Shown: piece after piece, positions 1 through 64,000 of the stretch
Layout: each line of letters starts with the position of its first letter
Position numbering within the stretch: position 1 is the first letter of the stretch
Assembly (NCBI GenBank): GCA_052034865.1
Contig: JBPOIC010000039.1
Span: 5,195 to 69,194, forward strand
DNA length: 64,000 nt
Direction: 5' to 3'
Source of the DNA: Myxococcota bacterium
GTDB taxonomy: Bacteria > UBA10199 > JADFYH01
The notes under the pieces: generated by a model
Seen by the model: the letters and a program-made list of their open reading frames with translations, nothing else
What the model was told of the DNA's origin: nothing
Database searches by the model: none
Translations under genes and position numbers: made by a program

Positions 1-866
1 AAAAAAAGATAGGTCGCTCCTCCTGTCCAGATCACACCGCAGAGCAAGGGCAGGCCGACCCATAAAACGCCTTTCGCATTTCTAAAATAAGCGAGCAAAA
101 TAATCAAAAGAGTGAAGACGACGAGAGCCGATACCCAGGTCATTTGATTTCCGAGATGCTCGACCTCCGCCATTGAGCGCAAGTGGTCGCCGGTATAGCC
201 GATCTGAAATTCCTGATCTGGATAGGTTTGATGGATGTCCGTTTCGAGGGATTTGATTTTTTCAACCAGGCTCTGCGAGCTATCCAGGTTTTGCTGATGT
301 CCTGACGTTTTGATTTTCAACACAACAAAGCGGCCGTCTTCCCCCGAAGGATTTTTTAAATTTCCAAAACTCTCGGTACGGGCTTCATATTTTTTTTGAA
401 TATCTATAAAGGTTAAATCGGGTCGGTCTTCTTCATCCGCAAAATCCATTAAACGGTTAAAGGTGGGTTTCACACCCTGAGCTTCCAGCTCCAGCGATCG
501 ATCCAGACGCTTCTCCATCTCCTTTAAATCAGAAAGATCCAGATAGAGCCATTTGCGGGCATCAAAAAATTCTATGGGACGCTCATAATCGACGTACTGA
601 ACGCCAGGTAATTTTTCGATCTTTAGGGTAAGATCGGTTGCAATCTGATGAGAAAAATCCGGATCTTTTGTCTCAAGGGTTACGACCAAAAATCCAAGTC
701 CTCCAAATGACTTTTGAAGTTGATGCAGCGCTTGAACGCTTTCAAAGCTCTGCGGCAATAGAGCAGCCAGATCGTTTTCGATTTTCAGTTTTTTGGCCTG
801 AAAAAACGAAAATAGAGTCACGAAGAGGCAAAGGATGAGGACTGTTTTAGGAAAGCGAATGGCCAT
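1..866 (-). CDS. MMPL/RND-superfamily membrane exporter, N-terminal part (gene runs off window start)
   Basis: Minus-strand ATG at 864-866 opens a frame reading MAIRFPKTVLILCLFVTLFSFF... that stays open to position 1. N-terminal TM helix, roughly 200-aa soluble loop, then TM helix LVVFTLLIILLAYF, typical of MMPL/HpnN-like transporters. Absent from the ORF track because no stop lies in the window. Confidence 0.5.
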   Translation of the reverse strand, partial: MAIRFPKTVLILCLFVTLFSFFQAKKLKIENDLAALLPQSFESVQALHQLQKSFGGLGFLVVTLETKDPDFSHQIATDLTLKIEKLPGVQYVDYERPIEFFDARKWLYLDLSDLKEMEKRLDRSLELEAQGVKPTFNRLMDFADEEDRPDLTFIDIQKKYEARTESFGNLKNPSGEDGRFVVLKIKTSGHQQNLDSSQSLVEKIKSLETDIHQTYPDQEFQIGYTGDHLRSMAEVEHLGNQMTWVSALVVFTLLIILLAYFRNAKGVLWVGLPLLCGVIWTGGATYLF

Positions 867-1057
867 TTCATAAAGTCGCGGACGCGTAAAATATTTCATC
901 ATTTTTTGGAGGTATCATGGGGCCCCCTGTTGATCAAGGGAGTGGAACAGGCTAAGGATGGGGTAGGCAGGATAGTCCTGCAAGATAAGATTGTCTTCAT
1001 ACGGTGGACGTCTGATGCTGGATTTTTCAAATTGATTTTCTTCAGACACAGCCTAAG

Positions 1058-1088
1058 GGCGGGGCATGCCTCGCCCCTACAAACAACC
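1058..1088. repeat. Palindrome-containing 21-nt motif ggcatgcctcgcccctacaaa (copy 1), about 85 nt upstream of GT4 start, in divergent intergenic region
   Basis: Exact 21-mer shared with 8371-8391; contains the self-complementary core GCATGC inside G/C-rich arms. Confidence 0.5.
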
Positions 1089-1170
1089 TGATCGTTCGCA
1101 ATGATTTCTCGGGCGTTTTTACAACTCGCTCTAACAATTGGCAGAAATGTTGTTTTAAAAAATTATTCTC

Positions 1171-2475
1171 ATGCAAACTCTTCTCACGCACCCCTCATCG
1201 CCTCCAGAAAAAAAGCTGAAAATCGCCCTGATCTGCGATTGGTATCTTCCTCAAATTGGAGGGATTGAGCTTCACATTCAGGATTTGGCGCGGGGTCTTC
1301 AAAAAAGAGGACATCAGGTCGAAGTGATCACCGCTTATCCTGGACCTCAATCTATTGATGGGATTTCCGTGCGTCGCCTTTTCTCCCGTCTGCTTCCAAA
1401 ATTTCATATTGCCATAAGCGCACGTCCTTTTCGCGAGCTGCGAAAGCTGTTTCAGAAAGAGCGCTATGATCTGGTGCATGCGCACGTGAGCGTGGTTTCT
1501 CCTTTGGCTTACGCAGGTGCCTACCTCGCTCAAAAGGCAAAAATTCCAACCGTGATTACGGCACATTCCCTTTTGGAGCGGGGAAGTTTTTTGAGTTTTA
1601 AATTTTTAAATCCTTTTTTGAAATGGAGTCGATGGAACGCTCTGTTCAGCGGGGTGAGCCGAGTGGTGGCGGAGGGTTTCAGCCGATCGCTTGGGCATCC
1701 GGTCGAAATCCTTCCAAACGGAACCGATCTTTCGCGCTGGAAAGCCAACCCCGAGCGATTTTCTTTGGCGTCTTTTTTATCCAGCGATTTGAATTCTTTT
1801 TTTTCACCTCAGGGCAATCGGCCGATTCGAATTACGTCCGTCATGCGCCTGACTCGAAAAAAGCGCGCCGATTTTTTGATTCGTGCGATTCCTCTCATCA
1901 ATGCGCGTCTTTCCCATTATCCAAAACCGGTGTTTACAATCATTGGCGAGGGGCCAGATCGTCGCGGGCTTGAGAAAAAAACTCGGGAATTAAAGATTCA
2001 GGATCAGGTTCAGTTTTTGGGATATTGTTCGCGCGAAAAAATTCAGGAAGTGTTCGATCAAACCGATGTCTTCTCTTCACCTACCTTAAAAGAAGCCTTT
2101 GGAATCGCTGTTCTGGAGGCACGGTGTGCCGGGCTTCCAGTGGTGGGTATGGAAGGGGGTGGGGTGAGCGATTTGATCGAATCCGGAAAAAATGGATTTT
2201 TGGTTAGAAATCTTGAAGAGTTTGTGCGGGCCCATGTCACTCTCATTCAGGATGCGGATTTAAGAGAGCAGATGTCTCAAAACACTCGGCAAGGGCTTGA
2301 GCGGTTTGGTTGGGATGAGATTTTAAATGACCATTTAAAGATTTATGAAAAAGCGAGGTTAAAATTTAATGAGCCTGAGCTTTTAAAGGAGGCGGGATTT
2401 GGAAAAGAAGATGTGTATCACCGTCGATATGGAACAGGATTGTCCACCTTACCTGACGACTTATCGGGGGGTTGA
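1171..2475 (+). CDS. Glycosyltransferase family 4 (GT-B, group 1)
   Basis: 434 aa. N-terminus KIALICDWYLPQIGGIELHIQDLARGL and C-terminal E-x7-E-like region (EAFGIAVLEARCAGLPVV) typical of GT4 retaining glycosyltransferases. Confidence 0.8.
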   Translation: MQTLLTHPSSPPEKKLKIALICDWYLPQIGGIELHIQDLARGLQKRGHQVEVITAYPGPQSIDGISVRRLFSRLLPKFHIAISARPFRELRKLFQKERYDLVHAHVSVVSPLAYAGAYLAQKAKIPTVITAHSLLERGSFLSFKFLNPFLKWSRWNALFSGVSRVVAEGFSRSLGHPVEILPNGTDLSRWKANPERFSLASFLSSDLNSFFSPQGNRPIRITSVMRLTRKKRADFLIRAIPLINARLSHYPKPVFTIIGEGPDRRGLEKKTRELKIQDQVQFLGYCSREKIQEVFDQTDVFSSPTLKEAFGIAVLEARCAGLPVVGMEGGGVSDLIESGKNGFLVRNLEEFVRAHVTLIQDADLREQMSQNTRQGLERFGWDEILNDHLKIYEKARLKFNEPELLKEAGFGKEDVYHRRYGTGLSTLPDDLSGG

Positions 2476-3127
2476 AGAAGGCACATTCAGGCTTTTAGAA
2501 CTTTTCGCCCGCGAAAAAATTCCCGCTACTTTTTTTACCACCGGCGATGTCGCCGAGCGCTATCCTTCTATCATTAAACAAATTGTCGATTTGGGCCACG
2601 AGTTGGGCTGTCATGGCTATTCTCACCGGCGCTTTGATCAGATGGATTTTTCTTTAGCGGCCGAAGAAATCAAGAGATCAACGGCTCTTCTTAGAAAATT
2701 TGCGACTGTCATTTCTTTTCGTGCGCCGAATCTGGAATTTCCACCGGCCTGTCTTTCACTGCTTGAAAAAGAAGGCTACCAACTCGATTCTTCCGAAGCA
2801 AAATACAAGTGGACTCATCGCCTTCGCTCAAAGCCTTTGACCTCTCTCACGCGCATTCCCGCCTCGGTGACTTCGTCGGTTTTACGTCTTCCCAAAACCG
2901 TGCGCACCTTTTGGATGGGTCGTCTCAAAAGTCCTGTCGTCCTGTTTGTGCATCCCTGGGAGTTTGTAGATTTCAGAAACGATCGGCGTTTGAGGCTGGA
3001 TTGTCGGTTTAAGACGGGAAAAATCGCTCTCGAGTGTCTTTCAGAAAATATACATTGGTTTAAGAAAAGAGATTTTGAGTTTTTAAAGATGAGGGACCTG
3101 CTTTCACTCCATCAGGGTTCTCGGTGA
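2411..3127 (+). CDS. Polysaccharide deacetylase (NodB-homology, CE4) family protein
   Basis: FFTTGDVAERYP...GHELGCHGYSHRRF matches CE4 His-His metal motif region. Overlaps end of GT4 gene. Start chosen at ATG 2411 (alternative 2399/2429). Confidence 0.7.
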   Translation: MCITVDMEQDCPPYLTTYRGVEEGTFRLLELFAREKIPATFFTTGDVAERYPSIIKQIVDLGHELGCHGYSHRRFDQMDFSLAAEEIKRSTALLRKFATVISFRAPNLEFPPACLSLLEKEGYQLDSSEAKYKWTHRLRSKPLTSLTRIPASVTSSVLRLPKTVRTFWMGRLKSPVVLFVHPWEFVDFRNDRRLRLDCRFKTGKIALECLSENIHWFKKRDFEFLKMRDLLSLHQGSR

Positions 3128-4090
3128 TCTTTTGCCGAAGAAAAGACCTTGATGTCTCAATCCCATCTTTAAAAACAGAAAGGATCCGACCAAAACAAAC
3201 GGCAGGGTGTGTGCCAGATGCATGGCCAGACCAATCGCCGAGGCCCCGCTCGTATCGATTCCCAAGTGCTGATAGGTCAAAAAAACTGCGCCTTCGAAAA
3301 TCCCAAAACGCCCGGGCGAAACGGGCAGGCTCATCGCCACCCCAAGCGCGAGATGAACCAGCAGGGCGCTAATCCACGGAAGCTGCAGATGAAAGCTTTT
3401 CTGAACCATCAAGATCGTTCCCACCTCCAGGCTTTTCATGGCAAAGGCAATAGCAATCGCCAGAAACATTTTTTTAAGATCCCTTAAATCCTGCAGGTGA
3501 TGGGCCCATTTCGAGAAAAAATGTCCGAGCCTTTTCCAGTGAGAATGCTCGATGACTTCAAGGGCGTGAGAGGAATTCCGGTAGCGATAAGCCAGTGCAA
3601 ACAAAATGACATAGGCCAAAAAGATAAGCCCGATACCGCCGCGGACAGGGATCTGAATCCAGTCGGGTAAAGGATAGAATAAGGCGATCATTCCAAACAT
3701 CACGATTTTTCCAAATCCGTCGGCCATCTGCTCAAGGGTGATGATGGACAGGGCCACCGATTTTCCAAGCTTTTCTTTTTCTCCCAACAGATAAATTCCG
3801 AATAAATGTCCTCCCCAAAACGGAACCGTGTTCACGAGCATGGCAAACACACTCACGACACTAAACATGTTTTGAAAACGAAGCTTGCGATTTTCTGGAA
3901 CAAAGAGGTTCCACTGGAAAGCGGTGAGAATCAGAATGAGGATGGGAAAAGAGCACCCGATCAGAAAATAAGCCAGATCCATTTGCTTGAGACTTGTCCA
4001 GAACTGATGAAAGTCGATCGCTCGGAATAAGAAAAAAATCAGAACGGCAGGGACTAAGAGGGAAAGAAGGATAAGAAGATATTTTTTCAT
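3104..4090 (-). CDS. Flippase-like / lysylphosphatidylglycerol-synthase TM-domain (UPF0104) membrane protein
   Basis: ORF 3104-4201. Real start probably MKKYLLILLSLLVPAVLIFF at 4088-4090. About 8 predicted TM helices. This family is commonly paired with GT4 enzymes for glycolipid synthesis. Confidence 0.55.
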   Translation of the reverse strand: MKKYLLILLSLLVPAVLIFFLFRAIDFHQFWTSLKQMDLAYFLIGCSFPILILILTAFQWNLFVPENRKLRFQNMFSVVSVFAMLVNTVPFWGGHLFGIYLLGEKEKLGKSVALSIITLEQMADGFGKIVMFGMIALFYPLPDWIQIPVRGGIGLIFLAYVILFALAYRYRNSSHALEVIEHSHWKRLGHFFSKWAHHLQDLRDLKKMFLAIAIAFAMKSLEVGTILMVQKSFHLQLPWISALLVHLALGVAMSLPVSPGRFGIFEGAVFLTYQHLGIDTSGASAIGLAMHLAHTLPFVLVGSFLFLKMGLRHQGLFFGKRSPRTLME

Positions 4091-4351
4091 AATTCCTGAA
4101 CACGAAGACAGAAGAAAAACCTCTACAATCAATCTTCCTGTAGGTCCGCAGGACCACGCCGCCCCGACGGGCACCCCTCCAAAGGAGGGGAATAAAAACA
4201 ATCAGAATTCAGAAGATAGAAGGTAGAATACAGAATCAATACCACTGGATTACTTCGTCGCTACAATCCTTGAAAAGACGCCCTTACCCTTACATCGTCA
4301 TTGCGGGCGACCGAAGGGAACGTGGCAATCCATCCACCCTTCATAAACGCT

Positions 4352-5392
4352 TCATCCCTGCTGTTTTCTCTTAGATACCTCTAAATTGCGCTTTTTCAAG
4401 ATCACTGGGACGTCATCGGTAAAATGCCGGAGGATGAACGGATAAATTTTTCCAAGTTTTTGAACTCTCCACTTCTCAACGATAAAAAAGGCGAGGGCTG
4501 CGTAGAACATCCCCAAAAAAAGATCGATCACATAATGATGCTGAAGGTAAACGGCCGCAAAACACATGAGCGAAAGATACACGCTTTGCGCGTATTTCCA
4601 TTTTCCAGGGTTTTGAAGGGCGTACAGCCAGCCCAAGCTTGCAAAGCCTGCGTGCATGGAAGGAATGGCCCCAAAAACGACGGGCGACATTCCATAAAAT
4701 CCGCTGGTGAGTTTAAATCCCAAAAGGGCATCGAAACGAATGAGTCCTCCCGGATCTCCAGCAATAGGATGGAGGGGCTGCATAAAACCGTAATGCGTCA
4801 CATACCACGGAGGAGCGGCTGGATAGAGAAAGTAGGTTGCAAAGGCCAGAAAATTCATCAGCAAAAAAGCAAGCGTGTAGCGACCCGCTTCTTCGGGTGA
4901 GCGCAAACGCCAGATCAGAAGAATCAAGAGAATCGCAATCGGCTCGTGGAGAATATAAATGATGCCACACAGCAGATCTAAAGCGGGATGCGTCCAGGCC
5001 AAAAAGAAATCATTGAGCAGGATTTTTTTTCCAGCGTGCATCCATCCAAACCAGGATAAATCGATCTGATAGGGTTCGCTAATGTGGATGGGTAAGATGA
5101 AATCGAAGGGAATGTAGCGTAAAAAATCGAAGACGATGTCTTTAATGACGACGGGAAGGGCGAGCAGGATAAAGATCCGGGTTTTGGGATGAACGAAATA
5201 AAGCGCAAGGACGAGTAGCGAGAACAAGACGTGATCGATTCGAAACTGACCCAGCAGAACGTGGGTTAGGCAGTAGGCGAGTGTAAATGCGGGCCAAAGG
5301 AATGCTTTCAGATAAACAAGTGAAGCTCCTTCCAGCCGGTCGGCCAAGAGTCTGTCATAAAGTAGTGAAACTGCGCGAAAAACACGGTCCAT
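4352..5392 (-). CDS. PAP2_3-type membrane phosphotransferase (Aur1/Ipt1 inositolphosphoceramide-synthase-like)
   Basis: 346 aa, polytopic membrane protein. Motifs YPAAPPWY, FGAIPSMHAGF and HHYVIDLFLG correspond to the PAP2 C2/C3 catalytic motifs of the PAP2_3 subfamily. Confidence 0.55.
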   Translation of the reverse strand: MDRVFRAVSLLYDRLLADRLEGASLVYLKAFLWPAFTLAYCLTHVLLGQFRIDHVLFSLLVLALYFVHPKTRIFILLALPVVIKDIVFDFLRYIPFDFILPIHISEPYQIDLSWFGWMHAGKKILLNDFFLAWTHPALDLLCGIIYILHEPIAILLILLIWRLRSPEEAGRYTLAFLLMNFLAFATYFLYPAAPPWYVTHYGFMQPLHPIAGDPGGLIRFDALLGFKLTSGFYGMSPVVFGAIPSMHAGFASLGWLYALQNPGKWKYAQSVYLSLMCFAAVYLQHHYVIDLFLGMFYAALAFFIVEKWRVQKLGKIYPFILRHFTDDVPVILKKRNLEVSKRKQQG

Positions 5393-5650
5393 AAAGAAAA
5401 GAGGGCGAGGGAGACCTTGCCCTTATAATTAGAAAGATTGTGAATCAGGCAGATAGCGGGTTCATCACACAAACTCAACCAAGAGTTTTATTGACAGTTT
5501 TTCAGGATCCAGTACTTATTCCCCCTAAAATCAATAAATCGTTCCGGTAGGAGTTGTGACAGTTCGTTTCGTCCCTCCCATGGTTTCCTCTTTAATTTCG
5601 GTGATACTGTACAATTGTTGTCATTCAGGATGTAGTTCCCGTTCATTGCT

Positions 5651-6919
5651 ATGACTCAACACGTGGATGATCTTGTAAAAAACCGCCACCTTCTTTCCCG
5701 TGAGGAAAGCTCCGATGTTTTTGCAAAGGCCTATGCCTTTCAAAAGGTGATCGGCTCGTTGCGTGAGACGGGAAGTTATCCTTATTTTCAACCTCTCTCC
5801 TTAAACCTCGGTCCCCAGGCCATTCTGAAAGGTAAAAAAGTCATCATGATGGGCTCTAATAATTATTTGGGGCTCACCACTCATCCCAAAGTTCGTGAAG
5901 CGGCCATTGAAGCCATTCAACGTTTTGGTACGAGCGCGACCGGTTCTCGTCTGCTCAACGGATCTTTGGAAATCCATGAGGCCTTCGAACACGAGATTGC
6001 CCAGTTTCTCAACAAAGAAGCGGCTCTGATTTTTACTACCGGCTATCAAGCCAATCTGGGCGCCATTACAGCCCTGGCAACCCACGGAGTTCAGGTTTAT
6101 CTCGATAAACAAAATCATGCGAGTTTGTATGATGCAGTCAAAATGAGTGAAGGACGTTGTGTGTTTTTCAAACACAACGATGCGGATCATTTAGATCGTC
6201 TGATGGCCCAGGCCCCTGCGGGAAGTCCGAAGCTGGTCGCGGTGGATGGGGTGTTCAGCATGGAAGGTGATCTCACTCCTCTTCCTAACATAGTCGAGGT
6301 TTGCAGGCGTCATCACGCGCGACTTTTGGTCGACGATGCCCATGCCCTGGGAGTTTTGGGAAAAAAAGGAGAAGGGACGGCAGGTCATTTTGGTTTGAGC
6401 TCAGAAGTCGATCTGATCATGGCGACCTTCTCAAAATCGCTGGCCTCAACTGGTGGTTATGTAGCCGGAGATTTTGCGATTGTGGATTATATCAAGCACC
6501 ATGGTCGCTCGATGATTTTTTCGGCTTCGATTACTCCTGCGAATCTAGCGGCGGCCCGCGAATCTCTTCAAATTCTCATTCAGGAGCCAGAACGCGTGAC
6601 GCAGGTGATGGAGAATGCTCGCGTTCTGAAAGAAGGATTGATCGCAATGGGATGGAGTGTTGGGGCTTCGCAAACACCGATCATCCCCGTACATATCGGA
6701 AATGATCTGACCGCCCTGACGCTTTGGAAAGATCTTCTGGAAGCCGGAGTCTATGTGAATCCGGTTGTCTATCCTGCGGTCGATCAGGACAAGGCGATTT
6801 TACGCGTGAGTACAATGACGACGCATACGCCCCAACATCTGGAACAGGCTCTTGAGGCGTTTCGTCTAGTTGGAGAGCGCTATCATCTTCTTGAAAAACA
6901 GGCGAGTCATGGGGCTTGA
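5651..6919 (+). CDS. spt: Alpha-oxoamine synthase family PLP enzyme, serine palmitoyltransferase-like
   Basis: 422 aa. GSNNYLGL, DDAHALGVLG and FSKSLASTGGYVAG (PLP-binding Lys) typical of Spt/BioF/Kbl family. Assignment to Spt rests on gene neighbourhood. Confidence 0.6.
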   Translation: MTQHVDDLVKNRHLLSREESSDVFAKAYAFQKVIGSLRETGSYPYFQPLSLNLGPQAILKGKKVIMMGSNNYLGLTTHPKVREAAIEAIQRFGTSATGSRLLNGSLEIHEAFEHEIAQFLNKEAALIFTTGYQANLGAITALATHGVQVYLDKQNHASLYDAVKMSEGRCVFFKHNDADHLDRLMAQAPAGSPKLVAVDGVFSMEGDLTPLPNIVEVCRRHHARLLVDDAHALGVLGKKGEGTAGHFGLSSEVDLIMATFSKSLASTGGYVAGDFAIVDYIKHHGRSMIFSASITPANLAAARESLQILIQEPERVTQVMENARVLKEGLIAMGWSVGASQTPIIPVHIGNDLTALTLWKDLLEAGVYVNPVVYPAVDQDKAILRVSTMTTHTPQHLEQALEAFRLVGERYHLLEKQASHGA

Positions 6920-8042
6920 GTCTCTTTCTGTCCAGCCTGTGCGCACCCGCCTGGAGCTCAAACGTTTTATTCAACTTCCCTACCGTCTCTATCAAAACGA
7001 TCCCCATTGGATTGCCCCACTTTATTCCGAGCGCAAAGAAATCCTTCATCCTCAAAAAAATCCTTTTTATCAGCATGCGATCGTGGAGCTTTTCCTCGCG
7101 GTTCGCGAGGGAAAAGAAGTGGGGAGAATCTCTGCTCAGATCGATTTTGAGTATGAGAAATGTCATGGGGAACGGGTGGGGCATTTTGGATTTTTTGAGT
7201 GCGAACAGGATCCTGAAATTGCCGCTGCCCTTTTTCAGGCGGCTGAAAATTTTTTAAAACAAAACCAGGCGACACGCATCGTGGGGCCTTTCAGTTTTTC
7301 GATCAATGAAGAATCGGGTCTTTTAATCGATGGTTTTGATCAACCTCTCATGACGATGATGCCTTACAATCCTCCCTACTATGCCGATCTCATCGAAGGC
7401 GTAGGGTATCGCAAGATCAAGGATTTATATGCGTGGCATTACCCGGTGGGCGAAATTCCCGAACAGCCGCGACTGATTGCGGAAGAGGTGAGGAAATTGC
7501 CGGATCTGATCCTGCGCACCTTTGATAAAAAGAATTTCAAACGCGATATGAACATTATCATCGATATTTTCAATTCCGCCTGGTCAGAAAACTGGGGCTT
7601 TGTGCCCTTGACTTCGGCCGAAGTTGACAAGATGGCAAAGGATCTTAAACTCTTTATCGATTACGAAGGGGCATTTATTGCCGAATATAAAGGGATTCCC
7701 ATCGCGATGGCGCTTGCGATGCCCAATCTGTATGAATTGATTGCAGGCATGAAGGGCCGTCTGTTTCCCTTCGGTATCTTTAAACTCCTGTGGCGCCTGT
7801 TTCGAAAGCAATATCGCTCTGCACGCCTGATGCTTCTGGGAATCAAAAAGGAATACCGAAGTTCCATGCTTGGATTTTTAAGCACCCTGCTCTACGTTGA
7901 AATTCATCGGCGTGGGCTTGAGCGGGGCTATGAGTGGGGAGAGCTTTCCTGGACCCTCGAAGACAATCGCAAAGTGAATACCGGCATCGAGTTTATGGGA
8001 GGAAAGAAATACAAGACGTTTCGAATTTATGAGAAGGGGTAG
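6909..8042 (+). CDS. GNAT-like acyltransferase (FemAB/BioF2-like fold), candidate bacterial ceramide synthase
   Basis: About 378 aa. Start overlaps spt stop, suggesting translational coupling. C-terminal region KKEYRSSMLGFLSTLLYVEIHRRGLERGYEWGELSWTLEDNRKVN resembles GNAT motif A/B region. Functional call is by context only. Confidence 0.4.
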   Translation: MGLESLSVQPVRTRLELKRFIQLPYRLYQNDPHWIAPLYSERKEILHPQKNPFYQHAIVELFLAVREGKEVGRISAQIDFEYEKCHGERVGHFGFFECEQDPEIAAALFQAAENFLKQNQATRIVGPFSFSINEESGLLIDGFDQPLMTMMPYNPPYYADLIEGVGYRKIKDLYAWHYPVGEIPEQPRLIAEEVRKLPDLILRTFDKKNFKRDMNIIIDIFNSAWSENWGFVPLTSAEVDKMAKDLKLFIDYEGAFIAEYKGIPIAMALAMPNLYELIAGMKGRLFPFGIFKLLWRLFRKQYRSARLMLLGIKKEYRSSMLGFLSTLLYVEIHRRGLERGYEWGELSWTLEDNRKVNTGIEFMGGKKYKTFRIYEKG

Positions 8043-8294
8043 GAAGGGAAAGGTGGGGATTTTCATCGTCTCACCCTCTCTTTTAAGAATGCGACGAAGT
8101 ATCTGTCCTTTGACTCTTCGACGAGTTCAAAGCTCAAGGCGAACGACTTAGGATGTCCCATGTGTTTTCTGACTTTTGATTCCTGGATGGTTTCTCTCCC
8201 TTCGGTCGATCGCAAAGACGCAATGATCGTCCTTCTAAATTCTGTCTCCTGATTTTTCCACTCTCCCGTTGCTGGGACGAAGTACCCGAAGGGT

Positions 8295-8394
8295 GGAGGG
8301 TGAGGGGAAATTAAATTCTCACCCTCCCTCCAAATCCCGCCCATCCAGGGCGGGAGGGCGTTGCGGACGAGGCATGCCTCGCCCCTACAAATAA
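8295..8394. promoter_or_regulatory. Cluster of three consecutive stem-loops ending in second copy of the 21-nt motif, upstream of the CerR-like gene
   Basis: ggagggtgag(8295-8304)/ctcaccctcc(8318-8327) is a 10-bp perfect stem. cccgccc/gggcggg lies at 8336-8355. gaggcatgcctc palindrome plus ggcatgcctcgcccctacaaa lies at 8369-8391. Confidence 0.45.
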
Positions 8395-8457
8395 TTTAGG
8401 TTTAACCATGAGAGCAATCACACAGGATTGCCAATCACTGCATTTCGCTCGCAAACT

Positions 8458-9441
8458 ATGAACATCTTCCTCACAGGTGCTTCTGGGTTTTTAGGCTTTC
8501 ATGTCGCCAGGCTTTTGGTGGAGCGGGGCCATCGCGTGATTGCCCTTGTTCGTCCGACCAGCCAGCGAAAGGAACTTAAGAAACTTCCCATTCAATGGAT
8601 CAAGGGAAGCCTGTCTGACCTTCGAGCCCTAAGACAAAGCCCAGAGCCTTTGGAGGCCGTGATTCATATCGCAGGGATTGTGAAGGCCTTGTCTAAAGAA
8701 GCCTTCTTTAAAACCAATGCACAGGGGACAGAGAATCTCGTTCAGGAAATTCTCTCTCGTCCCACTCTTCCTAAAGTTTTCATACAGATTTCAACCCTTG
8801 CGGTTCATAGTCCTACCCGCGATGGTCCTGATTTTTGTCTTCCTGCAGATCAATGCCACCCCGTCAGTCATTATGGCGAAAGCAAATTGGCTGGAGAGAA
8901 GAGCCTGGGTTTACTTAAAGAAAAAGTTCGTAGTGTTATTTTGAGACCTCCTGTGATTTATGGCCCCCAGGATAGGGAAGTCCTGCTCCTTTTTAAGGCA
9001 GCGCAAAAAGGTTTTCTGCCGCTTTACCGACGCGGGCAAAGCCAGTTTTCCATGTGTTACGTCACCGATGTTGCCCAGGCGATTATAACCCTTTTGGAAA
9101 ATCCTCCTCAGAAAGATGAAATATTTTGTCTGGATGATGGTGTCGTGCACACCTGGAAGAGTGTTGCTCAGGTCATTGCAAAGGCGATGAAGCGAAATCC
9201 GTTGCTACTTTCCATTCCACATTCCCTTTACTCCCTCGCGGCCCTGTGCTCGCAGGGCTATGCTCAGCTAAGACGTCAGCCGGTGGTTTTTACCGTCAAC
9301 AAGATGGAAGAAATTTCACAGCCCAGCTGGGTGTGTGGATATCAAAAATTGAATGAAAAAACAGGCTGGCGGCCTCAAGTGGATTTAAAACGGGGAATTG
9401 ATTCGACCTTGAGGTTTTATCGGGAGATGAAGTGGCTTTAA
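8458..9441 (+). CDS. NAD-dependent epimerase/dehydratase (extended SDR) family protein, candidate ceramide reductase CerR-like
   Basis: MNIFLTGASGFLGFHVARLLVERGHRVIALVRP is a Rossmann GxxGxxG. YGESK matches the SDR YxxxK region. Start set at ATG 8458 (ORF opens 8428). Confidence 0.65.
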   Translation: MNIFLTGASGFLGFHVARLLVERGHRVIALVRPTSQRKELKKLPIQWIKGSLSDLRALRQSPEPLEAVIHIAGIVKALSKEAFFKTNAQGTENLVQEILSRPTLPKVFIQISTLAVHSPTRDGPDFCLPADQCHPVSHYGESKLAGEKSLGLLKEKVRSVILRPPVIYGPQDREVLLLFKAAQKGFLPLYRRGQSQFSMCYVTDVAQAIITLLENPPQKDEIFCLDDGVVHTWKSVAQVIAKAMKRNPLLLSIPHSLYSLAALCSQGYAQLRRQPVVFTVNKMEEISQPSWVCGYQKLNEKTGWRPQVDLKRGIDSTLRFYREMKWL

Positions 9442-9639
9442 TGGGACTTTCTCACTGGGCGATCTGCTTCGTTAAAATTTCTTCAGAAAATCCTCACGTA
9501 CATCCCTGTACTCTCTGGTTTTCTTCAGGAATTTCGCCTTGCATTTCATCCCATTGAGAAAATCCTATTTAAATTTATTCCAGGATTTTCCTCATTTTAG
9601 AAAGAGGATGATTTCACCCTTCTTGACCGTCCTTTTTGA

Positions 9640-10917
9640 TTGAACTACTCGTCTCTTATGCAAACCCATCAATCCATTATCCTGGAAATCGCCCAAAAGG
9701 CCCGTGCCAGTGCGCGCTTTGGGGCCAATCTCAGCACTTCACAGAAAAATAAAATCCTGCATCAAATGGCCGAGGCCTTGATGGCCCAGTCCGAAAGGGT
9801 CCGGCTGGAGAATCAGAAAGATCTTCAGAATGCGCAGGAAAAAAATCTTTCTTCCGCCATGATCGACCGTCTGACACTTACTCCCAAACGGATTGCCGAG
9901 ATGGCCAAGGGGTTGACTGAAGTTGCCGCACTTCCCGATCCAGTCGGTGAAATCACCAAAGGATGGGTTCGGCCCAATGGGCTTCGTATCGAAAAGGTGC
10001 GCATTCCTTTGGGAGTGATCGGCATCATCTATGAATCCCGACCGAATGTGACGGTCGATGCTGCCGGTTTGTGTTTGAAGTCCGGAAATGCCGTGGTGCT
10101 TCGGGGAGGCTCGGAGGCGATTCATTCCAATCGGATTTTGGGTGAGATTCTGCGCGAGGTGCTTAAGGAAAATGGAATCCATGAAGATCTCATTCAGGTG
10201 GTTCCGGTGACCGATCGTGACGCCGTTCAATTCCTGCTTTCCCAGGATCGATACATCGACTTGATCATTCCGCGTGGAGGAGAAGGTCTCATGAAGATGG
10301 TGCGTGAGTTTTCGAAGATTCCCGTCGTGCGCCACGATAAAGGGGTGTGTCACATCTTTGTCGATTACAATGCCGATCTTGAGAAGGCCGAAAAAATTTG
10401 TATCAACTCCAAGGTCCAGCGACCTGGAGTTTGCAATGCTCTCGAAACCTTACTCGTCGATGAAAAAATTGCTCCTGATTTTTTACCGCGAATGATTGCC
10501 GAATATCAGCGATTGGGAGTTGAAATTCGCGGCTGTGAAAAAACCCGTCAGATCGTATCCAATATCCAGACTGCCATCGAAGAAGACTGGTCGGCAGAAT
10601 ATCTCGATTTAATCCTTGCCGTGCGCGTAGTGAGAAACCTTGATGAAGCGATTGAGCACATCGAAAAATACAGCTCGCTCCATACCGAATCGATCCTGAC
10701 CAATGATGAAGCCCATGCCGAGCGCTTTTTGCGTGAACTGAATTCTTCTGTTGTTCTGGTCAATGCATCCACCCGTTTCAACGATGGGGGGCAGTTAGGC
10801 CTGGGAGCCGAAATCGGAATTTCCACAACCAAGCTTCATGCCTTTGGACCGATGGGGCTTGAAGAACTCACCGCTCAAAAATATGTGGTACGGGGAGAAG
10901 GTCAGGTGAGAGAGTGA
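9640..10917 (+). CDS. proA: Glutamate-5-semialdehyde dehydrogenase (gamma-glutamyl phosphate reductase)
   Basis: 425 aa. Strong ProA-like aldehyde dehydrogenase pattern throughout (ESRPNVTVDAAGLCLKSGNAVVLRGGSEA ... CNALETLLV). Confidence 0.9.
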   Translation: MNYSSLMQTHQSIILEIAQKARASARFGANLSTSQKNKILHQMAEALMAQSERVRLENQKDLQNAQEKNLSSAMIDRLTLTPKRIAEMAKGLTEVAALPDPVGEITKGWVRPNGLRIEKVRIPLGVIGIIYESRPNVTVDAAGLCLKSGNAVVLRGGSEAIHSNRILGEILREVLKENGIHEDLIQVVPVTDRDAVQFLLSQDRYIDLIIPRGGEGLMKMVREFSKIPVVRHDKGVCHIFVDYNADLEKAEKICINSKVQRPGVCNALETLLVDEKIAPDFLPRMIAEYQRLGVEIRGCEKTRQIVSNIQTAIEEDWSAEYLDLILAVRVVRNLDEAIEHIEKYSSLHTESILTNDEAHAERFLRELNSSVVLVNASTRFNDGGQLGLGAEIGISTTKLHAFGPMGLEELTAQKYVVRGEGQVRE

Positions 10918-11032
10918 ACGGGAGTACAAAACTGAAGATTGATTGAAGAAAAAGTAACCTCGAAAAAAAAATCATTTTTAAAATTCAAACTCATGAATTG
11001 ACGGGCTGACCCTGTCTCGATACGGAAAACAA

Positions 11033-11461
11033 ATGACTTCCAAAGACCTCGCTAAAAAAATCGCCACGATCGCCAGCGAAATGAAGGCCGATCAAATCAA
11101 AATTCTCGATCTTCAAAAACTCTCCAGCTTTACAGACTTTTTCGTGATCTGTTCGGGTACTTCCGATCGCCAGCTCCAGGCCATTGCCGACAAAGTTGTT
11201 TTGGAGCTTAAAAAAGAAGAGATTCGTCCTTACTCCACCGAGGGGTATGAACAGGGACAATGGGTACTTGTGGATTATCCAGGTGTTGTTCTTCATATTT
11301 TTACCGAAGAGGCCCGAGCACATTATGATCTGGAAGGATTTTGGGAAAAAGCTCCGCGACCGCGGGTGAGCCTTTCCCGTCCCAAAAAACTTAAAAATCT
11401 GAAACCTCTAAAAAAAACTACGAAAACTCCGGCTCGAAAACGAACAACGACGGCCAAATAA
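11033..11461 (+). CDS. rsfS: Ribosome silencing factor RsfS (Iojap family) with Lys-rich C-terminal tail
   Basis: LSSFTDFFVICSGTSDRQLQAIADKV...VLVDYPGVVLHIF is the RsfS signature. Extra C-terminal RPKKLKNLKPLKKTTKTPARKRTT basic tail. Confidence 0.85.
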   Translation: MTSKDLAKKIATIASEMKADQIKILDLQKLSSFTDFFVICSGTSDRQLQAIADKVVLELKKEEIRPYSTEGYEQGQWVLVDYPGVVLHIFTEEARAHYDLEGFWEKAPRPRVSLSRPKKLKNLKPLKKTTKTPARKRTTTAK

Positions 11462-11526
11462 GCGAAATCCGACATAATCCCATCTTTGATTTGTCTCTTC
11501 TTTAAGTTCCCTCAGGCAACCCTTCC

Positions 11527-12009
11527 ATGAAACTCAAACTCATATCGGTTGGACATTTGAAAGATCCTTTGCTGCGTGAGGGGGTAGAGAATTATCTCAA
11601 ACGGATCAAACCCTTTGTGCCGATCAAGGTCGAAGAAGTTCGTGAGTTTCCTTTTCGAAAAGGGATGAGTCTGAAGGTGGTGCTCGATCAGGAAGCAGAA
11701 GCGATTGATGAACGGATCGGCGCAGGCGCCTATTACGTCGTTCTTGATGAGCGTGGAAAACAGAAATCGACCGAAGAATTCAAGGAGCTTTTTGTTCGCT
11801 GGGAAAATGAAGGACGCAAGGAAGTAAATTTCATCATCGGGGGAGCGTATGGCCTTTCGGAATCCCTCATTCGTGGAGCTTACGAGCGCCTTGCCCTTTC
11901 CAAAATGACCTTTACCCACGAAATGGCCCGCCTCATTTTTCTGGAGCAGGTTTACCGTGCCTATACGATTCTGCGCGGAATTCCCTATCATCATGGAAAT
12001 CAGAGTTGA
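11527..12009 (+). CDS. rlmH: 23S rRNA (pseudouridine1915-N3)-methyltransferase RlmH (SPOUT)
   Basis: 160 aa, MKLKLISVGHLKDP... and FIIGGAYGLSE C-terminal SPOUT knot motif. Confidence 0.9.
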   Translation: MKLKLISVGHLKDPLLREGVENYLKRIKPFVPIKVEEVREFPFRKGMSLKVVLDQEAEAIDERIGAGAYYVVLDERGKQKSTEEFKELFVRWENEGRKEVNFIIGGAYGLSESLIRGAYERLALSKMTFTHEMARLIFLEQVYRAYTILRGIPYHHGNQS

Positions 12010-12069
12010 GATGGTTTTTTCCAGAACTTTAATCTTTTCAACTTTCCTGTGAGTCGATAAAGGAATTGC

Positions 12070-13611
12070 ATGCCCCCAACACTCCTAATCGTTCTCGATG
12101 GATGGGGTGAGCGTTCTCAGCAAGAAGATAATGCAATCGCCCTTGCCAAACTTCCTCACTACCATTCCTTTCTTCAACAATATCCTCATACCCTCATCGA
12201 TGCTTCAGGTGCTGCAGTCGGACTCCCCCCGGGTTTGATGGGAAACTCCGAAGTTGGCCATCTCACGCTCGGCGCGGGTCGCGTCGTCCTGTTGGGTTTA
12301 ACCCGCATTTACCAGGCGATTGAAGACGGCAGCTTTTTTAACAATTCAGTGTTGTCAGAAGCGATGGATCAGACGCCGAAGAATGCCTCAGCGCTTCATT
12401 TGATGGGTTTGGTCTCGGACGGAGCCGTTCACAGTCACCAGGATCATATATATGCGCTTTTAGAAATGGCCCGCCGTAAAAATCTCAAACAGGTCTTCCT
12501 CCACGTTTTTACCGATGGACGTGATACGCCTCCACAATCCGCTCTCGGATACATCGACGCCCTCGAGAAAAAAATCAGAGAGATTGGTGTTGGAGAAATT
12601 GCCACTGTGAGCGGTCGCTACTACGCGATGGATCGAGATCAGCGCTGGGAGCGCACGCAGCTTGCCTACCAGGCGTTGGTAAACGGAATAGGTGAAAAAG
12701 CCTCAAGTGCGATGGACGCAATTGAGAAGGCGTATCGGCGCCAGGAAAACGATGAATTTATTCGCCCAACAGTTCTGACTCATCCTTCCGGTCAACCGAT
12801 AGCAACGATAAGAAATCACGATGCCGTGATCTTCTTTAACTTTCGTGCCGATCGGGCCCGACAGATCAGTCGTGCCCTGACGCAACCTAATTTTACAGGT
12901 TTTGAAAGGTCTTCTTTTCCAAAACTTTCCTGCTTTGCCTGTTTTTCAGAATACGAAAAGAGTCTCAACCTTCCGGTTGCTTTTCCAAAAATCGATATCC
13001 ACGAAACCTTTCCCGAGATCTTGAGTGCACAGGGTCTGCGTCAGCTCCGCATTGCCGAGACTGAAAAATATGCGCATGTGACTTATTTTTTTAGTGGGGG
13101 TCGTGAAGAGGTTTTTGAAGGGGAAGATCGCGTGCTCATTCCATCTCCCAAAGAAGTTGCGACTTACGATCAGAAACCGGAGATGAGTGCTTACAAAACC
13201 ACCGAAGAATTGATGGTTCGTTTAAAATCCGGAGAATACGATTTTGTGATCTGTAACTTTGCCAATCCGGATATGGTTGGGCATACGGGCATGCTTCATC
13301 CCGCCATTCATGCAGTGGAAGCGGTGGATGCCTGTCTTGGAAAAATCGTTGAGAGTGTCCTTCATCTTCAGGGAGAAGTTGTGATTACCGCCGATCATGG
13401 AAACTGTGAAACCATGAAAGATTCTTTTGGAGTGCCTCATACGGCACATACGACAAATTGGGTTCCGTTTTTACTGATTGGACAAAGATGGAAAAAGGCT
13501 TCTTTGAGGTCGGATGGCAAGCTGACCGATGTCGCTCCCACTCTGCTTCAAATGATGGGTCTTACTTCTTCCTCACAGATGAGCGGAAAAAGTCTCATTC
13601 ATGCAGGATAA
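12070..13611 (+). CDS. gpmI: 2,3-bisphosphoglycerate-independent phosphoglycerate mutase
   Basis: 513 aa. LLIVLDGWGE, GNSEVGHLTLGAGRVV and ADHGNCE are iPGM hallmarks. Confidence 0.9.
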   Translation: MPPTLLIVLDGWGERSQQEDNAIALAKLPHYHSFLQQYPHTLIDASGAAVGLPPGLMGNSEVGHLTLGAGRVVLLGLTRIYQAIEDGSFFNNSVLSEAMDQTPKNASALHLMGLVSDGAVHSHQDHIYALLEMARRKNLKQVFLHVFTDGRDTPPQSALGYIDALEKKIREIGVGEIATVSGRYYAMDRDQRWERTQLAYQALVNGIGEKASSAMDAIEKAYRRQENDEFIRPTVLTHPSGQPIATIRNHDAVIFFNFRADRARQISRALTQPNFTGFERSSFPKLSCFACFSEYEKSLNLPVAFPKIDIHETFPEILSAQGLRQLRIAETEKYAHVTYFFSGGREEVFEGEDRVLIPSPKEVATYDQKPEMSAYKTTEELMVRLKSGEYDFVICNFANPDMVGHTGMLHPAIHAVEAVDACLGKIVESVLHLQGEVVITADHGNCETMKDSFGVPHTAHTTNWVPFLLIGQRWKKASLRSDGKLTDVAPTLLQMMGLTSSSQMSGKSLIHAG

Positions 13612-13726
13612 TCTTTTACAGGGATGCTTTTTTGTTTTACTCCCAATATCGACTGAATATAATCGCCTTCGTCTTTAAGATATTCATTCCTTTCAACCCT
13701 ATCACTTTCCTATAAGGAGATCTCCT

Positions 13727-13930
13727 ATGGCAGCTAAGAAAAAGGCACCCAAAACCCGCGAAGTATTAGTGGTGGCAAGCAAGGTGAAGGACTTCATCAA
13801 ATCCAAAGGTTGCATGACCTCGGGAGATACAATTCCTGCTCTTTCTGAGAAAGTTTATGCCCTGATTGAGGAAGCCATTACTCGCACCAAAGAGAACAGG
13901 CGCTCAACCGTCAAGCCGCAGGATCTTTAA
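13727..13930 (+). CDS. Small basic histone-fold protein (DUF1931/HBb-like bacterial histone candidate)
   Basis: 67 aa, MAAKKKAPKTRE tail, then LVVASKVKDFIKSKG (alpha1), CMTSGD (L1), TIPALSEKVYALIEEAITRTKEN (alpha2), RRSTVKPQDL (histone L2/alpha3 motif, cf. GRKTIKAEDI). Strong RBS aaggaga at 13714-13720. Confidence 0.55.
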   Translation: MAAKKKAPKTREVLVVASKVKDFIKSKGCMTSGDTIPALSEKVYALIEEAITRTKENRRSTVKPQDL

Positions 13931-13938
13931 ATCGATCA

Positions 13939-14018
13939 CAACCCCCATCTCATCCGTCCACGTCATCTCTAATCAAAATCAGAGGTTGACGGGTTGGGTG
14001 GATGGGGGTTTTTCTTTT
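13939..14018 (+). terminator. Putative Rho-independent terminator after histone-fold gene
   Basis: Imperfect long hairpin acccccatctcatccgtccacg ... cgggttgggtggatgggggt followed by tttttctttt. Confidence 0.4.
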
Positions 14019-14076
14019 CCGTTCGAGACTGGATTCAATAAGATAATCAGGATATCGATAAATAAGGAGCAGGATC

Positions 14077-15366
14077 ATGACTAAAGAAGCACTTACTATT
14101 ACCGATCATCGTACTGGTAAAAATTATGAAATTCCCATTCAGGATGGGACCATCAAGGCTATGGATTTGCGCCAGATCAAAACCTCAGACGATGATTTTG
14201 GGTTAATGACTTATGACCCTGCCTTTACCAATACCGCATCCTGCAGAAGTCGAATCACCTACATCGATGGGGATAAAGGAATTTTGGAATATCGTGGAAT
14301 TCCCATTGAGCAACTGGCTGAGAAAAGCACTTACCTGGAAACAGCCTATCTTCTCATCCACGGCTCTCTTCCAACCCAGACCCAGCTTCCCGAATGGATC
14401 AACCGGATCACCCATCACACTTACGTTCACGAAAATATCAAAAAGTTTATAGATGGATTTCATTACGATGCCCATCCAATGGGTATGTTGGTCAGTGCCG
14501 TCGCAGCCCTTTCCACCTTTTATCCCGATGCCAAAAAGATTCAGGACGCAGAAGTTCAAAAGATGTCCGTTTATCGTCTGATAGGTAAAATCTCCACCCT
14601 GGCTGCCTTTGCCTATCGTCATAGTTTGGGAATGCCCTATGTGTATCCTGATAATGATCTTTCCTATTCGGGCAATTTTTTGAACATGCTTTTCAGAATG
14701 GCCGAGCCCAAGTATCAGCCCAATCCCGTTCTTGAGCGCGCACTCGATATCCTTTTCATTCTCCATGCCGATCATGAACAGAATTGTAGCACCAATGCGA
14801 TGCGCAGTATCGGCTCTTCTTATGCCGATCCTTACTCTTCCATGGCAGGTGCCATTGCAGCTCTGTATGGTCCTCTGCATGGGGGAGCGAATGAGGCGGT
14901 GCTTCATATGCTTCAGCAAATCGGAAACAAAAGCCGAATTCCGGAGTTTATCTCGAAGGTCAAGGCAGGTGAGGCAAAGCTGATGGGTTTTGGACACAGG
15001 GTCTATAAAAATTACGATCCAAGGGCGAAGATTATCAAACAGACGGCTTATCAGGTGTTTGAGGTTACGGGTCAAAATCCTCTTCTGGAGATCGCGCTAG
15101 AGCTCGAGAAGATTGCTTTGAACGATGAGTATTTTATCAAACGTAAATTGTATCCAAATGTCGATTTCTATTCCGGTCTGATTTATCAGGCGATGGGTTT
15201 CCCGGTTTCTATGTTCCCTGTGCTCTTTGCGATTCCCAGAACTTCGGGATGGATGGCCCAATGGCTGGAGCTTATTCACGACGCCGATCAGAAAATCGCC
15301 CGTCCACGGCAGATTTATCTCGGTGATCGGAACGCAAATTATGTTCCTATAAAAGAAAGAAAATAG
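14077..15366 (+). CDS. gltA: Citrate synthase (type II)
   Basis: 429 aa. MGFGHRVYKNYDPRA and HADHEQNCSTNA catalytic His/Asp regions. Confidence 0.9.
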   Translation: MTKEALTITDHRTGKNYEIPIQDGTIKAMDLRQIKTSDDDFGLMTYDPAFTNTASCRSRITYIDGDKGILEYRGIPIEQLAEKSTYLETAYLLIHGSLPTQTQLPEWINRITHHTYVHENIKKFIDGFHYDAHPMGMLVSAVAALSTFYPDAKKIQDAEVQKMSVYRLIGKISTLAAFAYRHSLGMPYVYPDNDLSYSGNFLNMLFRMAEPKYQPNPVLERALDILFILHADHEQNCSTNAMRSIGSSYADPYSSMAGAIAALYGPLHGGANEAVLHMLQQIGNKSRIPEFISKVKAGEAKLMGFGHRVYKNYDPRAKIIKQTAYQVFEVTGQNPLLEIALELEKIALNDEYFIKRKLYPNVDFYSGLIYQAMGFPVSMFPVLFAIPRTSGWMAQWLELIHDADQKIARPRQIYLGDRNANYVPIKERK

Positions 15367-15529
15367 GGTCCTCAATTAGGCTTTTTTGATCCGGTATTTG
15401 ATCGCAACTTCCTCCCACCTGTCTGATTTTTAATTCTCAGGCTTTGAGATTTGATATTATCTTTTACGATTCAGGATGGATTCCTTCTTTTCAGCAAGGC
15501 CCCAGGCCTTTTCCTTTGGAGAAAAATTT

Positions 15530-16174
15530 ATGAAAATATTTATTGATACAGCTGATGTAGATGAGATTCGCGAGGCCGCTGCGATGGGTCTGCTGGATGG
15601 GGTGACCACCAATCCCAGCCTGGTGGCCAAGACAGGTCGAAAATTTTATGACGTCCTTGAAGAAATCGTCACGATTGTCGATGGACCGATCAGTGCAGAA
15701 ACCATCAGCCGTGATTGGGAAGGCATGCTGAAAGAAGCAGAAGTCCTATCGAAAATTCACAAAAACATCGTCATCAAACTCCCCATGACTGTGGATGGGC
15801 TCAAGGCTCTCAAGTGCTGCGCAGAGAGAAATATTAAAACCAACCTCACACTTGTCTTTAATGCCAATCAAGCGTTGCTGGTGGGAAAGGTCGGAGCGAC
15901 CTATGTCAGCCCGTTTGTCGGTCGTCTGGATGACATCTCCCAGATTGGCATGGATCTCATTGGGCAAATCCGTACGATTTATGACAATTACCAAATGAAA
16001 ACGGAGATCCTGGTTGCATCCATTCGCAATCCCATCCATTTCTTAGAAGCGGCCTTAATTGGTGCGGATGTGGCAACCGTCCCTTTGAGTGTCATTCGCC
16101 AGCTTGCACAGCATCCTTTAACTGATATTGGAATTGAGCGATTTTTAAAAGATTGGGAAAAAGTACCCAAGTAA
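15530..16174 (+). CDS. tal: Transaldolase (short Tal/fructose-6-phosphate aldolase subfamily)
   Basis: [34 protein letters not shown] is canonical. ORF opens at 15476 but conserved start is ATG 15530. Confidence 0.85.
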
Positions 16175-16354
16175 GTTTCAATAACTTCTTTTCCAGTACG
16201 TTCTATTAATTTCAATTCATGCAACTCTTCATCTTAATCTGATTCGATACAGCACGGATTCTTCTCGTCTTTTGTTATAGTTGCTCCACCCGTTTGATTT
16301 TAAAGACATCCTTTTTGCTTTCTCAGGTCCATTTCGATTTTTCCCTAAATATTC

Positions 16355-18064
16355 ATGAATACACTTCCTCGACATTCCAATCGTTATTTCAACGACTACC
16401 AGGCCACTCTTCAGGCAATTCATGTGGAGCGCTGGATGCAACAGGTGCTCGATCAGATTCATCTTGCTCAAAGTTTGTCCGATTGGGAGCAGGCGATCTA
16501 TCTCTGGAATGAGATCAAATGCCACATCGAGACGCATGCAGCCTCTGTCTCTTTGGCTTTTTATCGAAATACTCAGGATGAAAAGACTCAGGCAGAAGAG
16601 AAAAGATTCAATGAAGAAATTGAGCCCCCTTACAAAACCTTCAATGCCAAAATCCGCGAAAAAATTCTGAGTTCTCCTGTAAGAGCTGCCCTCGAAGAAA
16701 ATTTAGGTCAGCAATATTTTGTCTGGCTTCAGATTCAGCAGGATGCCTTTCATCCTCAAAATGTCGAGACTGAAACGGAAATTCACCTTCTTTTGTCTGA
16801 GTATACCAAGCTCACAGGAAATGCCGAGTTTGAGATCGCTGGCAAAACCTATCCCCTGGCTCATTATAAAAAATTCTCTTCTTCTCCCGATCCGGCCTTA
16901 CGCCGTGAAAGTCTTCAAAAATACAGTCAGTGGTTTTTAAATCACCGTGAAAAGCTCGAAGATATTTTTGAGCAATGTGTTCAGAAAAGATCGCAGATGG
17001 CTCAGGCAATAGGACATTCTTCCTACACTCCGCTGGGCTACCAAAAGATGGGCCGCGTCGATTATGGTCCTGACGAAGTGGCCGAGTTTCGAAAACAGAT
17101 TAAAGAAGCCGTGGTTCCCATTGCCACTCAAATTCGAGCTCAACAGGCAAAAAAAATAGGAACTTCAACTTTGGCGGTTTGGGACGGCGATTTCTTTCCT
17201 CAATGGAAGGTAGATCGCCTGAAAGTTGAGATTTCAGGTCAGGTCGGGGCTGGGCTTCGGGTCTATCAATCTTTATCCTCTGTTTTAGCCGGGCATTTTC
17301 AGAAAATGATCGATTATGATCTGATGGATGTTCCCGCCCGGCATGGAAAAGCACCCGGAGCTTTTTGTACGGAATTTTCGGATGCGCGCATGCCGTTTAT
17401 TTTTCTCAATAGTGTCAATGAAGTTTCAGACATTACCACCCTGCTGCATGAATGCGGTCATGCCTTCCAGGGTTGGGAAAGCCGCACGATTGATCTGCTG
17501 GAATTACGTGGTCCTACCTTAGAGGCTTGCGAGGTCCACTCGATGGGGATGGAGTTTCTGGCCCATCCTTATTACGAGGAGTTTTTGAGCCCTGAGAATG
17601 CGGCCAAATTCCGAAAATACCATCTGGCCGAAAGTTTGTTGCTGCTTCCCTACATTGCTGTGGTCGATGAATTTCAACACCGCATTTATACGGGAGAAGC
17701 AAAAGGACCAGAAGGAAGGGCGAGGGTTTGGGAGGAATTGGAAAAGCAGTATCTTCCAGCTCTCGATTATCAGGATCTTGCCATATGGCGAAAGTACCGC
17801 TGGTTACGCCAGCTGCATATCTTTCATAATCCTTTTTATTATATCGATTACGGTATCGCACTGGTGGGAGCTCTGCAGCTTTGGGTGCGCAGTATTCAGG
17901 ATAAGCAGGCGGCCCTGAGAGATTATCTCCATTTGTGCCAATTGGGAGGGACCTTGCCTCTAAGAGAATTTTTTAAGGCAGGAAATCTGAAACTGCCATT
18001 TGAGAAGGGAGTTTTGGATGAGCTTTTAAAAGCGGTGCTTCAATCCGAACCCATCCTCGATTAA
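16355..18064 (+). CDS. M3-family oligoendopeptidase (PepF-like)
   Basis: 569 aa. HExxH zinc motif LLHECGHAFQG with downstream E ligand region. Size and layout typical of M3B. Confidence 0.75.
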   Translation: MNTLPRHSNRYFNDYQATLQAIHVERWMQQVLDQIHLAQSLSDWEQAIYLWNEIKCHIETHAASVSLAFYRNTQDEKTQAEEKRFNEEIEPPYKTFNAKIREKILSSPVRAALEENLGQQYFVWLQIQQDAFHPQNVETETEIHLLLSEYTKLTGNAEFEIAGKTYPLAHYKKFSSSPDPALRRESLQKYSQWFLNHREKLEDIFEQCVQKRSQMAQAIGHSSYTPLGYQKMGRVDYGPDEVAEFRKQIKEAVVPIATQIRAQQAKKIGTSTLAVWDGDFFPQWKVDRLKVEISGQVGAGLRVYQSLSSVLAGHFQKMIDYDLMDVPARHGKAPGAFCTEFSDARMPFIFLNSVNEVSDITTLLHECGHAFQGWESRTIDLLELRGPTLEACEVHSMGMEFLAHPYYEEFLSPENAAKFRKYHLAESLLLLPYIAVVDEFQHRIYTGEAKGPEGRARVWEELEKQYLPALDYQDLAIWRKYRWLRQLHIFHNPFYYIDYGIALVGALQLWVRSIQDKQAALRDYLHLCQLGGTLPLREFFKAGNLKLPFEKGVLDELLKAVLQSEPILD

Positions 18065-18285
18065 TAATCAATCAGACTAAAGGATTCTACTCTTTCAATT
18101 TCTAAAATCGCAAAATCTTCTCCGTCGACAATTTTTAATGTTCCCCGATCTTCGTTAATTTCTTCCAGTATTCCTCGGTAAGAAATGTCAAAGGCGATGA
18201 TTTCGACCTTTTTTCCCTTGTAATCTATTAATCGAGTAATGGAGGCACCTTCATTGATCGGTTTCATGATCTGGATGGCATACAT
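18061..18285 (-). CDS. Hypothetical small protein (possible Sm-like fold)
   Basis: 74 aa, convergent with M3 peptidase (4-nt overlap). KKVEIIAFDISYRGILEEINEDRGTLKIVDGEDFAILEIERV loosely resembles an Sm barrel. No firm assignment. Confidence 0.25.
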   Translation of the reverse strand: MYAIQIMKPINEGASITRLIDYKGKKVEIIAFDISYRGILEEINEDRGTLKIVDGEDFAILEIERVESFSLIDY

Positions 18286-18573
18286 AAAGTGTGTGTGAAA
18301 AGTAAGAGATTGGAATTAATAATTATAACGAACTTCCGTTTATTTTATTGAATTATCCTTTTCAATCTCAAGTGAGTCAAGAAACTCGCGAGATGTTCAA
18401 TCAGAATGGTTTTGCTTCATTTTGAAATGAATTACCTTTAAATAACACCGAGATAGCTGACGCGTGGCGTTACAATGATTCGTTGACAATAAGGACCTTT
18501 GACCATACAAAATTGAACAACCTTACAACTGGGGAGGGGCTCAATGGGGTTGGAGAAGGAATTACTATTTCTA

Positions 18574-18900
18574 ATGAACCAAAGTGAGAAGCGTCTCTTC
18601 AAAAGGCTAGAAGTAGATCTTGAAGTTGAGATCTTAATTGATGGCTCCCCGGTTAAAGTGACCACCGCAAACATCAGTTGCGGCGGATTATTTCTCAAAC
18701 TTGATCCAGATCACTTAAAGGATCAAGACGATTTCTCAGTCATAATCTACCTTCCAAATCGTAAAAATCCTGTTGAAGTTGCAGCTCGAGTTTTAAGAAA
18801 AGAAAGCGACTCACGTGCTGGAGTTGCCCTCGAGTTTGATAGCCTCTACACAGACAATATACTCGCCATTGAGCAGTTCATTAAATCAAATCTCCATTAA
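18574..18900 (+). CDS. PilZ-domain protein (putative c-di-GMP receptor)
   Basis: RLFKR (RxxxR) at N-terminus and NISCGGLF (D/NxSxGG) motif. Lies about 85 nt upstream of nuoA. Confidence 0.65.
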   Translation: MNQSEKRLFKRLEVDLEVEILIDGSPVKVTTANISCGGLFLKLDPDHLKDQDDFSVIIYLPNRKNPVEVAARVLRKESDSRAGVALEFDSLYTDNILAIEQFIKSNLH

Positions 18901-18984
18901 ACATAATCCCCTCTTCTTGCTTTTCCCTCTTTGCCGACAATTCCCTTGACACCCAGGAATGCGTCCAATAACTCACGCAATTAA

Positions 18985-19359
18985 ATGAACAATCCCTACC
19001 TTCCCATCCTCATCCTGTTTGGAATTGCCTTTGTTTTTTCTGGTGCTTTTATTCTTCTTTCTTCTCTTCTGGGTCCCAAAAAACCAACTGCCTCAAAGCT
19101 TGATACTTATGAATGCGGAATGCCTCTCATTGGTGAACCTCGAAATCGCTTCTCCGTTAAATTTTTCCTCGTTGCGATCATCTTTATCCTGTTCGATGTG
19201 GAGGCCGTCTTTCTTTATCCCTGGGCCGTTTTATTCAAAGATTTTAAAGAAAAAGGAATGGGACCTTTTCTATTCTGGGAGATGAATGTCTTCCTGTTGA
19301 TTCTGGCTTTGGGGCTGTATTACGTGTGGAAACGCAAAGCCTTGGATTGGGAGAAATAA
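18985..19359 (+). CDS. nuoA: NADH-quinone oxidoreductase subunit A
   Basis: 124 aa, three TM helices, YECGMPLIGEP and FDVEAVFLYPWA motifs. Confidence 0.85.
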   Translation: MNNPYLPILILFGIAFVFSGAFILLSSLLGPKKPTASKLDTYECGMPLIGEPRNRFSVKFFLVAIIFILFDVEAVFLYPWAVLFKDFKEKGMGPFLFWEMNVFLLILALGLYYVWKRKALDWEK

Positions 19360-19444
19360 TTTCAGGCGATCGAGCACCCTGTGTCACTGTCCTTGTGTTC
19401 AGAAAAGGACAGTTCATCGATTGGTGACCGATTGCGTTTAAAGT

Positions 19445-19948
19445 ATGCATTCCGTTGCCGAAAACAATTTTTTAACGACAAAGCTCAGTGAGGTGATTGC
19501 CTGGGGGCGCAAGTTTTCCCTTTGGCCAATGCCCTTCGGAACTGCATGCTGTGCCATTGAGTTCATGGGGGCTGTGGATGCAGTTTACGATATCTCCCGC
19601 TTTGGCGCAGAGCTCGTCCGCTTTTCCCCTCGTCAATCCGATCTTCTACTGGTGCTTGGAACCATCAATTACAAGCAGGCACCTGTTCTCAAAAAAGTTT
19701 ATGAACAGATGTGCGATCCCAAGTGGGTGGTGGCAGTAGGAGCTTGTGCGACCTGTGGCGGATTTTACGACAATTATAGTGTGCTACAGGGAATCGATGA
19801 GATTATTCCCGTTGATGTTTATGTTCCTGGTTGTCCACCGAGGCCAGAATCCATTCTCAGAGGGATTGTTACCCTGCAGGAAAAAATTACGGCAGAGGCT
19901 AAAGGGGAGAAGATACAAAAACCATTTCCAATCAGTCAGCCTGCTTGA
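19445..19948 (+). CDS. nuoB: NADH-quinone oxidoreductase subunit B
   Basis: [21 protein letters not shown] (N2 cluster cysteines). Confidence 0.9.
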
Positions 19949-19997
19949 TGTGAGTGAATTTTTTGCGTTCCATAAAATAAGTGAAGGCTCTCTTTAA

Positions 19998-20489
19998 GTG
20001 AATGATATGAGCAAAGTGATCGATCGTTTTCAGCAGAAATTTTCAGAAAAGATTATTGGCTCTCATGCAAATCTTGGGGATGAGACCCTCGTCGTCTCCT
20101 CCGATGCTCTCATTGATATTCTTCAATTTGCAAAGCAAGACCCTGAGCTTCAGTTTGATATGTTGATGGATATTTGCGGGGTTGATTATCTGGGGCAAAC
20201 CCCGCGGTTTGAAGTAGTTTATCATCTCTATTCAGTTCCTAAAAACCATCGCCTTCGAATCAAAGTAAAAGTTCCGGAAGATAGCTGTCGGCTTCCTTCC
20301 TGCATTTCTCTCTGGAAATCAGCTGACTGGTTTGAGCGTGAAACCTGGGACATGATGGGAATTGAGTTTGAAAGTCATCCTTACTTAAGGCGACTGCTTT
20401 TATTTGAAGGATTCGAAGGGCATCCCTTGCGAAAAGATTATCAGATCGACAGACGTCAGAAAATTCCGGAGCCTTTAAAGAATCTCTAA
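19998..20489 (+). CDS. nuoC: NADH-quinone oxidoreductase subunit C
   Basis: 163 aa, 30-kDa subunit pattern (FDMLMDICGVDY ... ADWFERETWDMMGIEF). Confidence 0.85.
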   Translation: MNDMSKVIDRFQQKFSEKIIGSHANLGDETLVVSSDALIDILQFAKQDPELQFDMLMDICGVDYLGQTPRFEVVYHLYSVPKNHRLRIKVKVPEDSCRLPSCISLWKSADWFERETWDMMGIEFESHPYLRRLLLFEGFEGHPLRKDYQIDRRQKIPEPLKNL

Positions 20490-20542
20490 TTTGACAGGGC
20501 GATTTACGAACGGACCTTTTCTTGCGACCAAAATGAATCATT

Positions 20543-21745
20543 ATGATGCAACCTGTACTAGCCGAAGAAGGCGATCTTAAAACGAAAAAGATGTATTTAA
20601 ACATCGGACCCAACCATCCGGCGATGCACGGCACCTTGCGTCTGCTGGTTGAGCTCGATGGCGAGAATATTGTCAGCTCAATCGCCGAGATGGGCTATCT
20701 GCATCGTGGTTTCGAAAAACATTCTGAGACTGGCACTTATACTCAAGTCATTCCCTACACCGATCGACTCAACTACATCAGCCCTCTCATGAACAATGTC
20801 GGTTATTGCATGGCCGTCGAAAAACTTATCGGTTGTGAAATTCCCGAGCGTGCACAAGTCATCCGTCTCATTATTTGCGAGCTTTCACGTATTACCGATC
20901 ATCTTGTTTGTATTGGAACCAACCTGGTCGATATCGGTGCACTAACCAATTTTTGGTACTATTTTAATGTTCGTGAAAAGATTTACGACTTTATCGAGAA
21001 AATTTGCGGAGCGCGGCTTACGACCAACTACACCCGGATTGGTGGTCTTGCCCGTGATTTTCATCCCGAAGCTGCCGACGAATTAAAGATTATTTTAAAA
21101 GAAGTTCAGCGTGCGACCCAGGAAGTTCGAAATCTGATTTTAAAAAACAAAATTTTCTACGATCGAACTGCAGGGGTTGCACCTATTACTGCTGAAGAAG
21201 CGAAAAATTATGGATTCACTGGTCCCTGTTTGCGGGCGGCCGGGGTCGATTATGATGTTCGCAAGGCCCAACCCTATCTCAATTATCAGGATTATGATTT
21301 CGACATTCCCGTAGGTGAATCCGGCGATACTTATGATCGCTTTTTGGTACGCTTCGAAGAGATCCAACAGTCCAGTCGCATTATTGAGCAAGCCATTCCC
21401 AAGTTAAAGCCGGGTCCTGTCATGACCTCCGATCGCCGTGTGGCCCTGCCACCCAAGAGCGAAGTGTATACCAACATCGAAGCCCTCATGAATCACTTCA
21501 AGCTCATTTTCGAAGGTGTGCGTCCTCCTGCAGGAGAGGTTTATTCAGCAACTGAAGCAGCGAACGGAGAGCTGGGATTTTATATTGTAAGCGATGGGAG
21601 TACGCGTCCTTACCGTGTGAAATGCCGTCCCCCGTGTTTTCCCCTGTATGCGGCTTATCCAAAGATGATTCAGGGATCCATGATCGCCGATGCGATTGCG
21701 GTTCTGGGAAGTATCAATATTATTGCGGGAGAGTTAGACCGGTAA
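20543..21745 (+). CDS. nuoD: NADH-quinone oxidoreductase subunit D
   Basis: 400 aa, GPNHPAMHGTLRL... typical 49-kDa subunit. Confidence 0.9.
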   Translation: MMQPVLAEEGDLKTKKMYLNIGPNHPAMHGTLRLLVELDGENIVSSIAEMGYLHRGFEKHSETGTYTQVIPYTDRLNYISPLMNNVGYCMAVEKLIGCEIPERAQVIRLIICELSRITDHLVCIGTNLVDIGALTNFWYYFNVREKIYDFIEKICGARLTTNYTRIGGLARDFHPEAADELKIILKEVQRATQEVRNLILKNKIFYDRTAGVAPITAEEAKNYGFTGPCLRAAGVDYDVRKAQPYLNYQDYDFDIPVGESGDTYDRFLVRFEEIQQSSRIIEQAIPKLKPGPVMTSDRRVALPPKSEVYTNIEALMNHFKLIFEGVRPPAGEVYSATEAANGELGFYIVSDGSTRPYRVKCRPPCFPLYAAYPKMIQGSMIADAIAVLGSINIIAGELDR

Positions 21746-21793
21746 GTGATTCAAAATCTCTTTATTTAAGTTTCAAAATTTCCAAAGCTCTTT

Positions 21794-22267
21794 ATGTCTA
21801 TCGAGTTTTCACCCGAAAATAAAAAGAAGTTCGAAGAAACCCTGACCCATTATCCGACCAGGCGGGCTGCGCTGTTACCGACGCTCTGGATCGCCCAACG
21901 GCAGTTTGGTTGGATTTCGCCCGAGGTCATGGAATACATCGCGTCTTTACTCGAGATTCCACCCGTGAAGGTTTACGAAGTCGCAACCTTCTACACCATG
22001 TACAATACAAAGCCGGTCGGAAAATATCACCTGCAGGTGTGCCGGACTTTATCTTGTGAGCTGTGCGGAAAAGAAAAAATTGTTAACCACCTTCAAAGCA
22101 AATTGGGGATCAAGGCGGGCGAAACGACGGCGGATGGTCGATTTACTTTAACCGAAGTTGAATGCCTAGGCTCGTGCGGAACCGCACCCATGATGCAGGT
22201 CAATGATGATTATTTTGAAAATCTCACGCCTGAAAAGATCGACACGATTTTAAAAGGGCTTGAGTAA
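21794..22267 (+). CDS. nuoE: NADH-quinone oxidoreductase subunit E (2Fe-2S)
   Basis: CRTLSCELCG ... CLGSCGTAPMMQVND cysteine pattern. Confidence 0.9.
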   Translation: MSIEFSPENKKKFEETLTHYPTRRAALLPTLWIAQRQFGWISPEVMEYIASLLEIPPVKVYEVATFYTMYNTKPVGKYHLQVCRTLSCELCGKEKIVNHLQSKLGIKAGETTADGRFTLTEVECLGSCGTAPMMQVNDDYFENLTPEKIDTILKGLE

Positions 22268-23534
22268 AGTTATGGAACGTATCCTAACCGAACATTGGGG
22301 CAAAAAAGATTCGCACACACTGGCCTTTTATCTGGAGCATGGCGGTTATCAAACCCTGTCCAAGGTTTTTAAGATGAAGCCGGATGAAGTGATCGAAGAA
22401 GTTAAAAAATCCGGCCTGCGGGGGCGTGGAGGTGCTGGATTTGCGACGGGTATGAAATGGAGTTTTGTTCCCAAAGACAATTCCAAACCGCATTATCTTT
22501 GCATCAATGCAGATGAAAGCGAGCCCGGTACTTTTAAAGATCGCTACATCCTCGAAAATACCCCACATCAACTTATTGAAGGGGCCATCATTTGTTCATA
22601 TGCCATCGGGGCCAAAGCTGCTTACTGCTACATTCGGGGAGAATTTGTTTTTCCAGCCGATCGTATGGAAGCTGCGGTTCAGGAAGCCTACCAGGCAGGG
22701 TATCTGGGAAAAAACATTCAAGGCAGTGGAGTCGATCTTGATCTTTACGTTCACCGTGGAGCGGGCGCTTACATTTGCGGTGAAGAAACAGCCCTGCTCG
22801 AATCACTCGAAGGAAAACGTGGCTATCCACGCTTAAAACCCCCATTTCCGGCCCTTGTCGGTTTGTTCGGCTGCCCTACTGTCATCAATAACGTCGAAAC
22901 CCTGGCCGTTACTCCTTATATTCTCAACAACGGCGGTGAGGCTTACCGAAAATACGGCACGGAAAAAAGCCCAGGCACCAAGCTTTTCTGTGTTTCAGGT
23001 CATGTCAATAAACCTGGTAATTACGAAGTGCCTCTGGGTTATCCACTCAAAAAACTCATCTACGAAGATTGCGGTGGGATCAAAGACGGCAAGACCTTGA
23101 AGGCTGTGATTCCAGGCGGATCTTCTGTCCCTGTCCTGACAAAAAAAGAGGCCGAAGAGGTAAATCTCGATTACGAAGCCCTTCAGTCTGCAGGTTCGAT
23201 GCTCGGATCGGGAGGTGTGATTGTTATCGATGAAACCACATGCATGGTCAAAAGCCTGCTCAACCTCGCCCATTTTTATTCTCATGAATCCTGCGGTCAA
23301 TGTGCTCCCTGTCGTGAAGGAACCGGCTGGTCCTATAAAATTCTCAAGCGGATTGAAAATGGGGAAGGGACCGAGGCCGATCTGGAACGTCTGCTGCAAA
23401 ACGCCGATCACATGTCCGGAAAAACAGTGTGTGTGCTTTCCGATGCGCTCGCCATGCCGATCCAAAGTTTTTTAAAGCGCTTTCGTCATGAGTTTGAAGA
23501 ACATGTAAAGTTGAAGAAGTGCCCTATGAAATAA
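22260..23534 (+). CDS. nuoF: NADH-quinone oxidoreductase subunit F (FMN, 4Fe-4S)
   Basis: GLRGRGGAGF (NADH/FMN site), ESCGQCAPCREG (N3 cluster). Confidence 0.9.
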   Translation: MSKVMERILTEHWGKKDSHTLAFYLEHGGYQTLSKVFKMKPDEVIEEVKKSGLRGRGGAGFATGMKWSFVPKDNSKPHYLCINADESEPGTFKDRYILENTPHQLIEGAIICSYAIGAKAAYCYIRGEFVFPADRMEAAVQEAYQAGYLGKNIQGSGVDLDLYVHRGAGAYICGEETALLESLEGKRGYPRLKPPFPALVGLFGCPTVINNVETLAVTPYILNNGGEAYRKYGTEKSPGTKLFCVSGHVNKPGNYEVPLGYPLKKLIYEDCGGIKDGKTLKAVIPGGSSVPVLTKKEAEEVNLDYEALQSAGSMLGSGGVIVIDETTCMVKSLLNLAHFYSHESCGQCAPCREGTGWSYKILKRIENGEGTEADLERLLQNADHMSGKTVCVLSDALAMPIQSFLKRFRHEFEEHVKLKKCPMK

Positions 23535-23538
23535 TACT

Positions 23539-23862
23539 GTGAATCTTAATTTTGAATGGGATCATCCCAAGGTAGCTGAAAATATAAAAAAGCATGGCGT
23601 TTCTTTTTAGGAAGCTTCCAGCGCTTTATTAGATCCTCTTTCCTTAGCTTTCCCAGATAGTGGCCATTCTGCGTCAGAGTATCGGTTTCTGACTGTAGAG
23701 GAATCTACACAATTGAGATTACTGGTCGTCGCACACACTGACAGAAATGGAAAAATCCGGATCATCAGTGCCAGAAAAGCAACTCGTAAAGAACGTAGAT
23801 TTTTTTATGAAGAAAAAAGAATTAAAAAAACGAATTGCGGAGTGAGTACGATTTTTCCCTGA
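23539..23862 (+). pseudogene. brnT: brnT-like (DUF497) toxin gene with in-frame TAG
   Basis: GTG 23539: VNLNFEWDHPKVAENIKKHGVSF, then TAG at 23608-23610, then same frame continues EASSALLDPLS...LLVVAHTDRNGKIRIISARKATRKERRFFYEE to TGA 23860-62. FEWD...KHGVSF and IRIISARKAT are BrnT signatures. Confidence 0.6.
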
Positions 23863-24029
23863 TGAAGGGCGGCGTACAAGGGAAATACATGAAGGCTTAC
23901 AAGAAGGAAAGTAACGTTGTCTTGCTTGAACCCGATGTTACGAAGGCTTTTCCCAATGCAGATTCTGTTAATCAAGTTTTAAGAGACCTCATGAAGCTTG
24001 CTCGGCTTCGTCTGAGTCACAGCCGTTGA
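23835..24029 (+). CDS. brnA: BrnA-like antitoxin (RHH/CopG-like)
   Basis: 64 aa from TTG, SEYDFSLMKGGVQGKY...LEPDVTKAFPNADSVNQVLRDL matches BrnA EYDFS...GKY...LDxDV...VNxALR pattern. Overlaps brnT 3-prime end out of frame; stop overlaps nuoG start region. Confidence 0.6.
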   Translation: MRSEYDFSLMKGGVQGKYMKAYKKESNVVLLEPDVTKAFPNADSVNQVLRDLMKLARLRLSHSR

Positions 24030-24037
24030 GTAGTTTT

Positions 24038-25543
24038 ATGCCAACCCTAAAAATAGACAACCAAGATATCACCGTAGAACCAGGGACCACCGTCATCGAA
24101 GCGGCTAAAAAGCTCGGCGTGGAGATCCCTCATTTTTGCTACCATCCCAAACTTAGCATTTCGGGAAACTGCCGTATGTGTTTGGTAGAGGTGGAAAAAT
24201 TTCCAAAACCGCAAATTTCCTGCTCGCTCGTAGCCACCGACGGTATGGTCGTCCATACCCAATCCGAAAATGCAAAAAAGTGGCGCAAAAATGTCCTCCA
24301 GTTTATCCTCATCAATCATCCTCTCGATTGTCCGGTCTGCGATCAGGCGGGCGAGTGCAAGTTGCAAAATTACTATCTGAGCGAGTCGGTCAAGCTGAGT
24401 GAATTTCAGGAAGAAAAAGTTCACAAGCCAAAAAAAATCAGACTTGGTCCTCAGGTCATGCTCGATGACGAGCGCTGTATCATGTGTTCGCGCTGTATCC
24501 GCTTTTGCGATGAGATCACAAAGACCTCCGAGTTGGGATTCACTCAACGGGGAGATCACATCGAGCTGCGTCCTTTTCCTGGCAAAGAACTCAACAATCC
24601 CTATTCGATAAATACTGTTGATATTTGCCCAGTCGGTGCACTTACCAGCTCAGATTTTCGCTTTAAAAAACGGGTGTGGTTTTTAAAAACAGCCGATTCA
24701 ATTTGCTCGGGATGTTCGCGCGGATGCAATCTTCGTCTGCAATATGAAAATGAGACGGTTTATCGCTACCTGCCTCGTCAAAACGAAGCCGTGAATTCTG
24801 TTTGGCTCTGTGATGCCGGTCGTTTGAGTTATAAGCAGATCAATGAAAATCGTGTGATCACCTCTGAAAAACGAATCGAAGGTCAGCTTACGCGCATTCA
24901 TCCTGAACAGGCGATCAGTGAAGTAACAGCTCTTATGAAAAAAGCGGCTGGAAAACCAATCCTGGTCTTGGGAAGTGCGCAAGGTTCAAACGAAAATAAT
25001 CTGGCCTTAAAGAAATTAGCCGCACTTGTGGGCAGTGATCAAGTGGCACCAATGCTTGCCTACTCTGGACGTGAAGTTGCAAATCCTTACGAAGATGATT
25101 TTCTGATCAAGGCCGATAAGAACCCTAACACGCGCGGAGTAGAACATTTGGGTTTCCAGAAATTGAATCATGTTTCTTCCTCAGAAATTTGCCTCATTCT
25201 TGGAGAAGTTTCCGAACCGGATCTTAAGAAAATTGCAGAAACAAAACCTTCCTGCGTAATCTATTTTGCTACCCACCGAGACGCCACGACCGGGATTGCC
25301 GATTACCTTTTCCCCATCACGATATTTGCCGAAGAGTCGGGGACTTTCATGAATTTTGAAGGACGTGTGCAGAAATTCAATCCTGGGCCTAAATCTCGTG
25401 GTCAAATGAAGCCCGCCTGGCAATGGATAAAAGAGTTGGCTCAGGGGTTGGGAGTGGTCTGGAATCTTCATCCTGCTGCTTTGCTTCAGGAAGGGTTTGG
25501 TTTAAGTGATGCCGATCTTGGAGCCGAAGGCAAGAGGCTATGA
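24038..25543 (+). CDS. nuoG: NADH-quinone oxidoreductase subunit G (short form)
   Basis: 2Fe-2S (CYHP...GNCRMC), HPLDCPVCDQAGEC, CIMCSRCIRFC and CPVGALT clusters. About 500 aa, so the C-terminal molybdopterin-like domain is abbreviated. Confidence 0.8.
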   Translation: MPTLKIDNQDITVEPGTTVIEAAKKLGVEIPHFCYHPKLSISGNCRMCLVEVEKFPKPQISCSLVATDGMVVHTQSENAKKWRKNVLQFILINHPLDCPVCDQAGECKLQNYYLSESVKLSEFQEEKVHKPKKIRLGPQVMLDDERCIMCSRCIRFCDEITKTSELGFTQRGDHIELRPFPGKELNNPYSINTVDICPVGALTSSDFRFKKRVWFLKTADSICSGCSRGCNLRLQYENETVYRYLPRQNEAVNSVWLCDAGRLSYKQINENRVITSEKRIEGQLTRIHPEQAISEVTALMKKAAGKPILVLGSAQGSNENNLALKKLAALVGSDQVAPMLAYSGREVANPYEDDFLIKADKNPNTRGVEHLGFQKLNHVSSSEICLILGEVSEPDLKKIAETKPSCVIYFATHRDATTGIADYLFPITIFAEESGTFMNFEGRVQKFNPGPKSRGQMKPAWQWIKELAQGLGVVWNLHPAALLQEGFGLSDADLGAEGKRL

Positions 25544-26109
25544 GTTCTGCGAGGGTGCGGCATTTTTTTCTGGGGGTGATGCTCGTGACGGTTGTTCTGG
25601 TTTCTCCTTCTGCATTTTCGCAACTCTCCCGACTGCTATCCTCCAAAGAAATTACGGCCGTGATCTTGTCTCCGATGTTCGGCATTCCAGGAGATAAAGA
25701 CGGCCAATGGCTTTTAAACGATGAAGAAGCCTTGCAGGCCGAGAAAATTCTTCAAGGCTGCATCCTTGAAAAAACAAAGCAAACCCAGAATCCCAACGAA
25801 AATCGGTGGGAAACCATTCGGCGGGAAATTCAGGTGAGGGGTTGGTCCGAGATTCAAAAAAATCTTTCGGATTATTTGCGGCAATACGCCGGAGTCACAC
25901 GTGAGAAGAAAAAACTTGTTTGGATAAACGCTTTTCACAAAAACACCTTGTCTATTTTTGGGAAGACGAACGAAGCTTTTGGATTGAGTCTTCCTCGCTG
26001 GCAGAGAGAAGTGATTTACGCCAATGATGGTGGCACCTATTTTTTTAATGCCTTCGTCGATTTGAAAGTCGGCAGTTGCGAGTCGCTTCAGTTTAATGGA
26101 GGCGCTTGA
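25540..26109 (+). CDS. Hypothetical secreted/membrane-anchored protein inserted between nuoG and nuoH
   Basis: 189 aa, N-terminal hydrophobic helix FFLGVMLVTVVLVSPSAF, no recognisable domain. 4-nt overlap with nuoG stop. Confidence 0.35.
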   Translation: MSSARVRHFFLGVMLVTVVLVSPSAFSQLSRLLSSKEITAVILSPMFGIPGDKDGQWLLNDEEALQAEKILQGCILEKTKQTQNPNENRWETIRREIQVRGWSEIQKNLSDYLRQYAGVTREKKKLVWINAFHKNTLSIFGKTNEAFGLSLPRWQREVIYANDGGTYFFNAFVDLKVGSCESLQFNGGA

Positions 26110-26302
26110 AGGAGATGCGGTTCAAAATGCCTAAGCTCTTGGCAGGATTAATGGTTTTGATAGTGCTTTATCTGTTTTGTTTTAAGCTTGCCCTCTGGCG
26201 ATGTCATTCAGGTTGGGCTGGATCCCACTGCCATACGCTGCTTGGATCCGGGGGGCACAACGTCCTGCAGGCTTTTGGTCATCTACATTAGGAGAAACGA
26301 CT

Positions 26303-27562
26303 TTGCTACTCCTCCTCTTAAAAATTGTGGTTCCTTTTTTTGTGATTCTCAACATCATCCCTTTGCTGATTTGGCTGGAGCGTAAAGGTTCGGCCTATAT
26401 TCAGGATCGTCGCGGACCCAATCGCGCAGGCATTTTAGGTATTCGCCTTGGAGGAATGATTCACTCGCTCACCGACGTGGTGAAACTGCTTTTTAAAGAG
26501 GATATTATTCCCGCACGCGTGAATCGGTTTTTCTATATTCTTGCTCCTTTTATTTCGATGAGTGTGGCGTGTGTAACCTTTGCTGTTCTTCCTTTTGGCG
26601 ATGTGGTGCACTGGAACGGGGAGGCCATCACCCTACAGGCCGCTGATTTGAATGCCGGAATTTTATATATCTTTGCCATTGCTTCACTCGGTGTTTATGG
26701 CGTGATGCTGGCCGGTTGGAGTTCCGACAACAAATATTCTCTTTTGGGCGGACTTCGCTCCTCGGCCCAAATGATCAGCTATGAGATTGTTCTTTCGCTT
26801 GCCGTGATCAGTGTTTTGATGATGGCAGGCTCACTGGAACTTTCGGCGGTTGTGACCGATCAATCCGAAAAAGTTTGGGGATGGAATTTTTTGCGTCAGC
26901 CGATTGCGTGTGTGCTTTTCATGATTGCGATGTTTGCCGAAACCAATCGTTTGCCCTTTGATCTTCCAGAAGGTGAATCCGAGCTGGTGGCAGGATATCA
27001 TCTCGAATACAGCTCGATGAAATTTGCCCTCTTTTTCATGGCCGAATATGCCAACATGATCATTGCTTCGGCCGTCTTAACCTCCCTGTTTTTTGGTGGC
27101 TGGCAGGTTCCTTTTTTAAGCACCGAAACGCTTCGGGGAAATGCAGACTTGATTTTGAAAATCCTTCTGGGTGGCGGAATTCTTGTGCATCTACTGGGAG
27201 GCGGCGCCTTGTTCAAACATGGGCTAAACAATGTTCGAGTAAAAAAATGGGGTGATATTCGCGATTATGAGCCCGTGATTTTGGGAGTGGGAATCGGAGG
27301 TTTAGGAATTATCCTGATCGGAGCTCTTGCCTATTTCTGGACTACGTCGTTGGGTGAAAACGGAGCCTCAGTCGTTACAGGGGTGTTACAGGCCGTTACC
27401 TATATTTTAAAAATCCTGTTTTTCTGCTGGGTGTTTATATGGGTACGCTGGACGCTTCCGCGTTTTCGTTATGATCAGCTCATGAAGCTGGGCTGGAAGT
27501 ATATGCTTCCTTTAGCGCTCATCAATATTTTAGTGACGGGATGGGTGATGTTAGCGATTTAA
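26303..27562 (+). CDS. nuoH: NADH-quinone oxidoreductase subunit H with internal/C-proximal insertion
   Basis: LIWLERKGSAYIQDRRGPNRAG ... VRWTLPRFRYDQLMKLGWK are canonical NuoH. Start proposed at TTG 26303 after ggaga RBS (ORF opens 26201). About 80 extra residues before the last helix. Confidence 0.8.
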   Translation: MLLLLLKIVVPFFVILNIIPLLIWLERKGSAYIQDRRGPNRAGILGIRLGGMIHSLTDVVKLLFKEDIIPARVNRFFYILAPFISMSVACVTFAVLPFGDVVHWNGEAITLQAADLNAGILYIFAIASLGVYGVMLAGWSSDNKYSLLGGLRSSAQMISYEIVLSLAVISVLMMAGSLELSAVVTDQSEKVWGWNFLRQPIACVLFMIAMFAETNRLPFDLPEGESELVAGYHLEYSSMKFALFFMAEYANMIIASAVLTSLFFGGWQVPFLSTETLRGNADLILKILLGGGILVHLLGGGALFKHGLNNVRVKKWGDIRDYEPVILGVGIGGLGIILIGALAYFWTTSLGENGASVVTGVLQAVTYILKILFFCWVFIWVRWTLPRFRYDQLMKLGWKYMLPLALINILVTGWVMLAI

Positions 27563-28866
27563 ATCGATGCCATTATCTTTCTTAGGGTAGTGCCATCTTT
27601 TGCTTCTTCAGGAACAAAAGAAGAGAAGAGTTCAATTTCTGATAGAATAATTTCCTTACGAAAGTTCTCTCCTAAATCCTTTTTATTCCACTGCTCCCTT
27701 AAACTATTCCAGATGAGTTCTTTTTGAGTATCGGGCCTTTCCTGTTCCATTCGCAATGCTTCCATCAGAGTCGAGATGGCGCTTAAATCTTCAGACTTCC
27801 CTAAAATTTCAATAGCAAATTTTCTGATTTCAACATTTTCACTTAAGCAAAGCCCTAAGAGAATTTGATGGGTATACGATGGATTTTGCTGGGTGAGTTT
27901 TAAAAAGAGCTCCTGCAGTTGAGGTGAATAAGTTTTTAGAAATCTTTCTCCCCGAGACTGTTTCAACGAAGCTTCCCATTTTTGTGAAAGAAGGCGGGCA
28001 AACCTGAAAGGATCTTCTTCTTTTTCGAAGAGTGATTTGAAAACGGTTTGATCGAGTTTTTGAATGACCGTTTCCTGCCAGGTAATATCCCAGGAGAAAT
28101 CTTTCGTGGAGATGAGACTTGCTAATGATTCTTCGGCACACTGAAGATCGCGTGCATCGCCGATTTCAATGAGGAGTGAAATCAGCACAGGAAGGCTGAG
28201 AGTAGGACTATAATGAAAATCGTAATGTTCATACTCAAAGCGACTTAAATTCGACTGCCACTCATCAAACAGAGTAGAATCGGTCAGTGCGCATGAATGC
28301 TGAAATAAAAGATGAACCCCAAGCTCCAGGGCTTTTTCAATCTCTGAAGTCATGGGCCGTCCCAAAAATCGAATCAACTCTACCGCTCGGTTTCGTTCAC
28401 TAAACCGTGCATTGCTTAAGTTAATTAAAAGATCATGGGCTAGCTTATGAGTTTCAGGACTTTGCTCCCCGATCTGTCCCCATTTTTTAAGCAGATGAAA
28501 AATCTCTATTCTTTTTTTCAGTGATGGATAGGAAGACAGCAAAGGAGATGAAATGTCCTGCGCCATATTCTTTTTGAAAAGATAGACTCGCCTTTCAAAG
28601 GCCAGGTTGCTTCGATTGGGATCTCCCAAAAGGCGATCGGCCAATTTTTCAAACCCCAGTTCATTAAGTTTTTGGCGGATTTCCGGATTGCGCAGGTCGG
28701 CATCCGGTTGAGTGGCCGAAATCAGGTAGGTCTTGAGTGGAGCGGTGTCGGGAAATAAATCAGTGGGAAGAATATTTTCTGCTTCTTCAGGTGTCAGCCC
28801 GTCTTTATCTGACAAGGCAGCCAGAAGCTTCTCAACACGGTCTCCTCCAATTCGCAACTCTGCCAT
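27559..28866 (-). CDS. HEAT-repeat protein, antisense to the nuo genes, in the position normally held by nuoI
   Basis: 435 aa. Repeated helical pairs such as NVEIRKFAIEILGKSEDLSAISTLMEAL resemble PBS-lyase/HEAT repeats. No catalytic motif recognised. Confidence 0.45.
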   Translation of the reverse strand: MAELRIGGDRVEKLLAALSDKDGLTPEEAENILPTDLFPDTAPLKTYLISATQPDADLRNPEIRQKLNELGFEKLADRLLGDPNRSNLAFERRVYLFKKNMAQDISSPLLSSYPSLKKRIEIFHLLKKWGQIGEQSPETHKLAHDLLINLSNARFSERNRAVELIRFLGRPMTSEIEKALELGVHLLFQHSCALTDSTLFDEWQSNLSRFEYEHYDFHYSPTLSLPVLISLLIEIGDARDLQCAEESLASLISTKDFSWDITWQETVIQKLDQTVFKSLFEKEEDPFRFARLLSQKWEASLKQSRGERFLKTYSPQLQELFLKLTQQNPSYTHQILLGLCLSENVEIRKFAIEILGKSEDLSAISTLMEALRMEQERPDTQKELIWNSLREQWNKKDLGENFRKEIILSEIELFSSFVPEEAKDGTTLRKIMASI

Positions 28867-29102
28867 CTGAAAAACCCTCCCCCGGATTTACAGCAAGCAC
28901 GCTGTTACAGTGTTTTATAAGGTAGTAATGAAGGCTCAATTGCTTCTAACCACAATGGGTATTATATTTTTTCCTTAAGGTCTCATTGTGGAGAAGCACT
29001 TGAAGCTTTATTTCTGATGAATTGCCTTGAATAAAATTGTGGTATTCGTTAGTGAATGGCCATTCAAAAAGCGTTCGAATTGTAGCCCTATCCCAAAAAA
29101 AT

Positions 29103-29603
29103 ATGCAACCGATTCTCTTCTATCTTTTTGGCGGCTTGGCCCTTGCAACGGCGCTGGGCGTCATAGTCTTTAAAAATCCCATTTCCTCTGCTTTCTCTCT
29201 CATCGTTTCTTTTTTTGCCATGGCGGGTTTATATGCCATGCTCGATGCCCACTTTTTGGCGATCATTCAAATCCTGGTTTATGCAGGTGCCATTATGGTG
29301 CTCTTTATTTTTGTCATCATGCTCTTGAATCTTCAGGGGGATGAATTGAAAGAGCGTCCTTTTCATCCTTATTTTAAAGGTCTTGCGGCTTTATTGCTCC
29401 TGGGGTTTGGAGGTGTGCTGTATCTTGTCCTGGGACCGATGAATACTTCAATGAGAGAAGTGGGCGATGGTTTCGGTAGCATTAAAGAGGTAGGGACTGA
29501 GCTATTTACACGTTACTGGTTTGCTTTCGAATATACCTCGATTTTGTTACTGGTTGCCCTGATTGGTGGAGTTGTATTGGCAAAAAGGGAGTTAAAACCA
29601 TGA
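29103..29603 (+). CDS. nuoJ: NADH-quinone oxidoreductase subunit J
   Basis: MQPILFYLFGGLALATALGVI... typical NuoJ; ATG 29103 (ORF opens 29037). Confidence 0.85.
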   Translation: MQPILFYLFGGLALATALGVIVFKNPISSAFSLIVSFFAMAGLYAMLDAHFLAIIQILVYAGAIMVLFIFVIMLLNLQGDELKERPFHPYFKGLAALLLLGFGGVLYLVLGPMNTSMREVGDGFGSIKEVGTELFTRYWFAFEYTSILLLVALIGGVVLAKRELKP

Positions 29604-29905
29604 CCCTCGAGATCTCACACTATCTCATTTTGAGTGCCGCACTTTTTACCTTGGGCCTTGCGGGCCTGGTGATCCGAAGAAATATTCTGGTTATCTTCAT
29701 GTCCATTGAGCTTTTGCTCAATGCAACCAATCTGGCTTTTGTTACCTTTTCCCGCTTTCGCGGAAGCATTGATGGCCAGATCGCCTCTTTTTTTGTGATT
29801 GCCGTCGCCGCCGCTGAAGCCGCTGTTGGTTTGGCGATCGTGATTGCCATCTTCAGAAACCGGGGAACAGTGAAGGTGGATGAGTTGAACATGATGAAGA
29901 GATAG
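29600..29905 (+). CDS. nuoK: NADH-quinone oxidoreductase subunit K
   Basis: 101 aa, three TM helices, 4-nt overlap with nuoJ. Confidence 0.9.
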   Translation: MTLEISHYLILSAALFTLGLAGLVIRRNILVIFMSIELLLNATNLAFVTFSRFRGSIDGQIASFFVIAVAAAEAAVGLAIVIAIFRNRGTVKVDELNMMKR

Positions 29906-29919
29906 AGATTGTAAAAATA

Positions 29920-30096
29920 GGTGCCGATAAGGTTCTGACAGCCATTTTAAGAGGAGTCTCCGACTCCAGTCTTCACTTTCTGGATATTTGTCGTTTTCTT
30001 AAATAACTGGGTTTTGAGGAAAAGATTCGTGGAAGACATCATATCTTTTCCAAAGAGGGAATTGAGGAAATCATCAATCTTCAGCCTGCCGGATAA
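29920..30096 (+). pseudogene. hicA-like toxin remnant (single in-frame TAA, truncated)
   Basis: ...KVLTAILRG...FLK, then TAA(30004-06), then LGFEEKIRGRHHIFSKEGIEEI. GF..R.kGSHHxF..(E/P)G resembles the HicA/YcfA core. No start codon, C-terminus missing. Confidence 0.3.
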
Positions 30097-30161
30097 AAAA
30101 CGAAGCCATCAGGTTAAGCAGGTGTGAGCTATTGTGTTGAAATTACAAGTCGGAGATCTGA

Positions 30162-30421
30162 ATACATAAATCCGAAATCATTATTTACTGGAGCAAAGAA
30201 GATCATAGTTTAGTCGCAGATGCTCCTGAGTTGCCAGGTTGTATGGCGAATCCATCTATAAGAAAGCCCTCCAGAACGCAGATTATTCGGGAATGGATTT
30301 AAACTGCAAAAGAGTTGGGATGCGAAATTCCCGAGCCAAAAGGAAGGTTAATGTTTGCTTAAAAAGAACTTCCGAAATTTTATATTTTAACTCACTCCTT
30401 CATCCTCTCATTAGAAACTGA
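30162..30421 (+). pseudogene. hicB-family (UPF0150) antitoxin gene, frameshifted
   Basis: IIIYWSKEDHSLVADAPELPGC (30162-30242) carries the UPF0150 signature V.(E/D)LPGC. The usual continuation G(D/E)T/S..EAL.NA appears in the +2 frame as GESIYKKALQNAD (ORF 30239-30421). Confidence 0.5.
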
Positions 30422-30443
30422 GGAAGGGAGCCACGAATAAATT

Positions 30444-32405
30444 ATGACGCCTCCCCTCTATCTCATTCCTCTCCTGCCCTTGTTGGGTGCCCTGATCAAC
30501 GGTGCAACGGCATTGCACGTTGCTTACTGGAAGAAAAAACCCTCAGAAACTTTCGTGAGTGTAGTGGGAGTATTTTTCCCCTTACTTTCTTTTGCTTTTG
30601 CCCTGATGGCAGCCTGGCCTTTTATTTTGGGTGGAGTGTCCGAAGCGCGGGTGGACCCCGTTTTTGAATGGTTGGCAGCAGGAAACTTTAAGGTCGGATT
30701 CGATTTGCAGCTGGATCGACTCTCCTCCCTTATGGTTCTTATCGTGACAGGGATTGGAACTCTCATCCATCTTTACTCAACGGGATATATGAAGGGGGAT
30801 GGCGCCTTTGCCCGCTATTTTACTTATTTAAATTTATTCCTTTTCTCGATGCTCCTGCTCATCTTGGGCAATAACCTTTTAATTCTTTTCATTGGTTGGG
30901 AAGGCGTCGGATTGTGCAGTTATCTCCTCATCGGTTTTTGGTTCGATGATCCAGCCAAGGCTTCAGCCGGAAAAAAGGCCTTTGTGGTAAACCGAATAGG
31001 TGATTTTGGCTTTTTGCTCGCGGTTTTCATCATCGTTGCCCTTCTGCTTCCCAATGCCCAAGCTGCCTCTGAGGGAATCTTAAGCTTTTCCACCCTTGAA
31101 AAATACAAAGAGATTTTGGCCCCGATGGCCACAGCAATTACGCTTCTGCTCTTCGTTGGAGCGACCGGTAAATCTGCTCAAATTCCTTTATATGTCTGGC
31201 TGCCAGATGCCATGGCGGGTCCAACACCAGTTTCTGCACTCATCCACGCCGCGACTATGGTGACCGCGGGTGTATACATGGTGGCACGACTTTCATTTCT
31301 TTTTGATCTGGCTCCTTTTTCCAGGGAGGTGGTTGTCACCATTGGAGCTGCCACGGCCCTTTTTGCGGCCACGATCGGTATCGTTCAGCGCGACATCAAA
31401 AAAGTTCTCGCCTACTCAACTGTTTCCCAGCTGGGCTACATGTTCATCGGAGTAGGGCTGGGCGCCAATACCGCCGGGGTTTTTCACTTAATGACCCACG
31501 CATTTTTTAAAGCCTGTCTCTTTTTGGGATCGGGCTCCGTCATTCACGCCATGCATGGCGAACAGGATATTTTCAAAATGGGCGGACTTAAGAAATGGAT
31601 GCCTATAACGTTCTGGACCTTTTTTATCTCTACTATCGCGATCGCGGGCATTCCTCCTTTTTCCGGATTTTTCAGCAAGGATGAAATCCTCTTCCAGGCC
31701 TTTGACCGTGGCTATCCTGTTCAGGGAATGTTGGGACTGATTGCTGCTGGAATGACGGCCTTTTATATGTTTCGCCTGACGACTCTGACGTTCATGGGCA
31801 AGTGCCGGGCCGATCATCACACTCAGGAGCATCTTCACGAATCTCCCTGGACGATGACCCTCCCTCTTATTCTTCTTGCCATTCTCGCGATTGGGGGAGG
31901 TTGGGTAGGAATTCCCGAGGCCTTTGGTGGACATAATCATTTGCACCATTGGTTAGGACTCGAAGGACACATCGGATCTTTTGCGGAAGAGTCTCATCAA
32001 ACCGCCGAACATGGGCCAGCCGAGATTCGCCTCGCTGTTTTCAGTGCGGTGTGGGCCTTGTTCTGGTCTGTCTTTGCTGTTGTACTTTATCTCAAAAAGA
32101 CCCAATGGATGGACGCTCTTGAGAAAAAACTCAAAGGCTTAAATACCCTGGTTTATAACAAATATTATGTCGATGAAATTTATGAGACTCTGATCGTAAA
32201 ACCCTTGGCCTGGATTTCTGAAAAGGTCTTGTGGCGTGGGGTCGATGCAGGTGTGATCGACGGAATCTTAGTCAATGGAGGTGCTCGTTTTACCCAATTT
32301 TTAGGTCAGATCGCAGGGACTCTTCAAACAGGAATAGTGAATGCCTATGCCCTCTGGTTTTTGGCGGGGGTAGTGGGAATTCTGGTCTGGGTCCTGTCGA
32401 TGTAA
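30444..32405 (+). CDS. nuoL: NADH-quinone oxidoreductase subunit L
   Basis: 653 aa antiporter-like subunit. Confidence 0.9.
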   Translation: MTPPLYLIPLLPLLGALINGATALHVAYWKKKPSETFVSVVGVFFPLLSFAFALMAAWPFILGGVSEARVDPVFEWLAAGNFKVGFDLQLDRLSSLMVLIVTGIGTLIHLYSTGYMKGDGAFARYFTYLNLFLFSMLLLILGNNLLILFIGWEGVGLCSYLLIGFWFDDPAKASAGKKAFVVNRIGDFGFLLAVFIIVALLLPNAQAASEGILSFSTLEKYKEILAPMATAITLLLFVGATGKSAQIPLYVWLPDAMAGPTPVSALIHAATMVTAGVYMVARLSFLFDLAPFSREVVVTIGAATALFAATIGIVQRDIKKVLAYSTVSQLGYMFIGVGLGANTAGVFHLMTHAFFKACLFLGSGSVIHAMHGEQDIFKMGGLKKWMPITFWTFFISTIAIAGIPPFSGFFSKDEILFQAFDRGYPVQGMLGLIAAGMTAFYMFRLTTLTFMGKCRADHHTQEHLHESPWTMTLPLILLAILAIGGGWVGIPEAFGGHNHLHHWLGLEGHIGSFAEESHQTAEHGPAEIRLAVFSAVWALFWSVFAVVLYLKKTQWMDALEKKLKGLNTLVYNKYYVDEIYETLIVKPLAWISEKVLWRGVDAGVIDGILVNGGARFTQFLGQIAGTLQTGIVNAYALWFLAGVVGILVWVLSM

Positions 32406-32498
32406 GTGATTTGTTCAAGACTCCATCGGTTTTTATCTCCGGCTTGAAGACAGCGGAATGACGATCGAGTCTTAAAAATCAAACTGCAGGAGAGTTGA

Positions 32499-32894
32499 AT
32501 GGAGAATTTGCCAGTCGTAGGAGAGCAGAATAATCCATCAGGGAGCATCAATCCTTTTCAGATGCTCAACTGGTTGGTGGGAATCGTCTTAATCGGGATA
32601 GGTTGTGCTTTAAGTTACTGGTTGTTTCGAGCGATCGGCGATTTTTTATATGCCCCTGAAAAAATCGCTCTGCTCGGAAAAATTTTACAAACTCCCTCGG
32701 GAGATCAATCTATTCGCATTATATTAAATGGATCTCCGAATGGTACCGGTCAGGGAGTGACCGTTCAGTACAATGATTTTGTGAAATACTTTGTCTTTTT
32801 GGTGGTGGGTTTTATTTTGTTTGGATCGATTGGACGGATTATCTCGGCTTTTTTTAGTGCTGGAATTAAAGCCCTGACAGGAAGATTGCAGTAA
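32499..32894 (+). CDS. Hypothetical two-TM membrane protein inserted between nuoL and nuoM
   Basis: 131 aa, two hydrophobic helices (LNWLVGIVLIGIGCALSYWLF; YFVFLVVGFILFGSIG), no known motif. Confidence 0.35.
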   Translation: MENLPVVGEQNNPSGSINPFQMLNWLVGIVLIGIGCALSYWLFRAIGDFLYAPEKIALLGKILQTPSGDQSIRIILNGSPNGTGQGVTVQYNDFVKYFVFLVVGFILFGSIGRIISAFFSAGIKALTGRLQ

Positions 32895-33049
32895 TCTTTA
32901 GTACTTCATTAGTACTGCAGAATGGACGGAGCAAGTCCGTCTGACAACGGTGAGTTTTTAGATTTATTACTTTTCTGGTTTTTTCCCTTCTTCTGATTGG
33001 GATAAAACCCTTAAGGAAAACAACAGCTGTGGAATGGTGAAATAAAACA

Positions 33050-34543
33050 ATGGACCATTTTCTTTCCCTTATTATTTTTCTCCCCTTCATCGGCGCGATC
33101 CTGCTTCTTTTGATTCCAAAAGAAAAAAAATCCGCAATTCAAACCTTAAGTTTTCTGGTTTCCCTGATCACGTTTGTGATCTCGATCAAACTCTATTTTG
33201 GCTACGATCCAAAATCCTCAGAGCTGTTTCAGTTTAAAGAATCCTTCCCCTGGATAGAGGCCTTCAATATCCACTACACCGTCGGCCTCGATGGTATCAG
33301 CCTGCTGCTCTTTTTGCTCACGACGTTTATTGTACCCCTGGCCATCCTTTTTTCAACTGGATCTATCGATCGACGCGAAAAAGAATATTACGTTTTCCTT
33401 TTGATTCTGGAAACCGCCATGCTCGGTGCCTTTGCCGCCCTCGATCTGTTTTTGTTTTACGTATTTTGGGAGGCCATGCTCATCCCCATGTATTTTCTGG
33501 TGGGTATCTGGGGTGGGGCCCGAAGAGTTTACGCCGCGCTTAAATTCTTTATCTACACAATGCTTGGCTCCGTCCTCATGCTCGCGGCGATTCTTTATGT
33601 ATATTTTCAGGTCGGTGGCAGTTTTGCCTACACCGATTGGTTGCAGAATTTACACCTCACTCCGAATATCCAACTTGTTCTTTTCTCAGCCTTTGCGTTG
33701 TCCTTTGCGATCAAAGTTCCGATGTTTCCTTTGCATACCTGGTTACCGGATGCTCACGTGGAGGCGCCTACCGCGGGTTCAGTCATTCTGGCGGCGATCC
33801 TTTTGAAGATGGGCACTTACGGCTTTATTCGATTTGCCATGCCTTTGTTTCCGGATGCCGTCGCTCAGGCGCGGCCTGTGCTCGCAACTCTTGCAGTCGT
33901 AGGGATTGTTTACGGAGCCTTGGTTAGCATGGTGCAAACCGATATTAAAAAATTGGTCGCCTACTCTTCGGTTTCACACTTGGGTTTTGTAATGTTGGGT
34001 CTCATGGCCCTGACCCCGCAGTCGGTGGGAGGGGCGGTTTACCAAATGCTCAATCATGGTGTGTCTACCGGAGCTCTCTTCCTTTTGGTGGGGATGATTT
34101 ACGATCGCCGGCACACCCGACAAATTGCCGATTTTGGAGGGATCGCAAAGGTAATGCCTTTGTATACCACCCTCTTTTTGATCGTCACTTTTTCCTCGAT
34201 TGGCCTTCCTGGTACGAACGGATTTGTCGGTGAATTTTTGATCTTGATGGGATCGTTTCAAACCTTCCCGGTTGCAAGTGTGGTCGCAACTACAGGTGTG
34301 ATTCTCGCAGCGGTTTACATGCTTTGGATGGTTCAACGGGTTTTCTTTGGGGCCTTAAATAATCCTAAAAATGAAAAACTCAAAGATTTGAATCTGAAAG
34401 AAGCCGTCATCCTTTTTCCGCTGATTCTTCTTGTTTTCTGGATGGGATTTTATTCGAAACCGTTTTTTGAAAAGATGGATCCTTCGGTTGGAACGGTCAT
34501 TCAGAAAATGCAGGAGCAGTCTGCGGCTCTGGCAAAGAAATAA
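33050..34543 (+). CDS. nuoM: NADH-quinone oxidoreductase subunit M
   Basis: 497 aa antiporter-like subunit. Confidence 0.9.
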   Translation: MDHFLSLIIFLPFIGAILLLLIPKEKKSAIQTLSFLVSLITFVISIKLYFGYDPKSSELFQFKESFPWIEAFNIHYTVGLDGISLLLFLLTTFIVPLAILFSTGSIDRREKEYYVFLLILETAMLGAFAALDLFLFYVFWEAMLIPMYFLVGIWGGARRVYAALKFFIYTMLGSVLMLAAILYVYFQVGGSFAYTDWLQNLHLTPNIQLVLFSAFALSFAIKVPMFPLHTWLPDAHVEAPTAGSVILAAILLKMGTYGFIRFAMPLFPDAVAQARPVLATLAVVGIVYGALVSMVQTDIKKLVAYSSVSHLGFVMLGLMALTPQSVGGAVYQMLNHGVSTGALFLLVGMIYDRRHTRQIADFGGIAKVMPLYTTLFLIVTFSSIGLPGTNGFVGEFLILMGSFQTFPVASVVATTGVILAAVYMLWMVQRVFFGALNNPKNEKLKDLNLKEAVILFPLILLVFWMGFYSKPFFEKMDPSVGTVIQKMQEQSAALAKK

Positions 34544-34570
34544 GGATTCTTTATCTCTTATAAGAGAAAC

Positions 34571-36076
34571 GTGGAGCTTATGGATATTCAATGGCAAAGT
34601 TACGTGAACAGTCACCTTCCCCTTCTGATTATTATTGTGACGGGTCTTGTGACCATGATTGCAGGGCTCATCCTGGAGAAGGGAAGTCATAAAATCCTTC
34701 TGGCACTATCACTGATTGGGATTTGTTTTGCCTGGCTTTCCAGCTATCAAATTTGGGCTCTAGGTCTTTATAAAACAGGAAGTGATTTTTTAATCGTCGA
34801 CCGATTTTCCTCTTTTCTTTATCTCGTGATTTTGTTGAGTGGTTTTTTTTCCTGTTTGAGTCACTACGACTATTTCGAAAAACAAAACGGATATCATCCT
34901 GAAATCTATTCCCTCACTTTGTTTGCGCTTTCCGGCATGATGGTCATGGTTTCCACCACCCATCTCCTCCTCTTCTTTTTGGCCCTCGAGGTGATGAGTC
35001 TGGCGATCTATGTTCTGGTAGGTTTCAAACGCAAAGACCCACGCTCTAATGAAGGAGCTATAAAATATTTTATTTTAGGAGCGATGATCGCAGGATTTTT
35101 CCTTTACGGGACGGCTTTAATCTATGGAGGGACTGCTCAGCTGGATTTACAACATCTTCCCACGGGAGCTCTTCCGGAAAACTATCAGTTTCTGCTTACA
35201 ATCGGTGTTGTACTTGTCATTGTGAGCCTTGGTTTTAAGGTAGCCGCCGTTCCTTTTCATTTCTGGACCCCCGATGTGTACGAAGGGGCTCCGTTATCCG
35301 TGACCGGATTTATGGCCACAGCCGTGAAGGCAGCGGCGTTTGGAGCGCTTCTTCGTTTTCTCTTTGTGCTGACCCCCATCAAAGGGCTTCCCACATTTCA
35401 GATTCTTCAGTTTTTAGCGATCGCCACCTTGGTGGTCGGAAATCTGGTGGCCTTGTATCAAACCAATATCAAGCGCATGCTGGCTTATTCTTCCATTGCT
35501 CACGCGGGTTATATTCTTGTCGGTGTGTGTGCAACTTACGCAGCAGGTTTTTTCCATCCTCAGGTTTTAGGGGCCCCTGTTTTTTATCTGTTTGCCTATA
35601 GTCTGATGACCTTAGGTGCTTTTGCCGTGACAGCCGCGGTGGCTCATCCCTTAAACGATAATGTCGAGATTTCTCACTATAATGGCCTCGCAGAACGTTC
35701 ACCAAAGTTGGCAGCTGCGATGGCGGTCTTTATGTTTGCCCTTACAGGTATTCCGCCAAGTATTGGGTTCGCGGGAAAATTCTTTATATTCCGTGAGGCC
35801 GTTCATCAGGGACTTTATCCGCTAGTCATTGTGGGTGTGTTGATGAGTGCGGTATCCGCTTATTATTACCTACGGGTGATTGTGGCGATGTATTTCGGAT
35901 CTGCCCCTGATTCAGTGAATGCTCCTGAACGTCCAGTGGTCAAACCGGCGCTGGCTTTTGTCATTCTTTTCTGTCTGGTGAGTACCCTCTATATGGGCTT
36001 GGCTCCTTCCCGTTATTTAAAGATCTCCAGTGACTCGGATTTTATTTCTAAATCCCAAATCAGCCAGCTTCCTTAA
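34571..36076 (+). CDS. nuoN: NADH-quinone oxidoreductase subunit N
   Basis: 501 aa antiporter-like subunit. Confidence 0.9.
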   Translation: MELMDIQWQSYVNSHLPLLIIIVTGLVTMIAGLILEKGSHKILLALSLIGICFAWLSSYQIWALGLYKTGSDFLIVDRFSSFLYLVILLSGFFSCLSHYDYFEKQNGYHPEIYSLTLFALSGMMVMVSTTHLLLFFLALEVMSLAIYVLVGFKRKDPRSNEGAIKYFILGAMIAGFFLYGTALIYGGTAQLDLQHLPTGALPENYQFLLTIGVVLVIVSLGFKVAAVPFHFWTPDVYEGAPLSVTGFMATAVKAAAFGALLRFLFVLTPIKGLPTFQILQFLAIATLVVGNLVALYQTNIKRMLAYSSIAHAGYILVGVCATYAAGFFHPQVLGAPVFYLFAYSLMTLGAFAVTAAVAHPLNDNVEISHYNGLAERSPKLAAAMAVFMFALTGIPPSIGFAGKFFIFREAVHQGLYPLVIVGVLMSAVSAYYYLRVIVAMYFGSAPDSVNAPERPVVKPALAFVILFCLVSTLYMGLAPSRYLKISSDSDFISKSQISQLP

Positions 36077-36123
36077 CACTGAGCTTTAGCCGTCAATCTC
36101 CCTTCAAATTTCTTGACTCATAT

Positions 36124-36756
36124 ATGCTCAAAAACCTTGATGACTATTTGATGGAAAGCCTTGAGCTCAAGCAGGTGATCGGGTCCTGGGGCTTTAACTC
36201 CAATATCAATTTTACGGCCATGACACCCGAAGAAGGGAATGTCTGGTTTTTCGAGCAGGTCTTTAATTTCTTGCGTTCTTTTTTTGGTCTTGTTGTTCCC
36301 GATAATCTTGAGGTGATCACCTACAACGCCACACAACACATCCAGAAACAGCGGATGGAGCAACAGACGTTTCTCGATGAGCTCATGCTGATCATGAAAA
36401 ACCTCAAAGAACCCATCTGGTGCCTGCGCTTAAATCTCAACATCATGGGATTTTTAAGAACAAAGAACAGCCCGGATAAACCTGTTCGTCTGCAAATCCA
36501 GGAGCCTTGCAGTTTTATTCTCTGGGGTGGACCGGATGAGACAGGTTTTCAGACCTTCTCTGTCAGCTACACACTTTTCTCCAATACCTGCCTCGAAGGT
36601 GATGACCAGCTTCTTTGGTCGATTAATCAGCCGATTCTCGAAAAAGCCCTCCGCAAATGGGAAGAGCAAACCGGCCATGTGATTGATGTGGTAGAATCGA
36701 ATGGCGATCTTCCGGTTTATCGTCATGGTTTTGAAAAACCTGCGGAGATCCAGTAG
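36124..36756 (+). CDS. Hypothetical protein downstream of nuoN
   Basis: 210 aa, soluble, no recognised motif; 47 nt after nuoN stop, same strand. Confidence 0.35.
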   Translation: MLKNLDDYLMESLELKQVIGSWGFNSNINFTAMTPEEGNVWFFEQVFNFLRSFFGLVVPDNLEVITYNATQHIQKQRMEQQTFLDELMLIMKNLKEPIWCLRLNLNIMGFLRTKNSPDKPVRLQIQEPCSFILWGGPDETGFQTFSVSYTLFSNTCLEGDDQLLWSINQPILEKALRKWEEQTGHVIDVVESNGDLPVYRHGFEKPAEIQ

Positions 36757-36904
36757 CCCCCCATTCATAATTTCAAAATAAATTCAGGATATAGACAAAA
36801 CTCCAATCGATGTTGTCTCTCTGAGAAAGGGGGCGCTAAAGCAATGCGTTCAATCCTCCAATTTCTCAGCCTCCTTTAATTTAATCTGCTTAAAGGGGGT
36901 ACCT

Positions 36905-38170
36905 ATGTCTTTCTCCAGGCGTGCTCTGGTTTTTTGTTTTTTCATTCTCTTCTTCATTTTATCCACCCCAGCTGTTTTTGCTTTGAATGGAGGACATTTT
37001 ATTGGAGTCGGAGTGCCAAAGGGTATGGGTGGTGCAGGAATCGCCGCTCCTTCTCAGGATGCGGCCGGAGGCATCCACCTCAATCCCGCCGGAATCTATT
37101 CTTTTATCGGCCCACACTTTGATTTTGGAGGAGCGATGATTTTTCCCTCGGTGCGAGCCCAAGCGAATTTTGGAGCAGGCCCGACTGAGAGCAAAAGCCA
37201 GGACCGCCTGCTCATCACTCCGGAAATTGGCTTTGCGACGCCCCTTTTTGATCGTTTATCTTTTGGACTTTCCTTTTCCACGGTTGCGGGAGCGGACCTT
37301 GACTACCGTAATCGCGATGTCGGACAGGTTTCGGCACTCGGCGGTGCCCTGCCCCTCGGCTTTGCCGATGAAAAAGTCCATCACATGATTTTTGAGCTGG
37401 CCCCGACCGTTGCGTTTCAGCTGATAAGGGATCACCTCACCATTGGAGCTTCCCCCTTGGTCAATTACGGACTTTTGGATTTAGGTTCAGGAATGCACAG
37501 TACGGTGGGCATCGCGGGTCGGGTGGGTGCACGTTACAAAATCAACGATCAATTTGCTGTTGGTGCCACCTATCAAACGCCTTCGCGAATGAAATACAAT
37601 CGTCTCATCGATTTGGATCGCGATGGGAGTTTCGATCAGGTTCGCTTAAACCAGCCCCAGTCCATCGGGGTTGGCGTTGCCTGGACTCCTTTCGAAAAAC
37701 TCCTCGTGGCGGCAGATGGAAAATGGATCAATTGGGGAGGAGCTGGCGGGTTTGAAGATCTGGATTGGAAAAACCAGTGGGTGATCTCAACAGGGGCCCA
37801 GATGGGTTTGACGGAAAATCTCACGGTAAGAGCTGGATACAATTACGGTACGAATCCTTTAAGAAATCATTCGGGCTTTCATGGTGAAGACCCTTATGTA
37901 TTTCAGGGAAAAAGTTTGGCAGGAGGTGCGGGAGGACGACTCAACTATGAAACCCTGCGAGTGATCGGACTTCCAGGAATTTCAAAACACCATGTCACAG
38001 CAGGCGTAAGCTATAAACTGCACCGCAACATCCAGCTCACCGGAAGCTATGAGCACGCCTTCAAACATACCGTCAGCGAAACGGGAACCTTAAACGCTGT
38101 GCCGATCAGCGTGGGTAGCTCCCTTTCGGCAAATGTGGTGACCCTGGGATTGAATTTTGATTTTGAGTAA
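36905..38170 (+). CDS. Outer-membrane transport protein, OMPP1/FadL/TodX family
   Basis: Signal peptide, then GVPKGMGGAGIAAPSQDAAGGIHLNPAGI (family-typical N-terminal hatch motif). Alternating beta-strand pattern to C-terminus. Confidence 0.6.
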   Translation: MSFSRRALVFCFFILFFILSTPAVFALNGGHFIGVGVPKGMGGAGIAAPSQDAAGGIHLNPAGIYSFIGPHFDFGGAMIFPSVRAQANFGAGPTESKSQDRLLITPEIGFATPLFDRLSFGLSFSTVAGADLDYRNRDVGQVSALGGALPLGFADEKVHHMIFELAPTVAFQLIRDHLTIGASPLVNYGLLDLGSGMHSTVGIAGRVGARYKINDQFAVGATYQTPSRMKYNRLIDLDRDGSFDQVRLNQPQSIGVGVAWTPFEKLLVAADGKWINWGGAGGFEDLDWKNQWVISTGAQMGLTENLTVRAGYNYGTNPLRNHSGFHGEDPYVFQGKSLAGGAGGRLNYETLRVIGLPGISKHHVTAGVSYKLHRNIQLTGSYEHAFKHTVSETGTLNAVPISVGSSLSANVVTLGLNFDFE

Positions 38171-38188
38171 GAAGATATTTTTGGGTTT

Positions 38189-38539
38189 CTACAAAATCTC
38201 CAACACCTTCTCTGGCGGCCGACCTAAGGCCGCTTTTTTATGGTGCACAACAATCGGTCTTTCCAAAAGGATGGGATTTTGGATGAAGATTTGAATCCAT
38301 TCCTTGTGCGAAAGATTTTTTCCTTTCAGTCCCAACTCCGTAAAGACTGCTTCTTTGGTACGCACGAGTTCTTCCGGCTTAAGCTTGAGCATATTCAACA
38401 CTTCTTCCAGCTCAGAGGCAGACGGAGGATGCTTCAGATAGTCAATTACTTCTGGTTGAAGTCCTCGATTTAAAAGGAGCTCTAAAGTTTGTCTGGATTT
38501 TGAACAGCGGGGGTTGTGATAAATTTTGAGAGTGCTCAT
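38189..38539 (-). CDS. ArsC/Spx-family protein (glutaredoxin-type arsenate reductase-like, YffB-like)
   Basis: MSTLKIYHNPRCSKSRQTLELL... with the CxxS redox motif. Start at ATG 38537-38539. Confidence 0.65.
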   Translation of the reverse strand: MSTLKIYHNPRCSKSRQTLELLLNRGLQPEVIDYLKHPPSASELEEVLNMLKLKPEELVRTKEAVFTELGLKGKNLSHKEWIQIFIQNPILLERPIVVHHKKAALGRPPEKVLEIL

Positions 38540-38607
38540 AGAAGATTTCTGAAATAGGTTGAGCTGATTTTTCGAATTCACTCAACGGTTGGTTTTTTGA
38601 TCTTACT

Positions 38608-39180
38608 CTACCTTTTTACCTCTCCATGCCGAAAACAACTCACTAAATGATCATTCACCATTCCCACCGCCTGCATGTGGGCATAAAGGATTGTAGACCC
38701 TACGAAATTAAATCCTCTCTTTTTTAAATCCTTGCTAAAGGCATCGGAGATGGACGTTTTGGCGGGAACTTCTTTCAAGCTTTTATACCCATTTTGAATT
38801 GGCTGACCCTCCACAAATTGCCATTGGTAATCACTAAAACTTTTGAACTCCTCCAGGAGCTTTATAAATGCCCTGGCATTTTGAACGGTTGATTCTATTT
38901 TCAGTCGATTGCGCACAATACCGGGATTTTGAAGCAGGGAGTTGATTTTCTTCGCATCGTAGCGTGCAATTTTTTCGACCTCGAAATGATCGAAGGCCTG
39001 ACGGTAATTTTCGCGCTTCTTTAAAATCGTTAACCAGCTCAGCCCTGCCTGCGCACCTTCGAGAATTAAAAATTCAAAAAGCAATCGATCATCATAAATC
39101 GGCACACCCCATTCTTCATCGTGATAGCGGATATAGAGGGGATCCTTGTCTGCCCAGGGACAGCGGGAGGAGGATGTCAT
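38608..39180 (-). CDS. tag: DNA-3-methyladenine glycosylase I
   Basis: RCPWADKDPLYIRYHDEEWGVP and EGAQAGLSWLTIL are Tag hallmarks. Confidence 0.85.
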   Translation of the reverse strand: MTSSSRCPWADKDPLYIRYHDEEWGVPIYDDRLLFEFLILEGAQAGLSWLTILKKRENYRQAFDHFEVEKIARYDAKKINSLLQNPGIVRNRLKIESTVQNARAFIKLLEEFKSFSDYQWQFVEGQPIQNGYKSLKEVPAKTSISDAFSKDLKKRGFNFVGSTILYAHMQAVGMVNDHLVSCFRHGEVKR

Positions 39181-39303
39181 ATTAGTCCTTTAGGGATTTT
39201 TTTGTGCTTGTTGTTAAATAGGGGGGTTATGTTTCCAAAGCTCAATGTTGAAAAGACATGTCACTTGACCCTAACTGAAAAAATTCCTACATGTCAAAAA
39301 TCT

Positions 39304-41286
39304 ATGAACACAAATCCTTCCAAACCCACACGGGACGATGTTTGGCTGATGCGCACCTATTCAGGACACACCACCGCAAAGGCCTCCAATCAACTCTATC
39401 GCCAGAATCTGGCCAAAGGTCAGACAGGACTTTCTGTCGCTTTCGATCTGCCGACGCAGACGGGTTACGATTCAGACCATCCGCTGGCTCAGGCCGAGGT
39501 TGGAAAGGTTGGTGTGCCGATCTGTCATATTGAAGATATGGCGACGCTTTTTGATCAAATCCCTTTAAACCAGATGAACACCTCGATGACGATCAACGCG
39601 ACGGCGCCCTGGCTTTTGGCCTTGTATGTCGCGGTCGCCGAACGTCAGGGTGTGAAATCCCAAGCCCTCCAGGGCACGACTCAAAATGACATTCTTAAAG
39701 AATACCTCTCGCGCGGAACCTATGTCTTTCCCCCCGCGCCTTCTCTACGTCTGATCACCGACATCATTGCGTACACCGTCAAACACATTCCAAAATGGAA
39801 TCCGATCAACGTCTGCCCCTATCATCTTCAGGAAGCAGGAGCGACGCCCGTGCAGGAGCTGGCTTATGGGCTGGCGAATGCGATTTGCGTGCTCGATGCC
39901 GTGAAGGCCGCAGGTCAGGTTTCAGCCGATGATTTCGACAAGGCCGTCGGGCGCATTTCGTTTTTCATGGATTCAAGCATTCGCTTTATCGAAGAAATTT
40001 GCAAGGCACGGGCGTTTAATCAGCTTTGGGAAAAGATTACCCAGGAGCGCTACGGTGTGAAAGACCCGAAACACCGCCGTTTCCGCTATGGAGTTCAGGT
40101 CAATTCGTTAGGACTCACCGAGCGCCAGCCGGAAAATAACGTCCAGCGCATTGTTCTTGAAATGCTTGGTGTGACACTTTCCCGCGATGCCCGCGCGCGT
40201 GCGATCCAGCTTCCCTGCTGGAATGAGGCGTTGGGGCTTCCTCGCCCATGGGATCAGCAATGGTCTTTGCGCATGCAACAGGTGATCGCTTACGAAACCG
40301 ATTTGTTGGAATACGGCGATATTTTTGAAGGCTCCAAAGTCATCGAGACAAAAACAAAAGAATTGGCCGAAGCGGCGGAGGCCGAGCTGAATAAAGTGCT
40401 TGAGATCGGAGGTTCGGTCGAGGCGCTGGCATACATGAAACAGCAGATGGTTGCCTCCAATGCCCAGCGGGTGAAAGCCATTGAGGAAAAATCGATCAGG
40501 GTTGTGGGAGTGAACTGTTTTACCGAAAGCGCAGAATCTCCTCTGACGGCGGATGCCGAAGGAGGCATTTTAAAGATTGATCCCAAAGCGGTGGAAGAAA
40601 AAATCCAGTCGCTCCAGGAATTTCGTCGAAATCGAAATGAGAAAGAAGTCACGGCGGCACTCAAAGCCTTGAAAGAAGCTGCGATGGGATCCTCCAACAT
40701 CATGCCCGCCTCCATTCAGGCCGCCAAGGCCGGTGTGACCACCGGGGAATGGTCGAATGTGTTGCGTGAAGTTTTTGGCGAATACCGTGCTCCCACAGGG
40801 GTGAGCGGCGTAAGTGCGGCTTCTGATACCGAAGCACTGAACCTTGCCTGTGAAAAGGTAAATGCCTTTGAGAAAAAGACAGGAGAGAAATTACGTATTC
40901 TGGTTGGCAAACCCGGACTCGATGGTCATAGCAACGGGGCCGAGCAGATCGCCGTGCGCGCCCGCGATGTCGGGATGGAAGTGATCTATCAAGGGATTCG
41001 TCTCACGCCCCAGCAGATTGTCGAATCCGCCTTACAGGAAGGTGTGCACCTCATCGGACTTTCCATCCTCTCTGGTTCGCATCTTTCCTTGATTTCCGAA
41101 ATCCTGCGTTTAATGAAAGAAAAAGGCATCGGAAAAATCCCGCTGGTCGTGGGAGGCATCATCCCCGAATCCGACCAGAAAACCCTTCTCCAACAAGGTG
41201 TTGCCAGAGTTTATACTCCCAAGGATTTCGAGCTCAATCAGATCATGAGTGAGATGGCCGAGGTCGCCTTGAAAGCAAAATCCTGA
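39304..41286 (+). CDS. Fused acyl-CoA mutase (catalytic + B12-binding domain in one chain; Ecm/MeaA/IcmF-catalytic-like; subtype unresolved)
   Basis: WLMRTYSGHTTAKASNQLYRQNLAKGQTGLSVAFDLPTQTGYDSDHP is a mutase substrate-barrel motif with TYSGH rather than MCM QYAGF. C-terminal DGHSNG is the DxHxxG B12-binding His-loop. Start at ATG 39304. Confidence 0.75.
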   Translation: MNTNPSKPTRDDVWLMRTYSGHTTAKASNQLYRQNLAKGQTGLSVAFDLPTQTGYDSDHPLAQAEVGKVGVPICHIEDMATLFDQIPLNQMNTSMTINATAPWLLALYVAVAERQGVKSQALQGTTQNDILKEYLSRGTYVFPPAPSLRLITDIIAYTVKHIPKWNPINVCPYHLQEAGATPVQELAYGLANAICVLDAVKAAGQVSADDFDKAVGRISFFMDSSIRFIEEICKARAFNQLWEKITQERYGVKDPKHRRFRYGVQVNSLGLTERQPENNVQRIVLEMLGVTLSRDARARAIQLPCWNEALGLPRPWDQQWSLRMQQVIAYETDLLEYGDIFEGSKVIETKTKELAEAAEAELNKVLEIGGSVEALAYMKQQMVASNAQRVKAIEEKSIRVVGVNCFTESAESPLTADAEGGILKIDPKAVEEKIQSLQEFRRNRNEKEVTAALKALKEAAMGSSNIMPASIQAAKAGVTTGEWSNVLREVFGEYRAPTGVSGVSAASDTEALNLACEKVNAFEKKTGEKLRILVGKPGLDGHSNGAEQIAVRARDVGMEVIYQGIRLTPQQIVESALQEGVHLIGLSILSGSHLSLISEILRLMKEKGIGKIPLVVGGIIPESDQKTLLQQGVARVYTPKDFELNQIMSEMAEVALKAKS

Positions 41287-41290
41287 ACCC

Positions 41291-44200
41291 TCATTTTTTC
41301 TCTTCCATTTGCTGCACCAGTTGATCTGCAAGCTCTGAAATCGTTGGTCCTTTTAAAAGAAGGGCAATCGGAAGTTTGGTCTGAAGCCCTTGCTCGATTT
41401 CATTTTTGAGCTCAATGGCCATAAGAGAATCGAGTCCCAAATGATTGAGCGATTGCCCCGGCTTTAAACTTTCGGATGTCGATCCCAAAACACGCGCGAG
41501 TTTTTCAGAAATCACCGAAAGAAGCCATTCCCGGCGCTTTTCAGGCGGTTTCTTCAAATAAATTTCATATAAATCCTGTGGAGCTAAACTCGAAGGCACT
41601 CGATTTTGGGTCGTCTCAGGAGATTCCAGTTTTTTTAGCCAAAGCCTTCGTGATTCGGGCAAATTCTCCTGAAGTTTTTTTTGATCCCACGAAACAACAA
41701 TCGGATTGCGTGTCGAGAATCCCGGTGGATCCAACAAAAGTTTCTCCAAAACTCCAAATCCCTGATCCAATGAAAGAGGGTGAATGCCCCAGGCTTGCAT
41801 CCGTTCCACCGTTTTTTCATGGGTTGCCATTCCGACTTTGGCCCACGGTCCCCACACAATGCTTTGTGAGACAAGACCTTCCCGATTTCGCGCATGCGCC
41901 AGTCCATTCAAAAACGCATTGGCAGCGCTGTAGTTTGACTGTGCGTAAGATCCCATCGTGCCTGAAAGTGATGAAAAAAGAATAAAGTAATCCAGTGGGA
42001 TGGAGCGCGTGGCCTCATGCAGGTAAAAGGCTCCCATCGCCTTGGAAGTAAACACGCTTTGAAAATTTTCTTTAGTTTGATGCAGCAAAACTCCATCTTT
42101 CAGAACTCCTGCGAGATGAAAAATTCCTCGCAAGGGCGGAAGATTTTTTTGAAGGACATCGAGTAACGAATCTACCTCCGATCTTTTTGAAAGATCGGCC
42201 GAATGGACAAGCACGTGCGCACCTTCATTTTTCCAGCGGACCATTTCCTGAAGCTGATGTTCGGTGGGAGATTTTCGACTCACCAGAAAGAGATGACGGG
42301 CGCCTTTTGAAATCATCCATCGGGCAAGCTCAAAGCCCAAACCTCCCAGACCTCCGGTGATCAGATAACTGGCATCCCTTGAAAATGAGAACTCATGGGG
42401 TTTTGCCGCGAATGTTTTCGGGCGTTCGTTGAAAGTGAGAACAATTTTTCCCGTATTTTTACGCTGGGCCATGAAGCGAAAAGCATAAGGCGCGTCGCTG
42501 ATGGGAAAGGTTGTATGAGGGATTGGTTTTAAATGTTGATGTTCAAATTGAGAGATGAGTTCCGTGAAGAGTCGATGGGTAAGATCCTGGCGCTCGCGGA
42601 AAATGCGGTCCAAATCGATTGCAAAATAGGAAAGACTTTTCTGAAACGGTAAAAGCCCCAAGGCATGATTTTGATAGATATCGCTTTTTCCGATTTCCAG
42701 AAATCGTCCAAAAGGAGCAAGGGTTTGCAGGCTTTTGGAAATAAACTCCCCGGGAAGCGAGTTGAGCACAAGATCGACTCCGCGATCTTGAGTGAGAGTG
42801 AGAATCTCTTCGGCAAACTTTGTCGTGCGTGAATCAAAAACATGTTCCACACCCAGCGATTTTAAATACGCGCGTTTTTCATCGCTGCCTGCAGTGGCGA
42901 AGATTTCCAATCCTGTTTGTTGAGCGAGTTGAACGGCGGCCAATCCAACGCCACCGGCACCCGCATGAATGAGAATTTTTTCTTTTTTTCGCATGCGTCC
43001 CAGATCATGCAGGGCATGGGTGGCGGTCAGAAATGCCACTGGAACACTGGCCGCTTCTTCAAAGTTTAAATGTGCAGGTTTTAGCACAACGAGTGGAGCC
43101 GCGGTCGTGACGAAGTTTCCAAAGCTGTAGGGTGCAATTGCGATGACTTCATCGCCGACTTTAAAACCTTTCACGCGTTCGCCCAGACGCACAATTTTTC
43201 CCGAACACTCAGCGCCCAAAGGAACGGTCGTCTCACGCGCGCCGGGGTAAAGGCCTAGCGCTTTCAGGACGTCGCTGAAATTAAGACCCGCCGCTCTGAC
43301 GACAATTTCCACTTCATGATCCCCTGGCGCACGACGCACAACCGGTCGAAATCCCATCCCGTCCAGACTTCCGGACTGAACTATTTCCAGGCGATAGGCA
43401 TCGAAATCCTGAATGGATTTGTTTTGCTGTGGAGTCTTCGCAGGTGTTTCCGATGCAATTTTCAGACGGCACACCCATCGTCTGTTTTCGCGAATTAGAA
43501 ATTCATCTTCGTGCGTCGGCCGCATCAGCGTTTGAGTGAGGAGGGTGATTTCTGAAGAGGTCGGATGAGAAGGCAGATCAATGAGACAGAGAGAGAGTTC
43601 GGGGTGCTCCAGCTGTACGCTTCGAAGCATTCCCCAAAGGGCGGTCGCACTGACACCAGGATTTTCTGGGTCGAACGGATGCGCCTGGGCGCCCTGAGTG
43701 ACCACAGTCAGCTTTGGGTAAGAGGGGAGATCGGCTTGCAGGAGCGTTTTCAAAAAGGCGAGAAAATCGCCACAGATTTTTTCAGCCTCCGATATCCCTT
43801 CGAAAGATAAAGGATCGCAGAGAGAATCCATTTCGATCAAAAGATGCTGGCATTCAGACTGTCCCACATGAAACAGGTTTTTTGCATCAGACTCAGACGA
43901 CTCATTTTGGATCTCATCCTGAAAACTTTTCCAACTCTTCGTTAAGACACTCTGTCCCTTTTCTCGAAGTTCTTTTGCAAGAGGACTCGCTTCGTTGGCT
44001 GTCAGCACCAGCCAGGATTCAATTACCTTTACCTCCATCGGAAGAGGTGTTTCATCGATTTCCCATTCCTGCTCAAAAATCAGATTCTCGTTTGACGATT
44101 GGCTTGCCTTTGAAATCTTTCCCAGCCCCGTCAGATGAAGACCCGAAATTATTCCCAAAGTCTTTCCTTCGACATCAAAAAGAAAAATATCTGCCACGAT

Positions 44201-47200
44201 CTTCTCATCCAAAAAAGTGTCCGACTTTATTTTTGCATAGCTCCAGACCGTACTTCCCAAGTCTTTCTTTAAAAAAATCTCATCGATGCGGACTGGAAGA
44301 TAGAGATTTTCAATCGATGAAGATTCTGGAAGAGCGGCTGCCACCACTTGCAGGCAGGCATCCAGAAGGGCGGGATGAAAAGGAGCACTTTGCTCGGGGC
44401 TCTCTGCTTTTAAATTTTTCGGACTTTCAATAAATCCTAGCGCTTCTCTGTTATTTTTAAATAACTTTTGAATTCCCTGAAAAGACGGTCCGTACTCCAA
44501 TCCTGCCCACTTTAGCTTTTGATAAAAATCCTGCACGCCAACAGACTCACACACCCTTTCGCGAATGAAATGGAGGGATAGAGTTTCATCTTTCGATTCC
44601 GGTTTATTCCTTTCATAAGCGATTTCGGCACACGCCTGAAGGGTTTGGTCTGAATCCTCTTGAGAATAAATTTCAAATTCTGATTTGTAAGAAAGAGAGG
44701 AAGTGGAGCGGAGGATGAGAGTCTTTTGTTTTCCTTCATCCAAAAAGAGCGGTTTTTGAAATGAGATCTTTTTCAAAACGATAGAATCCTGCGCGTTTTG
44801 TTTTTTTCCTGCTTCGTAGAGATACGCGAGAGAAGCGGTTGCTGGAAAAAGGATTTCTTTTTGTACACGGTGATCGAGCAGGTAGGGAAAGGTTTTAAGG
44901 TCGATCCGGTGTTCAAATACCGATTCTGATTTTTTTCGTTGGATCGGCAAAAGTGCACTGGATGGTGCTTTGCCCCATTCTCCAAACCAGTAGGATTCCC
45001 TTGCAAAAGGATAAGTGGGGGCCAGCGGCAAGGGTGGAATCGTTTGTCCAAACACAGCTTTCCAATTGACCCACAGGCCGTGCTGATAAAGCGCCGATAA
45101 GGATTTCAGCATTTGATCGCGATCTTCTCCCTCATTTTTAAGACTTGAAAGCCAAAGCCTGGTGGTTCCTGTTTTCGCGAGCCCTCGTTTGGCCAGCAAG
45201 GTGAGGATGGGTTGCGGTCCGATTTCAATCAAGGCGTCGGCGCCTTCACGGATGAGCGTTTCAATGCCGGTAAAATAGCGGACAGGCTCACGCAAATGTT
45301 TGCGCCAATAAGTTGCGGTGGGTGCTGTTTCGAGAAGGTTTCCGGTCCGATTTGAAATCAGTGGAATCTGAGGTTTATAAAAAGAGATCTCTTTCGCTTT
45401 TTCTTCGAACGCATCAAGGATGGGATCCATCAAGGGAGAGTGAAAGGCATGTGATACATTCAAAGTCTGGGTGGCAATCTCAAGCGTAGTGAATTCATCT
45501 TGAAGTGCTTCAATCGCTTCCCGTTTTCCAGATAAAACAAGGGCTCTGGGTCCGTTGAATGCGGCAATCGAAACCTCGTGGGCGTAAGGTTTCAGCGAGG
45601 ATTCAATTTGCTCTTCAGTTGCAATAACGGCGAGCATGGTCCCATTTTTAGGAAGGCCATGCATGAGTTTTGCACGATGCGCGATGAGCGTAAGACCCTC
45701 TTCCCATTCCATCACCTTTGCGACACACGCGGCAACATACTCGCCCACGCTATGACCCAGGACAAAATCAGGTTCAATTCCCCAGGATTTCCATAGCTCG
45801 TACAAGGCATACTCGAGCGCAAAAAGTGCCGGCTGGGTATAGAGGGTTTCGTGGATGAGAGCGGGATTCATTTTAGAATCAAAAAGAATCGAAAGTAATG
45901 AAGTCTCAAGCACGGGTTTCAAAATTCCGTCGCAACGATCCAGCACTTTTCTAAAACAGGGCTCGGATTCATACAGCGAGCAGCCCATTCCCACATATTG
46001 CGATCCCTGGCCGGTAAATAAAAAAGCAATTCTGGGTTTCTTCTTTTGAGAGACAGAAAAATGAATTGAAGATTCTTTCGAGAAACCCTCTTTGTTTTCT
46101 AAAAACGATAAAACAAAATCGGACAGATTTTTTTTAAGCTCGTCCAGGGAGCATGGCAGAAAAAGCGAACGATGCTCAAAATCCGCTCGTCCTGCACATG
46201 CGGTGAAACAGACCTCCTTCAGGGAAAGATAAGAATTATTTTGAAGATAGGAAATCCAGCGTTCTGCGAGTGTTTTTAATCCCTCCACACTTTTAGCCGA
46301 GAGCTTGAAAGGATAAAGGTCTGCATCCTTAAGTTCGGTTGGAAGGGAATCTTTTTGCCTGGCTTCATTTTCTTTATTTATCCAGATTTCTTCAGGACCT
46401 CCAACAACCACATGGGCATTGGTCCCGCCAAATCCAAAAGAGCTGATCCCTGCAAACCTTTGCCTGTTCTGAAAATTCCATGACATCATTTGAGTGGGAA
46501 TCGAAAGTTTCAAGGCAGTCAGATCAATGTGCGGATTGATTTTTTTAAAGTGGAGGTGCGAAGGAATTTGACGATGTTTCAAAGAAAGTAAAACCTTGAT
46601 GAGCCCGGCAATTCCGGCGGCAGCTTCCAGATGTCCAAAGTTGGTTTTGACCGATCCGACTTTGCAAGGTGAGTCTGAAGGGCGATTTTTTTGAAGCACT
46701 TTTCCCAAGGCGGCCATTTCGATCGGATCACCCAGTGGAGTGCCCGTGCCATGGGCCTCCACGTAATCGATTTTTTCGGATGAAATTTTAGCTCTTTGCA
46801 AGGCCTGTAGAATCACATCCTGCTGGGCCTGCCCGTTCGGTGCGGTGAGTCCGTTGCTGCGCCCATCCTGATTGACAGCCGATCCACGAATGATTCCCAA
46901 AATTTCATCTTTATCTCGCACGGCCTCTGCAAGACGCTTGAGAATCACCACTCCACAGCCTTCGCCACGCACATAACCATCCGCTTTCTCATCAAAAGTT
47001 TTGCAGCGCCCTTCAGGGGACATCATCCGTGCCTGTGAAAAGGCGATGTTAAGCTCCGGTCTTAAGATCAGATTGACGCCTCCCGCGAGGGCCAGGTTGG
47101 ATTCCATTCTTCTCAAACTCTCACAGGCCATATGCACGGCGACAAGGGATGAGGAACAGGCCGTGTCGACGGCAAGACTGGGTCCCTGAAAATCAAAAAA

Positions 47201-49942
47201 GTAAGAAAGCCTATTGGCAGCGATGCTGTGGGCATTGCCAACTCCCGCATAGGCATCGATTTTTGAAGGATCTTCCCATTGCAGGTGGGCATAGTCGCTG
47301 CTGCTAATTCCCACAAAAACACCCGTCTTGCTTTTTTGAAGGGTGGAAGGATTAAGAGCCGCGGATTCAAAGGCCTCCCAACTCACTTCCAAAAGCAGGC
47401 GCTGTTGAGGATCCATGCGTGTGGCCTCACGCGGTGAGATTTTAAAAAAGCTGGCATCAAAAAAATCAGGACGGGTAATAAATCCGCCCCAGCGGGTGTT
47501 CATCTTTCCGGCCTCGCCAGGTCTTGGATCGTAATAATCCTCTTCTTTCCAGCGATCGGCAGGAACGGGAGTGATCGCATCTTTTCCAGATTCCAGTAAT
47601 TTCCAGAAGGCCTCCAGATTTTCGGCACCCGGAAAACGACAGGCCATGCCTATCACGGCGATGGGTTCATCCAAATCCCTCTGTTGATTCTCCTTCTTAT
47701 CAATCCGAGGGGTTTCCTCAGAATTCAAAGAGGCATGAGAGCCCATTATAGCCAAATCCGAAAATTCAGGATTTCCCAAATATTCAGCGAGGGCTTTCAT
47801 ATTCGGATATTCCCAAAGCAGGGTAGGGGAGAGTTTGCGTCCGAGCCAGATTTCGAGATCGCCTGAAAGGCCAACGAGTTCTTTTGAATCGAGGCCGTAA
47901 TGCGCAAAACTTTCCTGAGGATCAAGATCATTTGCGCTGACTCCTGCACGAGAAGAAACGGCATTGATAAGCCAGTTCAGGATTTGCTGAGGAAGAGGTT
48001 TTGAAAAATAAGTTTGTCCAGAATTTGCGGTATGGTCAGAATCCGTTTTTTTTACTTCCAGGATAGCATCCTGATTTTTGAATGGGAAAATTTTTGAAGG
48101 GAGATCTTTTTTCCATTGGGCCACAATCTCCATTTTTTTATTTAAGAAATCCTCGCGACAAAAACGGCGGGAAACTTTTCCGCTGGAGGTTTTGGGAAGA
48201 GTTCCCGGACGAATCAGGACAATCGCATGAATGTCGACCTCATGGATTTTTGCAACCTGCTCGCGAATGGCGGAAAAAATACGTTCATAGGATAGTGCTG
48301 AAGAAAGCTCCAGTTTTGAAAGCTCTTGAACAAGGATCAAAAACTCCTCTCCATCTTCATCCACCGAAAACGCAGCACCCGCTCCGGGTCTTAGGGCAGG
48401 ATGGGCCTTCTCAAGGGTTTCCTCCAGATCATGAGGGTAGTGGTTTTGACCATTGAGGATGATGAGATCTTTCAGGCGATCGGTAATAAAAAGTTCACCC
48501 TGGTCGAGAAATCCCAAATCGCCGGTTCGAAGATAGGTGCGATCATTTTTATAATTTGAGGACGGATTGATCACAGCACGAAAGACTTCGCGGGTGAGCT
48601 GCTTTTTTCCCCAATATCCTTGCGCGATACTGGGTCCACTTACCCAGATTTCACCGATCTCTCCGGGTTCACAAGGCAGGCAGGTTTCGGGATGAACGAT
48701 TAATACTTCCTGATCCTGAAATGAATTTCCACACCCGACGAGAATTTTTTCTCCTGAAGGGAGATCACTCAAATCAGAAGAATGAGAAACATCCGTCCTC
48801 TGTACCTCTATAGATCGCCCTTTCTCTGATTCTTTTCTTTCCTTGTTGGCAGGGCTGACACGTCCTTCTTTCAAGAGATCTCGCAGCACTCGTTTGAAAA
48901 CAGGTGGTTGCGTAGCATTTCCACCCGAGACCATCAGGGTTGCTTCTGCCAGTCCATAACAGGGATAGAAGGCCTCAGGTTTAAATCCACAAGGAGCAAA
49001 AACTTTTTGAAATTGTCGCAAGGTTTCCGCGCGCACAGGCTCAGCTCCACAAAAGGCCAGATTCCATGAAGAAAGATTTAGCTGACCAATCTGCTCTGGT
49101 GTAATTTTTCTTAAACATAATTCATAAGCGAAATTGGGCCCACCACTCGTGGTCGCCCTGAAATCACTGATGGCCTTGAGCCATAAAAATGGCTTTTGCA
49201 AAAAGGTGAGGGGCGACATCAAAACACTAAAGCCCCCGCCAAAAAGCGGCTCTAAAATCCCTCCGATCAGTCCCATGTCATGATAGGGTGGCAGCCATGA
49301 AACCCCGCGACTTTTTGGATGAAGATCAAATGCGCGATAAATCAGTCCTAAATTGTGCAAAAGATTTGCGTGTGAAAGCATGACCCCTTTGGGCTGACCC
49401 GTGGAGCCGGAAGTGTATTGAAGAAAAGCGAGATGAGCGGATGAAATTGGCGGGCATTGCCATTCCTTCTTTTCATCTTTTAAATGATCCGTTGTTTCCC
49501 AATTCAGATTTTTTAATGAAGGAGTTCCGGAAAAAATAAGCCGAGCCGTTTGATGAATCGATTCGGTCGTGAGAACCCATTTTGCCCCACTATCCTGAAG
49601 AATCGATTGCAGGCGCGGTAAAGTGCGTGAAAGTCGGTAAGGATCGGGAGGATAGGCCGGTACTGCAATCACACCGGCATAAAGACATCCAAAAAAAGCG
49701 GCGATGTAATCAAGCCCGGGAGGATAGAGCAGCAAGGCCCTTTCTCCCGGAGATACTTTTATTTTCAAATCGCTCGCAATCTGTCTGGCCCGATGGTCGA
49801 GCTCGCGATAGGTGAGGCTTGGGGAGGGCAGATCGTCGGATTCCAGAAAGGTGTAAAGCGTATGATCCGGCATTTCATCGGCATGATATTTCAAGAGATC
49901 AACGAGCGAAGAAATAGATGGAGACACGGAAGGACGAGTCAT
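41291..49942 (-). CDS. FAAL-ACP-KS-AT-DH-(pseudoKR)-ER-KR-ACP megasynthase (fatty acyl-AMP ligase fused to a fully reducing type I PKS module; no TE/R/ST release domain)
   Basis: 2883 aa. FAAL/AMP-binding TSGSTGQPKG (aa 177-186). ACP1 GLDS Ser686 (nt 47885-47887). KS DTACSSS Cys929 (47156-47158) plus EAHGTGT, NFGHLEAAAG. AT GQGSQ and GHSVGE Ser1398 (45749-45751) and HAFH 1498-1501 (malonyl-type). DH LDHRVQKEILFP His1691. ER GAGGVGLAAVQLA. KR TGGLGGLG. ACP2 LGLDS Ser2839 (41426-41428). Protein ends 44 aa after ACP2. Confidence 0.9.
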   Translation of the reverse strand: MTRPSVSPSISSLVDLLKYHADEMPDHTLYTFLESDDLPSPSLTYRELDHRARQIASDLKIKVSPGERALLLYPPGLDYIAAFFGCLYAGVIAVPAYPPDPYRLSRTLPRLQSILQDSGAKWVLTTESIHQTARLIFSGTPSLKNLNWETTDHLKDEKKEWQCPPISSAHLAFLQYTSGSTGQPKGVMLSHANLLHNLGLIYRAFDLHPKSRGVSWLPPYHDMGLIGGILEPLFGGGFSVLMSPLTFLQKPFLWLKAISDFRATTSGGPNFAYELCLRKITPEQIGQLNLSSWNLAFCGAEPVRAETLRQFQKVFAPCGFKPEAFYPCYGLAEATLMVSGGNATQPPVFKRVLRDLLKEGRVSPANKERKESEKGRSIEVQRTDVSHSSDLSDLPSGEKILVGCGNSFQDQEVLIVHPETCLPCEPGEIGEIWVSGPSIAQGYWGKKQLTREVFRAVINPSSNYKNDRTYLRTGDLGFLDQGELFITDRLKDLIILNGQNHYPHDLEETLEKAHPALRPGAGAAFSVDEDGEEFLILVQELSKLELSSALSYERIFSAIREQVAKIHEVDIHAIVLIRPGTLPKTSSGKVSRRFCREDFLNKKMEIVAQWKKDLPSKIFPFKNQDAILEVKKTDSDHTANSGQTYFSKPLPQQILNWLINAVSSRAGVSANDLDPQESFAHYGLDSKELVGLSGDLEIWLGRKLSPTLLWEYPNMKALAEYLGNPEFSDLAIMGSHASLNSEETPRIDKKENQQRDLDEPIAVIGMACRFPGAENLEAFWKLLESGKDAITPVPADRWKEEDYYDPRPGEAGKMNTRWGGFITRPDFFDASFFKISPREATRMDPQQRLLLEVSWEAFESAALNPSTLQKSKTGVFVGISSSDYAHLQWEDPSKIDAYAGVGNAHSIAANRLSYFFDFQGPSLAVDTACSSSLVAVHMACESLRRMESNLALAGGVNLILRPELNIAFSQARMMSPEGRCKTFDEKADGYVRGEGCGVVILKRLAEAVRDKDEILGIIRGSAVNQDGRSNGLTAPNGQAQQDVILQALQRAKISSEKIDYVEAHGTGTPLGDPIEMAALGKVLQKNRPSDSPCKVGSVKTNFGHLEAAAGIAGLIKVLLSLKHRQIPSHLHFKKINPHIDLTALKLSIPTQMMSWNFQNRQRFAGISSFGFGGTNAHVVVGGPEEIWINKENEARQKDSLPTELKDADLYPFKLSAKSVEGLKTLAERWISYLQNNSYLSLKEVCFTACAGRADFEHRSLFLPCSLDELKKNLSDFVLSFLENKEGFSKESSIHFSVSQKKKPRIAFLFTGQGSQYVGMGCSLYESEPCFRKVLDRCDGILKPVLETSLLSILFDSKMNPALIHETLYTQPALFALEYALYELWKSWGIEPDFVLGHSVGEYVAACVAKVMEWEEGLTLIAHRAKLMHGLPKNGTMLAVIATEEQIESSLKPYAHEVSIAAFNGPRALVLSGKREAIEALQDEFTTLEIATQTLNVSHAFHSPLMDPILDAFEEKAKEISFYKPQIPLISNRTGNLLETAPTATYWRKHLREPVRYFTGIETLIREGADALIEIGPQPILTLLAKRGLAKTGTTRLWLSSLKNEGEDRDQMLKSLSALYQHGLWVNWKAVFGQTIPPLPLAPTYPFARESYWFGEWGKAPSSALLPIQRKKSESVFEHRIDLKTFPYLLDHRVQKEILFPATASLAYLYEAGKKQNAQDSIVLKKISFQKPLFLDEGKQKTLILRSTSSLSYKSEFEIYSQEDSDQTLQACAEIAYERNKPESKDETLSLHFIRERVCESVGVQDFYQKLKWAGLEYGPSFQGIQKLFKNNREALGFIESPKNLKAESPEQSAPFHPALLDACLQVVAAALPESSSIENLYLPVRIDEIFLKKDLGSTVWSYAKIKSDTFLDEKIVADIFLFDVEGKTLGIISGLHLTGLGKISKASQSSNENLIFEQEWEIDETPLPMEVKVIESWLVLTANEASPLAKELREKGQSVLTKSWKSFQDEIQNESSESDAKNLFHVGQSECQHLLIEMDSLCDPLSFEGISEAEKICGDFLAFLKTLLQADLPSYPKLTVVTQGAQAHPFDPENPGVSATALWGMLRSVQLEHPELSLCLIDLPSHPTSSEITLLTQTLMRPTHEDEFLIRENRRWVCRLKIASETPAKTPQQNKSIQDFDAYRLEIVQSGSLDGMGFRPVVRRAPGDHEVEIVVRAAGLNFSDVLKALGLYPGARETTVPLGAECSGKIVRLGERVKGFKVGDEVIAIAPYSFGNFVTTAAPLVVLKPAHLNFEEAASVPVAFLTATHALHDLGRMRKKEKILIHAGAGGVGLAAVQLAQQTGLEIFATAGSDEKRAYLKSLGVEHVFDSRTTKFAEEILTLTQDRGVDLVLNSLPGEFISKSLQTLAPFGRFLEIGKSDIYQNHALGLLPFQKSLSYFAIDLDRIFRERQDLTHRLFTELISQFEHQHLKPIPHTTFPISDAPYAFRFMAQRKNTGKIVLTFNERPKTFAAKPHEFSFSRDASYLITGGLGGLGFELARWMISKGARHLFLVSRKSPTEHQLQEMVRWKNEGAHVLVHSADLSKRSEVDSLLDVLQKNLPPLRGIFHLAGVLKDGVLLHQTKENFQSVFTSKAMGAFYLHEATRSIPLDYFILFSSLSGTMGSYAQSNYSAANAFLNGLAHARNREGLVSQSIVWGPWAKVGMATHEKTVERMQAWGIHPLSLDQGFGVLEKLLLDPPGFSTRNPIVVSWDQKKLQENLPESRRLWLKKLESPETTQNRVPSSLAPQDLYEIYLKKPPEKRREWLLSVISEKLARVLGSTSESLKPGQSLNHLGLDSLMAIELKNEIEQGLQTKLPIALLLKGPTISELADQLVQQMEEKK

Positions 49943-49994
49943 AGAGGATCTCCAATAAGATGGGGAAAAACAAAATGAGAGAGGAGGTCTTACT

Positions 49995-51254
49995 TCAGGA
50001 GGCGGGTTTGGGCTCTTTTTCTCTCATTTTGCGAACGTATTCGAGAAAGAAAGCAAAAAAGATACTCATGAATAGTCCACCTACGAATGAAACCGCAACT
50101 ATCAGGAGCACCTGGGGTTTGGAAGGATGGGCGGGAGGAATCGCAGAATCAATAATCTGAAACGAAAGATCTTCTTTGGCCTCTTCGATCTTGGCCATTT
50201 GATATTGCTGGGTCAGTAGGCCGTTTACCTTGCCAAGCAGTTCACGTTGAAGAGTAAGATATTGGAGGTAAACCTGAGAAGGGACGGCGTGTACCACCCC
50301 TTCTTTTTTTGCTTCAGAAATTTTAGATTTTAAAGATTCACTTTGTTGTTGAACCTGTTGGGTTGCTGATCTCAATTCCTCGAATGTGGGTGGGGCTTCT
50401 TCCAGTTTTCCGACATGAACATCGATTTGGGGAAGGGTGCTGGAGATTTGATTGGAACTGTAGAATTGGTTGAGCTGTTTTCCGGCCTCCAGAAGATCCA
50501 TTTTATTTTTCTGCAACTGGTCTTCTATAAATATGCGGTTTCTTTTGGCGACTGTGAGCTGGTTGTTATTGATGAAATCCTGAAGGTAAACCAGAAAACG
50601 ATTGGTGATGGTCGCTGCAAGTTCTGGGTTTTTAAGCTCAACCTGAATTTTGATAAGATTGGTTTTTTTATCTTCTTCGACGCTTAAGACCTTTTTCTGA
50701 ATGGCCCGAACAGAGTCTTCAAGAATTTCCCGTTCAATCTTTGCCGGATCGTTTTCCTTGGAACCCAAAAAACTCATATCCGGAAGCCATTTTTTTTCTT
50801 TATCATCCCATCTTTTCTCAAAAAAATACGGCATCAGGTTAAAGTCTCTCACAATATTTTCAATCAAGGTCCTACTTTTTAAAATACCAATGATTTGACC
50901 GCTTTTTTGAGAGCCCAGTCCGAGCTGGCCTCCGACAAGGGGAATCGAGGCCGCTTGAGCTGCCAACGCAGCCAAAGCCCCACCCCCTCCACCCGATTGA
51001 GAAAGGGGCGTGATGGTTGCTTCTGCCTTATATTTTTTCTTTATCGTCAAGGCGGTTCCTGCTCCCAGCCCGGTACAAATAAAGGTCAGAAGAATAATTT
51101 TTCCCAGATGCTTTTTAAGGACACGAAAATAATCTAACAAATTGATTTCTTCTTCAGCAGGGTAAGGGGGATACCATCCATAAGGAGGGGAATAGCCCTG
51201 AGGATGAGGATGGAGAGATTGATCCGCCGATGGTTCGGAAGGGGATTGAGACAT
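49995..51254 (-). CDS. Polysaccharide co-polymerase (Wzz/GumC-like chain-length determinant; no kinase domain)
   Basis: N-terminal LLDYFRVLKKHLGKIILLTFICTGLGAG TM helix (Wzz motif), long coiled-coil periplasmic region, C-terminal TM LLIVAVSFVGGLFMSIFFAFFLEYV. Confidence 0.6.
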   Translation of the reverse strand: MSQSPSEPSADQSLHPHPQGYSPPYGWYPPYPAEEEINLLDYFRVLKKHLGKIILLTFICTGLGAGTALTIKKKYKAEATITPLSQSGGGGGALAALAAQAASIPLVGGQLGLGSQKSGQIIGILKSRTLIENIVRDFNLMPYFFEKRWDDKEKKWLPDMSFLGSKENDPAKIEREILEDSVRAIQKKVLSVEEDKKTNLIKIQVELKNPELAATITNRFLVYLQDFINNNQLTVAKRNRIFIEDQLQKNKMDLLEAGKQLNQFYSSNQISSTLPQIDVHVGKLEEAPPTFEELRSATQQVQQQSESLKSKISEAKKEGVVHAVPSQVYLQYLTLQRELLGKVNGLLTQQYQMAKIEEAKEDLSFQIIDSAIPPAHPSKPQVLLIVAVSFVGGLFMSIFFAFFLEYVRKMREKEPKPAS

Positions 51255-51279
51255 AAGTAACTTAAATGTAGAAAATCAG

Positions 51280-52458
51280 TTAGTTATTATTCGTAAGAGT
51301 TACAATTGTAGTTGTGGTAGCCAGTCCAAAGGAAATCAAACTCGTCACAAGCGATACCCAGGAGTCACGACTAAAGATTCTTTCAGGAATATAAATGGTA
51401 TCTCCAGGATTGATGAGAATATCTGAATCGGGTTTTAATTTTTTTACCTCGCCCCCAATACCCATGACTTTCACGTAGCCCTTAGCCATACGGGTCGCTC
51501 CTCCTGCCACCGCCAGATAATGCGAGAGATGATAGTTGTGATTGAAGTTATAGGCGCCTGGGGCAGCCACAGCACCAATCACAAAGACCCGGTCTTCAAA
51601 CGAAGGATAAAAAATATTGTCGTTGGGGAGCTGATTGAGATTGTAATCAAATTTGTTCTGGGTGGTGAACATGTGCGGGACGATGATCACATCCCCATTC
51701 AGAATGAGGGTTTGACTTAAGGTCTCGGGATTGTTGGTAATCTCAACGATGTCTTTTTTCTCATTCTCATCGAATCGAATGATACGTATCGGATCTTTAT
51801 GCGACACCCCCTGGGTCATGCCTCCGGCCAGTTTGAATATATCCAATATGCTCCGTTCGTTATTCAGCTCGTAAATTCCTGGGCGATTGACTGAACCTTC
51901 CACCTGAACAACTCTTTTTCGTAAAGGGATAAAGATGACGTCATTGTCCATCAGGTAGGGGTTATCCTCTAAATGTCCAAATACCTTATAAGAAATCAAA
52001 TCGACTTTTTTGGTTGTGGAAGCCCGCCTCAACTCCACATTCCGATCGGATCCATTTTTTTTGATGCCACCCGCAATCTGCAAGGCCTCGGATAAGCGTG
52101 TGGAGGCTCCAATGCGATAAGTGCCGGGTCGAATCACTTCTCCCAAAATATGAATTTGATACATGAGTCCGGAAGCCCCGAGAGATTCCCGAATGCTACT
52201 TCCTTCCATTCCTTCGAGCTGACGGCGAGTCATTGCACTTCCCACGCCGGCCGCCTTATCGCTAAGACCGCCACTTCCTAAAGAAGGGATGCCTTCCTCT
52301 TCGGTACGTGATCGCAGGCTCCCATCGCGCGTGCCCTCGCCCCCGACAAAAATTCCCTGTTGGGCGAAAAGGTTTAGCGGAAGGAAGGTTTGGAGAAGAA
52401 AGGAAATGAGAAGAAAGAAAGTAAAAAAACGAAATTTTGATAAGTTGGAAAGTTTCAT
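51280..52458 (-). CDS. Polysaccharide export protein (Wza/GumB-like, SLBB domains)
   Basis: Signal peptide; PGDVIIVP/GDTIYIP beta-grasp SLBB repeats; C-terminal hydrophobic helix. Confidence 0.65.
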   Translation of the reverse strand: MKLSNLSKFRFFTFFLLISFLLQTFLPLNLFAQQGIFVGGEGTRDGSLRSRTEEEGIPSLGSGGLSDKAAGVGSAMTRRQLEGMEGSSIRESLGASGLMYQIHILGEVIRPGTYRIGASTRLSEALQIAGGIKKNGSDRNVELRRASTTKKVDLISYKVFGHLEDNPYLMDNDVIFIPLRKRVVQVEGSVNRPGIYELNNERSILDIFKLAGGMTQGVSHKDPIRIIRFDENEKKDIVEITNNPETLSQTLILNGDVIIVPHMFTTQNKFDYNLNQLPNDNIFYPSFEDRVFVIGAVAAPGAYNFNHNYHLSHYLAVAGGATRMAKGYVKVMGIGGEVKKLKPDSDILINPGDTIYIPERIFSRDSWVSLVTSLISFGLATTTTIVTLTNNN

Positions 52459-52724
52459 GGAAGCGCGGCTTGTAACCGATCGATTTGTTAGGTGTCAATT
52501 GGTGTCCGAGATTCGGAAAGTCTCTGTGAAGCTGAGTTCGAAAGCCGGACACTTCTCGCTTGCTTACTTAAATACTTCTCGTTTCTTAACCAATTGATCT
52601 CTCTCTTTTTTTTGCTCTCATTGCTACATTTTTTCCGCTGCTGGCACATCCCCTGCATTTCCCATCTTTCGAGTCTTTGAAGTACGAACCTCTTCATTAT
52701 TTCTTTTAAAAACTAGGATTTTTT

Positions 52725-53324
52725 ATGAGACGTTTTCTTCTTTTTATTGTTTGTGGATTATTTCTTTCAAGCTTTTCAGGCTTTGCCAACGAGCCTACCC
52801 TCCACCAGCTCGAAAAGGCTGCTCTTCGTTACGGCAATGTCGATCCTGAAGAAATTGCTCACTGGAAAACCCGAGCCAAATGGTCTCCCTTATTTCCAAA
52901 AGTCTATGTGAGCTACGATCAGAAAGCGGCCAACCAGATCAATAATTCCATTCAGGATTCGGTTTCGGTCACGAGCACTGGCGTTACTCTCGGGCCTCCC
53001 GAATCCTCACTCAATCAAGACAACAATCTAAATCGTGGCTTTGAAGTCCGGGCGACCTGGGATCTCGACACCTTGATCTTTAATAAAGAGCTCCTCTCAC
53101 TTTCATCGGAAGCCAGGTATCGCAATTCGATGCGTGCACAAATTTTATCCGAATTACAGCAAACCTATTTCGAAAGAAAAAAACTTCTGCAACGCGAAGA
53201 GGGAAATTCCCGCGACACCTTATCTTCTTCCACCCAAATTCAGCTCGAAGAGCTTGAGGCAAAACTGGACTCTCTTACGGGAGGTTTTTTTACGAAAACT
53301 TCAGGAGATTCTTATGAAAAATAA
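52725..53324 (+). CDS. Hypothetical secreted protein
   Basis: 199 aa with signal peptide MRRFLLFIVCGLFLSSFSGFA, no recognised domain; overlaps start of next gene. Confidence 0.3.
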   Translation: MRRFLLFIVCGLFLSSFSGFANEPTLHQLEKAALRYGNVDPEEIAHWKTRAKWSPLFPKVYVSYDQKAANQINNSIQDSVSVTSTGVTLGPPESSLNQDNNLNRGFEVRATWDLDTLIFNKELLSLSSEARYRNSMRAQILSELQQTYFERKKLLQREEGNSRDTLSSSTQIQLEELEAKLDSLTGGFFTKTSGDSYEK

Positions 53325-55134
53325 ATTCAGCATTTTTCTTGATCCATTCGAGAATGGTCTTTTCATCAGGAAAATCTTTTTCCTGCTCATGTTTCTTGCC
53401 TGGATTCTTCCTTTTTCCTCCTGTTCCAATTTAGATTCGATCAGCTTTAAAAGCCTGCTCAACTCTCAAATTCACGTCACTCAAGTAACTCCCAGTACAC
53501 AGCGAGGACTTTCAGAGCTTTCCAAAATTGAAATTATTTTTTCAGATGCCATTCACGAATCCAGTTTGAGCCCGAATGCCATTTTTCTGGCTGAAGGAGA
53601 GATCGATTCTCAAAACTATGCCGAGCCTGAAAAAATTGAATCGGCCGTGATCAGTGGCGCGATTAAAAGAGTGGGGTCCTCCATAACCCTTCGGTCCGAG
53701 TCCAACATGGTGGATTTGAACCTTGATAACACAATATATGAAGGGATCTATACCCTCGTCGTAACGCCTCAACTCGAAGGTGAAAATCACATTCCTTTTA
53801 ATCAAAATCCTGGGATGTCTCCTTCGGCTTACTTCTGCTCGTTTTATGTTGGTTCTTCTACAAGCGCTGATCCATCCTCAAACTCATCGACTGAAACTTT
53901 AAATCCAGAATCATCGCCTTCTTCCCGACCAGAAGCTCTCGTGCTCAACGAAATTCTTTATGATGGAAAAGAAAGCGACACAGATGGATATGAATTCATC
54001 GAACTTTATGGGACCCCAAACGCAGAGCTGAGCGGCTATCAGGTGATTTTGGTGAATGGGTCCGATGGGGTGATTCAGAAAATCATTACGCTTCCTTCAA
54101 ATAGCAAAACAAACGATGAGGGCATTTTCCTGATTGCTGATCTCCAAACTGGTTCAACGACTAAAAGCCGTATTTCAGGCGCTCAATTACTGGAAAATTT
54201 CGATCCTCAAAATGGACCGGATGCCATTCAGCTTTTAGATGAAAAAGGAAATCTGATTGATGCCCTCACCTATGGAACAGGAGCTGTGGAGATGGCTAAA
54301 AATGGGCTTTCAATGGTGGAAGGAAATCCGTCCAAGGTTGTTAGTGCCGGTCACAGTCTTTCTCGCGTGGGTGGAAAAGATACAGATGAGAATTCGGTGG
54401 ATTTTACCGAACTTGAAATTCCCAGCCCAGGTGTGATCGAACTTCCAGAACAGGCAGTTCCGGAGTCGGCCCCGCAAGTAGGCGATTCCGGCTCAGATTC
54501 TCTGCAACCCATCTCTCAGCCCAAATCCAATCCATCCCCCTCTGATCCAAATCAGCAAACTCCTGAATCAAATCCGGGATCCACTCCTCCAGACCCTCAG
54601 GATCCGAACGAAAATCCTCCCTCTCATTTTCTGGTTCTTAATGAAGTTCTCTACGATGCGGTGGGCACTGATACGGATGGAAATGAATTTATCGAGATTT
54701 ACGGAACCCCAGACACGGATGTGGGTGGCTATCAAATCCTGATTCTCAATGGTGATGATGGAAAAATTTTGGACACGATATTTTTACCTGCCGGAGCGAA
54801 AGTCAGGGCGGACGGTTTATTTTTAATTGCGGACTCCAAGACAAGCCAGCCGACAGCTTCCAATATTTTAAATCCTGATTTCATCGACAACTTTGATCCT
54901 CAAAATGGGCCGGATGGGTTTCAGCTCTTAGATCCTCAGGGAAATCTTGTGGATGCTCTTTCTTACGGAACCGGCGCCTTCACCCAGGCTGAGAATGGTT
55001 TAATTTTTCTCGAAGGTTCGGCTGCGATCGACGTTTCAGCGGGCCATAGCCTTTCTCGAATGAATGGGGCCGATACCCAGCAAAACGCCCTAGATTTTCT
55101 TGATTTGACCAACCCAACGCCTGGGATATTATGA
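53314..55134 (+). CDS. Lipoprotein with N-terminal Ig-like region and two tandem lamin-tail domains (LTD)
   Basis: ATG 53314 after aggaga RBS; lipobox LPFSSC. LTD1 aa267-432 of ORF numbering (nt 53932-54429) LVLNEILYDGKESDTDGYEFIELYGTP. LTD2 (nt 54622-55125) LVLNEVLYDAVGTDTDGNEFIEIYGTP. Pro/Ser/Asp-rich linker between (54430-54621). Confidence 0.7.
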   Translation: MKNKFSIFLDPFENGLFIRKIFFLLMFLAWILPFSSCSNLDSISFKSLLNSQIHVTQVTPSTQRGLSELSKIEIIFSDAIHESSLSPNAIFLAEGEIDSQNYAEPEKIESAVISGAIKRVGSSITLRSESNMVDLNLDNTIYEGIYTLVVTPQLEGENHIPFNQNPGMSPSAYFCSFYVGSSTSADPSSNSSTETLNPESSPSSRPEALVLNEILYDGKESDTDGYEFIELYGTPNAELSGYQVILVNGSDGVIQKIITLPSNSKTNDEGIFLIADLQTGSTTKSRISGAQLLENFDPQNGPDAIQLLDEKGNLIDALTYGTGAVEMAKNGLSMVEGNPSKVVSAGHSLSRVGGKDTDENSVDFTELEIPSPGVIELPEQAVPESAPQVGDSGSDSLQPISQPKSNPSPSDPNQQTPESNPGSTPPDPQDPNENPPSHFLVLNEVLYDAVGTDTDGNEFIEIYGTPDTDVGGYQILILNGDDGKILDTIFLPAGAKVRADGLFLIADSKTSQPTASNILNPDFIDNFDPQNGPDGFQLLDPQGNLVDALSYGTGAFTQAENGLIFLEGSAAIDVSAGHSLSRMNGADTQQNALDFLDLTNPTPGIL

Positions 55135-56258
55135 AAAATCAAAGACTGAGATTTTTTCAGAAATCACAAGATCGTTTCAATAGATTGAAGAGCTTCACGA
55201 TCAGAATTTTCTATTCTCTTCTATTGATGGGATTGTTTTTAGAGTCGGCCTGTATCCGATATCCCAATTCCGGCATTCAGAACTCCTGGACTCAACAACT
55301 CCCTTCATCTCAACAAACGACTTCGGATGAAACGGATGATGAAACCTCTTCGAACTTCCTTAAAATCACTGCCTTGAATGTTGGTCAGGGAGACGCCACT
55401 TTGATCACAACCCCAAATGGAAAAAATCTTCTAATCGATGGTGGGCGGGATGGAAAGGGGCGGGATGTCATCCTTCCATACCTTAAATCTCGAGGAATTT
55501 CCTCGTTGGAGGCAGTCGTTGTGACTCATTACGATGGAGATCATTTGGGTGGAATCGATGAGGTGATCGCAGGCGAAGATGAAAAGTTAGGATCTGACGA
55601 TGATTGGATTCCAAAACTCGGTGTTTACGATCGTGGAGGTTATCCTTTTGATAACGCCCCTTTTTATTCGTCCTATCTTCAGGCGTCAGGAGAACATCGA
55701 AAGACCTTGGCAATTGGCGAGACGGTGAATCTAGATATAAATGTAGAGATCCGCTGTGTGGCCGTAAATGGGAAGGTTCAAAATGGAGAAAATATTGATT
55801 TATCTCAACCCGGTTTTTCAGAAATCGAAAATAGTGCCTCGATTGCCCTATTGATCACCTATGGAAATTTTACTTACCTGACTTCCGGCGATCTGACCGG
55901 TGGAGGAAGCCCCGGAGGTTACAAAACCCTGGATGTTGAAACTCCGCTGGCAAAGGTAGTAGGCCCAGTGACGGCGGTGCATGCAAATCACCACGGAAGC
56001 TTGTCGAGTTCCAATGAGATCTGGATTGAAACCCTCCAGCCTGAACTCGTATTTTTTAGTGTTGGGAATGAGAATGATTACCACCACCCTGCTCAAGAAG
56101 TGCTTGAGCGCTGGCAGGCGACAGACGCCGAAATTTGGCTCACCGAAAAAGGCTCTGGGGGATTTGTTCAGGGGGAGCATGTCGTCAACGGCTCTATCGA
56201 GCTTAGAACCGATGGCGAGAATTTCGAGATGGGTGAAGATCTGATTCCTTTAAATTAG
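55131..56258 (+). CDS. MBL-fold metallo-hydrolase lipoprotein (ComEC/Rec2 C-terminal-like)
   Basis: LKITALNVGQGDATLITTPNGKNLLIDGG ... VVTHYDGDHLGG is the ComEC-type beta-lactamase-fold motif. Lipobox LFLESAC. 4-nt overlap with LTD gene. Confidence 0.7.
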   Translation: MKNQRLRFFQKSQDRFNRLKSFTIRIFYSLLLMGLFLESACIRYPNSGIQNSWTQQLPSSQQTTSDETDDETSSNFLKITALNVGQGDATLITTPNGKNLLIDGGRDGKGRDVILPYLKSRGISSLEAVVVTHYDGDHLGGIDEVIAGEDEKLGSDDDWIPKLGVYDRGGYPFDNAPFYSSYLQASGEHRKTLAIGETVNLDINVEIRCVAVNGKVQNGENIDLSQPGFSEIENSASIALLITYGNFTYLTSGDLTGGGSPGGYKTLDVETPLAKVVGPVTAVHANHHGSLSSSNEIWIETLQPELVFFSVGNENDYHHPAQEVLERWQATDAEIWLTEKGSGGFVQGEHVVNGSIELRTDGENFEMGEDLIPLN

Positions 56259-56445
56259 CCAGTTTCAACATCAAGTGTTTATACATCCACTTTGGAAACA
56301 TCCTTCCCAGCTGTTTTGCCCTCCACTTATTGCCCATACACTTCCTGATTGATTTCCTTCGATTTTTTTCCTAGATCAGTATCTGTATTTCCAACAACTA
56401 CCGAAGAGCTGGATCTTAAAGGACTTTTTGAGTTCTTGTATTCTT

Positions 56446-57126
56446 ATGGAACTGATCGAAGAAATAAAACCATCTTTTAACGTCGATCCCCAATCCGAGG
56501 TTGAAAAAACCGAGAGAAAATGGGGCTATGAGGTGAGTAAACGCCTCTTCGATATCGTTTTTGCCCTCATCCAGATTCCCTTCCTTTTCCCTCTCATGGC
56601 TCTCATTGCCATCCTTATTAAAATCGATTCCAAAGGCCCTATCTTCTTTTCTCACCAAAGGGTTGGTAAAGGGGGAAAGTTATTTCATTGTTATAAGTTC
56701 AGGACGATGGTTGTAGGGGCGCACGAGCTGAAAGCAGATTTAGAACATCTTAATGAAATGGAAGGTCATGCCTTCAAAATGAAAAATGATCCGCGTGTGA
56801 CTCGCTTAGGAAGTTTTCTTAGAAAATATAGTTTGGATGAGCTACCGCAAATTTTTAATGTCATTAAAGGAGAAATGTCTTTTGTCGGGCCTCGTCCTCC
56901 TCTTCCTGAAGAAGTACAGAATTACCAGCCCTGGCATCGAAAAAGACTTTCGGTAACTCCTGGGATTACGTGTTTGTGGCAAATTAATGGTAGAAATGAG
57001 ATTCAAAGTTTTGATGATTGGGTGAGAATGGATCTTTTATACATTCAAAACTCATCTTTTTTACACGATCTGAAGATTATTCTTAAGACCGTTCCAGTGG
57101 TTCTTTCAAGACGTGGGGCGTATTAG
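56446..57126 (+). CDS. Undecaprenyl-phosphate sugar-1-phosphate transferase (small bacterial sugar transferase, WbaP/WecA-like C-terminal domain type)
   Basis: KRLFDIVFALIQIPFLFPLMALIAILIKIDSKGPIFFSHQRVGKGGKLFHCYKFRTM ... SFVGPRP are the canonical priming sugar-transferase motifs. Confidence 0.8.
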   Translation: MELIEEIKPSFNVDPQSEVEKTERKWGYEVSKRLFDIVFALIQIPFLFPLMALIAILIKIDSKGPIFFSHQRVGKGGKLFHCYKFRTMVVGAHELKADLEHLNEMEGHAFKMKNDPRVTRLGSFLRKYSLDELPQIFNVIKGEMSFVGPRPPLPEEVQNYQPWHRKRLSVTPGITCLWQINGRNEIQSFDDWVRMDLLYIQNSSFLHDLKIILKTVPVVLSRRGAY

Positions 57127-57873
57127 ATTTTGGTTCATGACTAGCAAATTGGTTTTGCTTTGAGGAGTTTCAGGATCAATGGGTAGAGGTTTTCATGCTT
57201 GTGATTGAAACTGAACTCACATTCTTTTAAGTGTAAATAGAAAGTCGATTTTCTCATCCCGCGAAACTTCGCAAGCCTCACCTTCGCCAGTCCCCAAAAG
57301 TTCTAAATTCCATTAATGTGGGTCTTATCTGTGGCAAAGACGTTCGCCCCATGGTTGACCCGGTAATGCCTTCGGTATCCTAAATCCACCAGTCCATCAT
57401 AGGCCCGCCATTTGTTCGAATGAATCGTGTTCTTAAAATCGACCTTTCCCCGGATGACCGCATGCAACGTAGATCTGGAGCAATCGGGCACGATCTCTGT
57501 ATAGACCTTGCCGTTGCGCTTATAGACACCAAACACAATCGTTTTTCCTAAAGCTCCACGCCATCTTTTCCCTCGAACGCGTCTGGCTCCAAAGAACGAC
57601 TCGTCTACTTCCACTTCTCCTTGAAAAGGCGATTCTCTCTCGCAACTTTGAGCAATGAGTTGACGGATGAGGGTTAGATAACGATTGAATCGTATTCCGA
57701 TTAAGTCCTGACAATTGAGCAATCTGAGTTGCCTGCAAATCCACCGAAAAATATCGGACAATTTCCCGGATTTTAGCCCTCGAAATCTTTGAACCATGAA
57801 AACACCCGCGAACCCTTATCATCTCTAGCTTTTTAGACATTATTCATGCCATTTGCTAGTCATGAACCAAAAT
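57127..57873. mobile_element. IS1595-family-derived miniature element with near-perfect 25-bp terminal inverted repeats and decayed transposase
   Basis: IRL attttggttcatgactagcaaattgg (57127-57152). IRR ccatttgctagtcatgaaccaaaat (57849-57873) has one indel versus the reverse complement. Begins immediately after the sugar-transferase stop codon. Confidence 0.6.
57303..57840 (-). pseudogene. IS1595-family (ISXO2-like) DDE transposase, frameshifted and C-terminally truncated
   Basis: N-terminal frame (57520-57840) has HTH region FSVDLQATQIAQLSGLNRNTI. C-terminal frame (57303-57797) has ESPFQGEVEVDESFFGARRVRGKRWRGALGKTIVFGV...PDCSRSTL...HSNKWRAYDGLVDLGYRRHYRVNHG...THINGI, then stop. The usual ESFWS... 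tail is absent. Confidence 0.6.
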
Positions 57874-57886
57874 TATTTTGTCACTC

Positions 57887-59153
57887 ACAACTAAAGATGT
57901 CCTGTGATTGATTTTATTCATGCGGCCTTTTTTTTGGCTTTCAGGCTGTAAGGTTTGCCGTTTTGTTCGTACTGTCCCAACAGCTTGTCCTGATAACTCA
58001 CTCCCAACGTTCCATTGGGAAACTGGTGGACGATGACCGGACAGCGAACAAAGTGAACTCTCTCAGGCCTTTCAGGAATCTGCAGAATCACATTCTGGTA
58101 AGTCACGGTGTTGTCTTGGCGCACAATCCTCTCCTCCTGAACCGAAAGCAGAAGCTTTAAGTCAATGCCTGCCAAAGGAGTAAAGGCCGTCTCTGTCTAA
58201 GCCGGGGGCACCGTAAAGAGTTTATTGAACTTCGCTAGAAACGTTTTGTTCAGATACTCATTGGCCTGATCATAGCTTTGAATCCCCTCCAAACGAAGCT
58301 CTTGAGGCAGTCTACCTTGGAACGTCCCAAACGCCCGCTCACTCCTCCCCCGTGCCTGAGGAGAACGAGCGGAGATCTGACGGATTCCTAAGGCCTTTAA
58401 CACCCGACTGACTTGGCCGTTCTGCACCTCATCCGGTCCTTGCACCGCCTGGCTAGTCCGTCCGAAGTGAGATCTTCGATCATGATAGAGCTCACAGAAA
58501 CGACCATAACGGGTCAAGACATGCTCCAAAGCAGCCAGGGTCGACAGCGTCCCTTCCTGAGGTACGAATCGGGCATACAACGCCTTGCCATCCGCATCGT
58601 CTAACACCAAGATTAAATCCCAGGGCGGAATGCTTGCAATCCATTCATGAGTTGATCCATCGATGTGGATCAACATCCCCCGCATCCCACGCCTCTCCCG
58701 TTTACGCCGATGCTTTCCCCGAGACGGCCCTTTCTGGACAATCCCCGCCTCCTCCAACACGATGCGGGTCCAGTTGTAGGAAAGAGACAGCTGATGCTTT
58801 TGGGTCGCATATTCGTGAAAATGCTTCACGGAAAAATCAGGATAAATCTCTCGCTTCAAGCGACACACTTCCTCAATCGTCTGGAGAGCAATCCGCTTGC
58901 GGCGGGGCGTGCCTGATCGCTTATCTCTTAAACCCCCATACCCATGCTCTTCCCACCGCTTTTTCAACCGACGCATCTGGCGGGCGCTGATCCCTAAAAT
59001 ATCCGCTGCCTGGATCCAGCTGATCTTCTTCTCGATGGCCTTCAAGATCACTTCTTTCCGGGTCATTTGTCTCGCCTCCCGGGTGACGGCTTTGTTATGG
59101 GTATTCATCCCATAATGATCGCCTCACCCTGCAAAGCGGACATCTTTAATTGT
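57887..59153. mobile_element. IS481-like (rve/integrase-core) insertion sequence with split transposase
   Basis: Imperfect terminal inverted repeats acaactaaagatgtcc (57887-57902) and ggacatctttaattgt (59138-59153). Transposase on minus strand in two frames: 58197-59108 (HTH plus DDE core) and 57918-58175 (C-terminal domain). Confidence 0.5.
58197..59108 (-). CDS. rve-type DDE transposase, IS481-family-like (main fragment; C-terminal part continues in another frame at 57918-58175)
   Basis: N-terminal HTH ISWIQAADILGISARQMRRLKKRWEEHGYGGLRDKRSGTPRR. Integrase core LIHIDGSTHEW...LVLDDADG...FCELYHDRRSHF. Confidence 0.6.
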   Translation of the reverse strand: MNTHNKAVTREARQMTRKEVILKAIEKKISWIQAADILGISARQMRRLKKRWEEHGYGGLRDKRSGTPRRKRIALQTIEEVCRLKREIYPDFSVKHFHEYATQKHQLSLSYNWTRIVLEEAGIVQKGPSRGKHRRKRERRGMRGMLIHIDGSTHEWIASIPPWDLILVLDDADGKALYARFVPQEGTLSTLAALEHVLTRYGRFCELYHDRRSHFGRTSQAVQGPDEVQNGQVSRVLKALGIRQISARSPQARGRSERAFGTFQGRLPQELRLEGIQSYDQANEYLNKTFLAKFNKLFTVPPA

Positions 59154-59266
59154 TTATGATGCGGACATATCCAATGTTAGGGACAATGTTTGCAGAGGGG
59201 CTTAAGAGAACCTGGGAGTGGTTTAAGAGAAGAAAATGAAAAATATAGATACAGACTTCATCAGTT

Positions 59267-60655
59267 TTAATTTCTATATTCCAGATAAATCCAAGGAATC
59301 GAATTTGTAAATTTTGCAGTAATATTTGAATTGGTAAACGGAGGAGGGTGATCACCCACAATTAAAAAGTCAGTCGGCGGGAGTGACGGATCCTTCAGAA
59401 CTTCAGATATAGACTGAAACAGCGCATCTAACACGGAGTAAAGTGCACAAATTTGAGGATATCTACTTATATTTTCATTCTGACTACAGACACTTTCTCT
59501 TTCACTCTTTATGTCACTCGATAAAGGTAGATGGGAGTTTAAAGTAAGCCAATAAATAAACTTCTTTTTCTCAGTTTTTTCATTCAAGAGATTGAGCAAG
59601 TGATGAGCGATCTCAAAATCGCAAACACCCTGAAACGCAATCCCACATAATTTATAATTCAGTGGTTTAAAATCTTCCAAGTATATCTCTTTTTCAAACC
59701 CAAGTAACTTATGCCATACATCGCGATCGTAGAATTGGCCGGTAAATCCGTGAAGGGAGTAGGTATCAAATCCTTTCATTTTATAGTACTTTGGCAAGCA
59801 TTCGAAATCGATAGAAGAAATATGAATGCCCGTTAGCTTTTTTGCACAGAGTTCCCTAATTTCGCCATGAATAGTAGATCCACCTGTAAAAGGAATTCTT
59901 CCTTCATAAATTTTAAATCTTTGTTGTATTAGTGGGGCCAGAAAAATATTAAAAAGATTACTGTTTAATGAAGGATCCTGAAACTCTCCTAACGATTCGA
60001 CCAAAACCAGTACAATATTTTCGGACCTTTTTCCCCAAATTTGACTAGAAGCAAATTGGTCTGAAGTTAGCCCCTCAAATTTTGCTTTCTGGGCAACTCC
60101 ACTTACAATAGCTGAAATGATACCAAAAGCCGGAGAACCTCCAAGATTAACCTTATAATGTACATTGTCAGCTCTTGAGAAAATAGTTGTGCCATTCACC
60201 CAGTCTAAAAGAGAGAATAAACACGCGAGAAGTAAGAATGCAAAAGGGATCTTTGAGTGGTTTTGCTCTTTTGTTTTTTTTACCCGGAAAATAAGGAAAT
60301 AAAAAACAAAGATGAAAATTAAAAACAAGACTAAGCTTAAAGTTAAGGTTTTGAAGATATAAAAATACTTGATGAGATATATTATCTCTGCAGGATGTAA
60401 ATGGTAAAAATGCCCTAATGCAGTAAGTACATCAGCAAGGAAACACAAACTAAACAGAAACAAAAACAGGTACCTTCTTAAATAATAGCTTGAAAATGCA
60501 ATCGCAAAATAATCTACGTTAACAAATGCACGATCGTAGAAATAATCTTTGCGAAAAAACCAAAAAAATAAATTCGGGATAAGAATAAGGAGAAAGATAC
60601 GTTTTAGAAAGCCTGATGTTTTTTTTTTGTTCATCATTTTAGATGTATTATCCAC
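59267..60655 (-). CDS. Membrane-anchored sulfatase-like / LTA-synthase-like (alkaline-phosphatase superfamily) protein
   Basis: About 5 N-terminal TM helices then IVLVLVESLG, GGSTIHGEIRELC, IVGDHPPPF. Lies in a visibly AT-rich stretch. Confidence 0.55.
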   Translation of the reverse strand: MDNTSKMMNKKKTSGFLKRIFLLILIPNLFFWFFRKDYFYDRAFVNVDYFAIAFSSYYLRRYLFLFLFSLCFLADVLTALGHFYHLHPAEIIYLIKYFYIFKTLTLSLVLFLIFIFVFYFLIFRVKKTKEQNHSKIPFAFLLLACLFSLLDWVNGTTIFSRADNVHYKVNLGGSPAFGIISAIVSGVAQKAKFEGLTSDQFASSQIWGKRSENIVLVLVESLGEFQDPSLNSNLFNIFLAPLIQQRFKIYEGRIPFTGGSTIHGEIRELCAKKLTGIHISSIDFECLPKYYKMKGFDTYSLHGFTGQFYDRDVWHKLLGFEKEIYLEDFKPLNYKLCGIAFQGVCDFEIAHHLLNLLNEKTEKKKFIYWLTLNSHLPLSSDIKSERESVCSQNENISRYPQICALYSVLDALFQSISEVLKDPSLPPTDFLIVGDHPPPFTNSNITAKFTNSIPWIYLEYRN

Positions 60656-60680
60656 AGCTTGATCTGAACGCTCTCTGATT

Positions 60681-61853
60681 TTAAATTTTTTTTAATGAAG
60701 GACCTTTGCGCATATTAAATTCACCCCAACATTTCTCCACAAAATTTTTAAACTCTTTCCTGAATCTTTCAACCGAAAATCTCTCTGCATTTTTACGACA
60801 TATTTCGGGTAGAAATATGTCCGGTTTCTTCTCGAAGAAATCCACAGCAGAGACTATTGCTTGTGCGCTTTGCTCTTCAAAGAATACACCTGTTGGAGAC
60901 TGATCCCAACCATCAGGTCGATTCGCCCAAACACCCAAAATAGTTTCTAGTGCTCCCCCTTTTCCAAAGGCAATCACAGGGGTTCCACAGGACTGAGCCT
61001 CTACTGGTGTGATTCCAAAATCTTCCTCTGCCGCAAAGATAAAAGCCTTCGCCTTTTGAATATGAGTTTTAAGTACCTCAAAAGGTTGATGTCCTAATAA
61101 TTCCACATTACGACCTGCCTTCTTTTTCACTTTTTTGAAATCAGGCCCATCTCCAATAACTATTAATCGTTTGTCCGGCATTTTTGAGAAAGCTTCAACG
61201 ATCAAATCTATTTTCTTATAAGGGACCATTCTAGAGGCAGTGAGGTAAATATTTTCTTTTGTTTCGTTTAATTTGAAGGAATCAAGATCCACTGGAGGAT
61301 AAATTACTTTAGAATCACGTCTGTAAACCTTTTTAATTCTCCGGGAAATATAATGAGAATTTGCAATAAAGATATCCACCCCATTAGCACTAGAAACGTC
61401 CCATTGGCGTATCTTATGGAGAATCCATTTCGCAAACCAACCTTTAAACCCCTTATTCAAATTGGATTCTTTTAAATATTGATGCTGTAAGTCCCAGGCA
61501 TAACGCATTGGGGAGTGAACATAAGAAATGTGAAGCTGATCAGGCCCTGTGATAACACCTTTGGCAACAGCATGAGAACTTGAGATTACCAAATCATAGC
61601 TACTTAAATCGAATTGCTCTATCGCTAGAGGCATGAGGGGTAGGTATTGGCGATATCTAGTTTTCGAAAAAGGAAGTTTTTGTATAAATGAAGAAGTGGA
61701 TTTTTTATTTTGAAGAAAGTTTCTATGATTTAAAGATATGAAGTCTACAAGGGTAAAAATCTCTGATTCAGGATAACAATCGAGTATTTGTTCTAGCACT
61801 TTTTCTGCACCAGCAGATGTTACCAGCCAATCGTGAATAACAGAAATTTTCAT
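60681..61853 (-). CDS. Glycosyltransferase family 4
   Basis: MKISVIHDWLVTSAGAEKVLEQIL... and C-terminal EDFGITPVEAQSCGTPVIAFGKGGALE (E-x7-E). Confidence 0.8.
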   Translation of the reverse strand: MKISVIHDWLVTSAGAEKVLEQILDCYPESEIFTLVDFISLNHRNFLQNKKSTSSFIQKLPFSKTRYRQYLPLMPLAIEQFDLSSYDLVISSSHAVAKGVITGPDQLHISYVHSPMRYAWDLQHQYLKESNLNKGFKGWFAKWILHKIRQWDVSSANGVDIFIANSHYISRRIKKVYRRDSKVIYPPVDLDSFKLNETKENIYLTASRMVPYKKIDLIVEAFSKMPDKRLIVIGDGPDFKKVKKKAGRNVELLGHQPFEVLKTHIQKAKAFIFAAEEDFGITPVEAQSCGTPVIAFGKGGALETILGVWANRPDGWDQSPTGVFFEEQSAQAIVSAVDFFEKKPDIFLPEICRKNAERFSVERFRKEFKNFVEKCWGEFNMRKGPSLKKI

Positions 61854-62188
61854 ATAAATGTACTCTTGATAAAAATATTGCTCGAATTATTAAAGTTATA
61901 GTAGGCGAGGACCCGTGGCGGATCGGCATGCCCACAAGGTAGTTCTGCATGTCTTAAAATAAGGAAGAATCAAACATAGAATAAAGCTCTAGCGATTAGG
62001 TTTGAAAGAAAAATCTTTAAAGTAAAAAAGCGAATGGACTGTGGAGGCTATTTTACCAGATGCTAAAAATACTTTCGCTTTAGTCAGGTTTCTTATCGAT
62101 GCGGAAAATTGAAACTTACAACTATATTAAAATCCAAAATGAATAAAATTAGGCCATTCAGTAAGTCGGCTATTGGAGATTGTAGAGA

Positions 62189-62956
62189 ATGAAAGTCGTC
62201 ATTCTAGCAGGAGGAATGGGAACACGTATTGCCGAAGAGTCGGTGTTACGTCCGAAACCAATGATTGAGATAGGCGGGAAGCCGATCCTTTGGCATATCA
62301 TGAAAATCTACTCAAGCTTTGGGTTGAACGATTTTTTAATTTGTCTAGGCTATAAAGGCTACCTTATTAAAGAATACTTTGCGAATTACTTTTTACACAT
62401 GTCGGATGTTACCTTTGATATGTCCAAGAACAAAATGGAGGTCCATCAAAATAGTGCCGAACCTTGGAAGGTAACTCTGATTGATACCGGTGAACACACG
62501 ATGACCGGTGGACGCTTGAAACGGGTTAAATCTTACATTGGTACTGATGACTTTTGTTTTACTTACGGCGATGGGGTTGGAGATATCAATGTATCTGAAG
62601 TGCTTTCTTTCCATAAAAAACAAAAAACATTAGCCACTCTAACGGCGACTCAACCTCCAGGAAGATTTGGATCTCTCAAAATTGATAGCCATAAAATTAC
62701 AAGTTTCGAAGAGAAACCTCAGGGAGATGGGGGGTGGATCAATGGTGGTTTTTTTGTTTTATCTCCCAAGGTCATTAATTATATAGGTGACGATCAAACC
62801 ATTTGGGAAAGAGAGCCCATGGAACGTCTTGCCCAAGAAGGACAATTGTCTGCGTATGCCCACCATGGTTTTTGGCAACCCATGGACACCTTAAGAGATC
62901 GTGTTAAGCTTGAAGAATTGTGGGATTCTGGGAAGGCCCCTTGGAAGGTTTGGTGA
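62189..62956 (+). CDS. rfbF: Glucose-1-phosphate cytidylyltransferase
   Basis: [41 protein letters not shown] is near-canonical RfbF/DdhA. Confidence 0.85.
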
Positions 62957-64000
62957 TGAATCAAAGTTTCTGGAAAGATAAAAAGGTTTTCATTACCGGT
63001 CATACGGGTTTTAAGGGAAGTTGGCTTTCTTTATGGCTTGAGGAGCTTGGCGCTAATGTTACAGGTTTTTCCCTCCCCCCTCCCAGTCAACCTAGCTTTT
63101 TCGAGTCCGCCAAACTACACGATGGAATAAAGAGTCAACTTGGAGATGTGCGGATTTATAATGATCTTCATGATGCGATTCTCAAATCACATCCTGAAAT
63201 TATTTTTCATTTAGCAGCCCAGTCCCTTGTTCGCCCCTCTTATCAAAATCCCATCGAAACTTATGCGACAAATGTCATGGGAACCGCTCACCTCTTGGAG
63301 GCCAGCCGCTTTGTGAAAGGGATCAAAGCAATTGTTATCGTTACAAGTGACAAGTGTTATGAAAACCGCGAATGGGTGTGGGGCTACCGAGAAAATGATC
63401 CCATGGGCGGTTTTGATCCTTATAGTAATAGTAAAGGTTGCGCAGAGCTTGTCACTGCTTCTTTCCGAAACTCTTTTTTCCATCCTGATCATTTTAAGCA
63501 GCATGGAGTCGCCATTGCTTCGGTTCGAGCTGGCAATGTGATCGGTGGTGGAGACTGGGCAACCGATCGCCTGATACCCGATTTGATTCGAGCCTTTTCT
63601 CAGAATGAGCCAGTCCATATCCGTAATCCTAACGCCATCAGACCTTGGCAACATGTGTTAGAGCCGTTAAGCGGTTATCTTTTGCTTGGGCAAAAACTTT
63701 ACGAGGAAGGTCCTCTATATGCTGAGGCATGGAATTTTGGTCCGAGTGACGAAGATGCTCAGCCTGTATCTTGGATTGTGAATAAGGTCGCAACGCTTTG
63801 GGGAAACAATTCAAAATGGTCTATTGAGTCGAAAGAGAATCCCCATGAGGCACACTATCTAAAACTCGACTGCTCTAAGGTAAAAATGAAATTAGGGTGG
63901 AAATCTAAATGGCCGTTGAGTCAATGCTTGGAAGAAACTGTAAAGTGGTATCAGGCCTTCTATCAAAAGCAAAACATCCGGGATTTTTCTATTCAACAAA
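62956..64000 (+). CDS. rfbG: CDP-glucose 4,6-dehydratase (partial, runs off window end)
   Basis: ATG 62956 overlaps rfbF TGA (tgATGa). VFITGHTGFKGSWLSLWLEELGANV, YSNSKGCAEL. No stop before 64000. Confidence 0.8.
   Translation, partial: MNQSFWKDKKVFITGHTGFKGSWLSLWLEELGANVTGFSLPPPSQPSFFESAKLHDGIKSQLGDVRIYNDLHDAILKSHPEIIFHLAAQSLVRPSYQNPIETYATNVMGTAHLLEASRFVKGIKAIVIVTSDKCYENREWVWGYRENDPMGGFDPYSNSKGCAELVTASFRNSFFHPDHFKQHGVAIASVRAGNVIGGGDWATDRLIPDLIRAFSQNEPVHIRNPNAIRPWQHVLEPLSGYLLLGQKLYEEGPLYAEAWNFGPSDEDAQPVSWIVNKVATLWGNNSKWSIESKENPHEAHYLKLDCSKVKMKLGWKSKWPLSQCLEETVKWYQAFYQKQNIRDFSIQQ

What the first reader, a model, noticed from the sequence alone, without database searches (positions are those of the whole stretch)
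4352..9441. Candidate bacterial ceramide/sphingolipid pathway: PAP2_3 transferase, Spt, GNAT-like acyltransferase, CerR-like SDR
Seen: an alpha-oxoamine synthase (5651-6919) is translationally coupled to a roughly 378-aa GNAT-like acyltransferase (6909-8042). About 415 bp downstream is an extended-SDR epimerase/dehydratase-type gene (8458-9441). Divergently upstream is a PAP2_3 (Aur1/Ipt1-like) polytopic phosphotransferase (4352-5392).

Established: the convergently evolved bacterial ceramide route described in Caulobacter uses three enzyme types. These are Spt, a GNAT-family ceramide synthase (bCerS) acting on 3-ketosphinganine, and an NAD-dependent epimerase/dehydratase-family ceramide reductase (CerR). 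Aur1/Ipt1-type PAP2 enzymes add phospho-headgroups to ceramide.

Inference: this is a compact four-gene sphingolipid module with a head-group transferase. No dedicated ACP or acyl-ACP synthetase is adjacent, so the acyl donor is unclear.
Basis: partly seen in the sequence, partly recalled or inferred. Interest (0 to 1): 0.8.

Follow-up and report, generated by a model that had tools for sequence, protein, structure and literature searches.

The report
Bacterial ceramide cluster with head-group genes
These genes are a bacterial ceramide (sphingolipid) pathway of a known kind, but they sit inside a larger conserved cluster that probably adds a phosphate-linked amino-sugar head group and moves the lipid across the envelope, and that outer part has not been described.

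Summary

- **5651-6919** groups with characterised serine palmitoyltransferases, not BioF or Kbl.
- **6909-8042** has no Pfam or NCBIfam hit. It folds as a tandem GNAT and is 42% identical to E. coli YghO, which the literature lists as the homologue of Caulobacter ceramide synthase CC_1154 (bCerS).
- **8458-9441** is a full-length homologue of the CerR-position reductases of E. coli and Sphingomonas.
- **4352-5392** is an Aur1/BT_1522-like PAP2_3 enzyme with its catalytic His-His-Asp residues intact.

The "compact four-gene module" is too small. Nine related loci, counting this window, keep the PAP2_3 gene next to an MprF-type flippase-like gene. Each also has a GT4 glycosyltransferase. A de-N-acetylase and an MMPL transporter are seen in most, where the DNA held reaches far enough. 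Gene orders differ between loci. In this window these genes lie at 1-4201.

A FAAL-ACP or polyketide synthase block abuts cerR in six relatives. Here it lies 32 kb away.

The most likely product is a (dihydro)ceramide carrying a phospho-linked, glucosamine-bearing head group. The bridging alcohol is unknown. The core is a known kind; the head-group and export arm is a new variant.

The parts
1..902 (-). N-terminal 300 codons of an MMPL (RND-type) lipid transporter. The gene runs off the window start. It is a candidate exporter of the sphingolipid.
   Evidence: 45% identical over 291 aa to the 833-aa MMPL protein (PF03176) at the same position in L010. MMPL genes were also detected in related loci L091, L093, L094 and L095. 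An MmpL next to spt in Myxococcus has been proposed as a sphingolipid exporter.
1171..2475 (+). GT4 retaining glycosyltransferase. It probably adds a HexNAc (likely GlcNAc) to the lipid head group.
   Evidence: Pfam Glycos_transf_1 119 bits and Glyco_transf_4 93 bits. The best NCBIfam hits are the UDP-GlcNAc enzymes BshA (104 bits) and MshA (85 bits), all below curated cut-offs. 45% identical to the syntenic GT4 of L010.
2411..3127 (+). NodB-type (Polysacc_deac_1) de-N-acetylase. The start is uncertain (2399, 2411 or 2429). Its stop region overlaps the convergent flippase-like gene.
   Evidence: PF01522, 67 bits. 64% identical to the syntenic gene in L002. In paralogous modules of L090 and L094 a PIG-L-family deacetylase takes this place.
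3104..4132 (-). LPG_synthase_TM / UPF0104 flippase-like membrane protein, of the MprF flippase-domain and GpgF type. The start probably lies between 4090 and 4132. The longest ORF starts at 4201.
   Evidence: PF03706, 119 bits. 38% identical to the syntenic gene in L010, with the alignment starting at residue 30. It is adjacent to the PAP2_3 gene in all nine close loci.
4352..5392 (-). PAP2_3 (Aur1/Ipt1/BT_1522-like) phospho-head-group transferase, predicted to act on ceramide.
   Evidence: PF14378, 70 bits. NCBIfam PhinosDhcerSyn is the only hit: 172 bits over nearly the full length, below the 480-bit cut-off. The catalytic S245/H247 and H285/H286..D290 are invariant in 30 homologues. The homologue is fused to a fatty-acid hydroxylase domain in L002. 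In distant lineages it lies in AOS-bCerS-SDR-PAP2_3 operons (L160, L166, L124).
5651..6919 (+). Serine palmitoyltransferase (Spt), of the CFB/delta type.
   Evidence: The best NCBIfam models are SPT(CFB) 455 bits and SPT(beta) 388 bits; bioF scores 379. PDB: S. multivorum SPT 360 bits versus best BioF 222 and best Kbl 216. The NJ clade with S. multivorum SPT has 100% bootstrap. The PLP lysine motif FSKS is conserved.
6909..8042 (+). Bacterial ceramide synthase (bCerS / YghO family), a tandem-GNAT N-acyltransferase.
8458..9441 (+). CerR-like extended SDR, a 3-keto(dihydro)ceramide reductase.
   Evidence: PF01370, 107 bits. GxxGxxG at residue 7 and YGESK at residue 139. 28-33% identity over 97-98% coverage (128-152 bits) to the reductases of the E. 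coli, Sphingomonas and Streptomyces sphingolipid loci; the best PDB SDR scores only 70 bits. Weak NDUFA9 similarity, 39 bits.
41291..49942 (-). Possible accessory gene (low confidence): a 2883-aa single-module PKS with domains FAAL-ACP-KS-AT-DH-ER-KR-ACP. It is a candidate supplier of acyl-ACP to Spt or bCerS.
   Evidence: Domain order. The N-terminal FAAL-ACP is 47-49% identical to stand-alone FAAL-ACP genes that abut cerR in L002, L010, L011, L089 and L091 (L095 has the PKS instead). It is 32% identical to the E. coli sphingolipid-locus fatty acyl-AMP ligase.

Best explanation
The locus encodes synthesis, head-group decoration and probably export of a complex bacterial sphingolipid.

**Core steps.** Homology to characterised enzymes is shown; chemistry is inferred.
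1. Spt (5651-6919) condenses serine with a long-chain acyl thioester to give 3-ketosphinganine.
2. The translationally coupled tandem-GNAT bCerS (6909-8042) N-acylates it.
3. The CerR-like SDR (8458-9441) reduces the 3-keto group to give dihydroceramide.

No desaturase or hydroxylase gene is in the window. The base is therefore predicted to be saturated and unhydroxylated, unless such genes lie elsewhere in the genome.

**Head-group steps.** These are inferred from conserved, rearranged gene neighbourhoods and from analogy.
4. The PAP2_3 enzyme (4352-5392) transfers a phospho-alcohol head group from a glycerophospholipid to ceramide, as Aur1 and BT_1522 do.
5. The GT4 enzyme (1171-2475) adds GlcNAc.
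6. The NodB-type deacetylase (about 2411-3127) converts GlcNAc to GlcN.
7. The MprF/GpgF-like flippase (3104 to about 4132) moves the lipid to the outer leaflet of the inner membrane.
8. The MMPL transporter (1-902, truncated by the window edge) extracts it towards the outer membrane.

The bridging alcohol (inositol or glycerol) is not determined. The order of steps 4-6 is not determined either.
For: **Core**
- AOS ranks with SPTs.
- ORF 6909-8042 is a tandem GNAT. It is 42.5% identical over 98% coverage to E. coli YghO and 35% to the Sphingomonas gene inside the Spt-ACP-CerR-LptF2G2 locus. PMC9386255 lists 'aca: CC_1154, yghO ECD_02850, Swit_3908...' as the dihydroceramide N-acyltransferase genes.
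- The SDR is a full-length homologue of the E. coli, Sphingomonas and Streptomyces locus reductases, E about 1e-38 to 1e-47.
- Identical AOS-GNAT-SDR operons occur in Streptomyces and in many MAGs.

**Head group and export**
- PAP2_3 has an intact catalytic triad, and its only NCBIfam hit is PI-DHC synthase.
- In the window, L002/L003, L010, L011, L090, L091, L093, L094 and L095, the PAP2_3 gene is always next to an LPG_synthase_TM gene. A GT4 gene is detected in every one, though only at the edge of the stretch held for L011 (23%). A NodB or PIG-L deacetylase is seen in six of the nine, and an MMPL gene in six. Gene orders differ between loci.
- Five of these loci also carry Spt-bCerS-CerR, and several carry Lipid_DES and FA_hydroxylase genes.
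- L090 has two paralogous modules, one with a NodB and one with a PIG-L deacetylase. Two unrelated deacetylase families filling the same slot points to the same chemical step.
- Distant lineages have AOS-bCerS-SDR-PAP2_3 operons.
- The GT4 + deacetylase + UPF0104 flippase logic is experimentally established for GlcN-PG (GpgSDF).
- An MmpL gene next to spt in Myxococcus has been proposed as a sphingolipid exporter.
Against: - No enzyme here reaches an NCBIfam equivalog cut-off: SPT 455 < 640, PI-DHC synthase 172 < 480, GpgS 42 < 480.
- I could not compare 6909-8042 with the Caulobacter bCerS sequence itself. The link runs through E. coli YghO and a paper's homologue list.
- The YghO family is large (more than 5,900 clusters). 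Many members, for example in Myxococcota and in L001/L014, have no Spt within 10 kb, so family membership alone does not fix the function.
- The full head-group arm is seen only in one fairly narrow clade (PAP2_3 at least 43% identical). Part of that synteny could be inherited rather than selected.
- No inositol-phosphate synthase or PI synthase gene is in the window or in the relatives' flanks.
- bCerS and CerR are separated by a 415-bp non-conserved spacer here.
- No lipid data exist for this uncultured organism.
Confidence: 0.7

Rival explanations
1. The right arm (Spt, bCerS, CerR) makes ceramide. The left arm (PAP2_3, flippase-like, deacetylase, GT4, MMPL) is a separate glycerolipid-modifying system. 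It could be a GlcN-phosphatidylglycerol or aminoglycolipid pathway like GpgSDF/HexSDF plus a lipid phosphatase. On this view it merely shares an 'envelope lipid' island with the ceramide genes.
For: GpgSDF acts on phosphatidylglycerol, not ceramide. The GT4 of one L090 module matches the GpgS model over its full length, 133 bits. Loci L093 and L094 show the arm without Spt genes on their short contigs. PAP2-superfamily proteins are often plain lipid phosphatases.
Against: The arm travels with Spt-bCerS-CerR in five independent loci with different gene orders. The PAP2_3 domain is fused to a fatty-acid hydroxylase and sits beside a Lipid_DES (sphingolipid desaturase-type) gene in L002. Unrelated lineages have AOS-bCerS-SDR-PAP2_3 operons. 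The window's own GT4 matches GpgS only weakly, 42 bits over the C-terminal part.
Confidence: 0.2
2. The AOS-GNAT-SDR trio makes a sphingolipid-like N-acyl amino-alcohol from a substrate other than serine. Candidates are alanine or glycine (1-deoxy or 1-desoxymethyl bases), cysteate (sulfonolipids) or lysine.
For: The AOS falls below every curated SPT cut-off. The Black Sea study reports 1-deoxy- and Lys-ceramides. It proposes that divergent Spt-like proteins use other amino acids.
Against: The AOS groups tightly with serine-using S. multivorum SPT (100% bootstrap). It scores 360 bits against that SPT versus 239 and 233 for the cysteate acyltransferases. A PAP2_3 head-group transferase needs the C1 hydroxyl, which only a serine-derived base provides.
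Confidence: 0.08
3. The AOS is a BioF/Kbl enzyme of biotin or threonine metabolism, and the neighbouring genes are unrelated.
For: The bioF model still scores 379 bits and a BioF/Kbl subfamily model 365 bits, as expected within one enzyme family.
Against: Both are below their cut-offs and below the SPT models. BioF and Kbl fall outside the SPT clade. No bio or tdh genes are adjacent. The gene is coupled to a YghO/bCerS homologue.
Confidence: 0.02

Closest known systems
Caulobacter crescentus ceramide pathway: Spt CCNA_01220, bCerS CCNA_01212/CC_1154, CerR CCNA_01222. Its E. coli counterpart is ECD_02850-02854, including yghO.
   Same: The same three enzyme families are present. The GNAT is 42.5% identical to YghO and the SDR is 28% identical to the E. 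coli locus reductase. The pathway logic is the same: condensation, N-acylation, keto reduction.
   Different: The Spt is of the CFB/delta type, not the 'Rhodobacteria' type. No stand-alone AcpR or AasR genes and no LptF2/G2 paralogues are adjacent. Instead there are an MMPL transporter and a flippase-like gene. Head-group genes are PAP2_3, GT4 and a deacetylase rather than CpgABC or Sgt1/2.
Sphingobacterium multivorum serine palmitoyltransferase (PDB 3A2B, 8GUH)
   Same: It is the best solved-structure match: 360 bits, with an ungapped alignment over 374 residues and the PLP lysine motif conserved. The two form a clade with 100% bootstrap.
   Different: Only about 42% identical over the trimmed alignment. 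The score is below the NCBIfam SPT(CFB) equivalog cut-off (455 versus 640).
Bacteroides thetaiotaomicron BT_1522 phosphoinositol-dihydroceramide synthase, and yeast AUR1 IPC synthase
   Same: PAP2_3 domain, near full-length match to the BT_1522 model (172 bits), and conserved His-His-Asp residues. The expected mechanism is transfer of a phospho-alcohol from a glycerophospholipid to ceramide. A 41%-identical Anaeromyxobacter homologue lies near a PIP-synthase-like gene and a GtrA gene, as BT_1522 does.
   Different: Far below the equivalog cut-off of 480. No MIPS, PIP synthase or PIP phosphatase genes are nearby. It is paired with a flippase-like gene, GT4 and a deacetylase, which the Bacteroides cluster lacks. 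Donor specificity (PI, PG or PE) is unknown.
Pseudomonas aeruginosa GpgSDF (GlcN-phosphatidylglycerol) and Clostridioides difficile HexSDF
   Same: The same three-part logic is present: a GT4 transferase adds GlcNAc, a deacetylase converts it to GlcN, and a UPF0104/LPG_synthase_TM protein is the presumed flippase.
   Different: The window's GT4 is not a GpgS equivalog (42 bits). The deacetylase here is Polysacc_deac_1, whereas GpgD is described as COG3233. The acceptor proposed here is a sphingolipid. The genes are not one operon but two convergent units.
Eukaryotic GPI-anchor core steps PIG-A and PIG-L (GlcNAc transfer to an inositol lipid, then de-N-acetylation)
   Same: The chemistry would be the same if the PAP2_3 product is inositol-phosphoceramide. 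PIG-L-family deacetylases occupy the deacetylase slot in the paralogous modules of L090 and L094.
   Different: There is only a faint PIGA-domain hit, 22 bits against a 27-bit cut-off. The window itself has a NodB-type deacetylase, not PIG-L. Inositol is unproven.
Pseudomonas fluorescens SgaAB (PKS-derived sphingolipids), and the AasR/AcpR acyl-ACP supply of Rhodobacteria
   Same: A single-module PKS or FAAL-ACP is linked to a stand-alone AOS in six relatives. The FAAL is 32% identical to the fatty acyl-AMP ligase of the E. coli sphingolipid locus.
   Different: In this window the PKS lies 32 kb from spt. No thioesterase or PPTase homologue was found elsewhere in the window. A functional link is not tested.

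Membership tests
Bacterial serine palmitoyltransferase (alpha-oxoamine synthase family) | PLP-dependent AOS fold with the Schiff-base lysine | tested here: met
   PF00155, 226 bits. The 'FSKS' lysine motif aligns with S. multivorum SPT.
Bacterial serine palmitoyltransferase (alpha-oxoamine synthase family) | Groups with characterised SPTs rather than BioF, Kbl, ALAS or CqsA | tested here: met
   PDB bit scores: SPT 360, 271 and 259; a Thermus KBL/BioF enzyme 265; BioF 222; Kbl 216; ALAS 208; CqsA 122. The NJ clade with S. multivorum SPT has 100% bootstrap, with only 11 sequences.
Bacterial serine palmitoyltransferase (alpha-oxoamine synthase family) | Reaches a curated NCBIfam SPT equivalog score | tested here: not met
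   SPT(CFB) 455.5 < 640. SPT(beta) 388 < 500. SPT(alpha) 301 < 670. bioF 379 < 426 is also not met.
Bacterial serine palmitoyltransferase (alpha-oxoamine synthase family) | Condenses L-serine with a long-chain acyl thioester | not testable with these tools
   This needs an enzyme assay or heterologous expression.
bCerS / YghO / CC_1154 bacterial ceramide synthase | Full-length homology to validated or literature-assigned family members | tested here: met
   42.5% identity over 98% coverage to E. coli YghO, 35% to the Sphingomonas locus gene, 40% to Streptomyces, and 28-30% to Prevotella and Phocaeicola. yghO is listed with CC_1154 in PMC9386255. The Caulobacter sequence itself was not available.
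bCerS / YghO / CC_1154 bacterial ceramide synthase | GNAT acyl-CoA N-acyltransferase fold | tested here: met
bCerS / YghO / CC_1154 bacterial ceramide synthase | Genomic linkage to spt and cerR | tested here: met
   11-nt overlap with spt. The same order occurs in L002, L010, L011, L091, L095, Streptomyces L007 and about 17 of the 80 nearest loci.
bCerS / YghO / CC_1154 bacterial ceramide synthase | N-acylates 3-ketosphinganine or sphinganine | not testable with these tools
   This needs biochemistry.
CerR ceramide reductase (NDUFA9-like extended SDR) | Extended SDR with NAD(P)-binding GxxGxxG and catalytic YxxxK | tested here: met
   GASGFLG at residue 7 and YGESK at residue 139. PF01370, 107 bits.
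CerR ceramide reductase (NDUFA9-like extended SDR) | Homology to the reductases in validated sphingolipid loci | tested here: met
   128-152 bits at 97-98% coverage to the E. coli, Sphingomonas and Streptomyces locus SDRs, versus at most 70 bits to any PDB SDR. NDUFA9 hits score 34-39 bits. The Caulobacter CerR sequence itself was not compared.
CerR ceramide reductase (NDUFA9-like extended SDR) | Periplasmic location, as reported for Caulobacter CerR | tested here: inconclusive
   The Rossmann motif starts at residue 7, so there is no room for a cleavable signal peptide. The same is true of the E. coli and Sphingomonas homologues.
Aur1 / BT_1522 inositol-phosphoceramide synthase (PAP2_3) | PAP2_3 domain with the catalytic His-His-Asp residues | tested here: met
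   PF14378, 70 bits. S245/H247 and H285/H286/D290 are invariant in a 30-sequence alignment.
Aur1 / BT_1522 inositol-phosphoceramide synthase (PAP2_3) | Reaches the curated PI-DHC synthase equivalog score | tested here: not met
   172 bits against a cut-off of 480.
Aur1 / BT_1522 inositol-phosphoceramide synthase (PAP2_3) | The organism can make the phosphatidylinositol donor (MIPS, PIP synthase) | tested here: inconclusive
   None was found in the 64-kb window or in the flanks of L002, L090 and L091. The rest of the genome was not available.
GpgSDF / HexSDF aminoglycolipid module | GT4, deacetylase and UPF0104 flippase-like gene encoded together | tested here: met
   Window 1171-4201. The set recurs in L002, L010, L090, L091, L094 and L095.
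GpgSDF / HexSDF aminoglycolipid module | The glycosyltransferase is a GpgS equivalog | tested here: not met
   NF053787 scores 42 bits, over the C-terminal 111 residues only, against a cut-off of 480.

The most novel reading that the evidence does not exclude
The cluster builds a bacterial counterpart of the GPI-anchor core on a sphingolipid, namely glucosaminyl-inositol-phosphoceramide. An Aur1-like enzyme makes inositol-phosphoceramide. A PIG-A-like GT4 adds GlcNAc. A de-N-acetylase (NodB-type here, PIG-L-type in paralogous modules of relatives) exposes the amine. An MprF-type flippase and an MMPL pump then carry the lipid to the cell surface. This would name the first candidate sphingolipid flippase and a non-Lpt export route. 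The acyl chains might come from the FAAL-ACP/PKS block.
Probability: 0.15. Interest if true: 0.85.

Novelty: new variant of a known kind. Interest (0 to 1): 0.5.

Why it matters
The three-enzyme ceramide core is now textbook for bacteria, and Spt-like proteins (often with bCerS and CerR beside them) have been reported from MAGs of 38 phyla. That part is ordinary.

What is still open, and said to be open by the groups who defined the pathway, is how bacterial sphingolipids cross the inner membrane and reach the outer membrane outside the alpha- and gammaproteobacteria. It is also open which head groups environmental bacteria attach.

This cluster and its relatives put four things beside the ceramide genes:
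- a candidate flippase (MprF/GpgF-type);
- a candidate exporter (MMPL);
- a GlcNAc-transferase and deacetylase pair;
- an Aur1-like transferase.

The gene set is small enough to express in E. coli. That makes both questions directly testable and predicts a lipid class, a GlcN-bearing phosphosphingolipid, that I found no report of in the searchable literature.

Tried and rejected
**Dead ends**
- Pfam, NCBIfam and a PDB sequence-profile search gave nothing for 6909-8042. Only fold search and tblastn against annotated plasmid records connected it to YghO.
- Foldseek against AFDB50 was not available.
- The Stankeviciute et al. 2022 paper (PMC8891067) is not held. The ISME paper's supplements hold no sequences. 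CCNA_01212 and CCNA_01222 could therefore not be aligned directly.
- Exact look-up of the window's own bCerS found no contig on record.

**Rejected readings**
- BioF or Kbl.
- Sulfonolipid cysteate acyltransferase: 239 versus 360 bits.
- GpgS orthology of the GT4.

**No signal**
- The 415-bp bCerS-CerR spacer has GC-rich palindromes. It is not conserved in L010, and there is no Rfam match anywhere in 1-12000. Its 17-mer has one weak second copy.
- Promoter- and terminator-like sites in 900-9700 are no more frequent than in shuffled sequence.
- No desaturase, hydroxylase, PIG-L or OmpA homologue occurs elsewhere in the window. The only ACP-like match to the E. coli locus ACP is a weak one to the PKS's C-terminal ACP domain (E = 6e-5).
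- A literature search for GlcN-containing bacterial phosphosphingolipids found nothing relevant.

Full report
**1. Observation**

The four ORFs are present exactly as described. The same products (346, 422, 377 and 327 aa) are called on the public 72,040-bp NCBI contig from which the window comes.

The second gene's ATG (6909) overlaps the stop codon of the first (TGA, 6917-6919) by 11 nt. A 415-bp spacer separates it from the SDR gene. A 258-bp divergent region separates the PAP2_3 gene from the AOS gene.

Pfam confirms PAP2_3, Aminotran_1_2 and Epimerase domains. The middle protein has no Pfam or NCBIfam hit at all, even at E = 10 against Pfam.

**2. The alpha-oxoamine synthase is an Spt**

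Its best NCBIfam models are the two serine palmitoyltransferase equivalogs, CFB-type at 455 bits and beta-type at 388 bits. These rank ahead of bioF (379) and glycine C-acetyltransferase (329). None reaches its curated cut-off.

Against all PDB sequences, the top hits are:
- Sphingobacterium multivorum SPT, 360 bits;
- Sphingomonas wittichii SPT, 271 bits;
- a Thermus KBL/BioF enzyme, 265 bits;
- S. paucimobilis SPT, 259 bits;
- cysteate acyltransferases, 239 and 233 bits;
- BioF, 222 bits;
- Kbl, 216 bits.

The alignment to S. multivorum SPT is ungapped over 374 residues and keeps the PLP lysine motif.

I built a small neighbour-joining tree of 11 sequences, 379 columns and 200 bootstraps. 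It puts the window protein, two relatives and S. multivorum SPT in one clade with 100% support. E. coli BioF, E. coli Kbl and the Thermus enzyme fall outside the SPTs.

The Geiger group's paper divides bacterial SPTs into two groups. The Bacteroidetes/delta group has no dedicated ACP. The 'Rhodobacteria' group needs AcpR and AasR. This protein belongs to the first group.

**3. The middle gene is a bCerS/YghO-family N-acyltransferase**

The family is large, with more than 5,900 clusters at 90% identity. Sources mostly leave it unnamed or call it 'GNAT family N-acetyltransferase'.

A tblastn search of annotated plasmid records gave the functional link:
- 42.5% identity over 98% of its length to E. 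coli YghO;
- 35% to a Sphingomonas parapaucimobilis 'N-acetyltransferase';
- 40% to a Streptomyces GNAT;
- 28-30% to Prevotella and Phocaeicola genes.

The contexts support the link.
- **E. coli:** yghO lies beside a fatty acyl-AMP ligase, an epimerase-family SDR, an ACP, an AOS and LptF/LptG paralogues.
- **Sphingomonas:** the homologue lies in a locus with an SDR, an ACP, the Spt gene, LptF/LptG paralogues and a desaturase.
- **Streptomyces:** AOS, GNAT and SDR form an overlapping three-gene operon.

PMC9386255 lists 'aca: CC_1154, yghO ECD_02850, Swit_3908, DRN02_007910...' as the acyl-CoA N-acyltransferase genes for dihydroceramide synthesis. CC_1154 is, from my own knowledge of the locus-tag correspondence, CCNA_01212, which other papers use as the Caulobacter CerS reference. 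A 2026 preprint draws the same locus for Caulobacter, S. wittichii and E. coli UTI89.

Thirty of the 44 residues invariant among close relatives are also invariant in YghO and in the Sphingomonas and Streptomyces proteins.

I could not obtain the Caulobacter sequence itself, so membership rests on this chain.

**4. The SDR is CerR-like**

It has GxxGxxG at residue 7 and YGESK at residue 139.

It aligns over 97-98% of its length with the reductases of the three reference loci:
- E. coli, 28% identity and 128 bits;
- Sphingomonas, 29% and 130 bits;
- Streptomyces, 33% and 152 bits.

Its best match to any solved SDR is only 70 bits. NDUFA9 subunits appear at 34-39 bits, in line with the published note that CerR resembles NDUFA9.

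**5. How common the trio is**

A scan of one genome per species returned the 80 nearest bCerS homologues. All but one (Labilithrix luteola) are MAGs. They are labelled Deltaproteobacteria, Pseudomonadota, Myxococcota, Chloroflexota, Gemmatimonadota, Acidobacteriota or Planctomycetota. The best is 65% identical, so the source species is not among the species-representative genomes scanned.

An AOS gene lies directly upstream in about 17 of the 80. A homologous SDR lies directly downstream in about 30.

Many Myxococcota homologues have neither within 10 kb. One homologue (L001/L014) sits beside a saccharopine-dehydrogenase-like gene. The family may therefore be functionally broader than ceramide synthesis.

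Spt-like proteins, often with bCerS and CerR encoded nearby, have already been reported from MAGs of 38 phyla, raising the number of potential sphingolipid-producing phyla to 40. The core is therefore not new.

**6. The PAP2_3 gene and the left arm**

The PAP2_3 protein's only NCBIfam hit is the Bacteroides phosphoinositol-dihydroceramide synthase model. The match is near full length at 172 bits, against a cut-off of 480. BT_1522 was itself found through its similarity to yeast AUR1. The C2 (PSMH) and C3 (HHYxxD) catalytic residues are invariant in 30 homologues.

Left of it the window encodes, in order:
- an LPG_synthase_TM/UPF0104 flippase-like protein;
- a Polysacc_deac_1 deacetylase;
- a GT4 glycosyltransferase;
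- at the very edge, the first 300 codons of an MMPL transporter.

This set recurs. The PAP2_3 gene is next to the flippase-like gene in every locus below.

| Locus | Gene order |
|---|---|
| L002/L003 (bCerS 67% identical) | GT4, deacetylase, flippase, FA_hydroxylase::PAP2_3 fusion, Lipid_DES desaturase, AOS, bCerS, SDR |
| L010 | MMPL, GT4, deacetylase, flippase, PAP2_3, AOS, bCerS, SDR |
| L011 | flippase, PAP2_3, desaturase, AOS, bCerS, SDR; a weak GT4 match (23%) lies at the edge of the stretch held |
| L091 | [SDR, bCerS, Spt, desaturase], PAP2_3, flippase, OmpA, second PAP2_3, GT4, deacetylase, MMPL |
| L095 | the same gene set in yet another order |
| L093 | the arm (GT4, PAP2_3, flippase, MMPL) on a short contig |
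| L094 | the arm (two PAP2_3, flippase, GT4, PIG-L, MMPL) on a short contig |
| L090 | two paralogous modules: GT4, PAP2_3, PIG-L, flippase; and FA_hydroxylase, PAP2_3, flippase, NodB deacetylase, GT4 |

Thus every locus whose PAP2_3 is at least 43% identical, and which has usable flanks, keeps the PAP2_3-flippase pair (nine loci, counting the window). A GT4 gene is detected in all nine. A deacetylase is detected in six of the nine and an MMPL gene in six. Where one is not seen, the stretch of DNA held is short or ends nearby.

Gene order and orientation differ between these loci, which argues for selection rather than simple inheritance. Two unrelated deacetylase families fill the same slot, which argues that the step is de-N-acetylation of a GlcNAc-lipid.

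More distant PAP2_3 homologues (33-40%) mostly stand alone. Three (L124, L160, L166) lie in AOS-bCerS-(SDR)-PAP2_3 operons. This ties the PAP2_3 family to ceramide independently.

**7. Mechanistic reading of the arm**

A GT4 that adds GlcNAc, a deacetylase and a UPF0104 flippase-like protein together form the experimentally defined GpgSDF system for glucosaminyl-phosphatidylglycerol. HexSDF in C. difficile is analogous.

The window's GT4 is not a GpgS equivalog (42 bits). The GT4 of L090's PIG-L module does match the GpgS model over its full length (133 bits).

I therefore infer this sequence:
1. PAP2_3 makes a phospho-alcohol ceramide.
2. GT4 and the deacetylase convert it to a GlcN-bearing lipid.
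3. The flippase-like protein translocates it.
4. The MMPL pump exports it.

Steps 3 and 4 touch an open question. The Klein laboratory states that no sphingolipid flippase or transporter was known in 2024. In 2026 it proposed that Myxococcus uses an MmpL encoded next to spt.

The bridging alcohol is undetermined.
- **For inositol:** there is the BT_1522 model hit. In addition, a 41%-identical Anaeromyxobacter homologue lies near a PIP-synthase-like CDP-alcohol transferase and a GtrA gene, as BT_1522 does.
- **For glycerol:** there is the GpgS-like GT4 in L090.
- **Against inositol:** there are no inositol synthesis genes in any flank examined.

**8. Acyl donor**

In six relatives (L002, L010, L011, L089, L091, L095) a block abuts the 3' end of cerR. 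It contains a FAAL-ACP didomain protein and/or a large PKS, together with a thioesterase. Some also have a PPTase or Wzz and SLBB export proteins.

In this window the counterpart lies 32 kb away: SLBB (51280-52458), Wzz (49995-51254) and a 2883-aa FAAL-ACP-KS-AT-DH-ER-KR-ACP synthase (41291-49942).

The PKS's FAAL-ACP part is 47-49% identical to the relatives' stand-alone proteins. It is 32% identical (E = 1e-77) to the fatty acyl-AMP ligase of the E. coli sphingolipid locus. That ligase is the AasR type shown to load AcpR for Spt. PKS-plus-AOS sphingolipid synthesis has a precedent in Pseudomonas fluorescens SgaAB.

This is a lead, not a result. A CFB/delta-type Spt may simply use acyl-CoA.

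**9. What is absent**

The window has no Lipid_DES, fatty-acid hydroxylase, PIG-L or OmpA homologue and no separate ACP gene. No known RNA family matches 1-12000. The bCerS-CerR spacer is not conserved in L010. Promoter and terminator scans are at chance level.

**10. Verdict**

The core is a new member of a known pathway. The conserved head-group, flippase and MMPL arm, with a possible FAAL-ACP/PKS acyl supply, is a new variant. I found no description of it in the searchable literature.

My confidence differs by part:
- about 0.85 that the three core genes make (dihydro)ceramide;
- about 0.65 that the PAP2_3 enzyme decorates it;
- about 0.5 that the GT4, deacetylase, flippase and MMPL genes act on the same lipid.

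Noticed in passing
window 41291-52458 (- strand): This stretch encodes SLBB (Wza-like), Wzz/GNVR and a 2883-aa single-module PKS (FAAL-ACP-KS-AT-DH-ER-KR-ACP). In six relatives the equivalent block, with a thioesterase and in some a PPTase, directly abuts cerR. Here it is separated from cerR by proA, pgm, citrate synthase and the nuo operon.
   Followed up: partly
L090 636-11760: Two paralogous head-group modules lie side by side. One is GT4, PAP2_3, PIG-L, flippase. The other is FA_hydroxylase, PAP2_3, flippase, NodB deacetylase, GT4. A Lipid_DES-type desaturase and an unannotated 549-aa protein sit between them. The first GT4 matches the GpgS (GlcNAc-PG synthase) model over its full length (133 bits).
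   Followed up: partly
L092 (Anaeromyxobacter oryzae AP025591.1) 7657-17684: A PAP2_3 homologue (41% identical) lies near several lipid-related genes. These are a PIP-synthase-like CDP-alcohol transferase, GtrA, an inositol-dehydrogenase-like GFO/IDH/MocA protein, a class-III aminotransferase, a B12 radical-SAM enzyme and an LPG_synthase_TM::radical-SAM fusion. The set hints at an amino-inositol lipid pathway.
   Followed up: partly
window 6909-8042, and L005 8980-10122 (E. coli yghO): The YghO/bCerS family has more than 5,900 clusters at 90% identity. The window's member gets no hit from Pfam-A or NCBIfam. Only some relatives carry a faint PF00583 hit, so routine annotation leaves the family unnamed.
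   Followed up: yes
L001 / L014 (CP070770.1) 6848-9134: A 51%-identical YghO-family gene sits directly after a saccharopine-dehydrogenase-like gene, with no Spt within 8-10 kb. Many Myxococcota homologues likewise lack a nearby Spt. The family may include enzymes with other substrates.
   Followed up: no
window 8043-8457: The 415-bp spacer between bCerS and CerR holds GC-rich palindromes, for example CCCGCCCATCCAGGGCGGG and GACGAGGCATGCCTCG, and a GGGTGGAGGGTGAGGGG motif. A weak second copy of that motif lies at 50978-50994. The spacer is not conserved in L010, and there is no Rfam match.
   Followed up: partly
window 27559-28866 (- strand): A 435-aa ORF with no Pfam hit lies on the opposite strand inside the nuo (complex I) gene run at 19.4-36 kb.
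   Followed up: no
window 59267-62000: G+C drops to 0.36 against a window average of about 0.46. The low-GC stretch holds a sulfatase-family gene and a second GT4 glycosyltransferase, next to an HTH (transposase-like) gene at 58197-59108. It may be an acquired island.
   Followed up: no
L002/L003 3018-4146: A HicA/HicB toxin-antitoxin pair and two small ORFs are inserted between the flippase-like gene and the PAP2_3 fusion gene. The cluster is otherwise intact.
   Followed up: no

What the first reader, a model, noticed from the sequence alone, without database searches (positions are those of the whole stretch)
13700..14018. Stand-alone 67-aa histone-fold protein with lysine-rich tail, strong RBS and terminator (bacterial histone candidate)
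Seen: MAAKKKAPKTRE-VLVVASKVKDFIKSKG-CMTSGD-TIPALSEKVYALIEEAITRTKEN-RRSTVKPQDL. The spacing matches a histone fold: alpha1, loop L1 with S/D, a roughly 23-residue alpha2, then the R-(K/S)-T-(V/I)-K-x-x-D-(L/I) L2/alpha3 motif found in archaeal HMf histones (GRKTIKAEDI). An aaggaga RBS sits 7 nt upstream and a hairpin plus T-tract downstream, suggesting a highly expressed monocistronic gene.

Established: DUF1931-type histone-fold singlets (e.g. Bdellovibrio HBb) are abundant nucleoid proteins in a few bacterial lineages.

Inference: this is a bacterial histone-like chromatin protein. With the sphingolipid genes it hints at a Bdellovibrio-like or similarly unusual lineage, but the taxon is not established.
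Basis: partly seen in the sequence, partly recalled or inferred. Interest (0 to 1): 0.65.

Follow-up and report, generated by a model that had tools for sequence, protein, structure and literature searches.

The report
Face-to-face bacterial histone gene (HLp-like)
This small gene encodes a genuine bacterial histone of the already described "face-to-face" type, whose solved relative from Leptospira forms tetramers that wrap DNA, so it is a real but ordinary new member of a known family.

Summary
There is a 67-aa ORF at 13727-13930 (+) with an AAGGAG ribosome-binding site, a promoter-like site upstream, and a strong hairpin plus T-tract downstream. The ORF is conserved and under purifying selection.

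It is a histone-fold protein. The AlphaFold2 model (pLDDT 82) superposes on the crystal structure of HLp from Leptospira perolatii (PDB 9QT0) at 0.7 A rmsd. Sequence match to HLp is E = 3e-18, against 3e-6 for Bdellovibrio HBb. HLp's DNA-contact residues, RD clamp and the R/N/R residues of its dimer-dimer interface are retained, and they are invariant across the family alignment.

The protein is therefore a face-to-face (FtF) alpha3-truncated histone. It is not a DUF1931 pseudodimer and not an HBb-type dimer histone. The most likely mechanism is a homotetramer that wraps about 60 bp of DNA non-specifically, helped by a Lys-rich N-terminal tail.

The family is large: 2,185 cluster representatives and at least 522 species genomes, mostly Planctomycetota. 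The literature already describes it, including the basic tails.

The source lineage is unresolved. Its closest relatives are MAGs labelled Deltaproteobacteria or Pseudomonadota, and nothing points to Bdellovibrio.

Verdict: a new member of a known kind, of modest interest.

The parts
13636..13663 (+). Sigma-70-like promoter candidate, TTTACT-16 nt-TATAAT, about 64 nt upstream of the start codon
   Evidence: It matches 10 of 12 consensus positions. The region holds 1 such site against 1.9 expected from shuffles, so this is only a consensus match. Orthologous loci L002 and L003 carry TTTACA-type hexamers at a similar distance (read by eye).
13714..13720 (+). Shine-Dalgarno sequence AAGGAGA. It is embedded in a perfect 12-nt palindrome, AGGAGATCTCCT, at 13715-13726.
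   Evidence: Read directly from the sequence. Orthologs L002-L004 also have AGGAG, GAGGAG or AAGGAGA 5-8 nt upstream of the start. Only 1 of 45 other window ORFs has a 6-nt Shine-Dalgarno match. The 5' leader has no significant fold, z = +0.6.
13727..13930 (+). Coding sequence of a 67-aa face-to-face (FtF) alpha3-truncated histone: 7.4 kDa, pI 9.9, 15 K+R against 8 D+E
13727..13762 (+). Lys-rich disordered N-terminal tail, residues 1-12 (MAAKKKAPKTRE)
   Evidence: Residues 1-7 have pLDDT below 50. Homolog tails run 4-47 aa, median 15, with 44% K/R and 22% Ala. Basic tails on bacterial FtF histones are already described in PMC11390915.
13775..13804 (+). Helix alpha1, residues 17-26. It carries A17, S18, K19, K21 and K25, the equivalents of HLp DNA-contact residues A13, S14, K15, K17 and K21.
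   Evidence: DSSP on the model, alignment to 9QT0, HLp contacts from PMC12701072. K19, V20 and K21 are invariant in the family alignment.
13829..13894 (+). Helix alpha2, residues 35-56. Its C-terminal end carries R53, with N57 just after the helix. These equal HLp R49 and N53, the dimer-dimer interface residues.
   Evidence: R53 and N57 invariant. 121 of 122 homologs carry RxxxNxRxTxxxxD.
13901..13927 (+). Loop L2 and truncated alpha3, R59-S-T61-V-K-P-Q-D66-L67. This is the RxTxxxxD motif, with the R59-D66 'RD clamp' and the S60/T61 'beta-bridge' DNA contacts.
   Evidence: helix 64-66 only; definition of alpha3-truncated histones.
13940..14018 (+). Intrinsic-terminator-like element: an imperfect hairpin of about 30 bp at 13940-14010, followed by TTTTTCTTTT
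   Evidence: dG -41.1 kcal/mol, z = -6.5. The T-tract follows only on the + strand. The element is unique in the window and not a repeat family. L004 has a different hairpin plus T-tract at the same place, while L002 and L003 run straight into a downstream ORF.

Best explanation
The gene encodes a bacterial face-to-face (FtF) alpha3-truncated histone, an ortholog-level relative of HLp from Leptospira.

Shown here: it is a conserved, selected coding gene. It adopts a histone fold with a 22-residue alpha2 and a one-turn alpha3. It retains the residues that in the HLp crystal structures contact the DNA backbone (A17, S18, K19, K21, K25, T31, G33, S60, T61), form the RD clamp (R59-D66), pack the handshake dimer (V20, I24, L39, V43, L46, I51, L67) and make the dimer-dimer hydrogen-bond network (R53, N57, R59).

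Inferred by homology: two monomers form a handshake dimer. Two dimers then associate face to face through the alpha2 C-terminus, L2 and alpha3 into a closed tetramer with a continuous basic band. About 60 bp of DNA wraps around this tetramer without sequence specificity, compacting the nucleoid. The Lys-rich disordered N-terminal tail adds electrostatic DNA affinity.

Also inferred: the strong Shine-Dalgarno site, a possible promoter of its own and a strong terminator give high expression as a short transcript, as expected of an abundant nucleoid-associated protein.
For: - Sequence. phmmer against PDB gives HLp 9QT0 at E = 2.8e-18 over residues 10-66, with about 60% identity. HBb (8CMP, 8FVX) scores about 3e-6 and archaeal FtF HTkC (9F2C) 1.6e-3.
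- Family profile. HLp scores 5.8e-28, HBb 7e-14 and HTkC 3e-10.
- Structure. The AF2 model has pLDDT 81.9 with helices 17-26, 35-56 and 64-66. The top Foldseek hit is 9QT0_A at rmsd 0.7 A, TM 0.96 and 59% identity, followed by HBb, HTkC and eukaryotic core histones.
- Conservation. The invariant family columns are K19, V20, K21, A50, R53, N57, R59, T61 and D66. 121 of 122 homologs carry RxxxNxRxTxxxxD.
- Literature. HLp forms stable tetramers by SEC-MALS and crystallography, wraps about 60 bp, and reorganises the E. coli nucleoid. R49, N53 and R55 are conserved in predicted tetrameric bacterial FtF histones (PMC12701072). HBb-type dimers lack R48 and N52 (PMC11390915), and in the alignment HBb has S and D at those positions. 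The L. interrogans FtF histone ranks second to fourth in protein abundance, is nucleoid-enriched and is probably essential (PMC10627809).
- Selection. Synonymous changes exceed non-synonymous ones.
- Native gene. GC is 0.475 against 0.457 for the window, GC3 is within 1 sd of the window's genes, the neighbours are housekeeping genes and there is a single copy.
- Expression signals.
Against: - The tetramer itself could not be predicted or measured here, because the structure tool handles single chains only.
- Three secondary interface positions differ from HLp: S52->E56, T61->Q65 and F63->L67.
- There are no expression, abundance or DNA-binding data for this organism.
- No curated Pfam or NCBIfam model reaches threshold. 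CBFD_NFYB_HMF scores 13.5 bits against a cut-off of 21.4, and NCBIfam gives nothing.
- Whether the genome also encodes HU, IHF or Dps is unknown from a 64-kb window.
- The promoter is only a consensus match, and read-through from iPGM is not excluded.
Confidence: 0.8

Rival explanations
1. It is a histone that works as an HBb-like dimer. It binds and bends DNA (or coats straight DNA) without forming a stable tetramer and without wrapping.
For: HBb is the second-best solved relative, at E about 3e-6, rmsd 0.9-1.0 A and 45% identity. Three peripheral HLp interface positions are substituted: E56, Q65 and L67. No multimer prediction could be run.
Against: The protein is 12 orders of magnitude closer to HLp than to HBb. 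It keeps R53 and N57, the two residues whose absence defines the 'bacterial dimer' group (PMC11390915), and these are invariant in the family.
Confidence: 0.12
2. It is a histone-fold protein with a role outside global chromatin, for example a specific regulator or a protein-protein adaptor. This has been suggested for DUF1931 pseudodimers and for NF-Y/TAF-like histone folds.
For: There are weak sub-threshold Pfam hits to CENP-X and CBFD_NFYB_HMF. 16 of 43 family members give weak DUF1931 hits, best E = 0.0026. PMC11390915 cautions that not every prokaryotic histone-fold protein need be a genome organiser. Gene neighbourhoods are metabolic: citrate synthase here and apparent glycogen genes in Planctomycetota.
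Against: All HLp DNA-backbone contact residues are retained (8 identical, 1 conservative) and the protein is strongly basic, with pI 9.9 and a Lys-rich tail. The window protein gives no DUF1931 hit, and the family profile does not find 1R4V or 1WWI. The protein is a singlet. No partner gene is conserved across clades.
Confidence: 0.06
3. It is a chance ORF or a recently acquired mobile or phage gene, not a resident functional gene.
For: The ORF is very short, at 67 codons. The family has no above-threshold curated profile. 'Phage histones' exist as an alpha3 category.
Against: There are 143 homologs, and an identical copy on an independently assembled contig. The gene is under purifying selection and is syntenic with citrate synthase in L002-L004. 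Its composition is native. Only 2 related loci were found among 2.9 million viral contigs. No repeat or mobile-element signature flanks it.
Confidence: 0.01

Closest known systems
HLp, the face-to-face (FtF) histone of Leptospira perolatii (PDB 9QT0/9QT1/9QT2; PMC12701072), and its L. interrogans ortholog LA_2458
   Same: It is a single histone fold of 63-67 aa, with about 60% identity over the fold. The model superposes at 0.7 A rmsd. It has the same short alpha2 and one-turn alpha3, the same DNA-contact residues, RD clamp, R/N/R interface residues and hydrophobic dimer core, and a short basic disordered N-terminus.
   Different: The tail is four residues longer and richer in Lys. Interface positions change from S52/T61/F63 to E56/Q65/L67, and loop L1 has Cys29 where HLp has Phe. 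The gene neighbourhood differs: iPGM and citrate synthase here, SMC, MAP and DUF350 in Leptospira. The host lineage is different and uncultured. There are no experimental data.
HBb / Bd0055, the 'bacterial dimer' histone of Bdellovibrio bacteriovorus (PDB 8CMP, 8FVX, 9EZZ)
   Same: It is an alpha3-truncated histone fold of similar size, with 45% identity, rmsd about 1 A, an RxTxxxxD-type L2 motif and alpha1 lysines.
   Different: HBb has Ser and Asp where this protein has R53 and N57, is a dimer in solution and bends DNA rather than wrapping it. The sequence match is far weaker, 3e-6 against 3e-18.
HTkC (Thermococcus kodakarensis, PDB 9F2C) and other archaeal FtF histones
   Same: They belong to the same FtF category, with a torus-like tetramer through alpha2-C, L2 and alpha3. 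The model matches at rmsd 1.1 A and 34-36% identity.
   Different: They are archaeal and generally lack tails. The sequence relationship is more distant, at profile E = 3e-10.
DUF1931 (PF09123) pseudodimeric histones, Aquifex aeolicus Aq_328 (1R4V) and Thermus thermophilus (1WWI)
   Same: They share the histone-fold superfamily. Some family members give weak PF09123 hits.
   Different: Those proteins have two fused folds in one chain and lack the DNA-binding residues, and they form a separate sequence cluster. This protein gives no PF09123 hit, and its family profile does not detect 1R4V or 1WWI.
Archaeal nucleosomal histones (HMfB/HTkA; Pfam CBFD_NFYB_HMF)
   Same: They share the fold, the handshake dimer, the RxTxxxxD/RD clamp and about 60 bp of DNA per tetramer.
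   Different: Nucleosomal histones have a 10-residue alpha3 and a longer alpha2. They tetramerise on DNA through a single four-helix-bundle interface and extend into hypernucleosomes. The Pfam score here is 13.5 bits, below the 21.4-bit cut-off.

Membership tests
alpha3-truncated (alpha3) histones (Schwab et al. 2024, PMC11390915) | Histone fold: alpha1-L1-alpha2-L2-alpha3 | tested here: met
   The AF2 model has pLDDT 81.9 with helices 17-26, 35-56 and 64-66. Essentially all listed Foldseek PDB hits are histones.
alpha3-truncated (alpha3) histones (Schwab et al. 2024, PMC11390915) | alpha3 of only 3-4 residues, and an alpha2 4-5 residues shorter than in nucleosomal histones | tested here: met
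   alpha3 covers residues 64-66 and the protein ends at 67. alpha2 is 22 residues.
Face-to-face (FtF) histones | RxTxxxxD motif with the intramolecular R-D clamp | tested here: met
   R59-S-T61-V-K-P-Q-D66. R59, T61 and D66 are invariant in the family alignment.
Face-to-face (FtF) histones | Conserved Arg and Asn at the end of alpha2 (HMM R48/N52, HLp R49/N53) that make the dimer-dimer contacts | tested here: met
   R53 and N57 are present and invariant. 121 of 122 homologs carry RxxxNxRxTxxxxD.
Face-to-face (FtF) histones | Conserved solvent-exposed lysines on alpha1 (HMM K16 and neighbours) | tested here: met
   K19, K21 and K25 correspond to HLp K15, K17 and K21. K19 and K21 are invariant, and K25 is at least 90% conserved.
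Face-to-face (FtF) histones | Confidently predicted or observed torus-like homotetramer (the formal criterion of the category) | not testable with these tools
   Structure prediction handles one chain only. Tetramer formation is inferred from 60% identity to tetrameric HLp and from the retained interface residues.
Face-to-face (FtF) histones | Sequence clusters with bacterial FtF histones rather than with other prokaryotic histone groups | tested here: met
   For the single sequence, HLp scores 2.8e-18 against 2.9e-6 for HBb. For the profile, the scores are 5.8e-28 and 7e-14.
Face-to-face (FtF) histones | Non-specific DNA binding and wrapping of about 60 bp | not testable with these tools
   This was shown experimentally only for HLp. 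Here 8 of 9 contact residues are identical and 1 is conservative.
Bacterial dimer histones (HBb/Bd0055 type) | Lack of the FtF interface residues R48 and N52 | tested here: not met
   The window protein has R53 and N57, where HBb has S and D at the aligned positions.
DUF1931 (PF09123) pseudodimeric histones | Match to Pfam PF09123 | tested here: not met
   The window protein gives no PF09123 hit at E <= 10. 16 of 43 relatives give only weak hits, best E = 0.0026.
DUF1931 (PF09123) pseudodimeric histones | Two histone folds fused in one chain, and absence of the canonical DNA-binding residues | tested here: not met
   The protein is a single 67-aa fold with its DNA-contact residues retained. 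The family profile does not detect 1R4V or 1WWI at E <= 10.
Archaeal nucleosomal histones / CBFD_NFYB_HMF (PF00808) | Pfam score at or above the gathering threshold, and a full-length alpha3 of about 10 residues | tested here: not met
   The score is 13.5 bits against a cut-off of 21.4, and alpha3 is one turn.
Rho-independent (intrinsic) terminator | Stable G+C-containing hairpin immediately followed by a U-tract on the transcribed strand | tested here: met
   Hairpin 13940-14010 has dG -41.1 and z = -6.5, and is followed by TTTTTCTTTT. There is no T-tract on the opposite strand. The stem, about 30 bp, is atypically long, and the simple scanner did not report it.

The most novel reading that the evidence does not exclude
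The source organism may belong to a deep, uncultured lineage, currently labelled only 'Deltaproteobacteria', 'Pseudomonadota' or 'bacterium', that lies outside the four phyla listed for bacterial FtF histones. In that lineage this histone could be the principal chromatin protein, standing in for HU as proposed for Leptospira. Its Lys-rich N-terminal tail could then act as a regulated (for example acetylated) handle on chromatin state, analogous to eukaryotic and Asgard histone tails.
Probability: 0.08. Interest if true: 0.55.

Novelty: new member of a known kind. Interest (0 to 1): 0.3.

Why it matters
Bacterial histones were recognised only recently, and few have been studied. This gene adds a clear FtF-type histone from an uncultured clade labelled Deltaproteobacteria, in which the R/N/R interface residues, the DNA-contact residues and a basic tail are all intact. 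That is consistent with HLp-like tetrameric DNA wrapping being widespread in bacteria and not peculiar to Leptospira, although no oligomeric state or DNA binding was tested here.

It also has a practical use for annotation. No curated Pfam or NCBIfam model captures this family at threshold, and its members are deposited as 'hypothetical protein', so they are systematically missed.

It does not open a new question. The family, its distribution, its tails and its mechanism are already published.

Tried and rejected
- Pfam and NCBIfam scans of the protein gave only sub-threshold CENP-X and CBFD_NFYB_HMF hits and no NCBIfam hit. Profile libraries therefore cannot classify it, and the PDB sequence search and fold comparison were decisive instead.
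- The consensus terminator scan found only a weak site inside the ORF and missed the real hairpin. Direct folding recovered it.
- I tested whether the long hairpin belongs to a repeat family or is a structured RNA. It is unique in the window, and Rfam gave no match at gathering threshold anywhere in the 64 kb.
- I tested whether the palindromic RBS region or the 5' leader forms a regulatory structure. It is no better than shuffled sequence, z = +0.6.
- I looked for a terminator between iPGM and the histone gene and found none, z = +1.4.
- A second histone copy in the window was sought by a six-frame HMM search and not found.
- The composition profile shows no sign of horizontal acquisition.
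- Only 2 related loci turned up in viral contigs, so a phage origin is rejected.
- I searched 80 loci for a universally conserved partner gene. There is clade-specific synteny only: citrate synthase in this clade and an apparent glycogen-gene trio in Planctomycetota.
- Taxon probing with the adjacent citrate synthase was uninformative. The best named hits are 'bacterium' or 'Deltaproteobacteria bacterium' at 84%, followed by Acidobacteriota at about 76%.

Full report
**1. Observation**

The window contains an ORF at 13727-13930 on the + strand.

AAGGAG lies at 13714-13719, 7 nt before the ATG. A 10-of-12 match to the sigma-70 consensus, TTTACT-16-TATAAT, lies at 13636-13663.

Ten bases after the stop codon, an imperfect hairpin of about 30 bp spans 13940-14010. 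Its dG is -41.1 kcal/mol, z = -6.5, and none of 200 shuffles folds as well. It is followed by TTTTTCTTTT. The hairpin folds on either strand, but only the + strand has the T-tract after it. It is unique in the window.

The upstream iPGM gene has no terminator-like structure, so 'monocistronic' is plausible but not demonstrated.

The ORF is clearly real:
- An identical protein is encoded on an independently assembled contig with the same neighbours.
- 143 homologs were retrieved.
- Against the three closest orthologs, synonymous codon differences outnumber non-synonymous ones: 26 vs 13, 21 vs 17 and 27 vs 16.
- All four orthologs carry a strong Shine-Dalgarno site.

**2. What it is**

Curated profile libraries are nearly silent. 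Pfam gives only sub-threshold CENP-X (E = 0.043) and CBFD_NFYB_HMF (13.5 bits against a 21.4-bit cut-off). There is no PF09123/DUF1931 hit at E <= 10 and no NCBIfam hit.

The search against solved structures is decisive:

| Solved structure | Single sequence | Family profile |
|---|---|---|
| 9QT0 (HLp) | 2.8e-18, residues 10-66 | 5.8e-28 |
| 8CMP / 8FVX (Bdellovibrio HBb/Bd0055) | about 3e-6 | 7e-14 |
| 9F2C (archaeal HTkC) | 1.6e-3 | 3e-10 |
| 1R4V / 1WWI (DUF1931 pseudodimers) | no match at E <= 10 | no match at E <= 10 |

9QT0 is HLp from Leptospira perolatii. It is a face-to-face (FtF) alpha3-truncated histone that forms stable tetramers, wraps about 60 bp of DNA and reorganises the E. 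coli nucleoid (PMC12701072).

An AlphaFold2 model built on a 43-sequence alignment has mean pLDDT 81.9, with helices at 17-26, 35-56 and 64-66 and a disordered N-terminus. Foldseek against the PDB puts 9QT0_A first (rmsd 0.7 A, TM 0.96, 59% identity). It is followed by HBb, HTkC and then eukaryotic core histones.

**3. Residue-level comparison**

Window numbering equals HLp paper numbering plus 4. This follows from the alignment and from the 63-residue native HLp against the 65-residue deposited chain.

| HLp feature | HLp residues | Window residues |
|---|---|---|
| DNA-backbone contacts | A13, S14, K15, K17, K21, T27, G29, T56, T57 | A17, S18, K19, K21, K25, T31, G33, S60, T61 |
| RD clamp | R55-D62 | R59-D66 |
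| Hydrophobic dimer core | V16, I20, L35, L39, L42, L47, F63 | V20, I24, L39, V43, L46, I51, L67 |
| Conserved dimer-dimer interface | R49, N53, R55 | R53, N57, R59 |

Eight of the nine DNA contacts are identical and one is conservative. Three peripheral interface residues differ: S52->E56, T61->Q65 and F63->L67.

In the family alignment the invariant columns are K19, V20, K21, A50, R53, N57, R59, T61 and D66. 121 of 122 homologs contain RxxxNxRxTxxxxD.

Schwab et al. define alpha3 histones by a 3-4-residue alpha3 and a shortened alpha2. They define FtF histones by the tetramer mediated by R48/N52, and 'bacterial dimer' histones such as HBb by the lack of those two residues (PMC11390915). In the alignment HBb has S and D at these positions.

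The window protein therefore meets every sequence and fold criterion for FtF membership. It fails the criteria for the bacterial-dimer, DUF1931 and nucleosomal groups. The tetramer itself could not be modelled with the available single-chain tool.

**4. Mechanism**

Shown: the fold, the conservation and the retention of functional residues.

Inferred by homology:
- a handshake homodimer
- face-to-face association of two dimers through the alpha2 C-terminus, L2 and alpha3 into a closed tetramer with a continuous basic band
- sequence-independent wrapping of about 60 bp and compaction of the nucleoid

The protein is strongly basic (pI 9.9). Its N-terminal dodecapeptide MAAKKKAPKTRE is predicted to be disordered. 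Homolog tails run 4-47 residues (median 15) with 44% K/R and 22% Ala. This feature is already reported for bacterial FtF histones.

High expression is inferred from the Shine-Dalgarno site and the terminator. It is also suggested by analogy with the L. interrogans ortholog, which ranks second to fourth in protein abundance, is nucleoid-enriched and is probably essential.

**5. Context and distribution**

The gene lies among housekeeping genes: RsfS, RlmH, iPGM, then the histone, then citrate synthase, transaldolase and an M3 peptidase. Its composition is native, and there is no second copy in the window.

Histone-citrate synthase adjacency is kept in the three closest genomes, L002-L004. Those genomes have an extra small ORF with a signal peptide between the two genes.

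The family profile finds 2,185 50%-identity cluster representatives at E <= 1e-3 and 494 at E <= 1e-10. At least 522 species-representative genomes encode a relative. These are overwhelmingly Planctomycetota (Phycisphaerae, Sedimentisphaerales, Pirellulales, Kuenenia), plus MAGs labelled Deltaproteobacteria, Pseudomonadota, Myxococcales or Babeliaceae. Only two related loci occur among 2.9 million viral contigs.

The source lineage is unresolved. The closest histone and citrate-synthase homologs come from MAGs named only 'Deltaproteobacteria bacterium', 'uncultured Pseudomonadota bacterium' or 'bacterium'. Nothing supports a Bdellovibrio-like origin.

**6. Comparison and novelty**

The closest known protein is HLp, followed by HBb and HTkC. 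The literature already reports bacterial FtF histones in Spirochaetota, Planctomycetota, Bdellovibrionota and Myxococcota. It also reports their basic tails and the tetrameric wrapping mechanism. This is therefore a new member of a known kind.

Its 'DUF1931-type/HBb' label should be replaced by 'FtF alpha3 histone, HLp-like'. The hinted lineage is unsupported.

**7. Verdict**

This is a real, conserved, probably highly expressed FtF bacterial histone gene. I put confidence in the family assignment at about 0.9, and in the full mechanism (a tetramer wrapping about 60 bp, acting as a nucleoid protein) at about 0.8. Interest is modest (0.3), because the family and its mechanism are already published. 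The main practical value is for annotation, since members are deposited as hypothetical proteins and escape Pfam and NCBIfam thresholds.

Noticed in passing
window 13715-13726: The ribosome-binding site is embedded in a perfect 12-nt palindrome, AGGAGATCTCCT, that abuts the ATG. The leader shows no significant folding (z = +0.6), and the palindrome is absent from orthologs L002-L004. It is probably coincidental.
   Followed up: partly
P0123-P0129, P0138, P0172 (not in the window): Many of the best hits of the family profile are proteins of 118-150 aa with two matched stretches. These are tandem FtF-like histone doublets in which both halves keep SKVK and NGRxTVRxxD. Two of them (P0123, P0138) begin with signal-peptide-like hydrophobic N-termini, which is odd for a histone. 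P0172 has a Cys-rich N-terminal region.
   Followed up: no
loci L005-L081: In 36-45 of the 80 genome loci, mostly Planctomycetota, the histone gene lies directly upstream, on the same strand, of three conserved genes. These look like a glycogen-synthase-type glycosyltransferase, a GH57 enzyme and a glycogen-debranching enzyme. They were identified by eye only and not Pfam-tested. Divergent ORFs of about 115 aa lie upstream in 27-29 loci. The window's clade does not share this arrangement.
   Followed up: partly
L002 6201-6641; L003 and L004 equivalents: In the three closest relatives, a small ORF with a signal peptide (for example MKKLSFLVSFFLLTISAIPLFAQ...) sits between the histone gene and citrate synthase. 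In L002 and L003 it starts only a few nucleotides after the histone stop codon. It is absent from the window, where the terminator hairpin occupies the gap.
   Followed up: partly
window 11033-11461 (+): The RsfS ribosome-silencing factor carries a C-terminal extension of about 38 residues rich in K, R and T (...RPKKLKNLKPLKKTTKTPARKRTTTAK), beyond the Pfam RsfS domain, which covers residues 9-104 of 142.
   Followed up: no
window 41291-49942 (-), 5651-6919 (+): A 2,883-aa fatty-acyl-AMP-ligase/PKS megasynthase has the domain order AMP-binding, KS, AT, DH, ER, KR, ACP. A class I/II aminotransferase that could be serine-palmitoyltransferase-like lies next to PAP2, LPG-synthase-TM and GT4 genes. 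The 'sphingolipid' reading was tested only at Pfam family level.
   Followed up: partly
window 57303-59108 (-): An IS1595/ISXO2-type transposase appears to be split into several ORFs: HTH domains at 58197-59108, a small ORF at 57918-58175 and a DDE domain at 57303-57797. This suggests a degraded or frameshifted insertion sequence.
   Followed up: no
window 18061-18285 (-): A 74-aa ORF with no Pfam family converges on the 3' end of the M3 peptidase gene and overlaps it by 4 nt. Whether it is a real gene was not tested.
   Followed up: no

Follow-up and report, generated by a model that had tools for sequence, protein, structure and literature searches.

The closest described counterparts of the locus analysed here are the BrnT/BrnA toxin–antitoxin (TA) systems, known since 2012, in which a BECR/RelE-like ribonuclease toxin of the family PF04365 is encoded first and a small antitoxin, whose C-terminal part is a ribbon–helix–helix DNA-binding domain, lies downstream of it (PMC10714953; PMC11980606). 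A Lys-His pair near the N-terminus and a C-terminal Glu have been reported to be needed for the ribonuclease activity of BrnT (PMC10714953, citing Heaton 2012), and in the family member Aave_1720 the substitution of a Phe by Ala abolished activity (PMC10714953; PMC11980606). Free-standing modules of this kind occur on plasmids, for example pCECT9189-1 of Photobacterium toruni and a plasmid of Leptolyngbya BL0902, where the end of BrnT overlaps the start of an antitoxin of about 70 residues, whose sequence runs from an opening (E/D)YDFS motif into a strand and a helix and carries a GIPYQ-type loop. Gain and loss of TA modules go on all the time, and it is common to find a degraded toxin next to an antitoxin that survives. 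A nonsense-mutated BrnT gene by itself would therefore be routine; what is notable about the present case is its setting inside a nuo operon, which encodes complex I. There is precedent for complex I operons tolerating extra small open reading frames, in that the literature of the 1990s describes unidentified reading frames interspersed in the nqo and nuo clusters of Paracoccus denitrificans and Rhodobacter capsulatus; these organisms belong to a lineage unrelated to the one studied here, and to our knowledge their extra frames have never been described as TA modules. A literature search for TA modules inside nuo operons found nothing relevant.

In the window, by which we mean the whole 64-kb stretch of DNA analysed, a cassette of 491 nt lies in line between nuoF and nuoG and on the same strand as the nuo genes (plus). 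As the preliminary description had it, neither flanking gene is broken; no frame errors were seen in the nuo genes on either side. Upstream, nuoF (22272–23534), the gene for the NADH-binding 51-kDa subunit, ends in a TAA at 23532–23534; its Pfam domains, Complex1_51K, SLBB and NADH_4Fe-4S, are those annotated on an identical contig of the Logan assembly. Four nucleotides past this stop, a GTG opens the toxin frame (23539–23862), and the antitoxin body, an open reading frame of 64 aa, extends from a TTG at 23835 to a TGA at 24027–24029. A short nuoG of 501 aa follows at 24038–25543. The antitoxin had been said to end where nuoG begins; the two genes do adjoin, but nuoG most likely starts at ATG 24038, 8 nt past the antitoxin stop, as indicated by the call on the Logan contig and by alignment with relatives beginning MPTLKID. 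Wedged in this way, with 4 nt to nuoF on one side and 8 nt to nuoG on the other, the cassette differs from BrnT/BrnA modules in having no upstream intergenic region for a promoter or operator of its own. A consensus scan for sigma-70-type sites found no promoter-like site above chance in the nuoF–nuoG interval, its best site lying upstream of nuoA and none being positioned upstream of the toxin, and the interval contains no terminator-like site. Direct or inverted repeats that could mark an integration event amount to short, chance-level matches around the cassette. Rfam, run over the whole window, returned no match at gathering thresholds and hence no RNA element for the region.

The explanation that we consider probable is that this is an old type II TA cassette in the nuoF–nuoG junction, vertically inherited and now decaying in this genome. 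A BrnT-family ribonuclease toxin and an overlapping, distantly BrnA-like antitoxin would have lodged in sense at the junction before the present lineage parted from at least one other uncultured lineage, and would have been inherited vertically since. This sister lineage, the only one in which we found a BrnT cassette at the same place, is represented by two metagenome-assembled genomes (MAGs), GCA_013558295.1 and GCA_964638405.1. The intact pair is most likely transcribed within the nuo mRNA, to judge from its spacing, and, to judge from its family, the antitoxin most likely binds the toxin and so neutralises it. In the present genome a nonsense codon, a Gly54Glu replacement, an extra Phe codon and a net loss of 2 nt at the gene overlap would together represent decay, leaving the 491 nt as a putative passenger inside the nuo transcript. 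With a nonsense-interrupted toxin and an antitoxin ATG out of frame, the cassette fails as a functional type II TA module. As a TA pseudogene it is ordinary; its setting is unusual and recurrent.

The toxin frame (frame 1) begins (M)NLNFEWDHPKVAENIKKHGVSF at the GTG and comprises 107 codons including one internal TAG. With that stop masked, it matches the Pfam model BrnT_toxin (PF04365, DUF497) along the full profile (positions 1–77 of 77) at 90.7 bits and E 7.4e-26, the cut-off being 34.5 bits, and its C-terminal piece alone scores 57.8 bits. It also matches a solved BrnT-like toxin (PDB 7vd7_A, entitled 'toxin') at E 2e-12, and 1615 homologues were found, typically 90–97 aa long. The identification of the GTG frame as BrnT made in the preliminary description is thereby borne out, as is the single in-frame TAG reported there: it is a substitution at codon 24 (23608–23610), where 77% of the family has Glu, minorities have Gln or Tyr, and the sister lineage has His (CAT). 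Beyond it the same frame stays open for 83 more codons, EASSALLDP...LLVVAHTDRNGKIRIISARKATRKERR..., to a TGA at 23860–23862. The residues corresponding to the ribonuclease Lys-His pair and Glu are kept (Lys18, His19 and Glu85), in columns that are 95–100% conserved among 121 relatives. By spacing, the critical Phe of Aave_1720 appears to correspond to position 30, which is Phe in 96% of the family and Leu in the window as in the sister.

Three further departures accompany the TAG. Codon 54 (23698–23700) is GAG, for Glu, where 98% of the 121 BrnT relatives, the sister included, have Gly, and this Gly54Glu exchange is probably a second damaging change. At a T7 run (23800–23806) the window carries one Phe codon more than the sister and the family, reading RRFFYEE instead of RRFYEE. 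An A7 run (23824–23830) is the site of a net difference of −2 nt, the sister reading ATT-TGA-AAA-GG there; by DNA alignment with the sister, this change at the toxin/antitoxin overlap deletes the toxin's own TGA, and the frame, deprived of the family stop, gains an out-of-frame tail of 15 residues. With a TAG at codon 24 and its stop lost, no uninterrupted toxin open reading frame of about 90–100 aa is present in the window. Because translation would end after 23 residues, directly past the catalytic Lys-His pair, no folded toxin should be possible. Judged by its sequence, then, the toxin is a pseudogene of the BrnT family and not a working member, and we infer loss of toxin function in this genome.

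The partner gene is directly downstream of BrnT and overlaps it, as it does in the sister (by 20 nt) and in a further relative, L004 (by 23 nt), and several members of the partner family are fused to BrnT N-terminal remnants. Its 64-aa body, in a frame (frame 3) that is open from 23826, reads RSEYDFSLMKGGVQGKY...LLEPDV...SVNQVLRDL and contains the family core EYDFS...GKY...NVVLLEPDV..FP...VN..LR. In gene order, overlap, size and an opening EYDFS motif followed by strand and helix, the pair resembles the plasmid modules; it differs from them in lacking the GIPYQ-type loop, in lying inside nuo, and in its partner's response to profiles. The plasmid partners pass the Pfam BrnA/CopG thresholds with 30–35 bits, whereas the window partner matches neither BrnA_antitoxin (PF14384) nor CopG_antitoxin (PF12441) at E≤1, nor any NCBIfam model; the sister partner has no BrnA/CopG Pfam match either, and among 112 family members none reaches E≤0.1. 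The profile search proposed in the preliminary description thus recovered BrnT at full length and BrnA by no profile. When the 112-member alignment was compared by hhalign with five canonical BrnA/CopG partners, the two aligned over 56 columns with a probability of 75.9% (E 2.3e-5), the aligned part running from the EYDFS motif to the first helix and including the strand. At most, the partner family is remotely BrnA-like, and its membership of BrnA is not confirmed. In an AF2 model, residues 30–66 form, with good confidence, a strand-like segment and after it two helices, and the antitoxin is probably a ribbon–helix–helix protein. The family as a whole is very large, with 5376 representatives at 50% identity, and deserves attention as a group of BrnT partners that is recognised by no Pfam or NCBIfam model.

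The antitoxin frame had been taken for intact, and this part of the preliminary description does not stand. Antitoxins of relatives begin MKKKEKSKDELRPEYD or MKKTKFEKDPLKAEYD at an ATG placed within the codons for the toxin's C-terminal Y-E-E. The equivalent ATG of the window, at 23807 in frame 2, is followed by only 12 codons, MKKKELKKRIAE, and a stop (23807–23845). Between this ATG and the point where the E-Y-D motif ends there are 46 nt in the window as against 48 nt in both sister MAGs and in the related loci L003 and L004, so that the net −2 nt change puts the ATG out of frame with the antitoxin body. All that this genome could still make, at most, is the 64-aa product started at TTG 23835.

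Whether that product matters is the substance of the alternative that survives best, namely that only the toxin is dead and that the orphan antitoxin, translated from TTG 23835, is kept either to regulate by binding DNA or to protect the cell from related BrnT toxins, whether these are encoded elsewhere or arrive on mobile elements. We regard this as possible but doubtful. The body is open, the conserved core is in place, such near-invariant residues of the family as could be checked are all retained, and the roughly 10 N-terminal residues that were lost belong to the non-conserved part of the family; identity to the family is 46.5%, much like the 46.8% of the sister, which amounts to no extra divergence. 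Given this divergence and the near-invariant residues, the antitoxin may still work from its TTG start, and family members elsewhere do adjoin degraded or truncated BrnT genes (L004, P0126, P0251 and P0259). Against this, the canonical start is gone, the TTG has no recognisable ribosome-binding site (although the same is true of most genes here), and there is no other BrnT gene within the 64-kb window. Moreover, with lesions of recent date an open frame and a normal divergence would be expected even without selection. Of the two genes, the toxin clearly shows decay; for the antitoxin it is only suggested.

The history of the cassette is best read from the sister lineage, whose NuoF proteins are the closest relatives of that in the window (84% identical) and whose host is the sister taxon of the window host in a NuoF tree. 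At its nuoF–nuoG junction, in the same orientation and with equally tight spacing, it has an intact 92-aa BrnT and a 75-aa partner starting from the canonical ATG, that is, a complete toxin with the TGA and the antitoxin start that the window has lost. In the intact form the toxin starts 4–7 nt past the nuoF stop, toxin and antitoxin overlap by 20–23 nt, and nuoG begins 7–8 nt past the antitoxin stop. Between window and sister the toxins are 61.5–63% identical, the antitoxins (75 aa in the sister) 59.7–64.6% and the NuoG proteins 74.5%. Synonymous sites are saturated in the cassette as well as in nuoE, nuoF and nuoG, with pS of about 0.78–0.82; over all genes the values run from 0.77 to 0.85, beyond Jukes–Cantor correction. 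For both cassette genes pN is 0.27, which indicates purifying selection over most of the divergence. Since an intact copy occupies the same junction and synonymous sites are saturated, the cassette is old and inherited and its lesions are recent; the 83 codons still open past the TAG and the retention of Lys18, His19 and Glu85 point the same way. The proposal of the preliminary description that the toxin was inactivated after integration is thus supported, its nearest relative being intact at the same junction. The comparison of nuoF–nuoG regions suggested there for dating the insertion did yield the intact cassette, but the saturation of synonymous sites means that neither the insertion nor the lesions can be dated by dN/dS.

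It could be objected that the two lineages acquired their cassettes independently, or that one copy was replaced by recombination, the nuoF–nuoG junction being an insertion hot spot. Repeated insertion clearly happens, because many different inserts are found at nuo junctions of the clade, including a GIY-YIG gene and three unrelated open reading frames at this very site in clade relatives, and the identity of about 62% between the window and sister toxins hardly exceeds the values for BrnT proteins from other phyla, which reach about 66% when aligned locally. We nevertheless think this unlikely. Among the 121 relatives the sister toxin is the closest to that of the window, and the antitoxins, like the toxins, are reciprocal best matches, the margin for the antitoxins being small (59.7% versus 58.2% and 59.3%). 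The rare toxin residues Ala29 and Leu30 and the antitoxin segment SVNQVLR are common to the two lineages, orientation and spacing are equal, and the hosts are sister taxa, all of which argues for vertical inheritance of one cassette.

A second objection, of low probability in our view, is that the cassette is truly intact and encodes a working BrnT module, the TAG and the −2 nt being sequencing or assembly errors or minority alleles. The sister shows that a lineage can live with an intact module in this position, and the indel sits beside T7 and A7 homopolymer runs, which are error-prone on some platforms. A base substitution, however, is not a homopolymer error, and the TAG, Gly54Glu, the extra codon and the −2 nt make several independent departures within about 240 nt, next to nuo genes that are free of frame errors. 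A separate Logan assembly (run SRR34217545) is 100% identical over 15,269 nt, TAG and indel included, although both assemblies probably stem from one sequencing run. Finally, stop-codon readthrough, an alternative also named in the preliminary description, or decoding of the TAG by a suppressor tRNA or by recoding, would yield a full-length and perhaps deliberately low-level toxin, but we hold this to be very improbable. In its favour, the frame has 83 open codons past the TAG and still encodes the catalytic residues. On the other side, TAG serves as an ordinary stop here, ending 7 of the window's 38 open frames that reach 200 codons or more; no Rfam RNA element occurs anywhere in the window; the product would carry Gly54Glu and the 15-residue out-of-frame tail; and recent inactivation explains the open frame equally well. 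On the same count we reject a genome-wide reassignment of TAG.

The insertion of the BrnT cassette was no isolated event; it belongs to a pattern that recurs in its clade. In relatives collected via the protein database and exact-protein look-ups, a ParE toxin with a TIGR02574 addiction-module antitoxin is present at nuoE–nuoF in L087, L088 and L175, and a DhiT-like DUF4160 protein with a DUF2442 partner at nuoG–nuoH in L175. Like the window cassette, these pairs are small, two-gene and in sense, with spacers of a few nucleotides; they differ in belonging to unrelated families, in occupying other junctions and in being apparently intact. At least three nuo-nested TA types are well supported (BrnT, ParE/TIGR02574 and DhiT-like/DUF2442), with weaker cases for a HicAB-like and a DUF6036-like type, and together with the GIY-YIG gene these lie in sense orientation at five different nuo junctions in related lineages. 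Scans of genome and metagenome contigs for NuoF were swamped by the universal GAYICGEE pattern, delivering only relatives of 63% identity or less, and serve as a background sample: of the 71 species loci in which a downstream nuoG could be detected, 67 have it directly after nuoF, the other four have single genes for secreted proteins in between, and none has BrnT there.

These observations invite a broader, tentative proposal, for which we would claim modest odds at best: the complex I operon may be a long-term safe harbour for promoter-less TA cassettes and small genes in this 'Deltaproteobacteria'-labelled clade, which would land in spacers of a few nucleotides, ride on operon transcription, persist until synonymous sites saturate and decay one by one. 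Cassettes so placed could escape deletion, since an imprecise excision would harm presumably essential neighbours. One nuo-nested cassette has been kept through saturating synonymous divergence. Should such retention be selected, the modules could couple the expression of the respiratory chain to growth arrest or phage defence. The natural series of empty, intact and decaying junctions bears on how selfish two-gene cassettes enter and persist in a conserved operon, on whether they are transcribed without a promoter of their own, and on whether they alter the expression of downstream complex I genes. A probable second decayed cassette, HicA/HicB-like, lies on the plus strand of the window itself at 29908–30301, within a nuoK–nuoL gap of 538 nt. 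HicA-like pieces with an in-frame TAA and a frameshift (29908–30124) are followed by HicB-like pieces (30162–30301); once stitched, the frames match Pfam HicA_toxin at E 2e-4, where the 21.8 bits fall short of the cut-off of 27, and HicB_lk_antitox at E 0.1. In relatives the nuoK–nuoL spacer is 1 nt.

The element at the nuoF–nuoG junction of the window is a degraded example of an already known type of system, and what makes it noteworthy is its context: an apparently old, vertically inherited cassette in a presumably essential respiratory operon, within a clade of uncultured relatives whose nuo operons repeatedly host toxin–antitoxin (TA) pairs and other small genes. The complex I operon runs on the + strand from nuoA at 18985 to the end of nuoN at 36076. 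The in-line insertion noted in the preliminary description is confirmed, the cassette being flanked by the nuoF stop (TAA, 23532-23534) and the nuoG start (ATG 24038), and the sequence features described there are exact to the base on re-reading. The toxin frame opens at GTG 23539, 4 nt past the nuoF stop, reads NLNFEWDHPKVAENIKKHGVSF, meets an in-frame TAG at codon 24 (23608-23610) and continues for 83 further stop-free codons, EASSALLDPLSLAFPDSGHSASEYRFLTVEESTQLRLLVVAHTDRNGKIRIISARKATRKERRFFYEEKRIKKTNCGVSTIFP, to a TGA at 23860-23862. Its antitoxin-like partner occupies a different frame, from TTG 23835 to TGA 24027-24029 (64 aa).

Assignment of the toxin to the BrnT family stands: once the stop is masked, Pfam BrnT_toxin (PF04365) aligns with the frame over the full profile (1-77 of 77; 90.7 bits, E 7.4e-26), and the segments on either side of the TAG each match their own portion of it. 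Among solved structures, the 94-aa 'toxin' 7vd7_A is a match (E 2e-12), and 1615 database proteins are homologous at E<=1e-3, the best being 90-97 aa long and 55-66% identical. Aligned with 120 relatives and the sister copy described below, the window toxin keeps all invariant residues (Trp7, Lys11, Asn15, His19, Glu25, Glu47, Arg49, Arg74, Ala78 and Arg79), and also Lys18 and Glu85; residues corresponding to Lys18, His19 and Glu85 are reportedly needed for the RNase activity of a BrnT-type toxin (PMC10714953). Codon 30 (23626-23628) is Leu in both nuo-embedded toxins, those of the window and of L085, one of the two sister loci, versus Phe in 96% of relatives. Judged by its spacing from the Lys-His pair alone, this position would be the counterpart of the Phe whose substitution by Ala abolished both toxicity and RNase activity in Acidovorax Aave_1720 (PMC10714953), and the toxin may thus have been attenuated in the lineage of the window and L085.

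The history of the cassette can be approached through its relatives. NuoF proteins 77-84% identical to that of the window come from MAGs labelled uncultured 'bacterium' or 'Deltaproteobacteria bacterium', and the closest, P0130 (84%), is found in two assemblies (GCA_013558295.1 and GCA_964638405.1; L085 and L086, here the sister). At these loci the BrnT gene is complete (92 aa) and lies with a partner of 75 aa between nuoF and nuoG, with a 7-nt spacer on either side and an internal overlap of 20 nt. Several lines of evidence argue that the two are one and the same cassette: the sister toxin is the nearest to the window toxin among 121 relatives, each partner is the other's best match, both toxins have the rare Ala29 and Leu30 and both partners SVNQVLR, and the hosts are sisters in the NuoF tree. 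The earlier proposal that the toxin was inactivated after insertion is accordingly upheld, the sister holding the cassette intact at the same junction. Identity between window and sister is 84% for NuoF, 79% for NuoE, 74.5% for NuoG, 63% for the toxin and 64.6% for the partner; synonymous differences are saturated in all genes compared (pS 0.77-0.85), and pN is 0.27 for both cassette genes versus 0.11-0.17 for nuoE, nuoF and nuoG. The comparison of this junction among relatives, suggested earlier for dating the insertion, thus points to a cassette older than a deep split, with purifying selection acting on it during most of the time since. The lesions in the window appear to be late events, given the 83 codons still open past the TAG and the high profile score; mean identity to the family is slightly lower for the window toxin than for the sister's (55.3% versus 57.9%), and the partner shows no extra distance (46.5% versus 46.8%).

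The partner fits the preliminary description less well. Of the two profiles named there, that of BrnT matches and that of BrnA does not, the partner having no match in Pfam or NCBIfam. An eight-member profile, run in full with HMMER against 1.84 billion representative proteins, yielded a family of 5376 representatives at E<=1e-3 (1991 at E<=1e-10). At a threshold as loose as E<=0.1, the 112 members tested gave no match to Pfam BrnA_antitoxin or CopG_antitoxin, or to any RHH model; the canonical BrnT partners of annotated plasmids do match the BrnA and CopG models. In both groups an N-terminal (E/D)YDFS motif precedes a strand and a helix, and profile–profile comparison aligns them over 56 columns (probability 75.9%, E 2.3e-5). 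The partner would thus probably work like BrnA while lying, by these profile searches, outside the Pfam BrnA family as currently defined.

Nor is the antitoxin frame intact, as had been supposed. Database relatives are 71-aa proteins beginning MKKKEKSKDELRPEYD..., and in their loci the partner ATG lies within the toxin's C-terminal Tyr-Glu-Glu codons, so that the genes overlap by 20-23 nt. The equivalent ATG of the window, at 23807 within TTTTATGAAGAA, leads into MKKKELKKRIAE and then a stop, the conserved body, (K)NELRSEYDFS..., being in the next frame; from this ATG to the end of the E-Y-D motif the window has 46 nt versus 48 nt in four related loci. In a DNA alignment with the sister, the two missing bases map to ATT-TGA-AAA, the toxin stop codon, which suggests that one small deletion had both effects, loss of the toxin stop and separation of the antitoxin from its start. 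Without its own stop the toxin frame extends 15 codons, out of frame, into the antitoxin, and the partner is an N-terminally truncated body producible only from TTG 23835. The absence of a Shine-Dalgarno motif there is uninformative, since most genes in the window lack one.

The close packing of an intact pair such as the sister's against both nuoF and nuoG makes a dedicated promoter unlikely, and the pair would most likely be transcribed with the nuo operon; a consensus scan gave no excess of promoters or terminators, the best promoter-like site being upstream of nuoA. By analogy with the family (PMC10714953, PMC11980606), the toxin would act as an RNase, neutralised through direct binding of the partner, whose C-terminal half might bind DNA. 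In the window, translation from GTG 23539 would stop after 23 residues, precluding a toxin fold; initiation at an internal codon such as TTG 23713 would yield a fragment lacking Lys18 and His19, and the partner would at best be the 64-aa protein from TTG 23835. All this favours viewing the cassette as a passenger within the nuo mRNA that is undergoing decay. That the truncated partner still acts as an orphan antitoxin or regulator is a possible but rather doubtful alternative. Elsewhere, the same antitoxin family adjoins frameshifted BrnT remnants (L004, 104-418) or forms a fusion with the N-terminal 15-60 residues of a BrnT (MEFEWD...; P0126, P0251 and P0259), so toxin loss with survival of this antitoxin family seems frequent.

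Codon 24 is Glu in 77% of the family, with Gln and Tyr as minorities, and TAG is one step away from GAG, CAG or TAT/TAC. The single nonsense codon reported earlier recurs in a 15,269-nt Logan contig (run SRR34217545) that is 100% identical to window 16999-32267; the assemblies probably share reads, and the contig excludes an assembler artefact while a consensus or population issue might still be at work. Reassignment or programmed readthrough of TAG is unlikely, since, among the window's 38 open frames of 200 codons or more, 7 end in TAG, and an Rfam search of the window found no RNA element. The toxin also carries an extra Phe codon inside a T7 run and a Glu at a position where 98% of relatives have Gly.

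Outside the clade, nuoG directly follows nuoF in 67 of 71 species-representative loci with a detectable downstream nuoG, and BrnT occurs at this junction in none of the 71. The other four carry single secreted-protein genes (L036 5257-6663, L074 5300-6964, L081 5336-6172 and L083 2375-3538; 278-554 aa, with a signal-peptide-like start) in a member of Pyrinomonadaceae and three Bacteroidota; with inserts in four unrelated species, the junction accepts insertions in other phyla too, none of these four being a TA module. No description of TA modules within nuo operons turned up in a literature search. Extra ORFs in a complex I operon do have precedent, in the unidentified reading frames of the Paracoccus and Rhodobacter nqo/nuo clusters.

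Within the clade, we surveyed the nuo junctions of ten lineages, window included. Besides the BrnT pseudogene and partner, the window has nothing at nuoD–nuoE or nuoE–nuoF and carries a 189-aa protein with a signal-peptide-like N-terminus at nuoG–nuoH (25540-26109), a 435-aa ORF with a weak HEAT-repeat match at nuoH–nuoJ (27559-28866, - strand) and a 131-aa hydrophobic/membrane ORF at nuoL–nuoM (32499-32894), none of the three with a significant Pfam match. Its nuoK–nuoL gap (29906-30443, 538 nt; 1 nt in relatives) has no long ORF and holds HicA-like pieces at 29908-30124 (...FLDICRFLK, a stop and LGFEEKIRGRHHIFSKEG..., then ...KKRSHQVKQV in another frame) and HicB-like pieces at 30162-30301 (IIIYWSKEDHSLVADAPELPGCMA...), broken by a stop and frameshifts. 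Pfam matches to HicA_toxin (E 2e-4; 21.8 bits, short of the cut-off, 27) and to HicB_lk_antitox (E 0.1) make it probable that the operon holds another decayed TA cassette here. The sister loci have the intact BrnT pair as their only insert. A TIGR02574/Unstab_antitox addiction-module antitoxin with a ParE toxin is the only insert of L087 and L088, at nuoE–nuoF (3473-3996 and 399-922), and L175 has a homologous pair there (4453-4997) and nothing at nuoF–nuoG; the pairs of L087 and L175 are 53% and 38% identical, and NuoF of the three carriers is 79-82% identical to that of the window. L175 further holds a 127-aa ORF at nuoD–nuoE and, at nuoG–nuoH (7773-8280), a DUF4160 protein followed by a DUF2442 protein; the former matches NCBIfam 'type II toxin-antitoxin system toxin DhiT' (93.9 bits, the cut-off being 100; E 7e-27), and the two would constitute a third TA type nested in the clade's nuo operons.

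Other inserts mostly lack family matches: a 94-aa GIY-YIG gene at nuoF–nuoG, the only insert of L089 (5327-5611) and L090 (1886-2170); a 98-aa ORF with a signal-peptide-like start at nuoE–nuoF, the only one of L091 (3305-3601); and, in L092, two ORFs at nuoD–nuoE (2695-3364), none at nuoE–nuoF, three unrelated ORFs at nuoF–nuoG (5282-6519) and a 69-aa and 152-aa pair at nuoG–nuoH (8054-8675), the latter weakly matching DUF6036 nucleotidyltransferase. L093, L094 and L176 have no inserts at nuoD–nuoE, nuoE–nuoF, nuoF–nuoG, nuoG–nuoH or elsewhere, and where nuoF–nuoG is insert-free (L087, L091, L093, L094 and L176) the spacer is 1-29 nt. No nuoI lies between nuoH and nuoJ in the window (26201-29603) or in any related operon examined (e.g., L087 6961-8722), the called genes running from NADHdh (NuoH) directly to Oxidored_q3 (NuoJ). 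NuoG is short, at about 500 aa, and the - strand of the window carries a very long ORF of 2883 aa at 41291-49942.
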